A DNA stretch of 64,000 nucleotides from contig NC_083421.1 of assembly GCF_020745735.1 (NCBI RefSeq), positions 62,735,001 through 62,799,000 of the forward strand, read 5' to 3'. Below are positions 1 to 64,000 of this stretch, one piece after another; the stretch's first letter is position 1; every line of letters starts with the position of its first letter. Position numbers and translations under genes: made by a program. Origin of the DNA: Hemiscyllium ocellatum. Its lineage: Eukaryota. The notes beneath the pieces are model-generated. The model saw nothing but the letters and a program-made list of their open reading frames with translations, made no database searches and was not told the DNA's origin.

Positions 1-1210
1 AGTAGGAAGAATAGAGGTGTAGACCATTTTCTAAATGTCCTCAAAAGTTTTGGAAATCTGAAGCACAAAGGGACTTAGGAGTCCTAGTTCAGGATATTCG
101 TAAGGTTAATATGCAGGTTCATTTGGCAGTTAGGAAGGCAAATTAGCACTAATTTGGAGAGGACTTAAACACAAAAGCAGGGTTATATTGCTGAGGCTGT
201 ATAATGCTCTGGACAGAGCACATTTGGAATATTGAGAGTGGATTTGGGCCCTGTATCTAAGGAAGGATGTGCTGGTCTTAGAGGGGATCTAGAGGAGGTT
301 CACAAGAGATTCCAGGGATGAAAGGCTTGTCATATGAGAAGCATTTGAGGACTCTGGGTCTATACTCAACGGAGTATCGAAGGATGTGGTGAGATCTGAC
401 TAAAACTTACAGAACCCTGAAAGGCCTGGATAATATGGATATGGAGAGGTTTCCACTAGTAGAAGTAGGACCAGAGGGCACATCCTCAGGGTGAAGGGGT
501 GATCTTTTAGAAATGTGTTATGGACCAGACCAAATTCCCTTCAAGTATATCAAGAAGATAGCCTAGTCCTAACTTTTTCTTATTTAAAGACAAATTTTCG
601 GTGGCCTGTTCCTGATGCAATTTGATTGGTTACAGCATTCAGCTTTAAGTAAACCACACTTTATTCTTACCCTATATTTCAAATACAAACAAAAGAAAGA
701 ATATATAAAACTGCAACTCTATTGGAAAACTTAACAGAATAATAGAATATTTAACAACTAAAAGGCAACTGTTCCAATATAGTAACAGGCCATAAACACA
801 TCCTTGGCAAAGGGAAATTTAATAAAATAGATTGTCTTACATGCAATTCTATAAAAGAACTCTAGCTTTTAGCTATAACACAGACAGGAATAACAGCTTC
901 AAGACCCCAGCAATTGCTGAAAGCTAAACTAAAACACTGGTTCTGTGGGAAACTAATCCCATCCATATTATTGTCACAACTGAGATGAGGAGGAATTTCG
1001 TTAGCCAGGTGGCGGTGAATCTGTGGAATCCATTGCCACAGAAGGCTTTGGAGGCCAAGTTATCGAGTGTGTTTTAGTCAAAGATAGGTAGACTCCTGAT
1101 TAATAAGGGGATCAAAGTTTATGGGGAAAAGTCAGGAGAATGGGGCTGAGAAACATATTAGCCATGATGAAATGGTGGAGCAGACTCAATGGGCCGAATG
1201 GCCTAATTAT
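1..1210 (+). mobile_element. Degenerate CR1-type LINE 3' portion, interrupted by a solo-LTR-like insertion
   Basis: RT C-terminal remnant (LYNALDRAHLEY..WIWA.YL.KD) and tail ...gggccgaatggccta. Confidence 0.8.
516..978 (-). mobile_element. Probable solo LTR (~460 bp)
   Basis: TGTTA...TCACA termini, flanks aatg/actg (4-bp TSD with one mismatch), AATAAA on the - strand; splits the LINE sequence cttttagaa|ctgagatgaggagg. Confidence 0.55.
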
Positions 1211-1379
1211 TTGAGCTTTGGCACATGTCACACACCACTGCAACACAACACAGAAATTTCACTGATCAATTCTAATACAAGAGAATAAATGTCCATTTAA
1301 ATAAATGTTCCCTCATCATTAAAACTGTTATATAAACGCAGACAGTCATTACTGCACTTTGCTGAATCATTTAGTGCTG

Positions 1380-1695
1380 GCAACACATGCTGTCTATTGT
1401 CCTGTACAGCTCCTGTCTTTTAGATAAAACGTTGAACTAAGACACCACTTGCTTGCAGATGAAGATTCAGGGGCATTCTCCCCAGTTTCCTGGCCAATAT
1501 ATATTCTTCAATCAACATTACCAAAATGGATTAACACGCGAGTACATCACTACTGTGTGTGGGGGCTTACAGCAGGAAGATTAGCTGCTGCAATTACCAT
1601 GTTATAAAAAAATGATTCAAAGTATTTCATCGGTTGTGAACAACTTTGGGTGATCATGAGGTTGTGAAATGCACTGTAAATGTAAGTCTGATTTT
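1380..1695 (+). mobile_element. Ancient Deu-domain (SacSINE1-like) SINE remnant
   Basis: tcctggccaatat..ttcttcaatcaacattacc...gaggttgtgaaatgcactgtaaatgtaagtct; similar remnants at ~2890-3220(-), 18200-18450(-), 26870-27010(-), 28790-29000(-), 46805-47010(+). Confidence 0.6.
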
Positions 1696-1708
1696 CATCC
1701 ACTGCCTA

Positions 1709-2075
1709 TAGAGGTTTACAAAATTATGAGAGGCATGATAGGATAAATAGACAAAGTTTTTTCCCTGGGGTCAGGGAGTCCAGAACTAGAGGGCATAGGT
1801 TTAGGGTGAGAGGGGAAAGATATAAAAGAAACCTAAGGGGCAACTTTTTCACACAGAGGGTGGTACATGTATGGAATGAGCTGCCAGAGGATGTGGTGGA
1901 GGCTGGTTCAAATGCAATATTTAAGAGGCATTTGGATGGGTATATGAATAGGAAGGGTTTGGAGGGATATGGGCCGGGTGCTGGCAGGTGGGACTAGATT
2001 GGGTTGGGATAACTGGTCGGCATGGATGGGTTGGACTGAAGGGTCTGTTTCCATGCTGTATATCTCTATGACTCA
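1709..2075 (+). mobile_element. CR1/HER1-type LINE 3' fragment
   Basis: RGHRFRVRGERYKRNLRGNFFTQRVV.VWNELP motif; tail ctctatgact; near-identical copies at ~5900-6165(+), 51975-52240(+), 53445-53755(-). Confidence 0.88.
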
Positions 2076-2189
2076 GGACACCCAAGATTAGAAAAGAGCT
2101 CAATGACTTCAGTGGTCCAACTCATTTTTCCATTGCCCTAAAGTGTGATGAGCAGATACAGGTTTTAAAATCAGAGCCTGAAATCATAC

Positions 2190-2347
2190 CGGCAATCAAA
2201 CAAGGTTCTACTGGATGGAATGCCAAGCACATGATGGCACTAGAAACGTCAATCACTGTATTTGGTCGCCCTGGGTTCAACCCTCTCCGATCTAGATTCC
2301 AGGAACACACATAGGACTTCTCTGTGCTCCAATCACCATCCTCCAAC
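2190..2347 (-). CDS. DYNC2I2: DYNC2I2/WDR34 coding exon 3 (158 nt); gene continues beyond window start
   Basis: Acceptor tttcag|, donor GCCG|gtatga; (R)[52 protein letters not shown](G) matches WDR34 GDWST..SFVCAWNLDRR...CLAFHP. Confidence 0.95.
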
Positions 2348-3517
2348 CTGAAATCAATGCGAGAGGAATCATTACTAATCAGCGTAGATGCACTCATACC
2401 AACTTTCATATTGAAAAGCAGAGCATAAAGCTGTTAGCAGTCAAACACTATTCAGAATAATTTATGGGATGATTTAATGGCAAAAGGGACTCTGAGAAAG
2501 ACTGATTTAAATATAAAATGATCAATTAAGTTGTAGATAATGTTATATAAAAGGAGATTTCTTTTGTAGATTTATTAATGTTCACTGTCACCTCATGGTA
2601 CTCTGCTTCATGCTATCAAAGGCTATCTGGAAGCATGCACTTGTAGAGGATGTTTTTAACATTACAGAATTTTTCAATTATAACATTGTGAATAGAATTC
2701 AGCCACTAATGATGACTAGAGCTATTCATGGTTTAATGTACACTACACTTTCATTGATTACTTTTTAAAGTTAAGAAATTTTTTTTAAAAAAACAATTAA
2801 AATACATAATAAGCACCTTAGCCTCTTAAGCAAGTTTAATCCCTTGTAAATTTGCAACTAGCACTCAACCATAAAGAAACTTTTTATACATTTTCAGAAT
2901 TCCAAAAGTGCTTTACTGTCAACAAATTACTCTTGAGGTGTAACCACTACTGTAATAGAAACAAAGGGATCAGTCAATTTGCACACAGCAACAAAATAAA
3001 TGATAAATAAAATAAATAAACTTTTAATGTTTTTGGTTGAAGTATACGCATCAGCCAGGGCACCCAGAATATTTCATTCCTCCTCCCCAAAGATCGCAAC
3101 AGAATATTTGACACCAAACTGAACAGAAGACAGTTTAATGTTTCTTCTAAGAAACAGCTTTGCTGACAGTGCTACTTTCTCTTAGGTCTGCACTTAAGTG
3201 TAATCACAGATTCAATGTTGATCAATAAGAACTGATCGGATCATACAGTGAGAAAGCATTGTGCACTGTAGTTCTGTCCTCAACGACACTCACTAACAAG
3301 CAGCGAATCCGAAATAACAATTGTTCCAAGTAAGATGGAAGGAGTGCACCGCTCTTCTTTAGTCTCACTATACCAACATTGACAACACAAATTCATTATT
3401 TCACTCCGTTCCTGATATGACAAGTAAAAAGTGAGGACTGCAGATGCTGGAGATTAGAGCTGAAAATGTGTTGCTGGTTAAAGCACAGCAGGTTAGGCAG
3501 CATCCAAGGAACAGGAA

Positions 3518-3553
3518 ATTCGACGTTTCGGGCCAGAGCCCTTCATCAGGAAT
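3518..3553 (-). ncRNA. Minimal type I hammerhead ribozyme motif (Penelope-like terminus), intact core
   Basis: - strand reads ATTC-CTGATGA-A-GGGC-TCTG-GCCC-GAAA-CGTC-GAAT: stem I ATTC/GAAT, core CUGAUGA and GAAA, GUC cleavage triplet. Confidence 0.8.
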
Positions 3554-6540
3554 GAGGAGAGTGTGACAAGTCATGTATTTTTTCTATATTGGACATAGAA
3601 TAAAAAGATCCATCCACCAGGCTTTTTTAATAAAGACAAAATTATTTTTGATTACAAAACAAAAAAATTATTCCACAAAAATCCACATTCTTGGCTAGTA
3701 ATGATTAGTTCTTGAAGGAAACAAACGGATGAAGTGTATAATATTCAGTTGGCTGTTAATTTGGCACACAATGATAGGTCACTAGACAAGGCAGTTATCG
3801 CTGGGGTCTTGACAGATACAGCTTGCTCAAGAGACGTTATCAAGAAGAGTTCCAGTCGGTCTTCAAGTGGAAATTCAGGCTCCACAATGGAGTCACAATA
3901 TGGTACTTCAAAAACAGCTTCGCTAAGCTGAGCAGCTGAGCAGGCTTCCTCTAACTGAGAGCCACAACAAGCTCCAACTGACCGCAAAAAGCTATTCAAA
4001 CAACACAGCAATGATGACTAGCAAACAAGTCCAACAATTAACTGAGACCATGCAGCTTCCAAGAAATGCCTTGTTTAAGAGAAGTTCCATGATGTTATTT
4101 CATTGGTCTCTCTTTAAAAAGAAAAATCGAGATTATTTCAAGTTCTGTTCAGATATCAATTTTTTTTCCACAATCCATGAAAACTCTCATCTTTGCAAAG
4201 TATTAAGCAAATCTGAAGCCTTCATAATATTATATATATACAGCAAGGAACAAACTGAGCTAGCAAAAGAATCATCCTGACATATAACTTCAAAGAGTAC
4301 TCCAATATCAAACCTCAATCAAAACCATCAGCAATAAAACTGGACTTTCATCTTATGATTATTTGTAAATAAAAATTGGTTGCTGTGTTTCCTAACAAAA
4401 ATGTAACTACATTTCAAAAGCAATTTGCAAGAATCATAGAATTTTACAGTACTGAAGGAAGCCTTCGGACCGTGTCTGTACCGGCTCAAACAGAATGTGC
4501 ATTGAACAGGATGTTCAAAACAGAATGAAAAGGACAAAATAAAGGTATAGAAGAAGTAAACTTTCCTTTCACCAATGAAAACATACAAAACTGGATCTAT
4601 TATGTTTTAGGTTATAGCATCATAACAATAACTAACCTGAAAATTCTACAAATTAATTGTTAAAGTTTAAACTTAACTAATGCACCTATTATGATGACAT
4701 GGTTTTACCACAATACCATGCAAACATCTCCTATTGGTAAGGAAATGACTCAAACAGTGAACATTGCTGTGAAAATCTATATTATGTAAAATATTTCATT
4801 TGTCATAAATTGCTTTGGGATTTGCTGAGATTATGAAAGGCTCTACGTAAATAAAAGCCTTTCCTAATGATTAAAATTTTACTTAAAATCCAAAAAGACC
4901 TTCAACTAGGTTGTTGATAGCTGTAGAGACATTTACAACAATACATTTCAGATAATATAAATCTCAGATAAAAGTCAAATTTTGTAAATAATCTTCAATA
5001 AATATCATGATTGTGCCAAATTAAAAGGGGTCAATAATGCTGTGAAGATGGAGAGGCCCTGGCAGTGAACTGCAGTATATCCATATCTTACTAAACTATA
5101 AACACCTACCTCATTTAAATAACTTTCCAGTATTCTAAACACTTAGTGAACACAAAGATCATGTTATTTCAAACCCAAAATGTTACATCCTTCAAAGGGG
5201 AACAAGGTCTGAACTTATAAGAGATAGTGGCATGGTATAGAAACAGAACACCACTATACTAAGTTGCTACTTGGAAGTTCCAAGAGGAGGAGGTAATACA
5301 GAAAAGGGTGAATCTATTTTGATTGTAAAAAAGGATTCCTGCTACAAAGTATCAAAGGATATGATGCTCTTTACACTAAAAAAAATTCAATACCAGATAG
5401 GTGAATGGAGACAAAAACTCATCTTATCTAAGAAACAAATAGATGATGCGAGTGTAGCGTTCCTCATTCAGTAATTCTCTCCTGTGATAATCTATCACAT
5501 TGCCATGTACAAACTGGCTGTAATAGGTGACTATGCTTTTAAAATAATTACTAAAATCACAAAAGCGCTGCTAAATAATTTTGATACTTTTTAATCTAAT
5601 TATTCTGAGAGGTCAAATAGGTTTAGATCATACAGATAGTAAAAATAAAGGCCACTTTGCTTTTGGATCAATACATCACCAATTAAAGATGGGTCTTGTG
5701 CAATGGAGATTTCCTACCTCTTCACCAGAAGGTCTGAGTTCAAGCCTGAATCACAGTATGATTGAAGTAGCTTTAACTGATTCAAACAGACCTTCCTAAA
5801 TCACCATTCTTTTTCATGACATGGACAGCATTTTCCCAATAGACTTTTGGGCAAACGGAGGCCAGAAGCTTGCCTTGCATGACGAATAATCGGTGAGTTG
5901 ATTTAAAGGAACCTAAGGGCCAACCTTTTCATGCAAGGGCAGCACCTGCATGGATGAACTGCTGCCAGAGGAAGTGGTGGAGGCTAGTACAATTACAACA
6001 TTTAAAAGGCACCTGGATGGGTATATGAATAGGAAAGGTTTAGAAGGATATGGTCCAAATGCTGACAAATGGGACTAGATCAGTTTAGGATATCTGGTCA
6101 GTGCAAACAAGTTGGACCGAAGAGACTGTTTCTATGCTATACATCCATATGACTCTATGATCTGAAACTAGTCTTATTATTCAATTAAGTATGATGGGCA
6201 GGTGCTCAAAACCGTATGGCCAACAGAAGGAAGGAAGTTGCTTTCTGAAATGGGCAAAGTTGGAGGGCCTTCTCTCCAAAGTTTTTAAACTTTAAAATAA
6301 AGAGTGCCATTAGCAGTTAGGCAAATGAGGGGAAATGCCACCACAGGACAGTCTGCAGCCACAGCAAAAGTAATCATTGGATAGGGTAGATAGGGAGAAA
6401 CTTTTCCTTTAGTAGAGGGGTCAATAACCAAAAGATACAGTTTTAAGGTTAGAAGCAGGAGATTTAGAAGGAATTTGAAAAATTTTCTCACTCTACCAAG
6501 AGGGTGGTAGGTTTCTGAAACTCACTGCCTAAAAGTGGTA

Positions 6541-8002
6541 GACAAGCAGGAGGCTGGAAGAACACAGCAAACCAGGCAGCATCAGGAAGTGGAGAAGTCA
6601 ACATTTCGGGTGTAAGGTCAAAGAGTACAGAAAAATATAGATAAACTGGAGAGTTGGGCGGAGAAGTGGCAGATGGAGTTTAATCCAACCATTAGGAGGT
6701 GATGCATTTTGAGAAGTTTAATTCTACAGCGAATTACACAGTAAATGGAAGAATCTTGGGAAAAGTTGATATGCAGAGAGTTCTGGGAGTTCAGGTCCAT
6801 TGAATCCTGCACAGGTGGATAGAGTGGTCAAGAAGGCATATGATATGCTTGCCGTCATCAGACAAGGTATTGAGTATAAGAGATGGCAGGTCATTTTAAG
6901 ATCATACGCGACATTGGTTTGGTGGCATTTAGAATACTGTGTACAGTTCTGGTCGCCACATTACCAAAAGGATGTGGACGCTTTGGAGAGGGTGCAGAGA
7001 AGGTTTACGAAGATGTTGCCTGGTACGGAAGGTGCTAGCTATGAAGACAGGTTGAGTAGGTTAGGTTTGTTTTTATTAGAAAAAAGGAGTTTGAGGGGGG
7101 ACCTGATTGAGGTCTACAAAATCATGAAGGGTATAGACAGGGTAGGTAGAGATAAGCTTTTTCCTCGGGTGAAGGATTCAATAACGAGAGGTCATGCTTT
7201 CAAGGCGAAGTGTGAAAAGTTTGAGGGGGATAGACACGGCAAATACTTTACACAGAGGGTGGTAGGTGCCTGGAACGCGCTGCCGGCAGAGGTAGTAGAG
7301 GCAGGCACGGTGGATTCATTTAAGATGCGTCTGGATAGATGCACGAGTAGGTGGGGAGCAGAGGAATACAGATGCTTAGGAATTGGGCAGCAGGTGTAGA
7401 CAGTAGATTTGGATTGGCTCAGGCTTGGAGAGCTGAAGCGCCTGTTCCTAACCTGTAAATGTTTTTTGTTCTTAACCCTTCTTCAGGACTTTGGGGGGGG
7501 GGGGGGGGTTGTTGGATGAAAGGGGAGCTGCAGATAAAGGAGGTGGCAGGGCAGGGATAGGTGAAGACAGGCAGAGGATATGACTTAGTTGATCAATTGG
7601 TGGAACGAATCTGGTAGGTGGCTGGGAGGAGTGAAAGGGAGGGGGAAGGGGTTGGGAAGGGAGTTGGGGAAGTTCTCCAATTTCAAATAACCTCCCTTTC
7701 CTTTCCCCCACCGACTCCCTCCCCAGCCCCTCCCCCTCCCTTCCACTCATCCCAGCCAGCTACCAGACTCATTCCTCCCATTGACCAACCAGGTTGTACC
7801 CTCTACCTGTCTTCACCTATCCCCACTTCACCACCCGCCACCCCTTTTATCTGCAGCTACCCTTTCACCCATCCCCAGTCCTGAAGAAGGATTACACCCA
7901 AAACGTTGACTTCTCCATCTCCTGATGCTGCCTGGTTTGCTGCTTTCTTCCAGCCTCCTGCTTGTCTATTTTGGATTCCAGCATCTGCAGTTTTTTTAGT
8001 CT
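6541..8002. mobile_element. Fold-back Penelope-like terminal element carrying a nested LINE fragment (6616-7472,+), itself inside a CR1 remnant
   Basis: Inverted termini gacaagcaggaggctggaagaa.../...ttcttccagcctcctgcttgtc; flanking duplication ctaaaag(g)tggta; inner ORF 6800-7399 is a CR1 RT C-terminus (HLEYCVQFWSP). Confidence 0.75.
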
Positions 8003-8818
8003 CTAAAAGGGTGGTAAATGCAAGAATCATCAAAACTTTTCAGTAGTATTTAGATGAGCACTTGAACAACTTACCATGGAAAACTATAGGCTAAGCATTG
8101 GAAAATGTGTTTAATATAGATATAGAACATCTGGTAACTGGTGTAGATACAACTAGCCAAAAGGACTTTTTACTATGATGTAAAGAAAACTCTATATGTA
8201 CACAGCACAATAGATGTGATACGAATGAAATCAAGTTATCTTTACAGATGAGTGCAGAGCCACATTAATGTGGTTGACTCTTAACTGCCCTCTGAAAAGG
8301 TCTAAAATGCAATTCGTTCAAGGGCAATTAGGAGTAGACAAATGTTTGCCTTACCAGGGACATCCACATCCCACAAAAGAAAAAAAAGTGCTGTCAAAGT
8401 AGTTATGAACTTAATCTTCAGTAGTAATGGTCTAAACCAAATGAATGGCTCTGTGATCAATTCCCAAAGCTAAAAATCACACAACACCAGGTTATAGTCT
8501 AACAGGCTAAATTGGAAGCACGCTCCTTCATCACAACCACCTGAAAGCTAGTGTTGTGTGATTTTTAACTTTGTACACCCCAGTCCAATACTGGCACCTC
8601 CAAATCATTCCCACAGCAGTATTGTTGGAATTGGAAGTTTGGCCACACAGAATTTAAATTTAAAACCACTCCAAGATCAGCTAAAGAACTTGGAGTCTTC
8701 TTTCCTGCTTTGTAAGACTCAAATACGACATCAGGAAAGATAAACATACACTTTAATTGAGCGTGTAACTACCAATAATGAATAGAGACACAATGTTGGT
8801 TATTTATAGCTATCGTAC

Positions 8819-8928
8819 CTGCCATATGCACAAGCAATGACAGAGCCTGTCACATTCCAGGACACACCAGTAACATGCAGTTTTCGTTTCTGCGCTTCTG
8901 GATAATACAGAGTATGCAAACATGAAAC
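8819..8928 (-). CDS. DYNC2I2: DYNC2I2/WDR34 coding exon 2 (110 nt)
   Basis: Acceptor ctgtag|, donor GGCAG|gtacga; translates [36 protein letters not shown](R), matching the first WD40 region of WDR34; not in the ORF track; phases fit both neighbouring exons. Confidence 0.95.
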
Positions 8929-11098
8929 CTACAGCAGGATTTAAACAAAGAAACTCATTAAACAATTATAAAGGAACCAGTTGCATTCTTGTTTTATTCG
9001 GTAAATTAATTTAAATATCAAAGCTTGAAGAATCATGTGGTTTGCAATTATAGGTTGTGAGAGTGTGGATTTCAAACACAGGACACTAAATTCAATAACT
9101 AATTGCTAAATTTAATGGGCATAGAGATAGAAAATACATAGCACACTTCAACATGGAATATTCATGTCTGTCATCCAATTCTATCCAAGCTGCCTTATTT
9201 TTTGTTATTCTATCAAACTGCTTTTCGACTAAGTCTCTTGCAAGTTATTGTATTGAATATCTTCTGAAAATCCATACAGGTTACATCTACACATACCTGG
9301 CAATTTCTTTGAGGACCATTAAAATCAGTCCAGCTTTGTCTGTTAATAAAATGTCTCCTGGCCATTCTTGGTTTGTAAAAGTCAATAAAAAGTATTAATA
9401 TAATGGCCATATCTGCGACAATGCAAATATATTATATGCCATTTACAATAGAAGCATGTTAAGACAGGGTTTTAATTTGCCTCAATGAACAGGGAGATAA
9501 TTATGGAGTTGTACTTTACTTCTAGTTAACCAAGGACCATAGCTCTGGCTAAGTTTTTTCATATTTGATATTCTTTCAGAATTTCTATATCAGAAGTATG
9601 TGTCAAAGTTACATAGGAAATGTATGAAGAGACTTCCTTTGAATTGATGATTAATTCATCTGCCAAATCCAGGTAATAATTATTTAGCACTGGAAACAGA
9701 CTCTTCTTTAAAAAAGACAAGAACCTCAATTTTAAACACCTCTATCAAATCTCCTTTTAAATCTTCCCTGCTTACAAGTAGAATGATCCCAGCTCCTCCA
9801 CGTTTCTCACACCACTGAAGTAGTACTAATTCTGGTTAAATCTCCTCTACACCCTCCTCAAGGCCTCAACATCCTTTCTGAGTAGTGCACAGAACTGGAC
9901 TGGATCTCTCTCAGAGACCTACTCAGTGATTTATAAAAGCTTAATTTCCAAATGGAAACAATTTGCGTTTTCTACTCTTTGAACAGGCTTTCCTTTTGCA
10001 AAGAAAGAACTACCTCAATTTTAATATGCAAATATGGTACACTGCTGACCAAAAGAATCCCATACCCTCCCAAAGATATCCTGTAGTGGAACATGGGTTT
10101 TTTTTGCTATCTGCAGACTAAATTAAATCGTAGGATTCTAAAGTACAGGGGGGAAGAAAAACTCCCACACATGTAATACAATTCAACTTTCCATTTCATT
10201 CTCCCCAATGTCCTAATAAATAATAATCCATCAATAAGCATTTAAAAAGCCTAGATGATCTAGTAATTATGATAATGCTGGTTTTAGGACGTTTGGGACA
10301 CACACCAACTGCCAATTTCCTCCAATTCAAACCAACTCACTGGTTACAAAACACAGACATCCTGAAATTGTAAAAGGCACTACATAAATGTAAACGTTTT
10401 AAAATCAACTCACTAGAAACATCAACAGGAACACAAGTGACCAGAATCTAGTTGGAAACAAATCCAACTAAAATAAACATAATGAAGCTTCAAGCACAAA
10501 TGAACAAAGCATTGAAACCTTATGGTCAAAATTATGGAGATCTTGATTTTTGTTAAATCCCAAATCAACTTAAATGGCAGGCATGACAAAAGGAAACTTG
10601 CACTGCTTTGCACAAACCACTATAGGACAAGACAACAGGATGATGGAGTGATGCCTCAGTCACATAGTTGGCAGGGGTTACAAATATATTTGTAATTGTC
10701 TGGTCTTTCTTTACGACTGCCAAAACTTAAAACAGTTCATGGAAATAAACTGCAGAACGCAATGCATAGGCATACCTGCTTTAGTAGATTTGGCAGAGGC
10801 CACTGATGTGGATTTGATACCCTGGAAGCATATCAACATGGAAAAACATGCACTTTTTTGATTTGATTCAATTGCTATCTAATATTACCTAAGGAATGCA
10901 ATAACTCGCAAATTGATTTTATAAAGTTAATTATAGGTTGAGTAGAAACTAAATTACAGGATAGCCCAATATTACCTTTACACAGCTGCACTATCAGGCA
11001 AGAATTGAAAGTACTTTAGTTAATACTAGCAGACCTCACATGGCATTGCTCACTGCTAGTCACAGTGTACAATGAAGTACAGAAGAGGAAACTGACTT

Positions 11099-13960
11099 AG
11101 AGTCATAGAATCATAGAGATGAATAGCATGGAAACAGACCCTTCGGTCCAACCCGCCCATGCCGTCCAAATATCCCAATCCAATCTAGTCCCACCTGCCA
11201 GCACCCGGCCCATATCCCTCCAAACACTTCCTATTCATATACCCATCCAAATATCTCTTAAATGTTGCAATTATACCAGCCTCCACCACTTCCTCTGGCA
11301 GCTCATTCCCACCCTCTGCAAGAAAAACTTGCCCCTTAGGTCTCTTTTATATCTTTCCCCTCTCACCCTAAACCTATGCCCTCTAGTTCTGGACTCCCCA
11401 ACCACAAGGAAAAGACTTTGTCTATTTAGCCTATCCATGCCCCTCATAATTTTGTAAACCTCTATAAAGGTCACCCCCTCAGCCTCTGACGCTCCAGGGA
11501 AAACAGCCCCAGCCTGTCCAGCCTCTCCCGATAGCTCAAATCCTCCAACCCTGGCAACATCCTTGTAAATCTTTTCTGAACCCCTTTCAAGTTTCACAAC
11601 ATCTTGCCGATAGGAAGGAGACCAGAACTGCACGCAATATTCCAACAGTGGCCTCACCAATGTCCTATACAGCTGCAACATGATCTCCCAACTCCTGTAC
11701 TCAATACTCTGACCAATAAACGAAAGCACACCAAATGCCTTCTTCACTATCCTATCTACCTGCGACTTCACTTTCAAGGAGCTATGAACCTGCACTCCAA
11801 GGTCTCTTTGTTCAGTAACATCCCTAGAACCTTGTTGTGATTCTGTTCGCCAAGCTGGGAATTTGTGTTGCAAACGTTTCGGCCCCAGTCTAGGTGACAT
11901 CCTCAGTGCTTGGGAGCCTCCTGTGAAGTGCTTCTGTGATGTTTCCTCCGGCATTTATGGTGGTTTGTCTCTGCCGCTTCCGGTTGTCAGTTCCAGCTGT
12001 CCGCTGCAGTGGCCGGTATATTGGGCAAGCCAAACAGAGAACAGCCAGGGAATTCCTAGAAGCATGGTACTCATCCACAGATTCTATCAACAAACATATC
12101 GACCTGGACCCAATATACCGGCCACTGCAGCAGACAGCTGGAACTGACAACCGGAAATGGCAGAGACAAACCATTATAAATACCGGAGGAAACATCACAG
12201 AAGCGCTTCACAGGAGGCTCCCAAGCACTGAGGATATCACCTAGACAGGGGATGAAAGTTTGCAACATAAATTCCCAACTCGGCGAACAGAACCACAACA
12301 GCGGGCACCCGAGCTACAAATCTTCTCCCAAACTTTGAATCCCTAGGACCTTACCAATAAGTGTATAAGTCCTGCTATGATTTGCTTTCTCAAAATGCAG
12401 CACCTGTCATTTATCTGAATTAAATTCCATCTGCCACTTCTCAGCCCACTGGCCCATATGGCCAAGATCCTGTTGTAATCTGAGGTAACCCTCTTCACTG
12501 TCCACTACACCTTCAATTTTGGTATCATCTGCAAATTTACTAACTGTACCTCTTATGCTCGCATCCAAATCATTTATGTAAATGTCAAAAAGTAGAGGTA
12601 CCAGCACCAATCTTTGTGGCACTCCACTGGTCTCAGGCCTCCAGTCTGAAAAACTACCTTCCACCACCTTCTGTCTTCTACCTTTGAGCCAGTTCTGTAT
12701 CCAAATGGCTAGTCCTCCCTGTATTCCAAGAGATCTAACCTTGCTAGTCAATCTCCCATGGGGAACCTTGTCAAACGCTTTACTGAAAACCATATAGATT
12801 ACATCTACCACTCTGCCCTCATCAATCCTCTTTGCTACTCACTCAAAAAACTCAACCAAGTTTGTGAAACATGATTTCCCACTCACAAAACCATGTTGAC
12901 TATCCCTAATCAGTCCTTGCCTTTCCAAATATATGCATATCCTGTCCCTCAGGATTCCCTCCAACAACCTGCCCACCACCGATGTCAGGCTTCCTGGTCT
13001 ATAGTTCCCTGGCTTGTCCTTACACCCTGCTTAAACAGTGGCACCACGTTAGCCAACCTCCAGTCTTCACCTCACCTATGACTATCAATGATACAAATAT
13101 CTCAGCAAGAGGCCCAGCAATCACTTCTCTAGCTTCCCACAGAGTTCTAGGGTACACCTGATCAGGTCCTGGGGATAAATCCACCTTTATACGTTTCAAG
13201 ACATCCAGCACTTCCTCCTCTGTAATTTGGACATTTTGCAAGGTGACACTATCTATTTCCCTACTGTCTATATCTTCCATATCCTTTCCACAGTAAATAC
13301 TGATGCAAAATATTCGTTTAGTATCTCCCCCATTTTCTGTGGCTCCACACAAAGGCCGTCTTGCTGATCTTTGAGGAGCCCTATTTTTTCCCTAGTTACC
13401 CTTTTGTCCTTAACGTATTTGTAAAAACCCTTTGGATTCTCCTTAATTCTGTTTGCCAACGCTATCTCATGTTCCTGTTTTGCTCTCCTGGTTTCCCTCT
13501 TAAATATACTCCTACTGGCTTTATACTCTTCGAAGGATTCACTCAATCTATCCTGTCTATACCTAACATATGCTTCCTTCTTTTTCTTAACCAAACCCTC
13601 AATTTCTTTAGTCATCCAGCATTCCCTATACCTACCAGCCTTTCCTTTCGTCCCAACAGGAATATACTTTCTCTGGATTCTCATTATCTCATTTCTGAAG
13701 GCTTCCCATTTTCCAGCCATACCTTTACCTGCGAACATCTGCCCCAATCAGCTTTCGAAATTTCTTGTCTAATACCGTCAAAATTGGCCTTTCTCCAATT
13801 TTGAACTTCAACTTTTAGGTCTGGTCGATCCTTTTCCATCACTATTTTACATCCAATAGAATTATGGTCGCTGGCCCCAAAGTGCTCTCCCACTGACACC
13901 TCAGTCACCTGCCCTGCCTTATTTCCCAACAGTAGGTCAAGTTTTGCACCTTCTCTAGTC
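11099..13960 (-). mobile_element. 5'-truncated CR1-type LINE (frameshifted ORF2 from the endonuclease end through RT)
   Basis: ORFs with LDLLLGN..SDHN, FSKAFDKVPH, KFADDTK, LEYCVQFWSP; interrupted at 11834-12338. Confidence 0.92.
11834..12338 (+). mobile_element. Penelope-like element 3' fragment with inverted terminal copy (fold-back)
   Basis: ~190-bp inverted arms 11833-12025 / 12109-12300; spacer encodes AREFLEAWYSSTDSINKHIDLDPIY (GIY-YIG C-terminal-like); TSD atccctag(a/g)acctt. Confidence 0.8.
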
Positions 13961-14485
13961 GGACTTGAATTAATACAGTATAATGTCACATCCAGAGGTC
14001 TTCAGAATTAATTTACCTAACATTATAAAACAAAATTTAAAAAAGTCAATCTTCAAACAATTAGATCCCACAAGCAACAACAGAGACAAATTTCCAGTTG
14101 GAGGGAAAAATGTCAACTATGACATTGGAGGGTACTAAGATTTGCAACAATACAAAGGAGGAATTGGGACATGTCAGAATTGGAGGAGAGAATGTGTGGT
14201 TTGTCTCACTACTAGATTTGTATTGTCTGCCAGCAATATTAAGTGGAAAGGAAACAGGTCTGATTATATTTGGTGTGAGAAATATAAGGCCAGGAGTATT
14301 TATTTGCCAGTTTCCAAGCCATTTCTAAGCAATACATTAAGATATTTCTCTTTTTGCCTTCTATGAAGCATCAAGGGATTCTTCCTATGTAAAGATGCTA
14401 TAAAAATGCAAGTACAGAATTGTTGTTGCAAGAGTTTTGCAAATCATTTCCTGCAAAACAGATTGATAGTACGCAATTTCGTCAC

Positions 14486-14830
14486 AGGGCAGAATGGTGG
14501 CTGTGGTTAGCACGGCTGCCTCACAGCGCCAGGGACCTGGGTTTAATTCCACCTTCAGACAACTGTCTGTCTATGTGGAGTGTTCACATTCTCTCCATGT
14601 CTACGTGGGTTTCCTCCGGGTGCTCTGGTTTCCTCTCGGAGTCCAAAAATGTGCAGATTAGGTGGATTGGTAATGCTAAAATTGTCCACAGTGTCCAAGG
14701 ATATGTAGGTTAGGTGGATTAACCATGGGGAACATGGGATACAGAGATGGTGTGCTTTTCAGAGGGTCGATGTGGACATGCTGGGATAAACGACCTGCTT
14801 GCACACTATAAGGAGTCTAAGATTCAATGC
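14486..14830 (+). mobile_element. HE1/V-SINE-type tRNA-derived SINE (diverged)
   Basis: A/B-box-like head and central gtgggtttcctccgggtgctc.ggtttcctc; further copies at ~41208-41615 (two partial) and 44187-44520. Confidence 0.8.
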
Positions 14831-15039
14831 TTTCCCCATGAGATTTGCACTCAAAAATGCCGAATGGATGATCCATCTTGGCCTCCTCTTAAAATTCCCA
14901 AACATTTCAGTTGAGTCACCCCACTCTGTGGGATATCATAATATGCCTGAAGGCATCATAGGCCTTTCACATAGGCCCTGACATCTCTGCCACAATAATA
15001 TTGAAAACTTGTGCTTCAAACCTAGACCCACACCTAGCC

Positions 15040-16720
15040 AAGTAGTTCTAGGCCAACTAGATGACTGGCATCAACCTCACAATTTGGCCAGATATGTCCA
15101 CAAAAAGCAGGATAAGAGGCTCAGAAGAGATTTATCAGGATATTGTCAGGTATGGAAGGTTTGAGTTATCAAGAAAGGCTGGATAGGCTGGGGCTTTTCT
15201 CACTGGAGCATACGAGGTTAAGAGATGACCTTATCGAAGTTAATAAAATCATGACGGGTACAGATAGGGAAAAGACATCTACCATTAACCCTAGGATGGG
15301 GATTTCAAGACGAGGTGACATACTTTTAAGGTGAGAGGAGAGAGATTTAAAAAAGACAAGTGGGGCAAATTGTTTTAAATAGGAGTTCTCTGTGGAATGA
15401 ACAGGGAAGTGATGGATGTGGGCACAGTTACAATGTTTAAAAGATACTTAGATAAGTACATGAATAGGAAAGGCTTGGAAGAATATGGGGCCAGGAGCAA
15501 ACTGGTTGGACTAGTTTAGTTTGGGATTATGTTTGGCATGGACTGTTTGGACTGAAGGGTCTGTTTTGATGCCGTATGACTCTATGACAAATCCAATCCC
15601 TCAATTAATGCTCCATCAGACTATTCTCAATCATCAACAACGTGATGGAAGGTGTAACAGTGTTATTAAGCAGCACTTACTCAATAATAATCTGCATCCT
15701 AATGTTCAATCTGGACTCTACGAAGGCTGAACTACTGACCTCATTACACCATTACCCTAAACAGGGACAAAAGAGCCAAACTCAACAGAATTGGCCTTTG
15801 ACATCAAAGTAACACTTAACAGAGCGTGGCAAAAAAGAACTCTTGCAAAAATGGCCTCGATTGGAATCAGCGGGAAAGTACTTCACTTGATCAGGCATGC
15901 CTAGCAAAGGGAAGATGGTGCAGTTGTTGAAGGCTAATCATTTCAATCCCATGACATCTTTAAAAGTATGCACCCTAAAGTATATCTATAATTAACCTAC
16001 TCAGATATGTTATGACAAGTAGGACTTGAAACCAGACCTCCTAGCCTACAGGTAGGGACACACTATCACTGCACTACAAAATACCTCTCTTCCTTAGGGT
16101 AGATATTTTCTAACCAACTTGTTCAAAGATATTGTTATACATCTTTGGGGCAGGCAGTACTTGAATTCAGGCCTCTTGACCCAGAGGTAAGGGCACCATA
16201 GCAGCCATGTTCCTTATAGTGTCCTAAACCCAACCAGCTATAGCTGCTTCATCAATGACTTTCCTTCATCATAAGTCACTCATGGGGACATTTGCTGATG
16301 ATTGCACCATATTCAGAGCCATTTGCAAATCCTCAGATACTGAAGCAAGATGCCCAACCAGGGCAGGACAATATTCAGGCTTGGACTGAAGAATAGCAAA
16401 ATAACATCTGTGCCACATCAAGACCATCTTCAATGGGAGAAAATGCAAGAAACTCCCCTTAACATTTAATGGCATACTCTGTCTAAATTCTGCACTGTCA
16501 ACATCTTGAAAGCCATGTAAATATTATGATACAACAGCAGGTCACAGCTGAGAATTTTTGGCAATTAACTTATCTCCCTACTTCCCAAAGCCAGTGTATA
16601 AGGCACAAGTCAAGACTGTGGCTCTCCTCTTACCTGAATGAGTGCAGCTTACCAACATTGAACAGGCTTGACCATGTCCAGGACAAAATAGCCTGCTTGA
16701 TTGGCATGCCACCAATGGCA
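15040..16720 (+). mobile_element. Old non-LTR (CR1/L2-group) RT remnant with a younger CR1 3' end nested at ~15110-15590
   Basis: ttcatcaatgactttccttc...tttgctgatgattgcacc (FINDLP..FADD); the same family occurs on the - strand at ~49290-49900. Confidence 0.65.
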
Positions 16721-19091
16721 TGAGAACTATAATTGGGAGCCCACAAGAGACAGAGTATCTCAAAGTTGTGGGGTTGAAAGGGATTACACAAGGCAAAAAG
16801 ATACTTGGAAAAAAAGCATGGGAGTTTTAAAATCAAGATGTTGTCTGACTAGAGGGCATGATCACAGGAATGAACAGGAACACAGACTTGCAAAGTTACA
16901 GATGCAGAATGTGAGAGAACAACCAAGAATATTTAATAGTCCAATCTAGGAATATTTGAATGAGCAGATGTTCTGAAAATGGGGAAATTCAAGCAGTGTT
17001 ATGGAAGTGGGAATAGTCTTGGTGAATGTACAAATAAGATCGGAAGTTCATCTTAGAATTGAACATGACACCGAAATGTATAGAGAAGCTACTGCAAGTG
17101 ATTCTCCAGCTGTGATTAGATAGATAAGAATGGAACTAAATGATTAGTTCCCCATTCAGCCCAATAGTTGAGAGGCATTGGAGAAGGATGGTGTGATCAA
17201 CTATTTCAAAGACAGGTTGAGAAGGATGAACATAGTCACAGAATACCAGTTGTGATTTTGGCAAAAGGTGATTCAGTACTATGGTAGGGGCAGAAAACCA
17301 ATTAGAAAGGGTTCAAATTCAAACATGGGATTCAGGAAAGATGGAACCAGACTTGGGAGGTAAAACACATTAAGGATCGAGGAAAGGAAAGGTGGAGACG
17401 GGAGGTGCTTTGCAAGAACAGAAAGAGCAAAGATTGTCTTTAAAAGAATGGGAATATGGCAATGGCTTTACTGGAAAGGGAGACAAAACCTGAAGTTAAC
17501 CATTTCAATTTCATTTAACATGGGTGCTTGAAGTGAGTGGATTTGTTTTCAGCATTTCAGTTGACTTGGACAGAGGGAAAGGAAGTGGGTCTCATGGACA
17601 GAAGAGGTCAGAGAGGACATGATAGGAGATTAGAAGAAATTTAAGAGAATGATGAAAGTTGAGGAGAAGGACAGGGGCGAACATTAAAGGAACCTTAGCC
17701 AAGTGAGCTAGTGGAGGGGAGCAAAATAGCAGAAAATGTTGATCGGATTATCTCAATTTACATAAACTGCTCACACTTTTTGAAGGTGAGGAAGGAGAGG
17801 ACAGTGGAGAAGGATTGAAGAAGACCTTTTCTCAACTGGAAACAAAGTCAGCAGTTGCAATTGCATTCCAGGATAATCCTGATATAGTGACAAGCTATAA
17901 ATCCGAGCCTTCTTCAAATTATAAATTCAACGACAAAACAAGAACTTGGTAATATTTATCGACATTAAAGATGCTGTATTCATGGAAGTTGTCACCATTT
18001 TTTGTGTTAAGAAGGTCATATTTTTAAAATCTTACCTTCCAGAATTTTCAATTTCAATAGGAAATAATTTGCAGTTGCACAGTCTACTCCCATGCTTATA
18101 TACATAACAAGAATAATTTAATTATTAACAGTAAAATATACGAAAAATACAATTACATTTGAACAAATATTGAAGAAAATCTTGTAAAGTGCTCTAGAAC
18201 TACATGATCACAGGACATTTAAAGCTTTGCAGCCAATGAAGTGCTTTTGAAGTGTAGCAAAGTTTAAAAAGCACCCAATTTGCACACAGCAAGTTCCCAA
18301 AAGCAGCAATGTGATAAGCGAACCAGTTTGTTTTGTGATTTTAGTTAAGGGACAAATATTGGTTTGGGGCACCAGCACTACTGCCCTTCTTCAATATCAT
18401 GCAATGGGAAACAGAAAGAGCCTTGGATTAACATTTCATCCGAAAAAAATGCCTTTTAATTTTGCCTATCAACCAATCAAGAAACCAAAATAGTAGCAGT
18501 AAACCATGTGTTAAAAAAAAATTGCCAAATGCAGGAACAATATGAGAATGCAACTGACTACTTTCAAGAGGAACAGAATACAAGAGGTACAGGAAGAGGC
18601 TGAATAGCTGGGACTATTTTCCCTGGAGTGGAGGGTAAGGAGTGACCCCATAGAAGTTTATAAAGGCAAGAGAGCATAGACAGGGCAAATAGCCAAGGCC
18701 TTTCCCGCCCCCCAAGGTGGAGGAATTCAAAACCAGAGGGCATAGGTTTAAAGTGAGAGGGGAAAGATTTAAAGGGACCTAAGGGGCAACCTTTTCATGC
18801 AGAGGGTGGTACCTGCAAGGGTACTGCAGAGGAAGCGGTGGAGGGTAGTATTATTTTAACATTTAAAAGGCATCTGGATGGAAGTTGTCACCATTTAACA
18901 TGTTGTGAAGATCATGAATAGGAAGGGTTCAGAGGGAATTGGGCCAAATGTTGGCAAATGGGACTAGATTAATGTAAGATATCTGGTCAACGTGGATTGA
19001 GGTGGACCGTGGAGTCTGTTTCTACGCTGTACAGCTCTATGAGTCTAAGGGCAGAGATGTACTGCTGAGGCTGTATAAGCCTTTGGTCAGA

Positions 19092-19302
19092 GCTGAAAAT
19101 GTGTTGCTGGAAAAGCTCAGCAGGTCAGGTAGCATCCATAGAGCAGGAGAATCAACATTTCGGGCAAGAACCTTCCTGAAGAAGGGCTCATGCCCAAAAC
19201 GTCGATTCTCCTGCTCTTTGGATGCTGCCTGATCTGCTGCGCTTTTCCAGCAACATATTTTCAGCTCTGATCTCCAGCATCTGCAGTCCTCACTTTCTAT
19301 TC
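19092..19302. mobile_element. Short palindromic Penelope-like terminal element in a CR1 remnant (18590-19800)
   Basis: Arms gctgaaaatgtgttgctggaaaag / cttttccagcaacatattttcagc; flanking duplication taag(c/g)ctttggtcaga at 19076-19091 and 19303-19318. Confidence 0.78.
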
Positions 19303-20736
19303 TAAGGCTTTGGTCAGACCACATTTGGAATATTGTGAGCAGTTTTGGGCCCCATATCCAAGGAAAGATGTGCTGGTGTTGGGATGAAGGCTATGGCATA
19401 TGAGAAGTGGTTGAGAACTCCGAGTCTGCACTCAATGGGGTTTACAAGACTGAGAAATTTACAGAATACTAAGAGGCCTGTATAGTGTGGACATGTAGAA
19501 AATGCTTCCATTAGGAGGAGACACTAGGATGCGAGGGCATAGCCTCAGGGAGAACTGAGGTGAGGAGTAACTTCTTTAGCCAGAGCATGGTTATTCTGTG
19601 GAATTCATTGTCACAGACGGCTGTTGAGCCCATGTTATTGAGTGTATTTTAGGCAGAGCTAGGTTCTTGATTAGTAAGGGGATGAAGGATTATGGGGAGA
19701 AGGCAGGAGAATGGGGTTGAGAAAAATATTGGTCATGATTGAATGGTGGAGCAGACTCGATGAATCAAACAGCCTATTTCAGCTTGTATATCTTATTTGT
19801 TAAACTTAGAACTAGAAGCAGGCAATTATTCTCAGCATTTTATTTCTGTAGCACTTGCGAAAAGAACATAGTTAAGGAATCAATTTCATTTCTATAAACA
19901 CACACATAAGAAAGCTCTTGTGGCACATAGGTAGTATCCACACCCCAAGTACATGCTGAAATCCCAGCTTCAAAACGGCAGATGAACCTTGGGTGGTCAG
20001 AGAAAGCACTTCAGTGATATCCTCAAAGCCTCCCTGGTGAAGTGTAACATTCCCACAGACACTTGGGAATCACTGGCTTCTAATCACTTACTTTGACTAA
20101 AAATATCATGAACTAGATGAATGTGTGTATTCATGATGTCCTGAGGTCACAAAAACTGCATAATTATAAGTTTATTTGTCTGTATACAAATTATTCACAT
20201 AGACTATACAGTGCAGGAACGTCTATTTCCAATTAGTTCAACAACGTGATATTAAAAGTTAGCATAAATTATAACTAAATATTAAGATACAGATAAATAT
20301 TACTTATGAAAATATATTGCAAATCATGCAGCAAATTTAAGCATGGATGCATTCTAAGTAAAATATATATCTATAACTTTATCCTGACAACTTTCATTGT
20401 TTGAAGCATGAACAGAAAGACAACGCTCAGTGGGCGAAGGCAGCACCTCTCCAAGGAAAGACGGTTACCATTTCTCATCTATAATCCCTATTCTGAGGAA
20501 CGGTCAAAAACCTAATACATACATCATTTTTTTCAACAAGTGCTGCCCAACATGCAGCGCTTCCAGAATCATCTGACTTCATTCGTTATTTGATTTACTT
20601 GAATAGGCAAAATGTGCTCGCTTCTTATTGTTCGCCGGTTGCTTTTCTATCTACCACATTATAACAATACGACACGATCGTCTGTAATGCAACTATATCA
20701 CCTGCTTATCTCTCGTGCCATGCACTAATGAGATCT

Positions 20737-21034
20737 GAAGAAGTGGCACGGTGGCACAGTGGTTAGCACTGCTGCCTCACAGCGCCAGAGACCTGGGTTC
20801 AATTCCCGACTCAGGCAACTGACTGTGTGGAGTTTGCATGGGTTTCCTCCGGGTGCTCCGGTTTCCTCCCACAGTCCAAAGATGTGCGGGCCAGGTGAAT
20901 TGGCCATGCTAAATTGCCCGTAGTGTTAGGTAAGGGGTAAATGTAGGGGTATGGGTGGGTTGCGCTTCGGCGGGTCAGTGTGGACTTGTTGGGCCGAAGG
21001 GCCTGTTTCCACACTGTGAGTAATCTAAAAAAAA
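20737..21034 (+). mobile_element. Young HE1/V-SINE-type SINE
   Basis: ggcacggtggcacagtggttagcactgctgcctcacagcgcc head, CR1-derived tail gggcctgtttccacactgt, A-tail; near-identical to 56838-57200. Confidence 0.9.
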
Positions 21035-21324
21035 GTCAGTGAACTCGAAACGTTAACGCTGCTTTCTCTCCAGGGACGCTGCCAGAGCTGAGTTTCACCA
21101 GCAATTCCGTTAAAGAGATGGTTCAGCCAACTATAACATTGCTGAACCACGATGATAATAACTACGAGGTTATAGAGTCTAAATTACCAGAGAAGTTCGT
21201 TTCGCAATCGGCCGTGTGGAATTTCAAATCCAATGAGGATCGCACTTTTGCAAATAATGAGACAAAAATCGCACATGATTTGAAATACGCTCGAACATGC
21301 ACCTTTTGCCACTAGAAAACTCAC

Positions 21325-21660
21325 AGTGTGGGGGTGGTCTATCCAGTGGACTTCAAACCCATCGAAGGCGTGGCTCTTGATGTTCTTGATTAACTCCTTG
21401 CTCACCATGGGCTCCACCTGCCGGAGGAAGCGGGCCAGGCGCGGGGAATCGATTGAAGGCTCCGCGCTCCCATTGAAAGCCGGCAGTTCTCGGCACTCGA
21501 CCGGATCGGTCTGCGTACCGTTTCTCGCGCTGCGTCGACTCTGCACCGAGGCTTCGGCGCGCCGAACCGCGGTCGTTTGACAAACTGCGTCACGCAACTC
21601 GGGAACCTTTCTCCAGCGCGAATCAACCGACACGGCCTCCTGGACCTCGTCAGTGAACAT
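21325..21660 (-). CDS. DYNC2I2: DYNC2I2/WDR34 coding exon 1 (dynein-2 intermediate chain 2), 112 codons
   Basis: ATG at 21660; translates MFTDEV...PRLARFLRQVEPMVSKELIKNIKSHAFDGFEVHWIDHPHT, matching the WDR34 motif PRLAAFLRRVE...SHAFDGFEVNW; QT-type light-chain motifs (VCQT, SVQS, GTQT); phase-0 donor ACT|GTGAGT. Confidence 0.93.
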
Positions 21661-22301
21661 GACCCCGGTCCGTTAAGACTTTAGGGGAAGGGGGAAGAAC
21701 TCCACCAACAAAATGTCCTCTTCCTCACGAAGCCAAGTGTAATTTATTTATATATTAAAGAATACATTGGAGTGTTGACAACTCATTCACCTCCTACACA
21801 CAATAAAAACCTCCTCCCTCACTCTCGAACGCACACAGCATGAATCCAACAGTCGACGCGGACCCAAACGAGACGACCCGGTCTCCATGACGACCCGCGC
21901 CGCCTGACGTCACGGCCGCGTTCGCGCCGCTCGACCGCGGCCAATGGCAGGCAACGCCGGGGCGGTAGCTCGGCGCGAGGGCCGTGCGTCGCGCATGCGT
22001 GCTCGGGGGGAGTGGTTGATGTGGGGGAGGGTCGCCAGCGCGCGTGCGTGCTTGGAGAGGCTGAGAGCGAGCGTTTTTTTTTTCCTCCCCTCCTGTGGTA
22101 GAGGCGCGAGACCCGCTGAGCCATCGAGGGGGAAAGAGACAGCGCGCGCGCGTGTGTGTGTGAGGGGAGTGCAGGAGAGAGAAAAAATAAAATACATACA
22201 GAGAGAGGAAGATTCGTGAAAGAAAGCGCGGATCAGGGCTTTTTTTCCAATCATTTTTGTCTCCTTTTTTTTATTTCCCCCTTTTTTTTCCTTCTTCCAA
22301 G
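21661..22301. promoter_or_regulatory. CpG-rich bidirectional promoter/5'UTR region shared by DYNC2I2 and SET
   Basis: Divergent ATGs at 21660 and 22302; dense CpG; X-box-like GTCTCCATGACGAC 21881-21894, full CRE TGACGTCA 21905-21912, CCAAT 21941-21945, NRF1-like GCGCATGCGT 21991-22000. Confidence 0.8.
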
Positions 22302-22374
22302 ATGTCGGTCCCAGCGACAAAGATGAGTAAAAAAGAGGTGAACTCGAACCATGATGGAGCAGACGAGACCTCAG
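22302..22374 (+). CDS. SET: SET (TAF-I beta) exon 1
   Basis: MSVPATKMSKKEVNSNHDGADETS, matching the SET-beta N-terminus; donor TCAG|gtaatt, phase 1. Confidence 0.96.
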
Positions 22375-22724
22375 GTAATTTGTTTTATTTTGTGCAGCGA
22401 TTGTTTTTATTTTAATCGCTTGTTGGTTAAATATATGTTTTCGTGCTTGCGTTTGTGAAGGCCTCTGTGTTATGTATATTGTGTGTGTGTGTGTGTTGTG
22501 TATGTGCGCGGAATGGCGGCCCCACGCTCCCCCTCTCGGTCGGGCTGGAGAGGAGCTGAAAGGCAGCGCGGGAGGGTAACTCCATTCACTCCGGCGCCAT
22601 GTTTATGAAGCCACATAGAGAGTGTGTGTGTGTTAGAGGAGGGGAGGGGGGGGGAGAATAGAAGAGAGAGAACAGAATCTCTGCACCACCTCCTCCTCCT
22701 CCCTCATTGTGTAAGGCGGCCGCC

Positions 22725-22776
22725 ATGATACCAGGAAAGAGAAACGGAGCCGTCGCGGCCTGCTCGTCGGCCCGAG
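22725..22776 (+). CDS. SET: Candidate alternative first coding exon of SET (MIPGKRNGAVAACSSAR-)
   Basis: Kozak-like gccgccATGA, 17 codons + 1 nt, donor CGAG|gtgaga in phase 1, matching exon 2; lies inside the CpG island. Confidence 0.55.
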
Positions 22777-24118
22777 GTGAGATGCCCTATTTCTTTTAAC
22801 CTCCACCCCCCACCCCCAGGCGGGTATGCACACAGACATTCTGTCCCCCCTCCCAATCCTAGAGCGGGTAAGGATGATATGCAAGGAGGCAGGTCTGAAC
22901 AAGGGCTTCCCGCGGACAAGCAACATCACTCGGGCGGCTTAGAGTCATCGGACTTGGGGAGAAGAGGCCTAACCATGCGGCCTAGAGTTAAAGGGATTGT
23001 AGACACCTTTCCACTGTCCTTTTTGCAAACTGGTATGACGATTTAAACCCTCGAGGCAGGCGATACGAGCTTAAAAACCCTTCTCGTGCACGCGATTTTT
23101 ACGTGAGCCCGTGTTTGGTTTTGAGCCTTTTTAACTAAATGATTTCATTTCTTGAGAATCAGAATGTTGTGATCGAGACTTTTTTAAACAAGCAGCAAAA
23201 TCTGGAGGGAAAAGTTAAATGCACTTGCAGAGTTTTATTCGTGTGAAAGGAGAGGGGAAACTGAATGGAAAATTATTGCATGAGCTAAACTTATGAAATC
23301 ATAAAATGAAAGCAGATGTACAGCCAACTTTCATTAATGCTGAATTTTGAAAAAAATAGTTTGTTTTCGATGTAATTCATTTCAAAATGAAATGTCGGCA
23401 TTGAAAGCAACGACTTCCTTCGTGGAGGAACCACGCGGCTCATAATTTAGCAGGGGTTCATTCAACACAAAGGGAAGCGGTACTGAAACGTGGGTTGCAG
23501 GCGAATTATTGATGTCTCCTATCATCAAATTCGTAATAATTGTTACGAAGGCGTTTACAGTTCTAAATAAATCTGGACGCTGTTTGCAAATGACTTGGTC
23601 TGTCACCGTTTTCATGGTTTCAACTAATAGGTGAGCGGAAGGGACTTTTTATATACCTTGGAGGATTTAATGACATTTCGTTACATCTACTTTTGAGATG
23701 TGAATGTAACTTTCTGGCAAAATATTGCTGAACAGTATTGTTACTTGTGGTAGGTTTACTTGCAGAATGTGATTAGGAGCCCCTCCAAGCTTACCACTTG
23801 CCTTTTTAAATATTTAATAAAATGTTTCTTCCCAAGGTCACCAGTCTGTATGAAATGGTACTAAATCAAGAGGTTACAACTTTCGTTGTGTGTCTTTACC
23901 TTTTGCCTACTTATTCTCAAACTGGTAATGTTGCTTTTTGAGTTTCCATAAATCCAAATTGGATCTGTCAATGAATGATTTCAAATTTTCAAGGTATTTG
24001 GTTTAGGGAAAAGTGTTTAAGTTGAAGGCCATATTGCAATTATCGTTCTTAAAGTATTATAAATACCATAAAGGCTGAGCAAACCACTAACTGTGATTTT
24101 TGAAAACTTTATTTACAG

Positions 24119-24176
24119 AAAAAGAGCAACAGGAAGCCATTGAACACATTGATGAAGTACAGAATGAAATAGACAG
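24119..24176 (+). CDS. SET: SET exon 2
   Basis: ttacag|AA AAA GAG CAA...; (E)KEQQEAIEHIDEVQNEID(R); donor gtaatg. Confidence 0.97.
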
Positions 24177-25496
24177 GTAATGTAAAGGAAATAATGTATG
24201 ATTTTTGCATTTTAATACCTGGGTGCTTGATTGAGCTTTGCTTTAAAAACATTTATCTGAAAAACATTTTTAAATAGGTCAATAATTTTGATGTTGCATT
24301 AGGCGGAAGTGGCCCTTAGTTTAAAAGTTTCCATCGTTTCACGTGTTATGAGCCATTTCTGATGTCCTGAAACTTGTTACACTACTGGGTATTCGGTGAA
24401 ATTGAAGGTAAATTCTGTAATTTCAAAGTAACCAGTTTCTCAGAACAATGTTTATGAGATTGTTTTTGATACTGCGCTGACATCCACAGATGAAAGCACT
24501 GCTTTATAATTGGTGGCAGTACATGTACATGTTAATATTTGAGATTTTGGAGATGATATGTTAATATTGTTCTGATTACACTATTAATTGTCACATGTTC
24601 TCTACCAAAATCTTTTTGGCTAGCTTTATCTATTTGTAGGTTCTATCTGGTCATCTTCTCTTGGGGTGTTAAAATTTGAGGTTGATGGTAAAGATTTGAG
24701 GATTGCCCAAATTATTTGAACTTGATGGCTCCAAGAGTCAAAATCCTCTGCCTTCTCTATTGTGGGGCATTAATAGTGCACTGATAAAATTCAACAAGTG
24801 ATGCATCAATGTTGACCCTTTTCTCTGACTTGGAGATTACAGGCTAGTTTAGGTATAATCTTGTGATTTACCATTTTGGATTGCTAGAAGTATTCTCGTG
24901 CATCTTGAGAGTTCCTACCAAGGCCAATCAAAGATGTGCCCTGAATTATATTCTGATGTGGTCTAACCAGGATTTTATATAATAGTAGCAAAGTTTCCTC
25001 TCCCGTTTTATTCTCTTATGATTTAGAACAATCTTTAAATGTTTCCCATACCTTTGGTTGAAGATTTGGATGCAGCAATATCTTTCAGCTGATATTAAGC
25101 CTTTCCCTGAAATGGGATCTCTGGGAGACAAATGATTCCAGTTGTGTTGCATTTGAAAACTGACTTGTTTGTCATGACATTGGCATTCTGGACAAGCAGA
25201 AGGAAAAAGTCACTGCACTCAGCTCACTGTTAAGTTGTTAGTTTGTAGTCAGACTGTCTTAAAAGCACAATTATAACCTCAAGTATGACTGCTGGGATTT
25301 GTAGAAATATTTTGAACAAGTTAGTTTCTAATGGATAAAACATTTTCCCTTTTGCACTTCTCTCTGCCCCTTGTATGCAGAAATGCTGTCGTCTTATTTA
25401 GTCATCTGTTTGTCAATGCAGAATTAAACTTGTGTTTCAAACTTGTAGCTTTTGTTGTTACACTCTCACCATCCTGTTTTACTAGGCTATGAATAA

Positions 25497-25718
<222 letters not shown>

Positions 25719-27524
25719 TGAAAGTGATTCAATAAATATTGTGTTGCCTAAATTTGTTCTCCAATTTTATTCAATGTGGAATTTTCACATGAAGCTGATA
25801 GCTGAGAAAAGGGTCAAATGAATTTAAACAATACTTGTGTGTGGTAATAGTACAGAAAGGGATCTTGATTTTTGCTTACAAGAGAATCTTATTATGTGGA
25901 AAATGATCAACGTCCAAGAAATTGAAGTGATTGTGACTCAGATTTTTGATATTCTTTGCCATGGCTTTATAGCCAAAATGTGTGACAAAATGTCTTGGTA
26001 AGTTTTTTGTGAACTTTCCTGAAATTGTAATGAGTACTAGTTGCATCTCTGTTGACAGTGACCCCTAGAGGCACATGTTGGTCATGCAATGCTGTTTGAA
26101 AGACTTCACAGCAAGTCACCACCTTGACAGTTTTGAAACAATCAATTGCATATTTTTTAAAATGTGTGCTGTGTTAGTCCCTCTGGATTGTGCTCTTTGT
26201 AACCAAAGTTATAGTTACCACTTTAAGTGTTTTTAGCTGATAATGACATCTGGAGCCGTTTCTCTGTTTTTCCTTTGAGATTGGCTGCAACCCTTTTGGC
26301 TTGTGAACTGTAGGAATTACAAATGTGGTCATTTATGCTCTGCTTTAAATACTTGATTGTATCCTGTTTTTATACATGAAGTAGGAGTTCAAATTCCTGT
26401 CTATTTATACCTTATTTTAACAAATGCTTTTACCCCCAAACTTAGTCATATGGGAAATATCTGAACAGAAATAAATTTGGTGACAAAGCCCAGAGTGGGT
26501 ACAAATGTGTACTACACTTGCTTCCTCTTCTTGATTCACAAGTAACACGTTAACCCGAATGTTTATTTGATTTTTGTGGTGGATGTGGTGTGGGGTTTGC
26601 TGCTGTACTTAATCCTTCTATGCAGGATTAACCTGACATCCCAGAATGGGACTGACTTCCAATTGACCTTGATGTATGGAGTCTAATTATAATTCCACTG
26701 TACTCCTTGATTTTGAAATTGTAAACAATAAGTTGCAACTTTGTCTAGAAATAGCATAGAATGTCTTTATTTGCTGTGTTCCAAATGTGCTTTTGCTGCT
26801 TAATTCTATGTAAGTAGTGTAAGACAGTTTTAGAGTAATTAAATGGTGTCATTTGGATCTCCACTAGTAGCATTTGCAGAAGTGTGAATGAAATAAATAA
26901 TTTGTGGCACCTTTTCAGTGAAGTGCGATTTAGCTCTATTGTAATGTTGGGAGATGACAGCCAATTTGTGTGCAGCACGGTTCGACAAACATCAGTGAAA
27001 TAAATGAAAACATTGGTCCAGCTAGTAAGGCTTAGAATTACAACATGCAGTGCTTATATTAATTTTAATGAATAAGTGAATCTACCTACTCATAATTCTA
27101 TTTTTTTTAAACCTTTTTTTCTGAATGAAGCAATAGTTCAGCTCTTGATAGAAAAGAGCAGAGTGGTCATTGTGTTTACAGTCTTTAGCAAATATTTACA
27201 ATGATAATCTAATCAACCTATTTGTAATTACACATCTCTGGGGCAGAATAGGGATGTTACCATTGCACTATGAACCTTCACTTCCATCATATTCTTTAAA
27301 TTTTTCAGAATTGTACATGAAGCTCAGCATAACATTCAAATTTGGAATCTCAAATATATCACCTGATGAAAAAGCATAGCAAGCAGCATCTAGTGTCTTT
27401 GCGTCTTCATTTTGTCCCTTCCTTTCACATCCAGCAATTATGGACTGCTCTACTATTTGTGTACATTGCCCTACATGTGGACCATTCTTTAATCAATACT
27501 GTCTGGACCTTAGGCTGCAAATGA

Positions 27525-27728
<204 letters not shown>

Positions 27729-29220
27729 TAAAATCAAATGAGTTCTATGGGCTGAAGTACTAAAACAAAGATGAACAACTTATTTCATACTGTCAAGCCT
27801 CTAACATGTCTTGGTTCGTAGGAGTGATAATTTCTATTTATTTTTAGCATTCTCTGTTTTGGGAATCTTTTGAGAAGTAACATATATGTATAGGAAGATT
27901 TTGAGAAATAACATATGTATAGGAAGTTTTTAAAAACTGCTAACCTCCTGAAGTTTGTTAAACTTTGTGTACTGATATGTAAAATGCATAGCAAAGACAG
28001 GTGGTTTTTGTAAATTTGGTAACTCTTATCTATTTCCTAAAGTCTCGTGTAAGAACCTTTTGAATTTTAGTTATTATAAATCATTGGTCAATTCAATTAA
28101 CTGCACAAAGCCAATGAAGGGGTTTTAGTTTGCTTCAATATCCTTGGGTTTGGCTGTGGTGTGCTTCCAAATCACCTGTTGACCTTTGCAGTTTTGTCTA
28201 TTAGAGGTATAACATCCATTCAGGAATTGACCTGTTAGCATTATTTGCAGCAGAGTTCCAGGTCTGTATAGCTTAACTGACAGCATTTAAGATATGGTGT
28301 GAATTAATATGCCGATATGTGTTGAGTTAATTTCTTGTACTTTCAATCATTGGCTGAATATGGGGTTGTTTTATAGGTTTGTTGTCTTGTTTTAATTCGT
28401 CTCAAACAGCTACTATAGAGTGACATTACCCCCCATCATGCTCAATTAGATTAAACCCATGACTTTGGGAGGGGAAACACGGTTGACCTGTTAGACCACT
28501 AAGTGACATGTTTTCTGTTCGTGCAAAATGGGTGAATTAAGCAATGTTCTAAGAAACTTTTTTTTAATTCAATTAACTCCCTCCATTAACCTGGGTAGTG
28601 TTGATTTTTGATAGATGTTAAATGTTAGTCTGTTTCGTGTCTTCGGGTGGTCCAGAGTAGCTGGCCAAAAATAAATTGAGCAATCATTATGTTTTAAAAA
28701 GTTTGGAAACTATGCAAACCAATTTGCACTTGAGTTCAAGAATCCCAACATCTTGACAACTAGTAATGGGTACTAAACCTTGTAGTTAGTGACTAAGAAT
28801 GGAAACAATAATTACCCCTCAGGTAGCAGAGCAAAATAACTGGGTAGATGTGTTTTGATTCTTGCAAAGGGGTAAATGTTGAACAAGTTACTGGAAGAAC
28901 TTCCTTACCATTTACATGCAGACAGGTCCCATTGTTAACTGGTTTATTCACAGAGCAGTACTAAACTCTGGAGAAGGATCCTAGTTTGTGACATTTAATT
29001 TAAAATATACTTGAATAATATAACTAGTCTGATTTTCAGTTCTTCAGTTTTATTTCTGTACACGTGTATAAATTAGTATTGTTCAAGTAAAAGTAAATTG
29101 GAATACCTGCTGCTTGGTGAATGCTCCACTTTAATTCTTCTTCATCCTCTTAAATCTCCGAATAATGTTAAATGCTATATGACCACTTCTGACTAATTGG
29201 AGTATCATGGATGGGTATGA

Positions 29221-29559
<339 letters not shown>

Positions 29560-30674
29560 TGATCTTGCAGTTACATTAAAAGAGAACTAGATTTACATGA
29601 GTTAGGTGATGTCAGGCAACAGTTTGCACAAGGGGTAGTGGAAAGCTGGGATTTTGTAAGAATGCTGTTGGGTCTGCAAATTATTAACAGTTAACTCCGA
29701 TTTTAGTTAGCTTGGTTCCTTAAAAATTATACTTCTCTATCTGTTGTGATTTAATTGAATGATGGAATAGGCTCAAGGGACTGAATGCCGTACACCTGTT
29801 CCTACCCTTATCCAACCTGAAAAGTCTCAGTGGGTCTTGTGATTTGGTACTTCATTATTCCCTAACATAGCTCAGAGAAGTGTAGGTGCATCCTGATATG
29901 TTTGTTGCAGTTCTTTTCAGAGCCTCGCTGTAAGGTGATGAAGGCAGTACAGTGTGACTTTGAGCAGTTATTTGGTAACTGCTTTAGAATTGAACTAGAT
30001 CATAATTGGTAGATGGATTTTAAGTGTTGACCAGCCTTGGCTTGTTTCTGTGTAGAATTTGAGTCAATCCAAATTGATGTGATTCATTTGCATTCAATTA
30101 AAAAACATCTGTTCAGTTAACATTGCATGGAAAAGATTTAAATTTATATCTCACTGACATTCACTACAGTGTGTTTTTTCCCCTCTATGTATTATTGTAC
30201 TTTGCAATAATTTAGTTGCCAAATAATTGATGTTCATTAGATATAAACAGTCATCTTCCACTACTTTGAATCTGCTAGGTACTGAGCCATGCATATCAGA
30301 CACTTCAGACCCATGTCTGTTGAGTTAATTTGGCTTTACTGTGAAAATTAGCTTTATAATGCTCTCATGGTGAAGTTTATTTATCCTTCTTTGTTCCTCT
30401 TTCTTCAATTTTACTGTTCTTGGGAAAGCCTGATGGCCAGTGTTCTGCTAAATTTTATCTTTGCAACAGTTACGAGGTAAAACCTGATCAGATTAACATT
30501 GGAATTCTTCAAGTTTTTCTCAACACTTGAATACTGTGGTGTAATATGTTTGGTTGCATCTTTGTTGTCTTTGAAGGGAATTTTAAACTGACTTAAATTC
30601 AATTTTGAAAATTATTACATTCTAGCATTATGTACCTAAAAGTTTTGTTGAACACTTATAATTACACAACTTAA

Positions 30675-30878
<204 letters not shown>

Positions 30879-31404
30879 TAGGTGTGCAAGCTTATGACAT
30901 GACATCTGATTCTGGCGTAAGGGACGTGGACATTCACCTTCATTAGTGATTGTATCACTTTGCGGGAAGTTCAGTATTTCTTTCCACACAAAGGAGCAGA
31001 TGTGTGGGTATTATAAATGGCTCCATGCTATTGAGCAGCCAGGCTGAAATCCCAGGAGGGGATGATGATAATTATTTTACCTTTTTGGGAGTTCTATTGC
31101 TTTATAATTATGTTAGTTGTAAAGATGCATGATAAATAATGCCAGATAGCTTGACAAACTGTTGATTTTGTATGTGTCAGATCTTCACTTATTTGGCATT
31201 CTGTAGCAGTTTTGGAGGAATCTTAGTCTTGTGTGCAGCAGTTTTTTTTTGTTTAGCAATCTCATGTCATTTTAATGAATTCATTTTGGCCCTGGTGCTT
31301 GAAGGCCATATGAGACTCTCACTTAGAAGTTCAAACACTGCTGAGGAGCTTGCACATGCATGTACTCTTTGACAAAAAGTATCATTATGATGTTGTCTTG
31401 CTAG

Positions 31405-31560
31405 GTTCCTGATATGGAAGATGAAGAAGGTGATGGTGAGGAGGAGGATGAAGATGAGGAGGAAGAAGAAGGATTGGAGGATATCGATGAAGAAGGAGAT
31501 GAGGATGAAGAGGGCGAAGAGGAGGACGAAGAAGAGGAGGAGGAAGGAGAAGAAGCCGAG
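31405..31560 (+). CDS. SET: SET exon 7 (acidic tail), ends at a GC donor
   Basis: [14 protein letters not shown]...[15 protein letters not shown]...EEAE; donor GAG|gcaagt. Confidence 0.92.
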
Positions 31561-32116
31561 GCAAGTGCTTTCATTTTTTTAACTCCCAGTCCAGATGTGG
31601 TAACATATATACGGAACCTTTAAAATGCTTCAGGCTAACTGTCTTTATTCCCCAAATGGGGAATGGCTGATCTCTCTGCATCAGTAAGAGTATTCACTAG
31701 ATCTCATTGGTGGAGCAGATTTGATGGGCTAACTTCTGTCTTGTAGACGGTTGCCTCAAATCTTGAATCTGTTCAAATTTCCTTTTTCGCAAGTCTGACT
31801 TTCTTCAATGCTTTTCCAAAACAAGATTTTGTTTTGTAGGATACAAGAGTTGTCTTGCAAATCCATGTAAGGGGAAGATCATCATTTTGGTTAAATATAA
31901 AATGGGAGGGTGCTTTAAAACTTGCTCAATATGTGTGGTTCCTATTAAATTTACAAATGTCATGCAGAATAAAACTGAAATTTAACACTTTTTGGGCAAA
32001 AGATTTTGCACCTGTAATATGCATAGCTGTTAATAGTTGTGGAGGAGTGCTGATTTGTATTTTATTTACATCCAGCTATTTTGTACTAACCTTTTTGTTT
32101 TCCATATTATTTGTAG

Positions 32117-32140
32117 GAGGAGGAAGGCGAAGACGACTGA
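32117..32140 (+). CDS. SET: SET exon 8, terminal coding part (EEEGEDD*)
   Basis: ttgtag|GAG GAG GAA GGC GAA GAC GAC TGA, matching the SET C-terminus EGEDD; total CDS 843 nt = 280 aa. Confidence 0.93.
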   Translation, partial: EEEGEDD

Positions 32141-35040
32141 TCTGGTTGCTGTTGATATTCACCTCTACTTTTTTTTCTTTAGTCCCTGGGAGCAAGTTGC
32201 TGTCTTTTTGTGCTCAGTTTCCTTGCTCTCCTGAGGTCCTTAAACCATTATACACAATTGGGATGAGTTACATGCGCAAACAACAGTGGCAATCTCTCTC
32301 TGCCATTTCCGTGAACTGATATGAATTCTCCTAGCGCCAGCTGATCAGCACACATCTTCTGTAGTAATGTGATTGTATTTTTTTTACTTTTTATTTTAAG
32401 CCCCACCCCACCCTCCCACATCCACCCACCCCTCTGCTGGAAGCCCAGAACTATTTTCTGCCTTTGTGCTGTGATTATAGATAATTTTGAATAGGCTTTT
32501 TTCCTACCTGTTCTGGCCCAGAGATTACACTGTGTTTCCATATGATGTGGAGAATTAGCAGTTACCATCAAGTCCTTTGTTTTCTTCTCTCTTCTAACAA
32601 ATGGGTGTCACCGAGCACCTAGGGTAGATGCAGACGGTTGGGTTCTAATGGGTGGGTTTATTGGGTATTTTGAGGACTGGCTGTACTTAGCATGTTGATG
32701 CATTGTATATTGATACAACATCCGTGCAACCAAACTTTTAAATATTAATCGATTTGAACCCCACGGCAGATGGAGGAGTAACAATCTGTAGAATCTTATT
32801 GGAATCTACACTCTCTAATGTAATTTTTTTGTTTCACTGGAAAGGAAAATTGCTCCGTTTTAAACGTTAGAGTGTACAAGTTGCTTTGTTACAATAAAAC
32901 TAAATGTGTACACAAAAAGTGCGTGGTGAGTTTGCTTTTAATCTGGGATGTTTTGTGGACTTAATTGCAACCAATCTAGAATGGTTATTTTTGGTAAGTG
33001 GTTGATGGGGATGGAAATTGTACAGACCTGAGGTAAATGCTTCAGTGTCAAAATTGAGACCAAATTGTAACAACTCTAATATGTACACAAATTTAAGTGC
33101 TACAAGTATCAAGGAACAAATCGTCGGAGTTGTTTGTGATGTTCTAGAAGCTACTGAGTTTGTAATAATTAGAGATCCGTTCTGTATTTATTGGAAATAA
33201 GATTGTAATTACAAAAGGCAAATTGCAACCTTGAGAACTTTGTGTTCTCTTTCAATGATTTGGGTCTGGGTCCAGTGTTGCATTGTAAGTGCTTGTTTAA
33301 ATTTGAATACCACACATTTTATGGACTGTTTGTAGGCTTGCTTTTAACTACCAAATTGCACTTGATTTATTTTGCCTCTAGTTCCTAAATTCTATAAGTT
33401 GGTATATAATGTATATATTGTCCTGGCAGTAGTTGCAAAACATCCATTGAACTGATGACATTTTCTTTGCAACCGGGGTCTGCCATAAATGCTACACATT
33501 TAGCACCAAAAATATAGTGATATGTGTGTATATAATCAACTGAATTTTTAAAAGCCTGCCACAAAGTTAGACTCTTGTGTAATTATTACATTTTATAATT
33601 ATTGGTGTGCAATGGATTTGGCGCAACTCTTGCAAATTCATCATATTTCTGGTCGTTCAAAATAGGTTGTGCTATTTTATTCCATTCTGGCTCCTTTCAA
33701 TTAGGAATAAGATTGTGGCATAACCAGTTTATTGCAACTAGCTTTTGAGGATATGGGATCTATTGCCTCACCTTTTTTTGACAGGTTGGGTGTTGGTTTC
33801 CCATTCAGTGCTACTTGTAGTATTTACTGTACACTTTTGTTCCTATTTCATGTTCAATTGCTTTTCTGATCTTTCCAGAATTTGTACTGATTATACTAAA
33901 CTGTGACCTCGTTCGAATGCTATTGTACAAAGAAAGACGTTGGCCTGATTACAACTGTGTTCCTTGATTTATGAGCTTCTCCCATTTTCATTAACTCTTT
34001 CTTGATGCTGTTTAAGAATTTGAGTTGGATTCCTTTTTGTAATATTTTGCTTTAACTCCCACAATTTGAATTGTTTTCAGTTACTTTTGGGATTTTGCAG
34101 TTGCTGTGAATGGATAATGGTGCCATCTTTCTTTATCTATTACCAGTGATGAATAGGCATTATGATATTGCTAAACATTTTACCTCTTGATCCTGAGCCT
34201 TGCCAGAATGGTGTAATAAATTGATTAAATATACTCGTCCTAGTTAACACTGGTAGTTGATTGCTGCAAACTTCAAGAGATTTTCGTATCTAAATCTTCT
34301 CCAGTATCCCATTAGATTTCAGTATAACCCGAGCAGCTCATGAATACTGTTGTTTCATAAATGCAATTCTTCAGTTCCTCCTGGTGTTTTAAGATTAGTG
34401 TGTCTTCGTGAGAGGGAATTGTACATTTTGCATGTTTTTCACTTGGAGAAATACATTCTCCTGAGCAAGTCCTTTGTTTTTTGATGTATTCTTGCCACTC
34501 CGGTAGAGGCAAAGAAACTGAATTGAGTTGTGGCTGGGAAGCCCTCCTTGGGATGCAAAAAGATAGCTGACTGGTACCAACCATGCCGTTTTTCTTTTGG
34601 CAAATTGATGGAATGACTAATAATTCTACCACCAGCAATGCAAGCATAAGGCATGTGATTCCTTAAACTAGTAATAATAGACCTGAACACTTCCGTCTAA
34701 AAAGAATGATGGTATACAAGAAGCCTAATGAGTATAACCAGAGCTGTAGTTTAGTTTATTTGTTTTTGCTTACATAATTGTCCTGATAATGGGATCTGGC
34801 TAAGCCATCGCTTTGCTTGGCAATGTTTTGGAGAGCATGATGTCTATAAACCACATTTGAGAATGTTAATTGGATTTATAGACACTTGATCTTTAAATGT
34901 ATTGGGTTTTGTTTGACATGGCAGCCGAAGGTGTCCTGACTTCATCTTGAACTTTGTTTTTTTTTAAATTAAATTGGTTCTCATCAATCTGTCTTTACTG
35001 TTATCTACAATAAAGTTTGTATACATGTTTTGCCATAGTG
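32141..35040 (+). other. SET: SET 3' UTR with tandem polyadenylation signals
   Basis: AATAAA at 32893-32898 (TGTA motifs on both sides), 34215-34220 and 35009-35014 (followed by a GT-rich tract); no recognisable repeats; blocks resemble the mammalian SET 3' UTR as recalled. Confidence 0.65.
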
Positions 35041-36210
35041 CTGTGTATTGTCTTTACTGCTTGTTGTGTACATCTGGAAGTGTATTGCCAATACAAATAT
35101 TGATTTAATCTCATCCAACAGAAATGAAGCAGTTAGCATTTAATGGGCTTTTGGATATTTCTAAAAACTTTAACATACAATATATTATGGGATGTGACAA
35201 TGTAAATGGAACATTACCACAGGAATGCTTACTGATACTGAGATGGTATTGACACTTTGTAGTTGTCATTGACTACTTGATTAATCTCTCTTTTCGAGGT
35301 GAACTATCCATTCAGGCTAGTGAAAAAGATGGGTTTTAAGATTTTAGTTAAACTGTCCATTAACTTATTGAAGTATATTTCAAATATTTGAATTACAATA
35401 TTCAAAATGTGGAGTATTTAGTACAGACTCTATTCAAAAAAAAGTTGGTATTTCAATGCAACATTATTAATGGTAGACAACATTAATTACTTGTATTCTT
35501 TCGGAGGGATGTTTAACTATTTCAGTCTGTTTGGACACCTCTAGCAGGATGGCCTTTAACCCAGCCTTTCCATGAACCCTCAAACTGGTAGTTATAGATA
35601 TTTTTAAGCACCTATTCAGATATGCAATTACTTCCTTCTGGAGCAGGTAGGTCTTCTGGCAAAAGGTGAGGATATTACCATTGTGCTACAAAAGCCCTCT
35701 GCAATAAGGTTGCAGTGGAGTACTAAACCAACTACTACCTAAACATCAGTTGATCCTGTTCTGTTCTCTTATCAAGCTTTTCAGAGATGTTAACACACCT
35801 CTGGGTCTCCTTGGTATCATTCTATCCTGGTCATGATTAGGTTGAGTGGTGGTACTTTATGCACCTACAGTTTCTGCAGGATTTTAACCATAGAAACTGG
35901 ATTTAGTGTGGTCGACATAATTTGGTCTTTACTGTTTAATACTTGTTATGGGTGTACCAGACAATTACAATATTCAACAAAAGTGGAAACATTGGAAAGT
36001 AAAGTTGAATTCCTTACATGCAATCATAAAACCCAGATCAAGCTTAAATCTTAGACAAAAGTGCTTTTGTGCCACATCTTAGGGTGCTAATTCCCTTTCT
36101 CAACATACAAACTTGAGAAGAATGCATATAAATTGAGTACATTTCATAAAGTGAAGATATAGGTATTAGTTATAAATATTTTTATTTCTTTACAAAAAAT
36201 AGGTTTGATT

Positions 36211-36365
36211 TCAACTCCGGTAGGACTTGGGTACCATGAGAAGTGTTGCAGCAAAATTTTCCTGGAGGAGTCTGTCTATTATGAGTGCAACAAATGTCTC
36301 ATCTGAATCCTCAAACTCTTCATCTGTAACATGCTGAGGCCAGATGCTGGGCTGAAATGACCAAC
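36211..36365 (-). CDS. Secreted cereblon-like (CULT) protein, coding exon 2 with stop
   Basis: Acceptor tttcaacag|GT TGG completes HLGWSF; continues QPSIWPQHVTDEEFEDSDETFVALIIDRLLQENFAATLLMVPKSYRS*; AATAAA on the - strand at 36186-36181; total 175 aa. Confidence 0.92.
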
Positions 36366-37039
36366 CTGTTGAAATAAAATCCAAACATAGGGTGAATAGA
36401 CAAAACTTAATCACATTATAAAATGTGCCATAAATATTCCAATGTTTCAAAGGTCAGTAAAACTGAGCTAAAGGACAAAACATTAAAGGTTTCAATGGCC
36501 TAATCAAATAAGATTTAAGCAGTATTAAAAAAGGAGCAATGTTTAGGGAATGAATTTTCAGAGCTTATGTCTAGAACATTGAAGTCACAGCTGCCAACAG
36601 TGGGACCAAATTCATAGGGAATGGTGTAATCAGGCAGAGGGGAAATGCATAGATCTGAAAGGGTTGAATCAGGTTATAGCAATAAATTGAAGAGATATTT
36701 TGAACACAAGAGGATTTTTTTTTTGAAAAGGAGACACTGGTGGATTGAAAGCCAAAGTGAATAAGCCCAGTAAGGAATGCAGGAGAACATTGTGGACCAG
36801 TAATGACAGGGTGTGTTGTTAGGTGTAGGCCATAGAATTTTGGATGAGCTCAATTTCAGATCAAAGAGGTTGGAGACTGGTCTGGAAAGGGGGTAGAATC
36901 AGGAAATAGCTTGTGGTGGGATCTTAAGTTTAATATAGGAACTCAAGTATATTTTTAAGAGATCACAGATGACATACAGCTCAACTCTCTGGTTTCCTGA
37001 TTTTGTTTAACTAACCACCTTATCTGTATTTCCCACAGA

Positions 37040-37560
37040 TAAAATGGTCAGGCAGCTTAGGAAATTTGACATGTCCATAAGGATCTTTAACTTTTATAGA
37101 TGCACCATAGAAAGCATACTATCTGGCTGCATAATGGCCTGGTATGGCAACTGCTCTGCCCAGGACCGTAAAACTACAAAAGATATATGCTCAGCCCAGA
37201 CCATCCCTGGACTGCACTTACACCCTTCATTGCTGCAGAAAGGCTGCCAATATCAAAGACTCTGCCCACCCCAATAAGGCTCCTATAATCTCTTCCATCA
37301 GGCAGAAAATACAGAAGCTTGAATACATGTACCAATAGGTTCAAGGACAGCTTCTTCCTTTTTGTTATTAGACTGATGAATGGACTGGCCGCTAACTTCA
37401 AATAATGTTGATCTATCTTCGTGCATCTTACGTGCAGTGTAATCTTTATGCCTCACTGTCCAAGCACCCTATGATCTATGTGCCCTTACTATAATCTGTC
37501 AGTATTGCTCACAAACAAAGCTTTTCACTGTACTTGGGTACACAAGACAATAAATCAAAG
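37040..37560 (+). mobile_element. Rex/Babar- or L2-group LINE 3' fragment
   Basis: FYRCTIESILSGCIMAWYGNCSAQDRK motif; tail with aataaatcaaa. Confidence 0.7.
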
Positions 37561-37889
37561 TTAAAAGAAAATTGTAAAACCTTAAATTGAAACTTTGAAA
37601 TTTTCAAAATCAACTTGGGTATGGGTTGGCATTCTAGATTACAAAGGCTTACACTAATTTTAAAAGATGTGCCTTCCATTTTTGGCTGTCTTCCGCCACC
37701 AATTACTTCCCTTATTATCCTTTTAGAAATTCTAATCATCTTTTAAAAGACAACGTTTGATCAGAAGCTTAAACGGACCAGCCACACAAATACTTAAGTT
37801 ACAAATGGACTTCTGTACCAAGTGACTCACCCAACCTTTCCATCACCTGAAAAGCACAAATAGAGGGAATGTTGTAGTAATACCATAAT

Positions 37890-39300
37890 ATAGGAGCAGA
37901 ATTAGACCATTCAGCCCCTCATGATTACTACACCATTTTATCATGGCTAACACATTTTTTAGCCCCATCTTCCTGCCTTCTCTTTATAACCTTTGATCCC
38001 CATCGTGATCAAAAGGCTATTTATTTCTTGAATACACTCAATGACTTGACTTTCACAGCCTTCTGCAATGATTTTTCAGATTAACCACTCTGAATTGAGA
38101 TGAGGAGGAATTTGTTCAAAAAAAGTCATCCCCTCACTTTAAGGCTGTGTCCCCAGGTCCTAGACACTCTCAATGGAAACATTTTCATTTCCACCCTATC
38201 TAGACCCCTCATTCTACATTTCAAGATCCCCCCCTCATCCTTCTAAACTCTATAGAGTACATTCCCAGAGCTATCCTTGTGATAAGTCCTTTATCACATT
38301 TTTCTTGTGAACCCGTCCTTTGGCAGCACATCAATCCTTTGAAACCAGCCCAAAACTGCTCACAATATTCCAAATGAAGTTTGACCAGAACTTTATACAG
38401 CCTAGCAGTACATCTCTAGCCCTTGAAATTAATGCTAACATTAAACTTGTATGTTAACCTGAAAGGAATCCTGAATTAGGACTCCCCACTTCAAAATTTC
38501 CAAAGCCGTTCCCCATTTAGAAAATAGTTTACACACTTCTACCAAAGTGTATAACTCACTTTCCAACATTGTATTCCATCTGCCACTTCTTTGCCCACTG
38601 TCCTAGCCTATCCAAGTCCTTCTGCAGCCACCCCGCTTCCTCAACATTACCTGTCCTTCCAGCTAACTTTGTCACCTGTGAACTTAGTTTGCCCTCCATC
38701 CCATTGTACGTTATTAATATGGACAAAGGAAATAGCTGTGGTCCCAACACTGATCCGTGCAGATCTCCACTAATCACAGGTTACCATCCTGACAAAGACC
38801 CCTTAGCCCCACTCCCTGCCTTCTGGCTGTCTGTTAGTCAGTCAGTCAATCCTCTATCCTAAGTGAAAGTGAGTACTGCAGATGCTGGACATTAGAACCA
38901 AGAGTGTGGTGTTGCAAAAGTACAGCCAGCCAGGCAGCATCCAAGGAGCAGAAAAATCGACGTTTTGGGTAAAAGCCCTTCATCAGGAATCCTCTATTCT
39001 AATCTTGTCTATAACACCACAGGCTCTAATCTTATTTAGCCATCTCCTTCAGAATTCAGGCGTGTAATCCATCTGGTCTGGGTGATTCATCCACCTTCAA
39101 ACCTTCCAGCTTCTCCAGCACCTTCTCCTTAGTGATGGCCATGACACTCACTTCTGCCCCCTGACACCCTTGTAATTCTGGTACACTATTGGTGTCATCC
39201 ATTGAAGATTGATGCAAACTACCTATTCAGGTCCTGATTATTTCTTGGTTTTCCCCATTCCTACCTCTTCAGCCTCAATTTCCAAGCCAACTCTTGCTTC
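37890..39300 (-). mobile_element. Degenerate CR1-type LINE with a small Penelope-like terminal insert (~38862-38990)
   Basis: GSVLGPQLF and LQKDLDRLGQWAKKWQMEYNVGK remnants. Confidence 0.75.
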
Positions 39301-39836
39301 TTTACAAACATTCTCAATGAGAAAATAGGAAGCATGTTACTAAGTTTGCAGATCACACCAAAATTGGTGGTTCTAGTGGACAGTGAAGGAGGGTATATAA
39401 GAGTACAACAGAATCTTGATCAACTGGGCCAATGAGCAAAGAAGTGGCAGGTGGGGTTTAATTTACATAAGTGTGAAGTAGTGCATTTTGGTAAGACAAA
39501 CATGCGCAGGACTTGCACAGTTAATGGTAGAGACATGGGAAGTGTTGTTGAAGAGAGACTTAAGGAATCAGGTACATACTTCCTTAAAAGTGACATCACA
39601 GAGGGACAGGATGGTGAAGGTGGTGTTTGGCAAGCATACCTTCATTGGTTAAAGCATATGAGCTGCGGTTGTCCAGGACATTTGTGACGCCACTTTTGGA
39701 GGATTGCATACTATTCTGGTCACCCTGCTATAGGGAGTGTTATTAAATTGGAAAGAGTGCAAAGATGATTTACAAGGATGCTATACGGGCTGGAGGGTTT
39801 GAGTTTTAAGGAAAAGCTAGGACTTCTTTCCTTGGA

Positions 39837-41061
39837 CCGAGGTTAGAGTGGTGCTCGAAAAGCACAGCAGGTCAGGCAGCATCCGAGAAGCAGGAAAATC
39901 GATATTTCAGACAAAAGCCCTTCATCAGGAATACAGGCAGGGTGCCTGCAGAGTGGAGAGATAAATGAGAGCGGGGTGGGGGGGTGGGGAGAAAGTAGCA
40001 AAGAGTACAACAGGGGTGGGGATGAAGGTGATAGGTCAGAGAGGAGGGTGGAGTGGATAGGTGGAAAGGAAGATAGGCAGGTCGGACAGGTCAAAGGGAC
40101 GGTGCTGAGCTGGAAGGTTGGAACTGGGGTGAGGTGGGGGAAGGGGAATTGAGGAAATTGGTGAAGTCCACATTAATGCCCTGGGGTTGAAGTGTTCCAA
40201 GGCGGAAGATAAGGCGTTCTTCCTCTAGGCGTCAGGTGGTGAGGGAGCGGCGGTGGAAGCAGCCCAGAACCTGCATGTCCTCAGCAGAGTGGGAGGGGAA
40301 GTTGAAATGTTGGGCCACAGGGCAGTGGGGATGATTGGTGCGGGTGTCCCAGAAACGTTCCCTAAAGCGCTCTGCTAGGAGGCGTCCAGTCTCCCCAATG
40401 TAGAGGAGGCCATTGGGAGCAAAGGATACAATAAATGATATCGGTGGATGTGCAGGTAAAACTTTGATGAATGTGGAAGACTCCTTTGGGGCCTTGGATG
40501 GAGATGATGGTGCAAGTTTTGCAATTCCTACAGTGGCAGGGGAGGGTGCCAGGAAGAGAGGGTGGATTGTTGGGGGTGAGTGTGGACCTGACCAGGTAGT
40601 CACAGAGGGAACAGTCTTTGTGGAAAGGGGTGGGGAGGGGAATATATCCCTGATGGTGGGGTCCGTTTGGAGATGGCGGAAATGTCATCAGATAATGTGG
40701 TTTATGCGAAGGTTAGTAGGATGGAAGGTGAGCACCGGGGGGGGTTCTGTCCTTGTTACTGTTGGAGGGGTGGGGTTTGAGGACGGAGGTGCAGGATGTG
40801 GACGAGGTGCATTGGAGGGCATCTTTAATCACGATGGAATGGAAATTGCAGTCTCTAAAGGAGGCGGCCATCTGGTGTGTTCTGTGGTGAAACTGGTCCT
40901 CTTGGGAGTAGATACGGCAGAGGAATTGGGAATACAGGAGGGAGGGTGGGATGAGGTGTAATCCAGGTAGCTGTGGGAGTCCGTGGGTTTATAAAAAAAT
41001 GTCAGTATCAAGTCAGTTGTCATTTAATGGAGATGGAGAGGTCCAGGAAGGGGAGGGAAGT
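39837..41061 (-). mobile_element. Penelope-like retroelement 3' part (RT C-terminus + GIY-YIG endonuclease + terminal repeat) inserted in a + strand CR1
   Basis: FYKPTDSHSYLDYTSSHP and LLYIGETGRLLAERFRE motifs; 16-bp TSD gacttctttccttgga at 39821-39836 and 41062-41077. Confidence 0.88.
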
Positions 41062-41662
41062 GACTTCTTTCCTTGGAGTATAGGAGGTTGATGGGTGACT
41101 GGATTGAGGTTTATAAAATTAGGAGCACATAAGGTGAATAACAAAGGTCTTTTCCCGAGGATGGAGAGTTTAAAACTAGAAGCATAATTTTAAGGTGAGA
41201 GGAAAAAGTGCCAGGGACCCAGGTTCGATTCCAACCTCAGCCGACTGTCTGCATGGTGTTTGCACGTTCACCCTTTATTTACTTGAACTGCTGTGGGTTT
41301 CCTCCCGGTGCTCTGGTTTCCTTCCACAGTCCAAAAGATGTGCAGGTTAGGTGAATTAGTCATACTTAACACTATGTGCAATTAGGTGCATGAATCAGGG
41401 GTACAGTCAGCGCCAGGGTCAATTCCAGCCTTGGGCGACTGTCTGTGTGGAGTTTGCACATTCTCTGCATGGATTTCCCCTGGATGCTCCGGCTTCCTCC
41501 CACAATCCAGACAGGTCAGGTGAACTGGCCACGCTAAATTGTCCATAGTTGTGAGGTGCATTAGTCGGGGGTGGGTTACTCTTCGGAGGGTCGGCGTGAA
41601 CTTGTGGGGATTCTAATTCAAAAAAGTGGTAAATATCGATAATGAAACGAACGTAAACAAAC

Positions 41663-42035
41663 CTAAGTGATTATGGCACCTGGGGCACGTTGCCACTGTC
41701 CAAGAGTGTCCAGGGAACCAGGAGAACTGCTCCTCCGCCGGCCAGTGTCTGTGTACAGTGGCCTTCTTGAAAGTGAGTACCTGGAAGCGAAGTCCCTGGG
41801 GGTTCTGGAAAAGCTGCACCGGGACCCTGCGCTCGCCGATCACCGTGTCGTTACGCTGGGCTAAAGCCAGGGCGCTGGCCACGAACTTGAGGTCCCGGCT
41901 GGCGGCCACCTCGAAGCCGCATGACCTGCACAGTAAGAGCTCATCTGGGGAACCTCTCTCCTCCTGGCTGGCGTTGTGGCTGCTCACGGCAGGCAGCAGC
42001 CACGCCAACAGCAAAGGCACCAACACCTGCCACAT
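41663..42035 (-). CDS. Secreted cereblon-like (CULT / thalidomide-binding domain only) protein, coding exon 1
   Basis: ATG at 42035; hydrophobic signal peptide MWQVLVPLLLAWLLPAVSS; CRSC, NPQG, FSWFPGHSWTVATCPRCHNHL(G) match the CULT motifs CxxC, NPxG, SWFPGYxW, CxxC, HLGW; donor TTAG|gtttgt in phase 1; upstream acceptor ttttgcag| at 42098 implies a non-coding 5' exon. Confidence 0.92.
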
Positions 42036-42965
42036 CCTCCAGGCCGCTTCTCTGAACTCCTTCAAAAACTTTTATTTTCTTTGGTTCGCCTAGACCCCTG
42101 CAAAAGTGATTTAAAATTAAATATATAAACCCCATTCAGTTCCTAAGTTTTGCCTGAAGCTTCCTCAATGTTATGACACAACTTTGTATCAAATATGTAT
42201 CTATTTTACTCCTCTTTTAACTGTAGCCTCCCCACAGCTGATATTTAAAGGAACAGCACACAGGAGGGGAAAGATGGATCTCGCTGCATATAGGGATTCT
42301 TCAGACTATTTTCACCCCCCTGCTGGCTGGAGGATTCCAATTCATTTGATGGTGCTTGGGGAGGGTTCAAAAGGCTATTCGACCAGTCCTGCCTCTGCTG
42401 GTTCATTTGACCGAACCATCAATTCAGCCTCCCTCACATCCCCTCCATGTTTCCCTGTTCATCTCTTTGGGGGAAAAGGCAACAATAGCTCGTGTTTCTA
42501 AGGCATCTTTCACTGAGGGTTGCTTAAATAACAGCACATAAGCTAGTCAGCAAGTCACCCTTTATTTACTTGAACTGCTGTGCTCTTCCAGCACCACCAA
42601 TCCAGAATCTGGTTTCCAGCATCTGCAGTCATTGTTTTTTACCTTTTATTTACTTGTCAAACAATGTGGCACTGGAAAAGCACTGCAGGTGAAGGCAGCA
42701 TCTGAAGGGCTGGAAAGTCAACGTTTTGGGCATAAAGAATGAGAAAGGGGAAGAAGGCTGAGATAAATAGAGGGGTGGGGGACTCTCCTAATCTTCAGAT
42801 GCTGTGCTTGCCAACACCATACATTTTAGCTCTGACTCTCGAACATCTACAGTCCTCACTTCCTCCTAGTTGCTGAAAATCTTACTATGAAGCCTCTTCC
42901 AAGGGTTTAGATCATAGTGGTGCTGGAAAAGCATAGCGGGTCAGGCAGCATCCAAGGATCAGGAA

Positions 42966-43001
42966 AATCGACGTTTCGGGCAAAAGCCCTTCATCAGGAA
43001 T
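42966..43001 (-). ncRNA. Minimal hammerhead ribozyme motif, intact core
   Basis: ATTC-CTGATGA-A-GGGC-TTTT-GCCC-GAAA-CGTC-GATT. Confidence 0.75.
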
Positions 43002-43069
43002 ACAGACAGGAAGCCTCCAGGGTAAAGAGATAAATGGAGGGTGGGGTCAGGGAGTAGGTAGCAAAAAAA

Positions 43070-43280
43070 AAAGAGTACAATAGGTGAATGGGGGTGGGGG
43101 ATGGAGGTGATAGGTCTGGGGGAAGGTACCAAAGAGTACAACAGGGGAGTGGGGATGGAGGTGATAGGTCTGGGGGAAGGTACCAAAGAGTACAACAGGG
43201 GAGTGGGGATGGAGGTCATAGGTTGGGCGGGGGGAAGGTAGCAAAGAGTACAATAGGTGAATGGGTGTGGGGATGGAGTT
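43070..43280 (+). repeat. ~54-bp tandem repeat (about 4 copies) inside a Penelope-like terminal repeat
   Basis: aaagagtacaacaggggagtggggatggaggtgataggtctgggggaaggtacc repeated at 43131 and 43185 with degenerate flanking copies. Confidence 0.8.
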
Positions 43281-45229
43281 GATACGTCAGAGGGCTGGGT
43301 GGAGCAGATAGTTGGGAAGGGAGATTGTCCCCATGACCTGTCCTACCTGCCAATGCTGAGCTCTTCCAAGTGTGCCTATCTTGAAGAAGTTCTCCTCCTC
43401 TCTCCCACAAGGATCTCAGCAAATCTCTCTCCCCCTGTATTTCTTCCCCCCCAGTCATCTCCTCTGCCCTGAAGTTACTGCTCTCCTGCATCCACCTATC
43501 CCCCAAACCTCTATTTATCTCTCAGTCCACTCTTCCCCCCCCCCATTCCTGATGAAGGATTTTATGCCCAAAACATTAACATTCCTGCTTCTCAGATGCT
43601 GCCTGACCAGCTGTGCTTTTCTAGTACCACACTTTTTGACTCTGACTCCCCAGCATCTGCAATTCTCACTTTCTCTTAGCTCAGAGTCAGTCCTACAAAC
43701 TGAGAAGATTCTAAATCTCATGTTAATTTTTTTTCTTTACAGCAAAAAACAACAGCAAATCTTTATTAAATTTCCACCATCAGGAAGTAAGGAGAAACCC
43801 AAGTGGCCAATGACAAGTAGTGCCCTTCTCCTTTAATATTGGTCAGCTGGGGTTTTCCTGATTTGGTCCTGGTTAACAACCACAATCAAGGACCTTAATC
43901 AATGAGATCCACCTGGTTCCAATCACTACAATTGCCAACTCTATTTGGACATAGTCCAAGAGATTGTTCTGATGAGCACCATGACCCCACACTCACTGTC
44001 TTGATATGTCCATCTGCAATGTGTTATGCAAAAGAAAATTGACAGTTTGGACTCGTGTTACAATTCAGTTTAATAGAGTGCAAGGGGATTTGACCATAGG
44101 CTCTTGAAAGAGCATCAGTGTGCTCATGCCCGCTATTGAGAGAATGTGAGAGAGGACACACCCACTTTTGAGAGACTGTGAGAGATTGGCATGGTGGCTC
44201 AGTGGTTAGCATTACTGCCTCACAACGCCAGGGACCAGGGTTCATTTCCAGCCCCAGGTGACTGTGTGGAATTTACACATTCTCCCTGTGTCTGCATGGG
44301 TTTCCTTCAGATGCTCTGGTTTCCTCTCATAATCAGGTTAGGTGAATTGGCTATAATAAATTGCCCATAATGTTCAGGGATGTGTCGGCTCGGTGCATTA
44401 GTTAGGAGAAAATGTAGAGTAATAGATTGAGAGAATGGATCTGGGTGGGTTATTCTTTAGAGGGTCGGTGTGGACTTGGTGGGTCTAAGGGCCTGTTTCC
44501 ACACCGTAGGGATTCTATGAAACTTACAGCACCCTGAATGACAATGTGAAAAAGGTGCTTACTCTTGTGAACATGGTTTTAAAAGTAGGATTGTTCTTTT
44601 AGGACAGAAATTGGGATTTTTTTCCCCTCAAAGAGTTGTGCAGTATTGGAATTCTCTCCAGAAGGTCAAGCAGCAGCCGAGGAACAGGAAAATCGACTTT
44701 TCAGGCATAAGCCCTTCCTGATGAAGGGCTTATGCCCAAAATGTCGATTCTCTTGCTCTTAGGATGCTGCCTGACCTGCTGTGCTTTTCCAGCACCACAC
44801 TGTGGCCTCTGATCTCCAGTCCTCACTTTCTCTCCTACTCTCCTGACAAGGTGTGAATTATTCAATATTTTTAAGGCAGAAGTAGTTAGAATTTTACTAA
44901 GTAAACATTGAAAACCTTGCAGATGCTGAAAATCAGAAACAAAAACAGAAATTACTGGAAAAGCTGAGCAAGTCTGGCACCATCTGTGGAGAAAAAGCAG
45001 AGTTAACGTTTCAGGTCCAACATTTAAAAGGCATCTGATGGGTATATAAATAGGAAGGGTTTGGAGGGATGTGGACCAAATACTAGCAAATGAGATTAGA
45101 CTAGATTAGGTTAGGATATCTGGTCGGCATGGACGAGTTGGACCAAAGGGTTAAGGTCCGAGATGATCACCTCTATGACTCTATTACCCTTCTTCAAACA
45201 CAATGTGGACCTGTGGCCTCTTTACAATC

Positions 45230-45491
45230 TCGACAGATGACATCACATGGACGAGGGCCCGCCCGCTACCTTCTATTGGTCGGAAATTAGTGATTGACAG
45301 CACAACATGTGATCGCCGTTGTCCAACTGGCGACTGGGTCGCGCGGCTCCAGTTCGGGAGCGCGCTGCGTTTAAAAATATTTCAAACGGCGCATCCGTTA
45401 GTCTGTCAACTGTCTGAAGGGAATAAATGGAGTGGGAATGACCGAACACCACCAGCTTTTCGGGGGGAGAAAGAAATAAAATTGCTGAGGG
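45230..45491 (+). promoter_or_regulatory. CpG-rich promoter/5'UTR of PKN3
   Basis: CpG cluster upstream of exon 1; TGACATCA 45238-45245, GC box-like cccgccc, reverse CCAAT ~45276-45280, TGATTGACAG 45291-45300. Confidence 0.6.
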
Positions 45492-45515
45492 ATGATGGCG
45501 GGGGATTGCAAGCAG
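45492..45515 (+). CDS. PKN3: PKN3 exon 1 (MMAGDCKQ)
   Basis: Short first coding exon analogous to PKN1 MASDAVQ; donor CAG|gtcaga in phase 0, fitting exon 2; directly after the CpG promoter. Confidence 0.7.
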
Positions 45516-45764
45516 GTCAGAAAAAGTTACAGAAACAAAATCAAAAGTTGCTGGAGAGGCTCAGCCAGTCAGGGAAAAATTGCGAATCTGTTCTTAATGT
45601 TTCCTCACTTTACAAGAAGGACAATCCCAGGGAGAGCCCTGTTCAAATGGATTGTTTTGTTTTTAACGGGCAGCGTTCATACTTCAGTGTCAGTTGGTTA
45701 TGGGTTTGAGTCTCCATTGGGAACTCACGGGCACAACAATTGGACTAACGCTCCTATTGCAGGA

Positions 45765-46352
45765 CTGAGGGGGAGCCGCGCTGTCGGAGGGTCAGTGCTG
45801 AGGGGGAGCCGCGCTGTCGGAGGGTCAGTGTTGAGGGGGAGCCGCGCTGTCGGAGGGTCAGTGCTGAGGGGGAGCCGCGCTGTCGGAGGGTCAGTGCTGA
45901 GGGGGAGCCGCGCTGTCGGAGGGTCAGTGCTGAGGGGGAGCCGCGCTGTCGGAGGGTCAGTGCTGAGGGGGAGCCGCGCTGTCGGAGGGTCAGTGCTGAG
46001 GGGGAGCCGCGCTGTCGGAGGGTCAGTGCTGAGGGGGAGCCGCGCTGTCGGAGGGTCAGTGCTGAGGGGGAGCCGCGCTGTCGGAGGGTCAGTGCTGAGG
46101 GGGAGCCGCGCTGTCGGAGGGTCAGTGCTGAGGGGGAGCCGCGCTGTCGGAGGGTCAGTGCTGAGGGGGAGCCGCGCTGTCGGAGGGTCAGTGCTGGGGG
46201 AGTGCCGCGCTGTCGGAGGGTCAGTGCTGAGGGAGTGCCGCGCTGTCACAGGGTCAGTGCTGGGGGGGGGAGCCGCGCTGTCGGAGGGTCAGTGCTGAGG
46301 GGGAGCCGCGCTGTCGGAGGGTCAGTGCTGAGGGGGAACCGCGCTGTCGGAG
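45765..46352 (+). repeat. 33-bp minisatellite, ~18 units (CTGAGGGGGAGCCGCGCTGTCGGAGGGTCAGTG)
   Basis: Direct reading: 13 near-identical units followed by variant units; explains the spurious 268-aa and 174-aa ORFs. Confidence 0.97.
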
Positions 46353-48186
46353 CGATAATGTTTCCAATAATACTTTGTACCAGAAACCTGATTGTGATTA
46401 TGCGTAAAATAAATAGCTGTTTCTGCAAAATAAAATCTTGGTTAGGTAGCATCGTGACAATATTATTGAACTGCGTCGGTGAGTCATCTAGAAGTTCAGT
46501 TTAATGATATACCGACAAGTGCTCAGAGCCCACTGACAATTGGTGACTTGGCTACTGAAGAAAAACTAGTAATGTTGACTGAGTTTACTGGATTGGTATA
46601 AAGGTTTGTTAGATTATTAATGTCCTGCAAGGAAGGAAATTTGTCATTATCCGTTGTTTGTAGAATGTGACTCCACGCCCAGAAAAATGTAAATATCCTC
46701 TAAAATAGCCAAACAAGCTGTTAAATTGTTTGGGGTAGGCAATAAATAAATGCTGAGCTTTGTGGTTATGTGCATACCCAGTTAATGATTTTATTTAATG
46801 AGTTGTTTTCCCTTGTTTACAGGCCAGTATTTATCCCTAAACCAACATTGTTTTAGTAGTTATATTGGCATTACCTGCATCTCTCAGCTGTTGATAGAAT
46901 CTTTCAGTTTTCCTATCAGAGTTTGTTCTTATTAACAGTGACTGCAGTTCAAACACTATCTACTGGCTGTTAAATGCTTTAGATCATAAGATAATGGAAG
47001 TGGCTATGTCAAAAGAAGAACAAAACGGTTTGAAATTCACTGCAGCTTTAGCAGCATCTGTGAAGAGAACAACAGAATTAATGTTTCAGATCCATAGGCC
47101 TTTCTTGAGAAGGAATGGAAATATGTTTTGTTTACCTGATTCCTTATTAGGCCTGAGGAAAATTAAAACTTTCTAAGGTGTTTAATAGGCCATGTGAGAT
47201 GTTGCAACTGTTTAGGCCAAATATTCAGAGGTGCAAGTGGCTTAAATCACTTGTTTATTTCTATTTGATCCTCTGTGAATATATCTCAGCCTTTTGTTCT
47301 AATTTGGAAATTGTTTGGAATAATTGAATGGGGCAATGCAGAAAACAGATATAGCTAAGCATCCCCTGAAAGAGGGAAAAACCAATTATACAGAAGTTAA
47401 TCCAGGCTAATATTTGGGAACAACTTTGTTTTAATCAAATTTTTGAAGGAAATATAGTAAGTGTAACCACACCATAAGTGAATGATGTAAAGAAAAAGAA
47501 ATTGGAATGTTAGGTGTTTAACATTAAAATTATCATTGGTAACATTAGTGACCTAAAACACAAGGAGCAGGAATATGACATCTAATATCTTGGCCTGATC
47601 TGACCAAGATAACTTGAAATTTTAATTCTGTTCCAATATTAAGAGTAAGCTATCAATCTAGGTATCTTTTTAAAGCATTTACTTTACAGTAGGTTATTGA
47701 TCCATTTGGTGCCAACTTTGGCTCACTTGCAAAAACAGGAATTGCGGGAGAAACTTCTGAATGGTTCTGAAGAAGGATAACTGGACTCAAAACATTGACT
47801 GTTTTCTCTCCTCAGATGCTGCCAAGCTTACTGAGTTTCTCTAGCAATATCTCTTTTAATTCGTTTCAGATCTCCAGCATCTGTAGTTCTTTGTTATACT
47901 TGATAACACCCAGTCTGTCAGAAGAATTTAGTGATGGAACAAACCAGGATTTGATCATGTAATCTAACTAGTGTTTTAGGCAATGCTAATATCATTTAGC
48001 TGCATTTTCAGACGTTCTGTCTTTCAGGTCAGACATCATATTAAACCAAACCTCTTTAGCCAGAAGCTAATGATATACTTCAAAATTCAACTGCTCTTGT
48101 TATTACAGGTGCTGCAGTAACTTGCTGAAAATTGCAATTTTATCTGCTGTCATACTGAAAATGTGTAACCATTCATTTACTTTTAG

Positions 48187-48487
48187 AGCAATTCCTACCA
48201 GCTGTTGATCAACCAGAGGCTGGACCTGGAAGAAGGAGCTGATCTCTTGGATCCAGATATACAACAAAAACTTGATGAAGTAAAAGATCTGATTCGACGT
48301 GAAATACAAAAAGAGCTAAAAATCAAAGAGGGAACAGAGAATTTGCGTAAAGTGACAACGGACAAGAAAAATCTGGCTCATGTGGAAAATATTTTGAAAA
48401 CCTCAAATCGCAAATTGAAACGTCTGCATTGGGAACTTCAGGAGCTGAATGCACGAATTATGGTTACAGATAGGGACATTCGGGGAG
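48187..48487 (+). CDS. PKN3: PKN3 exon 2 (HR1a Rho-binding repeat)
   Basis: ttttag|SNSYQLLINQRLDL...QQKLDEVKDLIRREIQKELKIKEGTENLRKVTTDKKNLAHVENILKTSNRKLKRLHWELQELNARI...; |gtgagt. Paralog assigned from DYNC2I2-SET-PKN3 synteny. Confidence 0.92.
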
Positions 48488-50211
48488 GTGAGTGCAATTT
48501 GCGGCTGAACTTAGACCAGAAGATCTAGCCCTTTTTCTGAAGATAAAATGTTAGCTTTATATCTCTACAAAAGTGTGATTGTATTGGAATGCAGCTTCGT
48601 ATTGAGCTCTGACAGCGAAAAGGAGCTTGAGAAATGCAATCAGTGATAATTTCTTGATTCAACTGTTGATCTTTCTGGGACTATGGGAATGCATTTTACT
48701 CTTTCATTAGTTCACTGGCTAGGTGTGAACATCAGAGTGTGCTACATTGTGACACCTGGTATGTGGTAAGTAATATAAGCTTGGCTGGGGTACCAGTGAA
48801 GATGCCAAAGTAGGTGTGTCAGATCCTGAACCAGCAGCAAAATAAAATTATCAATGATTCCTATTCTTGACCACTTTCTGGTACCTCTTGCTGAAAAGTG
48901 CACATGTATGCAGATTTAACTATTAAGTCCAATTTTTTTTTCACTGCAACAATTGCTGACTTTAGAGTGTCACAGGTCACTGGAATAATTAATAGAGGGT
49001 GCCAACAGTATATGAAAATGATAGTCATTCTGGGAGAGGAGAAGATTAAACAGAACCGAGTAAATAAACCAACCTTATCTAATTGTGATGAAGAACATGC
49101 ATGCTGCCAATGATTGGACAGACTTAGAGGACATTGGGTAATTCTGACAGTAAAAAAAGCATTGCTTTAGTTAAATTGAGTATATGATTCTTGGAGGGGA
49201 TTTCATATAATCACAGAATCCCTGCAATGCAGAAAGAGGTTATTCAGCCCATCAAGTCTGTCACAAACCGCTCCAAAGAGCGTCCCACCTGGCTTTAATA
49301 TCTGAGGAGATACTATGGTGCTGAACATTGTGCATTCAACAGCAAACATTCTCACTTCTGACCTTATGATGGAAGGAAGGTCATTAATGAAGCAGCTGAA
49401 GATTGTTGGACTGAATATCACTATCCTGAAAAATTCTGTAGCGATGTCCTGAGATGACTAAGCTCCAACAATCTCAACCATTTTTCTATGTGTCAGGTAT
49501 GATTCCAATCAGCAGAGAATCTGTCACTTGATACCCATTGATTCCATTATTGATTGGTCAAATGCAGCTTTGGTGTTAAGGGTTCTCACTCTCTGTCACT
49601 CTCCCCTTGGGAATTCAGCTCTTTTGTCTCTGTTTAAACTCAGGCTGTAATGTGGTCAGGAGCTGATGAGCCCTGGTGGAACCCAAACTGGGCGTTACTG
49701 TACAGGTGCTGCTTGATAGCACTGTTGATGTGTTCCATCACTTTACTGATGATCAAGAGTGGACTGAAAGGACAGTAATTGGCAGGGTTGGATTTGTCCT
49801 GCTTTTTGTGTACAGGAAGTACCTGGGTAATTTTCCGTATTGTCAGGTAGATGCCAGTGTTGTATCTGTACTGCAACAGCTTGGCTATGGTAATATTGGG
49901 CAAGCATCCAAGAGAATTCACTTTTTTGAAATGGGATGCTATCCATCTAAATGTCCACATAAGCATACATTGGTGCAGTTTAGTATGTTCATGAAGTCCA
50001 CCACTTTCATAATGCACCATCTGCTAAAACACAAATTTTGAAAGCTGGATGCAGTGGTATTGATTTATAATGATATTTATGGAAATGTAAATTAAACAAG
50101 GTGATTGGTCCAGTGGGAGCCAATAGGTTCTTTGACTTCCTTTAGTTTTGAGTCATGAATGCTAGGCAACAGCAAAAAGCACCCAGAGTTTCTGTTCTTT
50201 AATGTCCCCAG

Positions 50212-50366
50212 ATGGTGGAATGTCTCCAGACCCCTGTTGCTGGGAGCCGTGTCTAACTCCTCTCAGCAGTCGAATCACTGCTCTGAAAAGGCAGCTAAAT
50301 ATTGAAATGAAAGTTAAGCAGGGAGCTGAAAACATGATCCAAATGTATTCAAATGGACCATCAAAG
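50212..50366 (+). CDS. PKN3: PKN3 exon 3 (HR1b start)
   Basis: (D)[51 protein letters not shown]; ccccag| and |gtaaga. Confidence 0.93.
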
Positions 50367-50659
50367 GTAAGATTTATATGTTCCACTTTCACCAGACATT
50401 AAAGATTTTAGAGAAGTTATGTACTGTGTGATTGTGCACTAGAATTAATATCACAGAAACTGCATATCCTTCATTCTTCCATGTCCACTGAAGCTCTTGA
50501 TTAGCATTGGTGTCTTTTTGGTAGCTCTAAAGTTTGAATTTGATGGAAACATTTGAATAGCATAGGATTTGACTTAAGCACAAAACTGGATTTAGTCAGA
50601 AAATTTACCATAAAAAAGTGTCTGGAAGCAGGCTGATTTGTAAAATTGTCTATTTAAAG

Positions 50660-51965
50660 CTTAAAAATGTGTTGCTGGAAAAGCGCAGCAGGCCAGGCAG
50701 CATCAAAGGAGCAGGAGAATCGGTGTTTCAGGTATAAGCCCTTCTTCAGGAATGAGGAGGGTGTGCCAAGCAGGCTAAGATGAGAGGTAGAGAGGAGGGA
50801 CTTGGGGAAGGGGCGTTGGGAATGCAATAGGTGGAAGGAGGTTAAGGTGAGGATGATGGGCCGGAGAGAGGGTGGGGACGGAGAGGTTGGGAAGAAGATG
50901 AATGTCAAGAAGGCAGTGCGGAGTCCAAGAGTTGGGACTGAGAAAAGGTGGGGGGAGGGGAAATGAGGAAGCTGGAGAAATCTACATTCATCCCTTGTGG
51001 TTGGAGGGTTCCTAGGCGGAAGATGAGGTGCTCTTCCTCCAGACGTCGTGTTGCCATGGTCTGTCGATGGAGGTCAAGGACCTGCATGTCCTTGGTGGAT
51101 GGGAGGGGGAATTAAAGTGTTCAGCCATGAGATGGTTGGTTTGGTTGATGCGGGTGTCCCAGAGGTGTTTTCTGAAACGTTCCGCAAGTAGGTGGCCTGT
51201 CTCCCCAATGTAGGGGAGGCCACATCGCGTGCAGCGGATGCAGTAAATGTGTGCGGAGGTGCAGGTGAATTTGCGATGGATATGGAAGGATCCTTTGGGT
51301 CGCTGGAGGGAAGTGAGGGGGGAGGTATGGGCGCAAGTCTTGCATTTCTTGCGGTTGCAGGGGAAGGTGCCAGAGGTGGGGGGTGTGGACCTGACAGAGC
51401 TGCAGAGGGAGTAGTCTTTCCGGAACGCTGATCGGGGAGGGGAGGGAAATATATCCTTGGTGGGGTCTGTTTGGAGGTGGCGGAAATGACGAAGGACCAT
51501 CGCCAGACCATGGCAATCCAACGCCTGGAGGAAAAGCGCCTCATCTTCCACGTAGGAGCCCTCCAACCGCAACGGATGAATGCAGATTTCCTTCAGCTTC
51601 CTTATTTCCCCAACATCCCCTCCCCCACCCCCACACCCCCCACCCCCAACCTCACCTCACCTTTTCTCAGTCCCAGCCCTCGGACTCGGCACCACCTTCT
51701 TGACCTGCAATCTTCTTCCTGACCTCTCTGCCCCCACCCCCTCTCCAGCCTATCACCCTCACTTTAACCTCCTTCCACCTATCGCATTCCCAACGTCCCT
51801 CCTCCCTACCTTTTTATCTTAGCCTGCTTGGCACACCCTTCTCATTCCTGAAGAAGGGCTTATGCCCGAAACGTCGATTCTCCTCCTTTGCTGCCTGACC
51901 TGCTGCACTTTTCCAGCAACACATTTTTCAGCGCTGATCTCCAGCATCTGCAGTCCTCACTTTTT
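50660..51965 (-). mobile_element. Penelope-like element (GIY-YIG region) with an inverted duplicated terminus
   Basis: CIRCTRCGLPYIGETGHLLAERFRKHLWD on the - strand; orientation flips at ~51497 so that the terminus is repeated on the + strand; tttaaag on both flanks. Confidence 0.85.
51844..51879 (+). ncRNA. Minimal hammerhead ribozyme motif, intact core
   Basis: ATTC-CTGAAGA-A-GGGC-TTAT-GCCC-GAAA-CGTC-GATT. Confidence 0.75.
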
Positions 51966-53444
51966 CCTGTTTAAAGAGAGGGGAAAGATATAATAAGAAA
52001 CCTATGGGGCATTGTTTTTTTCAGAGGGTGGTACGTGTGAAATGAGCTGCCAGAGGATGTGGTGGCGGCTGGTACAATTGCAACATTGAAGAGGCATTTG
52101 GATGGGTATATGAATAGGAAGGGTTTGGAGGGCTACGGGCTGGGGGCTGGCAGGTGGGACAAGATTGGGTTGGGATACCTGGTTGGCATGGACAGGTTGG
52201 ACCGAAGGGTCTGTTTCCATCCTGTACATCTCTATGACTCTAAGTACATATATTAATTGGAGAAAATATTTGGTATTCTATAATATTCAGGTCTGACAGT
52301 AAGGGCTGATTAATGTTTTGGTGGGTCATGGAGACATGATGGTTGTGATTTTATTGTTCTGAATAGGTTAGTAGTCTTTGATATTTATTCAGAGGTAGCT
52401 TTTGATGTAAGTAGGTCTGATAAGGGTTGAAGGTGTAAAGGAGCAGTAAGGGATTTGGAAGTATTGCTTTAATTTTAATCTTGCAATAGTAAAATATACT
52501 ACAGAACTGTGGTTTTATGAATGAATAAATGAAATCATGTTACAGTAATAACAGGTTAGTAAAGGGGTATGAATGAATGAACGAGGACCCAGTATTGGTG
52601 CATATAGCGAGCTGGTGAGTGAGTTAATAAAGTAACCTATAACACACTTTCTCACACTTTAGAAGGGAGGAAGTTTCTGAAAACAAAGGACAAAATTTGA
52701 AATTAGAGTTAAAAGTTGATTTTCTTTGCTTGGATTGAGAAGATTGTGTTTTGAAGCAATCATATTTCATTGTGTAAAAACTTTTGAAAAATTAACTTAA
52801 AATAGTTAGTTGCATAGCTACTAAATCATAGAGTAACAGTTGACAGTAGACAATATATGTAATGTGATGCATTTAAAGGTAACAGTTTATTTGTGGGAAC
52901 TTTCAATGTTTTAGATCTACCAAATGTTAATGCTTACCTTCTGTGAGGACTCACCTGGCCTTTGTTCTGTTATTTGACAGTCATTCAGCAGTGTTGGAAA
53001 AGTTTCAGTACACCATGCTACCATATATCAGCACTGTAACATTTCTTTTGTCACTATGCTCCTCTTTTCTCATGCCAGAGTCTGATCTGCTAAAGTGATG
53101 TTGTGACATGGAGACAGTCAAATCAAATCAGCCTTTCTCCCTATATATTTGTAACACAGTAAACCTTTGAAGATGCACAGTAATTATTTCAATGATTCCT
53201 AATCAGACTTCTGAATAGCCAACCTGGACTTAATGGATAATTTCTTAGTATGACTATGAAAAAATATTAATTAATAATTTGTATCGTAAACAAAAGACTT
53301 AATTTACTAAATAGACAAAAAATGGGCAAGAAAAATTAAACTAGATAATCTAATAAATTTGTATGTGTTAAACCCAAGTCTCATAATCAGGCAAAGAAGC
53401 ACAGATAAGTAGTAAATAAAAGAAATAACAAATCTGGACTTATT

Positions 53445-54735
53445 ATAGAGTCACATAGAAATGTACAACACGGAAACAGACCCATCGGTCCACCTCATCC
53501 ATGCCGATCAGATATCCCAACACAATTTAGTCCCACCTGCCAGTACCTGGCCCATATCCCTCCAAACCCTTCCTGTTCATATACCCATTCAGATGCCTCT
53601 TAAATGTTGTAATTATACTGGTCTCCACCAGTTCTTCTGGCAGCTCATTCCATACACGTACCACTCTCTGCATGAAAAGGTTGCCCCTTAGGTCTCTTAT
53701 ATCTTTTCCCTCCCTCCCTTTTCACCCTAAACCTATGCCCTCTAATTCTGGACTCCTTGTGGCACTCCACTGGTCACAGGCCTCCAGCCTGAAAAATTAC
53801 CTCTGTCTTCTACCTTTTGAGCCAGTTCTATATCCAAGTGGCTAGTTCTCCATGAGATCTAACCTTGCTAACCAGTATCCCATGAGGAACCTCGTCAAAC
53901 GCCTTACTGAAGTCCATGTAGATAATGTCTACCACTCTGCCCTCATCAATCCTCTTTGTTACTATTTCAAAAAACTCAATCAAGTTTGTGAGACATGATT
54001 TTCCACACACAAAACCATGCTGATTATCCCTAATCAGTCCTTGCCTTTCCAAATACATGTACATCCTGTCCTTGATTCCCTCCAACAATATGCCCACCAT
54101 CAACGTCCAGCTCATCGGTCTATAGTTCCCTGGCTTGTACTTACCATCTATCTTAAACAATGGCACCATGTTAGCCAATCTCCAATATTCTGACACCTCA
54201 CCTGTGATTGCCGATGATACAAATATCTCAGGAAGAGGCATGGCAATCACTTCCTTAACTTCCCACAGTCTAGAGTATACCTGATCAGGTCCTGGGTATT
54301 TATCCACTTTTGTGTTTCAAGACATCCAGCACTTCCTCCTCTGAAATATGGACATTTTTCAAGATATCACTATCTATTTCCCTATGTTCTATATCTTCCA
54401 TGTCCTTTTCCTCAGTAAACAGTGATGCAGGATACTCGTTTAGTTTCTCCCTCATTTCCTGTTTTTCCACATCAGCTGCCTTGATGATCTTATGAGGGGC
54501 TCTATTCTCTCCCTAGTTACCCTTTTGTCCTTAGTGTATTTATAAAATCCCTTTGGATTCTCCTTTAATTCTATTTGCCAAAGCTATCTCATGTCCCTTT
54601 TTTTTTTGCCTTCCTGATTTCTCTCAAGTGAACGCCTACAGCCTTTATACTCTTCTAAGGATTTACTCGATCTAGCCTGTATGCCTGACATATGCTTCCT
54701 CCTTTTTCTTAACCAAACCCTCAATTTCTTTAGTC
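53445..54735 (-). mobile_element. Internally deleted CR1-type LINE
   Basis: GNYRPMS..QHGF..GKSCLTNLIEFFE..YMDFSKAFD. Confidence 0.88.
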
Positions 54736-56837
54736 GTCATCTTCAAGGGGTTTAGCTTGAATAAAGAAACCATGAGTAACAGAAGGAGGATTGGGATTGC
54801 ATAGTATTTTTGGTCTTATTTTTTAATCTTTCCAGCTTGCCTTGTTAATTACAGTAGCTACTGAATACAGGAAATATGCAAAGGTATTTCTCAGAGGCGG
54901 TAAGTTGGATGGGAGAGGATTATGTTGAGAAGGTATAGGTGGTCAGTCTTGTGGCAATTGGTGCTTAGGGTTTAGTGTTTTTTTTGGTACTAGTGCTCAA
55001 TAATGCAATCTGTATAGTTCATGTTGAGAGGGGAACAGGCAAACGTTTCAGAGTAACAGTTTTCAGTTGACAGAGCAGATAAGTTTTGGAATTGTGCCAC
55101 CTCATGATGAAGTATTGCTAAGATGACAATAAGGTCAAGAGTGATGTTTGGCTACACAATGAGTAGTTTAAATGCATTTCAGCTGGGTAGCTGTATTCAT
55201 GACTTCCAATGGTATTATTACATGTTTTATTTATACGGTCACATTGGAGTTTTAGCTGGTCTGAGATATCACAGAGGGCATAATCTTCAGAAGAGACCGC
55301 ATTTAAGATAAATGAAGTATTTCTTCTCTGTGGGTACGGAATCTGTGGAATTCTTTGCAGAGGACTGTCAAGACTATGAATATATTTCATGACCATGTGG
55401 AGTTGAGGATGATCAGTTCAGCGGCTATCTAATTGAATTGCGGAACTGGCTCGATGGACTGAATTCTGCTCCTACGTCTTATACCCTAACCCTGCTGTAA
55501 GCATACTTTCAATCACAGAAATAACCCTCTACTATCACCACCATCTTCTTGCCTCTTGGCTAGTTTCAGATCCAACATGCCATTTTGTTTTGGATCTCTT
55601 AGGTTCTTAATTTTTTTAACTGATATGGGACATGAAGGATGGGTTGCACCTGAACAGGAGGGACACAAATGTCCTAGGTGGGAGACTTGCTCATGTGATT
55701 CGGGAGGATTTAAACTAGTTTGGTGGGGGGGTGGGATCAAAGCCCATATGAGAGGGGGCCAGTTGCAGATGGGGCAGTGACAGGATGTAGTGAATCTATC
55801 GGGAAGGCTTCTCATGCAATGAAACAAAGGAATCTGTTAAAGTGTCTGCTTTAACATAAGGAGTGTCAGAAACAAGAGTGACTAACTTAGAGCATGAATC
55901 AATACTTGGGGCTACGATGTTGTAGCCACAACGGAGACGTGGGTTTCACAGGGGTAGGAATGGTTGCTTGATGTTCCAGGGTTTAGAACGTTTTAAAAAG
56001 AACAGGGAGGTTGGAAAAAGAGGAGGGGGTGTAGCATTTCTAATTGGAGAGTGCATCACAATTACAGAAACAAAGGTTATTGAGGAAGGTTTGTCTACTG
56101 AATCAGTATGGGTGGAAGTTGGAACAGCAAGGGAACAGCCACCGCATTGGGGATTTTCTACAGACCCCCTAATAGCAGGAGAGAGATGTGTAGATTCTGG
56201 AAAAATGCAGATGTAGCAGGGTGGTTGTTATGGGTGATTTCAACTTTCCCAATATCGACTGGGACCTCCTAAGTGCAGATGGATTGGATGGAGCCATTTT
56301 TGTCAAATGTGTTCAGGAGGGTTTCCTCACTCAGTATATAGACAAACCAATGAAGGGAGAGGCCATTTTGGATTTGGTGCTCGGCAATGAGCCAAGACAG
56401 GTGTCAGATCTCGCAGTGGGAGAACACTTTGGCAACAGTGATCACAACTACCTCACATTTACCATAGCCTTCGAGAGGGAAAGGAGCAGTTACGAAGGGA
56501 AGATATTTAATTGGGGGAAAAGGAAATTGTGACACTATCAGACAGGAGTTGGGAAGTACAGACTGGGAGCAATTGTTCCACAGGGTACAGCAGATATGTA
56601 GAGACTGTTTAAAGAGCAGTTATTGCGAGAGATGCACAAATTTGTTCCTGAGATAGGTAACATTAAGGAACCTTGGATGACGAGTACAGAGGAGCTTCTT
56701 GTCAAAAGGAAGAAGGCAGCTCACGTAAGGTGGAGGAAGCAAGGATCTAGCAAGGCATTAGAGGATTACAGGCTTGCTAGAGAGGAGCTCAGAAATTGAC
56801 TGAGGATAGCCAGGAGGGGGCACAAAAAAGGCTTAGT

Positions 56838-57200
56838 AAGAAGAAGTGGGCGGCACGGTGGCACAGTGGTTGTGGGCGGCACGGTGGCACAGTGGTTAGC
56901 ACTGCTGCCTCACAGCGCCTGAAGACCCGGGTTCAATTCCCGACTCAGGCGACTGACTGTGTGGAGTTTGCACGTTCTCCCCGTGTCTGCGTGGGTTTCC
57001 TCCGGGTGCTCCGGTTTCCTCCCACAGTCCAAAGATGTGCGGGTCAGGTGAATTGGCCATGCTAAATTGCCCGTAGTGTTAGGTAAGGGGTAATGTAGGG
57101 GTATGGGTGGGTTTCGCTTCGGCGGGTCGGTGTGGACTTGTTGGGCCGAAGGGCCTGTTTCCACACTGTAAGTCTAATCTAATCTAATCTAAAAAAAAAA
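56838..57200 (+). mobile_element. Young full-length HE1/V-SINE-type SINE with duplicated 5' end
   Basis: gtgggcggcacggtggcacagtggtt occurs twice; (aatct)n plus A-tail. Confidence 0.9.
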
Positions 57201-58655
57201 TTAGGGAGAACCCAAAGGCATTTTACTCATACATGAGGAATAAGAGTGTGATCAGGGAGAAGGTAGGGCCGATCAGGGATAGCAGAGGGAACTTGTGTGT
57301 AGAGTCTGAGCAGATAGGGGAAGCCCTAAATGAGTTTTCTTTTTGCTTCGGTTTTCAGTAAGGAAAGGGACCTTGTTGTGAATGAAAACTTTGAGGAACT
57401 GGGGTACAGACTTGTCCGGATCAAGATTGATGAGGTTGATGTGCTGGAAAGTTTGCAAAAATGTTAAGATCAATAAGTCCCCAGGGCCCGATCAGATTTA
57501 TCATGGGCTGCTCTGGGAAGCAAGAAAGGAGGTTGCTAAGCCACTGGTGATGATCTTTGCCTCCTCACTCTCCATGGAAGTCGTACTGGAGGATTGGAAG
57601 GAGGCAAAATGTTGTTCCTCTTTTCAAGACGGGCAATAGGGAAATCCTTGGCAATTGCAGACCAGTCAGTCTTACGTCTGTGGTCAGCAAAGTTTTGGAA
57701 AGATATGAGGGATAAGATTTATGACTATTTGGCAAAGCATTATGTGATTTAGGAGGGGCAGGAGGTGACAAGACAGGTCAATGAAGGTCAAGCAGTTGGT
57801 GTGGTGTATATGGACTTCAAGGTATTTGGTAAGGTTCCCTGTGTTAGGCTCATTCCCTGTACCCCATACTTCCTGACTTTGAGATTTGGCTATCTGGATT
57901 CAGAATTGGCTGGCTGACAGAAGGCAGAGTGTGTTTGTAGATTGAAAGTATTCTGCCTGGAGGTCAGTGTTGAGTGGGGTCCTGCAAGTCTCTGTTCTTG
58001 GGCCTCTGCTCTTTGTAGTTTTTATAAATGACTTGGATGAGGAACATTGAGGGGCGGGTTAGTAAATTTGCAGATGACACAAAGGTTGGAGGTGCCATCG
58101 ATAATATCTAGGGCTGTTGCAGGCTGCAGTGCAACATAGACAGGATGCAGAGCTGGGCTGTGAAATGGCAGATGGAGTTCAACCTGGATAAATGCAAAGT
58201 GATGCATTTTGGAAGGTCAAGGTCGAACTCTGATGCTGAATATAGGATTAAAGACAGGATTCTTGGCAGTGTGGAGGACAGAAGGATCTGGGTGTGCAAG
58301 TACATAGATTCCCTCAAAGTTGCCACCCAAGTTAATAGGGTTGTTAAGAAAGCATGTGGTGTCTCGGCTTTCATTAACACGGGTATCGAGTTTGAGAGCT
58401 GCAAGGTTTTGCTGCAGCTCTACAATTCCCTGATGAGATCACACTTGGAATATTGTGTCCAGTTCTGGTCACCCTACCATAAGAAAGATAGAGGCTTTGA
58501 AGAGGATGCAAAGAAGGTTTACCAGGATGTTGCCTGGACTGGAGGGCTTGTCTTATGTAGAAAGGTTGAATAAGCTCGGACTTTCCTCTCTGGAGAGGAG
58601 GAAGAGAGGAGACCTGACCGAGCTTTACAAGATAACAAGAGGAATAGATAGAGTC

Positions 58656-60436
58656 CATAGAGTCATAGAGATGTACAGCATGAAAACAGACCCTTTGGTG
58701 CAACCCGTCCATACCGATCAGATATCCCAACCCAATCTAGTCCCACCTGCCAGCACCCGGCCCATATCCCTCTAAACCCTTCCTATTCATATACCAATCC
58801 AAATGCCTTTTAAATGTTGCAATTGTACCAGCGATCCACCACATCCTTTGGCAGCTCATTTCATACACGTACTACCCTCTGCATGAAAATGTTGCCCCTT
58901 GGGTCTCTTTTATATCTTACCCCTCTCACCCTAAACCTATGACCTCTAGTTCTGGACTCCCCAAGGAAAAGAGTTTGCCTATTTATCCTATCCATGCCCC
59001 TCATAATTTTGTAAACCTCTATAAGGCCACCCTTCAGCCTCTGCTCCAGGGAAAACAGCCCCAGCCTGTTCAGCCTCTCCCTGTAGCTCAGATCCTCCAA
59101 TCCTGGCAACATTCTTGTAAATCCTTTCTGAACCCTTTCAAATTTCACAACATTTTTCCAATAGGAAGGAGACCAGAATTGCATGCAATATTCCAACAGT
59201 GGCCTAACCAATGTGTTGTACAGCTGCAACATGACCTCCCAACTCCTGTACTCAGTTCTCTGACTAATAAAGGAAAGCATATCAAACACTACCTTCACTA
59301 TCCTATCTACCTACGACTCCACTTTCAAAGAGCTATGAACCTGCACTCCAAGGTCTCTTTGTTCAGCAACACTTGCTAGGACCTTACCATTAAGTGTATA
59401 AGTCCTGCTAAGATTTGTTTTCCCAAAATGCAGCACCTGTCACTTATCTGAATTAAACTCCATCTGCCACTTCTCAGCCCATAGGATCTGGACCAGATGA
59501 GCCAGTTGTAATCTGAGGTGACCCTTTTTGCTGTCCACTACACCTCCAATTTTGGTGTCATCTGCAAACTTACGAACTGTACCTCTTATGCTCGCATCCA
59601 AATCATTTATGTAAATGACAAAAAGTAGAGGGCCCAGCACCAAATCTTGTGGCACTCCGCTGGTCATAGGCGTCCAGTCTGAAAAACAATGCTCCCACCA
59701 CCACCCTCGGTCTTCTACCTTTGAGCCAGTTCTGTATCCAAATGGCTAGTTCTCCCTGTATTCCGTGAGATCTAACCTTGCTAATCAGTCTCCCAAGGGG
59801 AACCTTGTCGAATGCCTTACTGAAGTCCATATAGATCACATCTACTGCTCTGCCCTCATCAATCTTCAAAATACTCAATCACGTTTGAGAGACATAATTT
59901 CCCACGCACAAAGCCATGTTGACTATCCCGAATCAGTCCTTGCCTTTCCAAATACATGTACATCCTATCCCTCAGGATTCCCTCCAACAACTTGCCTACC
60001 GCTGAGGTCAGGCTCACCGGTTTATAGTTCCCTGGCTTGTCTTTACCGCCCTTCTTAAACAGTGGCACCATGTTTGCCAACCTCCAGTCTTCCGGCACCT
60101 CACCTGTGACTATCGATACAAATATCTCAGCAAGAGGTCCAGCAATCTCTCCTATAGTTTCCCACAGAGTTTTCGGGTACACCTGACCAGGTCCTGGGGA
60201 TTTATCCACTCTTAACTGTTTCAAGACATCCAGCACTTGCTCCTCTGTAATCTGGATGTTTTGCAAGATGTCACCATCTATTTCCCTACATTCTATATCT
60301 TCCATATCCTTTTCCACAGTAAGTACTGATGCAAAATATTCATTTAGTATCTTCCCCATAATCTGTGGCTCCTTGCTGATCTTTGAGGGGCCCTATTCTC
60401 TCCCTAGTTACCCTTTTGTCCTTAATATATTTGTAA
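58656..60436 (-). mobile_element. 5'-truncated CR1-type LINE, same family as 11099-13960
   Basis: ORFs 58861-60359 with RT motifs; tail ctctatgactctatg. Confidence 0.9.
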
Positions 60437-60769
60437 AATAGCCAGAGACTTTTCCCCAGGGCAGGATTGACTGGTACGAGTGGTCATAGTTTTAAGATAT
60501 TAGAAGAAAGGTATAGAGGTGATGCCAGAGGTAGGTACTTTATGCAGAGAGTTGTGAATGCATGGAATGCATTACCAGCAGTGGTGGTGGAAGCAGAGTC
60601 ATTAGGGACATTTAAGTGACTGCTGGACATGCACATGGATAGCAGAAGAGTTGAGGGGTGCGTAGGTTAAGTTATTATATTTTACATTAGGATTAAACTT
60701 CAGCTCAACATCGTGGGCCTAAGAGTCGGTTCTGTGCCGTACGTTTCTATATTCTATGTCCTATGAGAG

Positions 60770-62400
60770 ACCTTAGCAAAATCTTTTGCTCGAAGTTCAG
60801 GTAGACCACATCAAGTGTCTTGCACTCATCAACATTCCTGATTATCTCCTAAAAATTTGATTAAATTGATCAAATGTGACCTTCTCTGTAACAGGTCTAT
60901 GCTGACTCTTCCTGATTTCACTTGGAGGATATCGATCAGATATATTCCATCCCTCTGAAGTCTTTCTAATAACTTCACTACTGTGATTAAACTGACTGAT
61001 CTATATTTCCCTTGTCTATCCCCTCCACTGTTTTAAATAATGGGACAAAGTAAGTAGTCCTCTTTGCTAAACTCACTATATTTTCCTAATCTATGTGTTT
61101 CCTCTGCTTTCCAGACTTGCTTATTCACATTTTAATTTTGCATTCCATCTGCTTCTTTCCCCTGTGATTTACTTGACAGGATCCTATTCCCTGTTAATCC
61201 TAGTTTAAATTCACCCCAAGAGCATAAGCAGACCTATGAGGATGTTGATCACATCCCAATTCAGACATAACCTGACCAACTTGTATTGTTCCCACTTCCC
61301 TCAGAAACATCCCCTGCCTTCAGAATCTAAAGCCCTCTCTATTTTACCATCTCTGCAGCCATCTCTCCAGATATAATGTTCTAGTCTTACACTCACTAAG
61401 GTGTTACAAGTTTTGCTTTTCAATGTCCTACTTAATTCCTTCACGTCTGCTTGCAGGACCTCATTTTTCAAGTTTGTTTGTCTTCTCCATATGGACCACC
61501 ACCTGTGCCTGTTGATCATCTTCCTTCAGAATGCCCTGCAGCTGCTTGTCGCATCCTTGACCCAGGCAACAATACTTGAGTCACATCTATGGCCACAGAA
61601 TATCTGTCTACTCACTCACATTAGTGTAAAAAATGAGGTCTGCAGATGCTGGAGATCACAGCTGCAAATGTGTTGCTGGTCAAAGCACAGCAGGTTAGGC
61701 AGCATCTCAGGAATAGAGAATTCGACGTTTCGAGCATAAGCCCTTCATCAGGAATAAGAGAGAGAGAGCCAAGCCGGCTGAGATAAAAGGTAGGGAGGAG
61801 GGACTAGGGGGAGGGGCGATGGAGGTGGGATAGGTGGAAGGAGGTCAAGGTGAGGGTGATAGGCTGGAGTGGGGTGGGGGCGGAGAGGTCAGGAAGAGGA
61901 TTGCAGGTTAGGAGGGCGGTGCTGAGTTGAGGGAACCGACTGAGACTCACATTCCCTATCATTATTGACCTTAAACAATCACTAGGTCATTGACTTTCTC
62001 CCTCACAGGTGGGCCACCCACAATGCCACACCCTTGCCTCTGACTGACTGGTGTCCACAGAGACGACATCACACTCACCACTTTTCAAGGTTGACAAAAC
62101 CTGTAAAGGAGATGCTCTCAGGGTTCCCTTACTATTTGCCTGGTCCCTCCTCCAGTTTGGCAATCACCCATTCCTCCTCAGCCTGTATTTCGTTATTCTG
62201 CAGGGTGACCACATCTGGAAATCCCACAAACTCCAGATTGCTCTGGGTCAAAAACCTGGAGTTCAAGTTCCTCCAGCCAGTGGCACCTCCTGTGTACGTG
62301 GGTCATCAGACTACCAGGAGCATCTAGGATTTCCTGCATAATGCAGGATTTGCCTGAACTCCTAGACACATCTCAACTGAATAAAATACAAACATTTGTT
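60770..62400 (-). mobile_element. Old CR1-type remnant (ORF1/ORF2 pieces) with a Penelope-like terminal insert at ~61625-61945
   Basis: Degenerate RT-like and ORF1-like (..RCHWLEELELQV..) traces; the insert carries the hammerhead at 61720. Confidence 0.55.
61720..61755 (-). ncRNA. Minimal hammerhead ribozyme motif, intact core
   Basis: ATTC-CTGATGA-A-GGGC-TTAT-GCTC-GAAA-CGTC-GAAT. Confidence 0.78.
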
Positions 62401-62694
62401 TTATTTTACCCTATTGTTACTTTAGTACAGTATAGACTATTAAATCTTATTCTTGTTTGGTCCCAATCAGATCAGCCTTTGATCTTTCTGTGAGAGTCCC
62501 CCCCTCACTCGCTCTGCTGCGATGCTGACTACTATCACAGGTCTTCACCTGCTCTTTTGAATATTTTTTTCTGCTTCTGCTAAAGAAAATGATCCAAGAA
62601 AAATGATTTTATTTTATGTCTGATTTTCTTAATGGAAATTGCTTCCTCTTTGAACAAATTGCTTAAAAATAAACTGAATTGTGATTGTTTCCAG

Positions 62695-62824
62695 GATCGT
62701 AAAATGCTAGCAGCAGCGCAACAGATGTTACAAGCCAGCAAAATAAAGATTGATATAATCCGAATGCAGATCCTAAAAATAAATCACTCCATTGGACCAT
62801 CTGAGGATAACAGTGACAGCATAG
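62695..62824 (+). CDS. PKN3: PKN3 exon 4
   Basis: [43 protein letters not shown](G); ttccag| and |gtgggt; AAAQQML is PKN3-like. Confidence 0.93.
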
Positions 62825-63515
62825 GTGGGTGCCAGAAATAGGAAGTTTGCTGAAAACGTATCTATATCACAGTTCCTGTTTGGCCTTTACTTGTAAATAA
62901 TGTTTGTGGGTGTGCAGTCTGTGCACTCTGTTATTGGCTGTTATATCACTTCAATGGATGACCCTTTGCCTAGAAACTTTTGCTTATGCTGCTCTGAACC
63001 AATAGTTAAGAACTGTGCTACAGCAGCCCAAAACCTCATTCTGTGAACGTGTCATTGATTACTTAGCACAAGGGAGACTGTCAGCTCTGAGGCACAAGAG
63101 ATGTAACTGCTTTCTCTCAGCATCATGTCTGTAGACACACTGCACCAGTGATTTAAGCGCTATGATCAAATTGCACTCTGACCGTTACCAACTGAGAGGA
63201 TTGAAAAGTAACTTTCTCACAACATCCAAATATCACTTTGTTAGCCCTTTTTAATATTTTTTTTTCCATCCAATCTTTCTTGCACCCTGTGGGGATGCGT
63301 CTGATATTCATGCACCATTTTCCAATTTGCCTTGGTTAACTTGTGTTTATGTTATATTAACCAAGCAGTTTAGCTGTTGGCTGTCATCCTTACTTAATAT
63401 ATTTTTATAAATAGATTATTTTAAAAAAATAAAAGTTTTAGCCACTCCAAGAAACCATACCTTACTGCTGAGACTTTTTGATCTCACTTTCTATTTTTTT
63501 TGGGTTGCAACAAAG

Positions 63516-63655
63516 GAATCATCAGTCCTTTGGAGCTGCGAATTGAAGAACTGAGACACCATCTCTGGGTTGAGTCTGCAATAGCAGAAGGTGCAAAAAA
63601 TGCAGTGAAGTTGCTGGAAGGAAGGAGAATCCAGGACAAGAAAGTTCTTTTTGAG
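63516..63655 (+). CDS. PKN3: PKN3 exon 5 (HR1c); gene continues beyond window end
   Basis: (G)[46 protein letters not shown]; |gtatgt; RRIQDKK resembles PKN3 RRTQDRK; acceptor position slightly uncertain. Confidence 0.9.
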
Positions 63656-64000
63656 GTATGTTGAAGCTAATATGGGATAATAGCACAATTTATGCTAAAT
63701 GAGTGAGACTGAGGAAACCTAGCAAAAATGATTTCTAATTCAATTATGGAAAAACAGGTTACATTTGGTAAAATACTGAAAAAGCTTTAAAAAACCTGAA
63801 TTACTGAAGAATCTCAGCAAGTCAGGCACTATCTTGAGAAAGAAAAAAGCAAAAAAAAATTGTTAATCTTTCAGCTTGATGTCCTTTTTCATCAGAACTG
63901 GACAAGTAAAAGTTAAGTACATGTAGATTCTGAGGAAAAAGGGTTGGGAGGTGAAGTTAAAACAAAGGAGGAAGAGCATTAATGGGACAGAAGTCAGGAT

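What the first reader, a model, noticed from the sequence alone, without database searches (positions are those of the whole stretch)
36211..42035. Intact gene for a secreted, stand-alone cereblon thalidomide-binding (CULT) domain protein
Seen: two exons splice in phase into a 175-aa ORF with a ~19-aa signal peptide, two N-glycosylation sequons (N21-A-S, N62-D-T), both Zn-binding CxxC pairs (C36/C39, C117/C120), NPQG (N78) and the aromatic cage W106/W112/W126 plus F128 and H123. Established: these positions correspond to human CRBN N351, W380/W386/W400, F402 and H397, which bind glutarimide drugs and C-terminal cyclic-imide (aspartimide/aminoglutarimide) degrons. The LON-like/DDB1-binding part needed for E3 ligase function is absent. 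As I recall, signal-peptide CULT-only proteins have been noted as an uncharacterised animal subfamily. Inference: this is an extracellular or lumenal reader of cyclic-imide protein damage or of uracil-like ligands, i.e. a ubiquitin-independent cereblon-type recognition system.
Basis: partly seen in the sequence, partly recalled or inferred. Interest (0 to 1): 0.88.

Follow-up and report, generated by a model that had tools for sequence, protein, structure and literature searches.

The report
Shark secreted cereblon-like CULT protein gene
This is an intact two-exon shark gene for a small signal-peptide protein made only of cereblon's thalidomide-binding (CULT) domain; it belongs to an animal family described in 2015 whose ligand and function are still unknown.

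Summary
On the minus strand, exon 1 (42035-41663) and exon 2 (36365-36211) join through a GT...AG intron, in phase, into a 175-aa ORF.

The product has the cereblon thalidomide-binding fold (VIA-align Z 15.7, rmsd 2.2 A to human CRBN 318-424). PDB sequence searches return cereblon entries, apart from one non-significant hit. There is no LON or DDB1-binding part.

It is the shark orthologue of zebrafish si:ch211-51h9.7. That family is the 'secreted eukaryotic CULT proteins' of Lupas et al. 2015 (placozoans to fishes, not beyond).

The gene is under strong purifying selection: dN/dS is 0.12 for shark versus skate exon 1, and 0.08 in the CULT core. It keeps its place between a PKN-like and a NAP/SET-like gene. 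It has a signal-peptide-like N-terminus and a family-wide N-x-S/T sequon at N62.

So it is real and functional, but not a new kind of thing. The 'cyclic-imide damage reader' idea is plausible and untested.

Two features I did not find in the 2015 paper by term search:
- a C-terminal tail conserved from coral to shark (P170 invariant in 87 tail-selected sequences);
- Phe at the position of human His378.

Interest is moderate to low.

The parts
41663..42035 (-). Exon 1 coding part: codons 1-124 plus the first base of codon 125. It carries the signal peptide, the first CxxC, the N62 sequon, NPQG, W106, W112 and the second CxxC.
   Evidence: Translation. 100% tblastn match over residues 1-125. E 3e-7 to the cereblon TBD. 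GC is 61% against 44% in the intron.
41979..42035 (-). Predicted signal peptide, residues 1-19. The h-region is VLVPLLLAWLLPAV, with V at -3 and S at -1, so cleavage would fall after S19.
   Evidence: Hydropathy and the (-3,-1) rule. The same V/L-S-G/S pattern precedes H/Q/Y-N-x-S/T in other elasmobranchs. No SignalP was available.
41850..41852 (-). Codon of N62, the first residue of the N-D-T glycosylation sequon.
   Evidence: An N-x-S/T at this column is present in 43/43 fish-plus-annelid sequences and in 84/107 family representatives. Human cereblon has N-E-I there.
41700..41720 (-). Codons W106 to W112 (W-F-P-G-H-S-W), which supply two of the three cage tryptophans.
   Evidence: Aligned to human W380 and W386. 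In the representatives W106 is W in 109/119 and W112 in 118/119.
36366..41662 (-). The single intron: 5,297 nt, GT...AG, phase 1.
   Evidence: The same exon end (…H-L-G | gt) is seen in skate genomic contig L001. Teleost genomic gene calls read into the intron at the same place.
36262..36365 (-). Exon 2, CULT part: the last two bases of codon 125 through residue 159. Includes W126, F128 and the last beta-strands.
   Evidence: The AF2 model aligns over residues 31-159 to human CRBN 318-424.
36214..36261 (-). Conserved C-terminal tail, residues 160-175 (E-N-F-A-A-T-L-L-M-V-P-K-S-Y-R-S). Most of it lies beyond the solved CULT domains.
   Evidence: Nearly identical in the six elasmobranch orthologues compared: four are identical, one has a single change and the two batoids end QR instead of RS. 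15/16 identical in coelacanth. Recognisable in coral, starfish, abalone and annelid. P170 is invariant in 87 sequences that were selected for carrying the tail motif. AF2 gives a helix at 160-166, with pLDDT 73 then 66.
36211..36213 (-). Stop codon TGA.
36181..36186 (-). AATAAA polyadenylation signal, about 25 nt after the stop.
42122..42127 (-). TATA-like hexamer 92 nt upstream of the ATG. The start context GAGGATGT has G at -3, and there is an in-frame stop upstream.
   Evidence: This is consensus only, not evidence of use.
41780..41781 (-). Internal cryptic donor (CCAG|gtactc) within exon 1. Joined to the same acceptor it gives a frame-shifted 113-aa product that lacks the Trp cage.
   Evidence: The product matches the annotated 'isoform X2' of Stegostoma tigrinum (P0022).

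Best explanation
This is the shark orthologue of the 'secreted eukaryotic CULT' family (zebrafish si:ch211-51h9.7).

Shown here:
- It is an intact two-exon gene under strong purifying selection.
- It sits in conserved synteny between a PKN-like and a NAP/SET-like gene.
- The product is a single cereblon-type beta-tent (CULT) domain with the four apex cysteines and the three-tryptophan cage.
- An N-terminal hydrophobic leader precedes the domain, and a conserved 16-residue C-terminal tail follows it.
- There is no LON or DDB1-binding region, so it cannot act as a CRL4 substrate receptor.

Inferred:
- The leader is a cleaved signal peptide (after S19), so the protein enters the ER.
- It is N-glycosylated at the family-conserved N62 sequon and is secreted, or stays in the lumen.
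- It uses the Trp cage to hold a small cyclic imide, lactam or uracil-type group, as cereblon and bacterial MsCI4 do.
- It therefore acts as a stand-alone binding or recognition module, not as part of a ubiquitin ligase.
- The conserved tail either caps the domain surface or is the handle for a partner.

Which natural ligand it binds is not known.
For: Gene model:
- Splice sites and ORF.
- Full-length 175-aa orthologue at 97% identity, plus orthologues across sharks, rays, sturgeon, gar, bowfin, teleosts and coelacanth.

Selection:
- Nei-Gojobori dN/dS for shark versus skate exon 1 is 0.12, and 0.08 in the CULT core, with dS about 0.8-0.9.

Synteny:
- PKN-like (HR1+Pkinase), then the CULT gene, then a NAP gene, in Chiloscyllium and Mustelus.
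- The same order in the window: an HR1 exon at 48205-48528 and a NAP exon at 29233-29562.

Fold:
- AF2 mean pLDDT 87, core 95-98.
- VIA-align Z 15.7, rmsd 2.2 A over 104 residues to human CRBN 318-424, and equal scores to MsCI4.
- Foldseek's top 50 hits are all cereblon.
- The family profile hits only cereblon in the PDB, E 2.4e-14.

Secretory route:
- The h-region and the -3/-1 residues fit a signal peptide, and there is no second hydrophobic segment.
- A hydrophobic N-terminus is present in 82/90 representatives, and the N62 sequon in 84/107.
- Lupas et al. 2015 describe the family as carrying a secretion signal and cite a sand-fly salivary homologue.
- An ESM Atlas cluster of arthropod homologues is named 'Putative conserved secreted protein'.

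Expression in relatives:
- A 1,092-nt teleost contig carries the uninterrupted CDS across the junction.
- Teleost genomic gene calls break at that same point.

Ligand class:
- Solved CULT domains bind thalidomide, glutarimides, valerolactam, dihydrouracil compounds and deoxyuridine (PDB titles).
- CRBN recognises C-terminal cyclic imides (abstracts; PDB 9nr3 'GLUL-cN').
Against: - There are no transcript or protein data for this species.
- No signal-peptide predictor was available, only rule-based arithmetic. The n-region has no basic residue.
- Ligand binding is inferred purely from conserved pocket residues.
- The position of human His378 is Phe here and varies across the wider family (H, D, F, A, Y), so specificity may differ from cereblon.
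- A Cys4 zinc site would be unusual in the oxidising secretory pathway. The cysteines might form disulfides instead.
- With the shallower alignment the pocket loop (residues 101-110) had pLDDT of only 66.
- I found no functional study of this family in the searchable literature.
Confidence: 0.6

Rival explanations
1. The protein would be an extracellular or lumenal reader of C-terminal cyclic imides (aspartimide, aminoglutarimide) on damaged proteins. That would make it a ubiquitin-independent counterpart of the cereblon degron pathway.
For: - The residues that in cereblon surround the imide are kept: N78, W106, W112, W126 and F128.
- CRBN recognises C-terminal cyclic imides, and a CRBN structure with a cyclic-imide substrate exists (9nr3).
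- An oomycete cluster is annotated with MRH/PRKCSH domains in most members, and its model aligns to the model of the nearest chordate CULT cluster. Lupas et al. describe an oomycete group with a signal sequence, a CULT domain and a carbohydrate-binding domain. From my own knowledge, MRH/PRKCSH domains occur in ER glycoprotein quality-control proteins, which hints at a lumenal quality-control setting.
Against: - There is no direct evidence.
- The same cage binds uridine, lactams and many small heterocycles in MsCI4.
- H378 and H357 of human CRBN are Phe here (F104, F84), so peptide-backbone contacts may differ.
- No downstream effector is known.
Confidence: 0.2
2. It binds a free small metabolite, such as uridine, uracil, dihydrouracil or another lactam. 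It would act as an extracellular carrier, scavenger or sensor rather than a protein-damage reader.
For: - Bacterial CULT was crystallised with deoxyuridine and with dihydrouracil-type compounds (4v31 and 9gjq).
- Lupas et al. name the domain for 'binding cellular ligands' and cite uridine binding.
- Homologues occur in arthropod saliva. From my own knowledge, many salivary proteins are small-ligand binders.
Against: - From my own knowledge, uridine affinity in known CULT domains is weak.
- The strongly conserved tail suggests a protein partner, which a simple carrier would not need.
Confidence: 0.2
3. The hydrophobic N-terminus is an uncleaved signal anchor or another targeting signal. The protein would then be membrane-tethered or organellar rather than soluble and secreted.
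For: The n-region lacks a positive charge. In teleosts the N-terminal extensions are long and variable.
Against: - The h-region is only about 14 residues and contains two prolines.
- Small residues sit at -3/-1 and are conserved among elasmobranchs.
- The conserved sequons imply lumenal exposure either way.
- The sand-fly homologue is reported to be salivary.
Confidence: 0.07
4. It is a decaying or non-functional cereblon fragment, such as a retro-copy or pseudogene.
For: Automatic annotation calls the orthologues 'protein cereblon'.
Against: - The ORF is intact.
- The intron position is conserved, so it is not a retro-copy.
- dN/dS is 0.08-0.12.
- Synteny is conserved.
- Orthologues run from cnidarians to coelacanth.
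- Identity to the cereblon TBD is only about 30%, so it is an old, separate lineage.
Confidence: 0.02

Closest known systems
Secreted eukaryotic CULT proteins (group II of Lupas, Zhu & Korycinski 2015, PLoS Comput Biol 11:e1004023; zebrafish si:ch211-51h9.7 / NP_001121712.1)
   Same: - Signal sequence plus a single CULT domain and nothing else.
- Invariant CxxC pairs and the three tryptophans.
- Found in animals up to fishes.
- The window's protein is a direct orthologue: 52-70% identity to teleost members, and the teleost proteins carry the zebrafish gene's name.
   Different: Nothing in kind. Term searches of the paper did not turn up two features seen here:
- the conserved C-terminal tail ending P-K-[STA]-[YF]-x-S;
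- the family-wide N-x-S/T sequon at N62.
Cereblon (CRBN), substrate receptor of CRL4
   Same: - The thalidomide-binding/CULT domain has the same fold (Z 15.7, rmsd 2.2 A, about 30% identity).
- The cage and apex residues are the same.
   Different: - No LON domain and no DDB1-binding helices, since the protein is only 175 aa.
- It carries a signal peptide.
- H378 and H357 of human CRBN are Phe here.
- It has extra loops around residues 97-103 (H-W-P-A) and 131-148.
- It has a distinct C-terminal tail.
- The database name 'protein cereblon' for the orthologues is a misnomer.
Bacterial single-domain CULT protein MsCI4 (MGR_0879, Magnetospirillum gryphiswaldense)
   Same: - A stand-alone CULT domain.
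- Structural match Z 15.7, 31-33% identity.
- From my own knowledge, it also has Phe at the position of human H378.
   Different: - It is cytosolic and bacterial.
- It has no signal peptide, no sequon and no conserved tail.
Oomycete signal-peptide CULT + MRH/PRKCSH proteins
   Same: A CULT domain placed in the secretory pathway.
   Different: - They carry a C-terminal carbohydrate-binding (MRH) domain.
- They are a more divergent CULT group.

Membership tests
CULT domain (cereblon thalidomide-binding domain, beta-tent fold) | Significant sequence similarity to cereblon TBDs | tested here: met
   phmmer of exon 1 gives E 2.9e-7. The family profile gives E 2.4e-14, and every hit is a cereblon.
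CULT domain (cereblon thalidomide-binding domain, beta-tent fold) | Two CxxC pairs at the apex | tested here: met
   C36/C39 and C117/C120 are present and invariant in 87 homologues. Metal binding itself was not testable.
CULT domain (cereblon thalidomide-binding domain, beta-tent fold) | Three-tryptophan aromatic cage | tested here: met
   W106/W112/W126 align to human W380/W386/W400. The W-W-W combination is present in 91/107 family representatives.
CULT domain (cereblon thalidomide-binding domain, beta-tent fold) | Beta-tent fold | tested here: met
   AF2 pLDDT 87. Z 15.7 and rmsd 2.2 A over 104 residues to CRBN 318-424. The model is of orthologue P0001, which differs from the window's product at 5 of 175 positions.
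CULT domain (cereblon thalidomide-binding domain, beta-tent fold) | Binds glutarimide- or uracil-type ligands | not testable with these tools
   Needs a binding assay.
Secreted eukaryotic CULT proteins (Lupas 2015, group II) | CULT is the only domain | tested here: met
   The protein is 175 aa. Pfam gives only a sub-threshold Yippee-Mis18 hit over the CULT region. The structural match covers residues 31-162.
Secreted eukaryotic CULT proteins (Lupas 2015, group II) | N-terminal secretion signal | tested here: met
   Rule-based only: a 14-residue h-region, V-x-S at -3/-1, and no other hydrophobic segment. SignalP or DeepTMHMM was not available.
Secreted eukaryotic CULT proteins (Lupas 2015, group II) | Orthology with the zebrafish or teleost member | tested here: met
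   Best hits are the 'si:ch211-51h9.7' proteins of many teleosts and of coelacanth, at E 1e-72 to 1e-90 with the family profile. The intron position is shared.
Secreted eukaryotic CULT proteins (Lupas 2015, group II) | The protein is actually secreted | not testable with these tools
   The only evidence is the sand-fly salivary homologue cited in PMC4287342.
Cereblon proper (CRL4 substrate receptor) | LON-like domain and DDB1-binding region N-terminal to the CULT domain | tested here: not met
   Only 30 residues precede the domain, and they are a signal peptide plus a linker. There are no other matching exons in the 64-kb window.
Yippee/Mis18 (Pfam PF03226) | Score above the Pfam gathering threshold | tested here: not met
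   16.4 bits against a cut-off of 26.6. This is a distant relative only, as Lupas et al. state.

The most novel reading that the evidence does not exclude
The family would be a secretory-pathway or extracellular receptor for C-terminal cyclic imides, or a related imide mark. Its invariant C-terminal tail (…L-L-x-x-P-K-[ST]-[YF]-x-S-COOH) would be the handle that passes bound cargo to a clearance or quality-control partner. This would be a ubiquitin-independent, cereblon-type damage-recognition system that arose before cnidarians and bilaterians split and was lost in tetrapods.
Probability: 0.12. Interest if true: 0.75.

Novelty: new member of a known kind. Interest (0 to 1): 0.3.

Why it matters
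A CULT-only paralogue that is routed into the secretory pathway has been conserved from corals to coelacanth. That shows the same pocket is used outside the ubiquitin system, and for a purpose nobody has determined.

The practical points are these:

- **Fish models.** Fish used to study thalidomide, including zebrafish, carry a second potential imide-binding protein that mammals lack. It could act as a sink or an off-target.
- **A tractable protein.** The family is small and soluble, which makes it a natural tool for asking what CULT domains bind in nature.
- **The shark gene itself.** It adds an orthologue, a selection estimate and conserved synteny. It does not add a new principle.

Tried and rejected
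- **Pfam.** Scans of the two exon products gave nothing. The full-length orthologue gave only a sub-threshold Yippee-Mis18 hit. Pfam appears to have no CULT model, so this is not evidence against membership.
- **Orthologue DNA.** I tried to fetch genomic DNA for shark orthologues P0001, P0002 and P0003. The files were too large, so no DNA came back. As a result, dN/dS could only be computed for exon 1, against one skate Logan contig.
- **Literature.** Searches for the zebrafish gene name and for 'secreted CULT' or 'cereblon-like' found no functional study. One broad search was uninformative.
- **Earlier scan notes.** None for this place or these words.
- **Pseudogene or retro-copy reading.** Rejected on dN/dS, intron conservation and synteny.
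- **Second copies.** tblastn of the window found no other CULT exons.
- **Model coordinates.** These could not be inspected, so I could not determine where the C-terminal tail packs relative to the pocket.
- **Surrogate for the window's product.** The window's own spliced protein could not be given by reference. P0001, which differs at 5 of 175 residues (none at a functional position), was used for the folds and profiles.


Full report
**1. The observation**

The minus strand between 42035 and 36211 was read and assembled.
- Exon 1 starts with ATG at 42035 and ends at 41663 before a GT donor (TTAG|gtttgt).
- Exon 2 begins at 36365 after a pyrimidine-rich tract and an AG (ttcaacag|GTTGG). It ends with TGA at 36213-36211.
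- The two parts (373 + 155 nt) join in phase into 175 codons. The intron is phase 1, inside codon G125.

These are C36/C39, C117/C120, N78-P-Q-G, W106, W112, W126, F128, H123, and the sequons N21-A-S and N62-D-T.

Several consensus features fit a gene:
- The start codon has G at -3 and an in-frame stop upstream.
- A TATA-like hexamer lies 92 nt upstream of the ATG.
- An AATAAA lies about 25 nt after the stop.

Exon 1 is 61% G+C against 44% for the intron, and tblastn finds no further CULT-like exons in the 64 kb. The window contains no N.

**2. What the product is**

Sequence evidence:
- Exon 1 alone matches cereblon thalidomide-binding domains in the PDB at E 3e-7, and all significant hits are cereblon.
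- A profile of 32 family members matches 46 distinct PDB sequences, all cereblon, with best E 2.4e-14.
- Alignment to the 442-residue chain 8cvp_B, taken to be numbered as full-length human CRBN, gives these equivalences: N78=N351, W106=W380, W112=W386, C117/C120=C391/C394, H123=H397, W126=W400, F128=F402.

The position of human H378 is F104 here, and that of human H357 is F84. From my own knowledge, H378 hydrogen-bonds the glutarimide.

Structure evidence:
- I folded orthologue P0001 as a stand-in. It differs from the window's product at 5 of 175 residues, none at a functional position.
- With 32 sequences the mean pLDDT was 76, and the pocket loop was soft.
- With 87 sequences it was 87, with the core at 95-98.
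- Foldseek's top 50 PDB hits were all cereblon or MsCI4.
- VIA-align gave Z 15.7, rmsd 2.2 A over 104 residues, mapping model 31-159 onto human CRBN 318-424. Scores to the bacterial single-domain protein were equal.

Pfam has no model that captures the domain. The only hit is a sub-threshold Yippee-Mis18 match at 16.4 bits against a cut-off of 26.6. Only 30 residues precede the domain, so there is no LON or DDB1-binding part.

**3. It is a live gene**

- A 175-aa protein annotated in Chiloscyllium punctatum is 97% identical over the whole length, including exon 2.
- Full-length orthologues exist in Mustelus, Scyliorhinus, Heptranchias, skate, manta, sturgeon, gar, bowfin, many teleosts and coelacanth.
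- A genomic skate contig (L001) ends its exon at the same H-L-G|gt position.
- Nei-Gojobori comparison of exon 1 between the window and that skate gives dS 0.91, dN 0.11 and omega 0.12. In the CULT core omega is 0.08.
- In Chiloscyllium and Mustelus the gene lies between a divergently transcribed PKN-like kinase (HR1 + Pkinase) and a convergently transcribed NAP-family gene. The window has an HR1 exon at 48205-48528 (+) and a NAP exon at 29233-29562 (+) in the same arrangement.

No transcript data exist for this species. In a teleost, however, a 1,092-nt contig carries the uninterrupted coding sequence across the junction. Teleost genomic gene calls read into an intron at that same codon. Spliced mRNA is therefore made in relatives.

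**4. Evidence for the secretory route (inferred)**

- Residues 4-17 form the only strongly hydrophobic stretch.
- V at -3 and S at -1 fit signal peptidase cleavage after S19.
- No other segment approaches transmembrane hydrophobicity.
- In other elasmobranchs the leader sequence varies, but the V/L-S-G/S | H/Q/Y-N-x-S/T pattern is kept.
- Among 107 family representatives with all four cysteines, 82 of the 90 that have a complete N-terminus carry such a hydrophobic leader.
- 84 of the 107 representatives, and all 43 fish-plus-annelid sequences, carry N-x-S/T at the column of N62. Human cereblon has N-E-I there.

A conserved sequon argues for exposure to the ER lumen. Lupas et al. describe the family as carrying a secretion signal and cite a sand-fly homologue found in saliva. 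An Atlas cluster of arthropod homologues is named 'Putative conserved secreted protein'.

One caution: a Cys4 zinc site is unusual in an oxidising compartment. The four cysteines might form disulfides instead, and this could not be tested here.

**5. What is known**

The family is published. Lupas, Zhu and Korycinski (2015, PMC4287342) define the CULT domain. [quoted passage not shown]

My searches agree with that range:
- Named members come from coral, starfish, abalone, a land snail, a tube worm and coelacanth.
- No tetrapod appears among the named proteins in the 120 listed hits.
- The exhaustive search found 472 clusters at E <= 1e-10.
- I found no functional study of the family.

The gene is therefore one more orthologue of a known but uncharacterised family. 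The database name 'protein cereblon' is a misnomer.

**6. Mechanism**

Shown: a cereblon-type pocket on a stand-alone domain with a leader peptide, under purifying selection.

Inferred: it is a secreted or lumenal binding module for an imide-, lactam- or uracil-type group.
- Solved CULT domains hold thalidomide, glutarimides, valerolactam, dihydrouracil compounds and deoxyuridine in this cage (titles).
- Cereblon reads C-terminal cyclic imides (9nr3).

I give it about 0.2, and a free-metabolite binder about the same.

A weak contextual hint for a lumenal quality-control role comes from oomycetes. An Atlas cluster there is annotated with MRH/PRKCSH domains, and Lupas et al. describe an oomycete group with a signal sequence, a CULT domain and a carbohydrate-binding domain.

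**7.

First, the last 16 or so residues (E-N-F-A-A-T-L-L-M-V-P-K-S-Y-R-S) lie mostly outside the solved CULT domains.
- They are nearly identical in the six elasmobranch orthologues compared. Four are identical, one has a single change, and the two batoids end in QR instead of RS.
- They are 15/16 identical in coelacanth.
- They are recognisable in coral, starfish, abalone and annelid, usually ending two residues after the aromatic.
- P170 is invariant in 87 sequences, though that set was selected for carrying the tail motif.
- AF2 predicts a short helix at 160-166 with moderate confidence.

A tail this conserved suggests either a structural cap or a partner-binding handle. Term searches of the 2015 paper found no mention of it.

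Second, the pocket position of human H378 is Phe in fishes and variable across the family, so ligand specificity need not equal cereblon's.

**8. Verdict**

- This is a new member of a known kind.
- Interest is about 0.3. The open question of what secreted CULT proteins bind is real and testable, but this gene does not by itself change what is known.

Noticed in passing
window 36214-36261 (-), residues 160-175: The C-terminal tail is highly conserved. It is nearly identical in six elasmobranch orthologues, 15/16 identical in coelacanth, and recognisable in coral, starfish, abalone and annelid. The motif is L-[LI]-x-x-P-[KR]-x-[YF]-x-S at the very C-terminus. Most of it lies outside the solved CULT domains, and term searches of the 2015 family paper did not find it mentioned.
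   Followed up: partly
window 41780-41781 (-): There is an internal donor (CCAG|gtactc) within exon 1. Spliced to the normal acceptor it gives a frame-shifted 113-aa product without the Trp cage. That product has the same structure as the annotated 'isoform X2' of Stegostoma tigrinum (P0022). A second truncated isoform is annotated in Pristiophorus (P0005).
   Followed up: partly
window 48205-48528 (+) and 45000-46500: An exon encoding an HR1 repeat (Pfam E 9e-16) belongs to a PKN-like kinase gene transcribed divergently from the CULT gene. A CpG-rich stretch (CpG o/e 0.7-0.9, GC up to 62%) at 45.0-46.5 kb is probably that gene's promoter and first exon.
   Followed up: partly
window 29233-29562 (+): An exon matches the NAP (nucleosome assembly protein, SET-like) family (E 9e-7). 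It is convergent with the CULT gene, and the same neighbour is found in Chiloscyllium and Mustelus.
   Followed up: partly
window 56221-56532 (+), 59859-60359 (-), 51012-51572 (-): These are retroelement debris: an endonuclease-reverse-transcriptase domain (E 2.5e-7), a weak RVT_1 match and a weak GIY-YIG match. The GIY-YIG match may come from a Penelope-like element.
   Followed up: no
P0046 / P0193 (Heliothis virescens 'Protein cereblon', 1737 and 1772 aa): This was the top hit of the exhaustive profile search, with 22 separate matches to the second half of the CULT profile (positions 88-140). It is either a real tandem array of half-CULT units or a gene-model artefact.
   Followed up: no
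residue F104 (window 41724-41726, -): The position of human CRBN His378 is Phe in 40/42 fish-family sequences. In the wider secreted family it is H, D, F, A or Y, so it is the most variable pocket position.
   Followed up: partly
ESM Atlas cluster, oomycetes: A 372-aa oomycete cluster is annotated with MRH/PRKCSH domains, and its model aligns to the model of the nearest chordate CULT cluster. This matches the oomycete group of Lupas et al. It places a CULT domain beside a domain type that, from my own knowledge, is typical of ER glycoprotein quality control.
   Followed up: no
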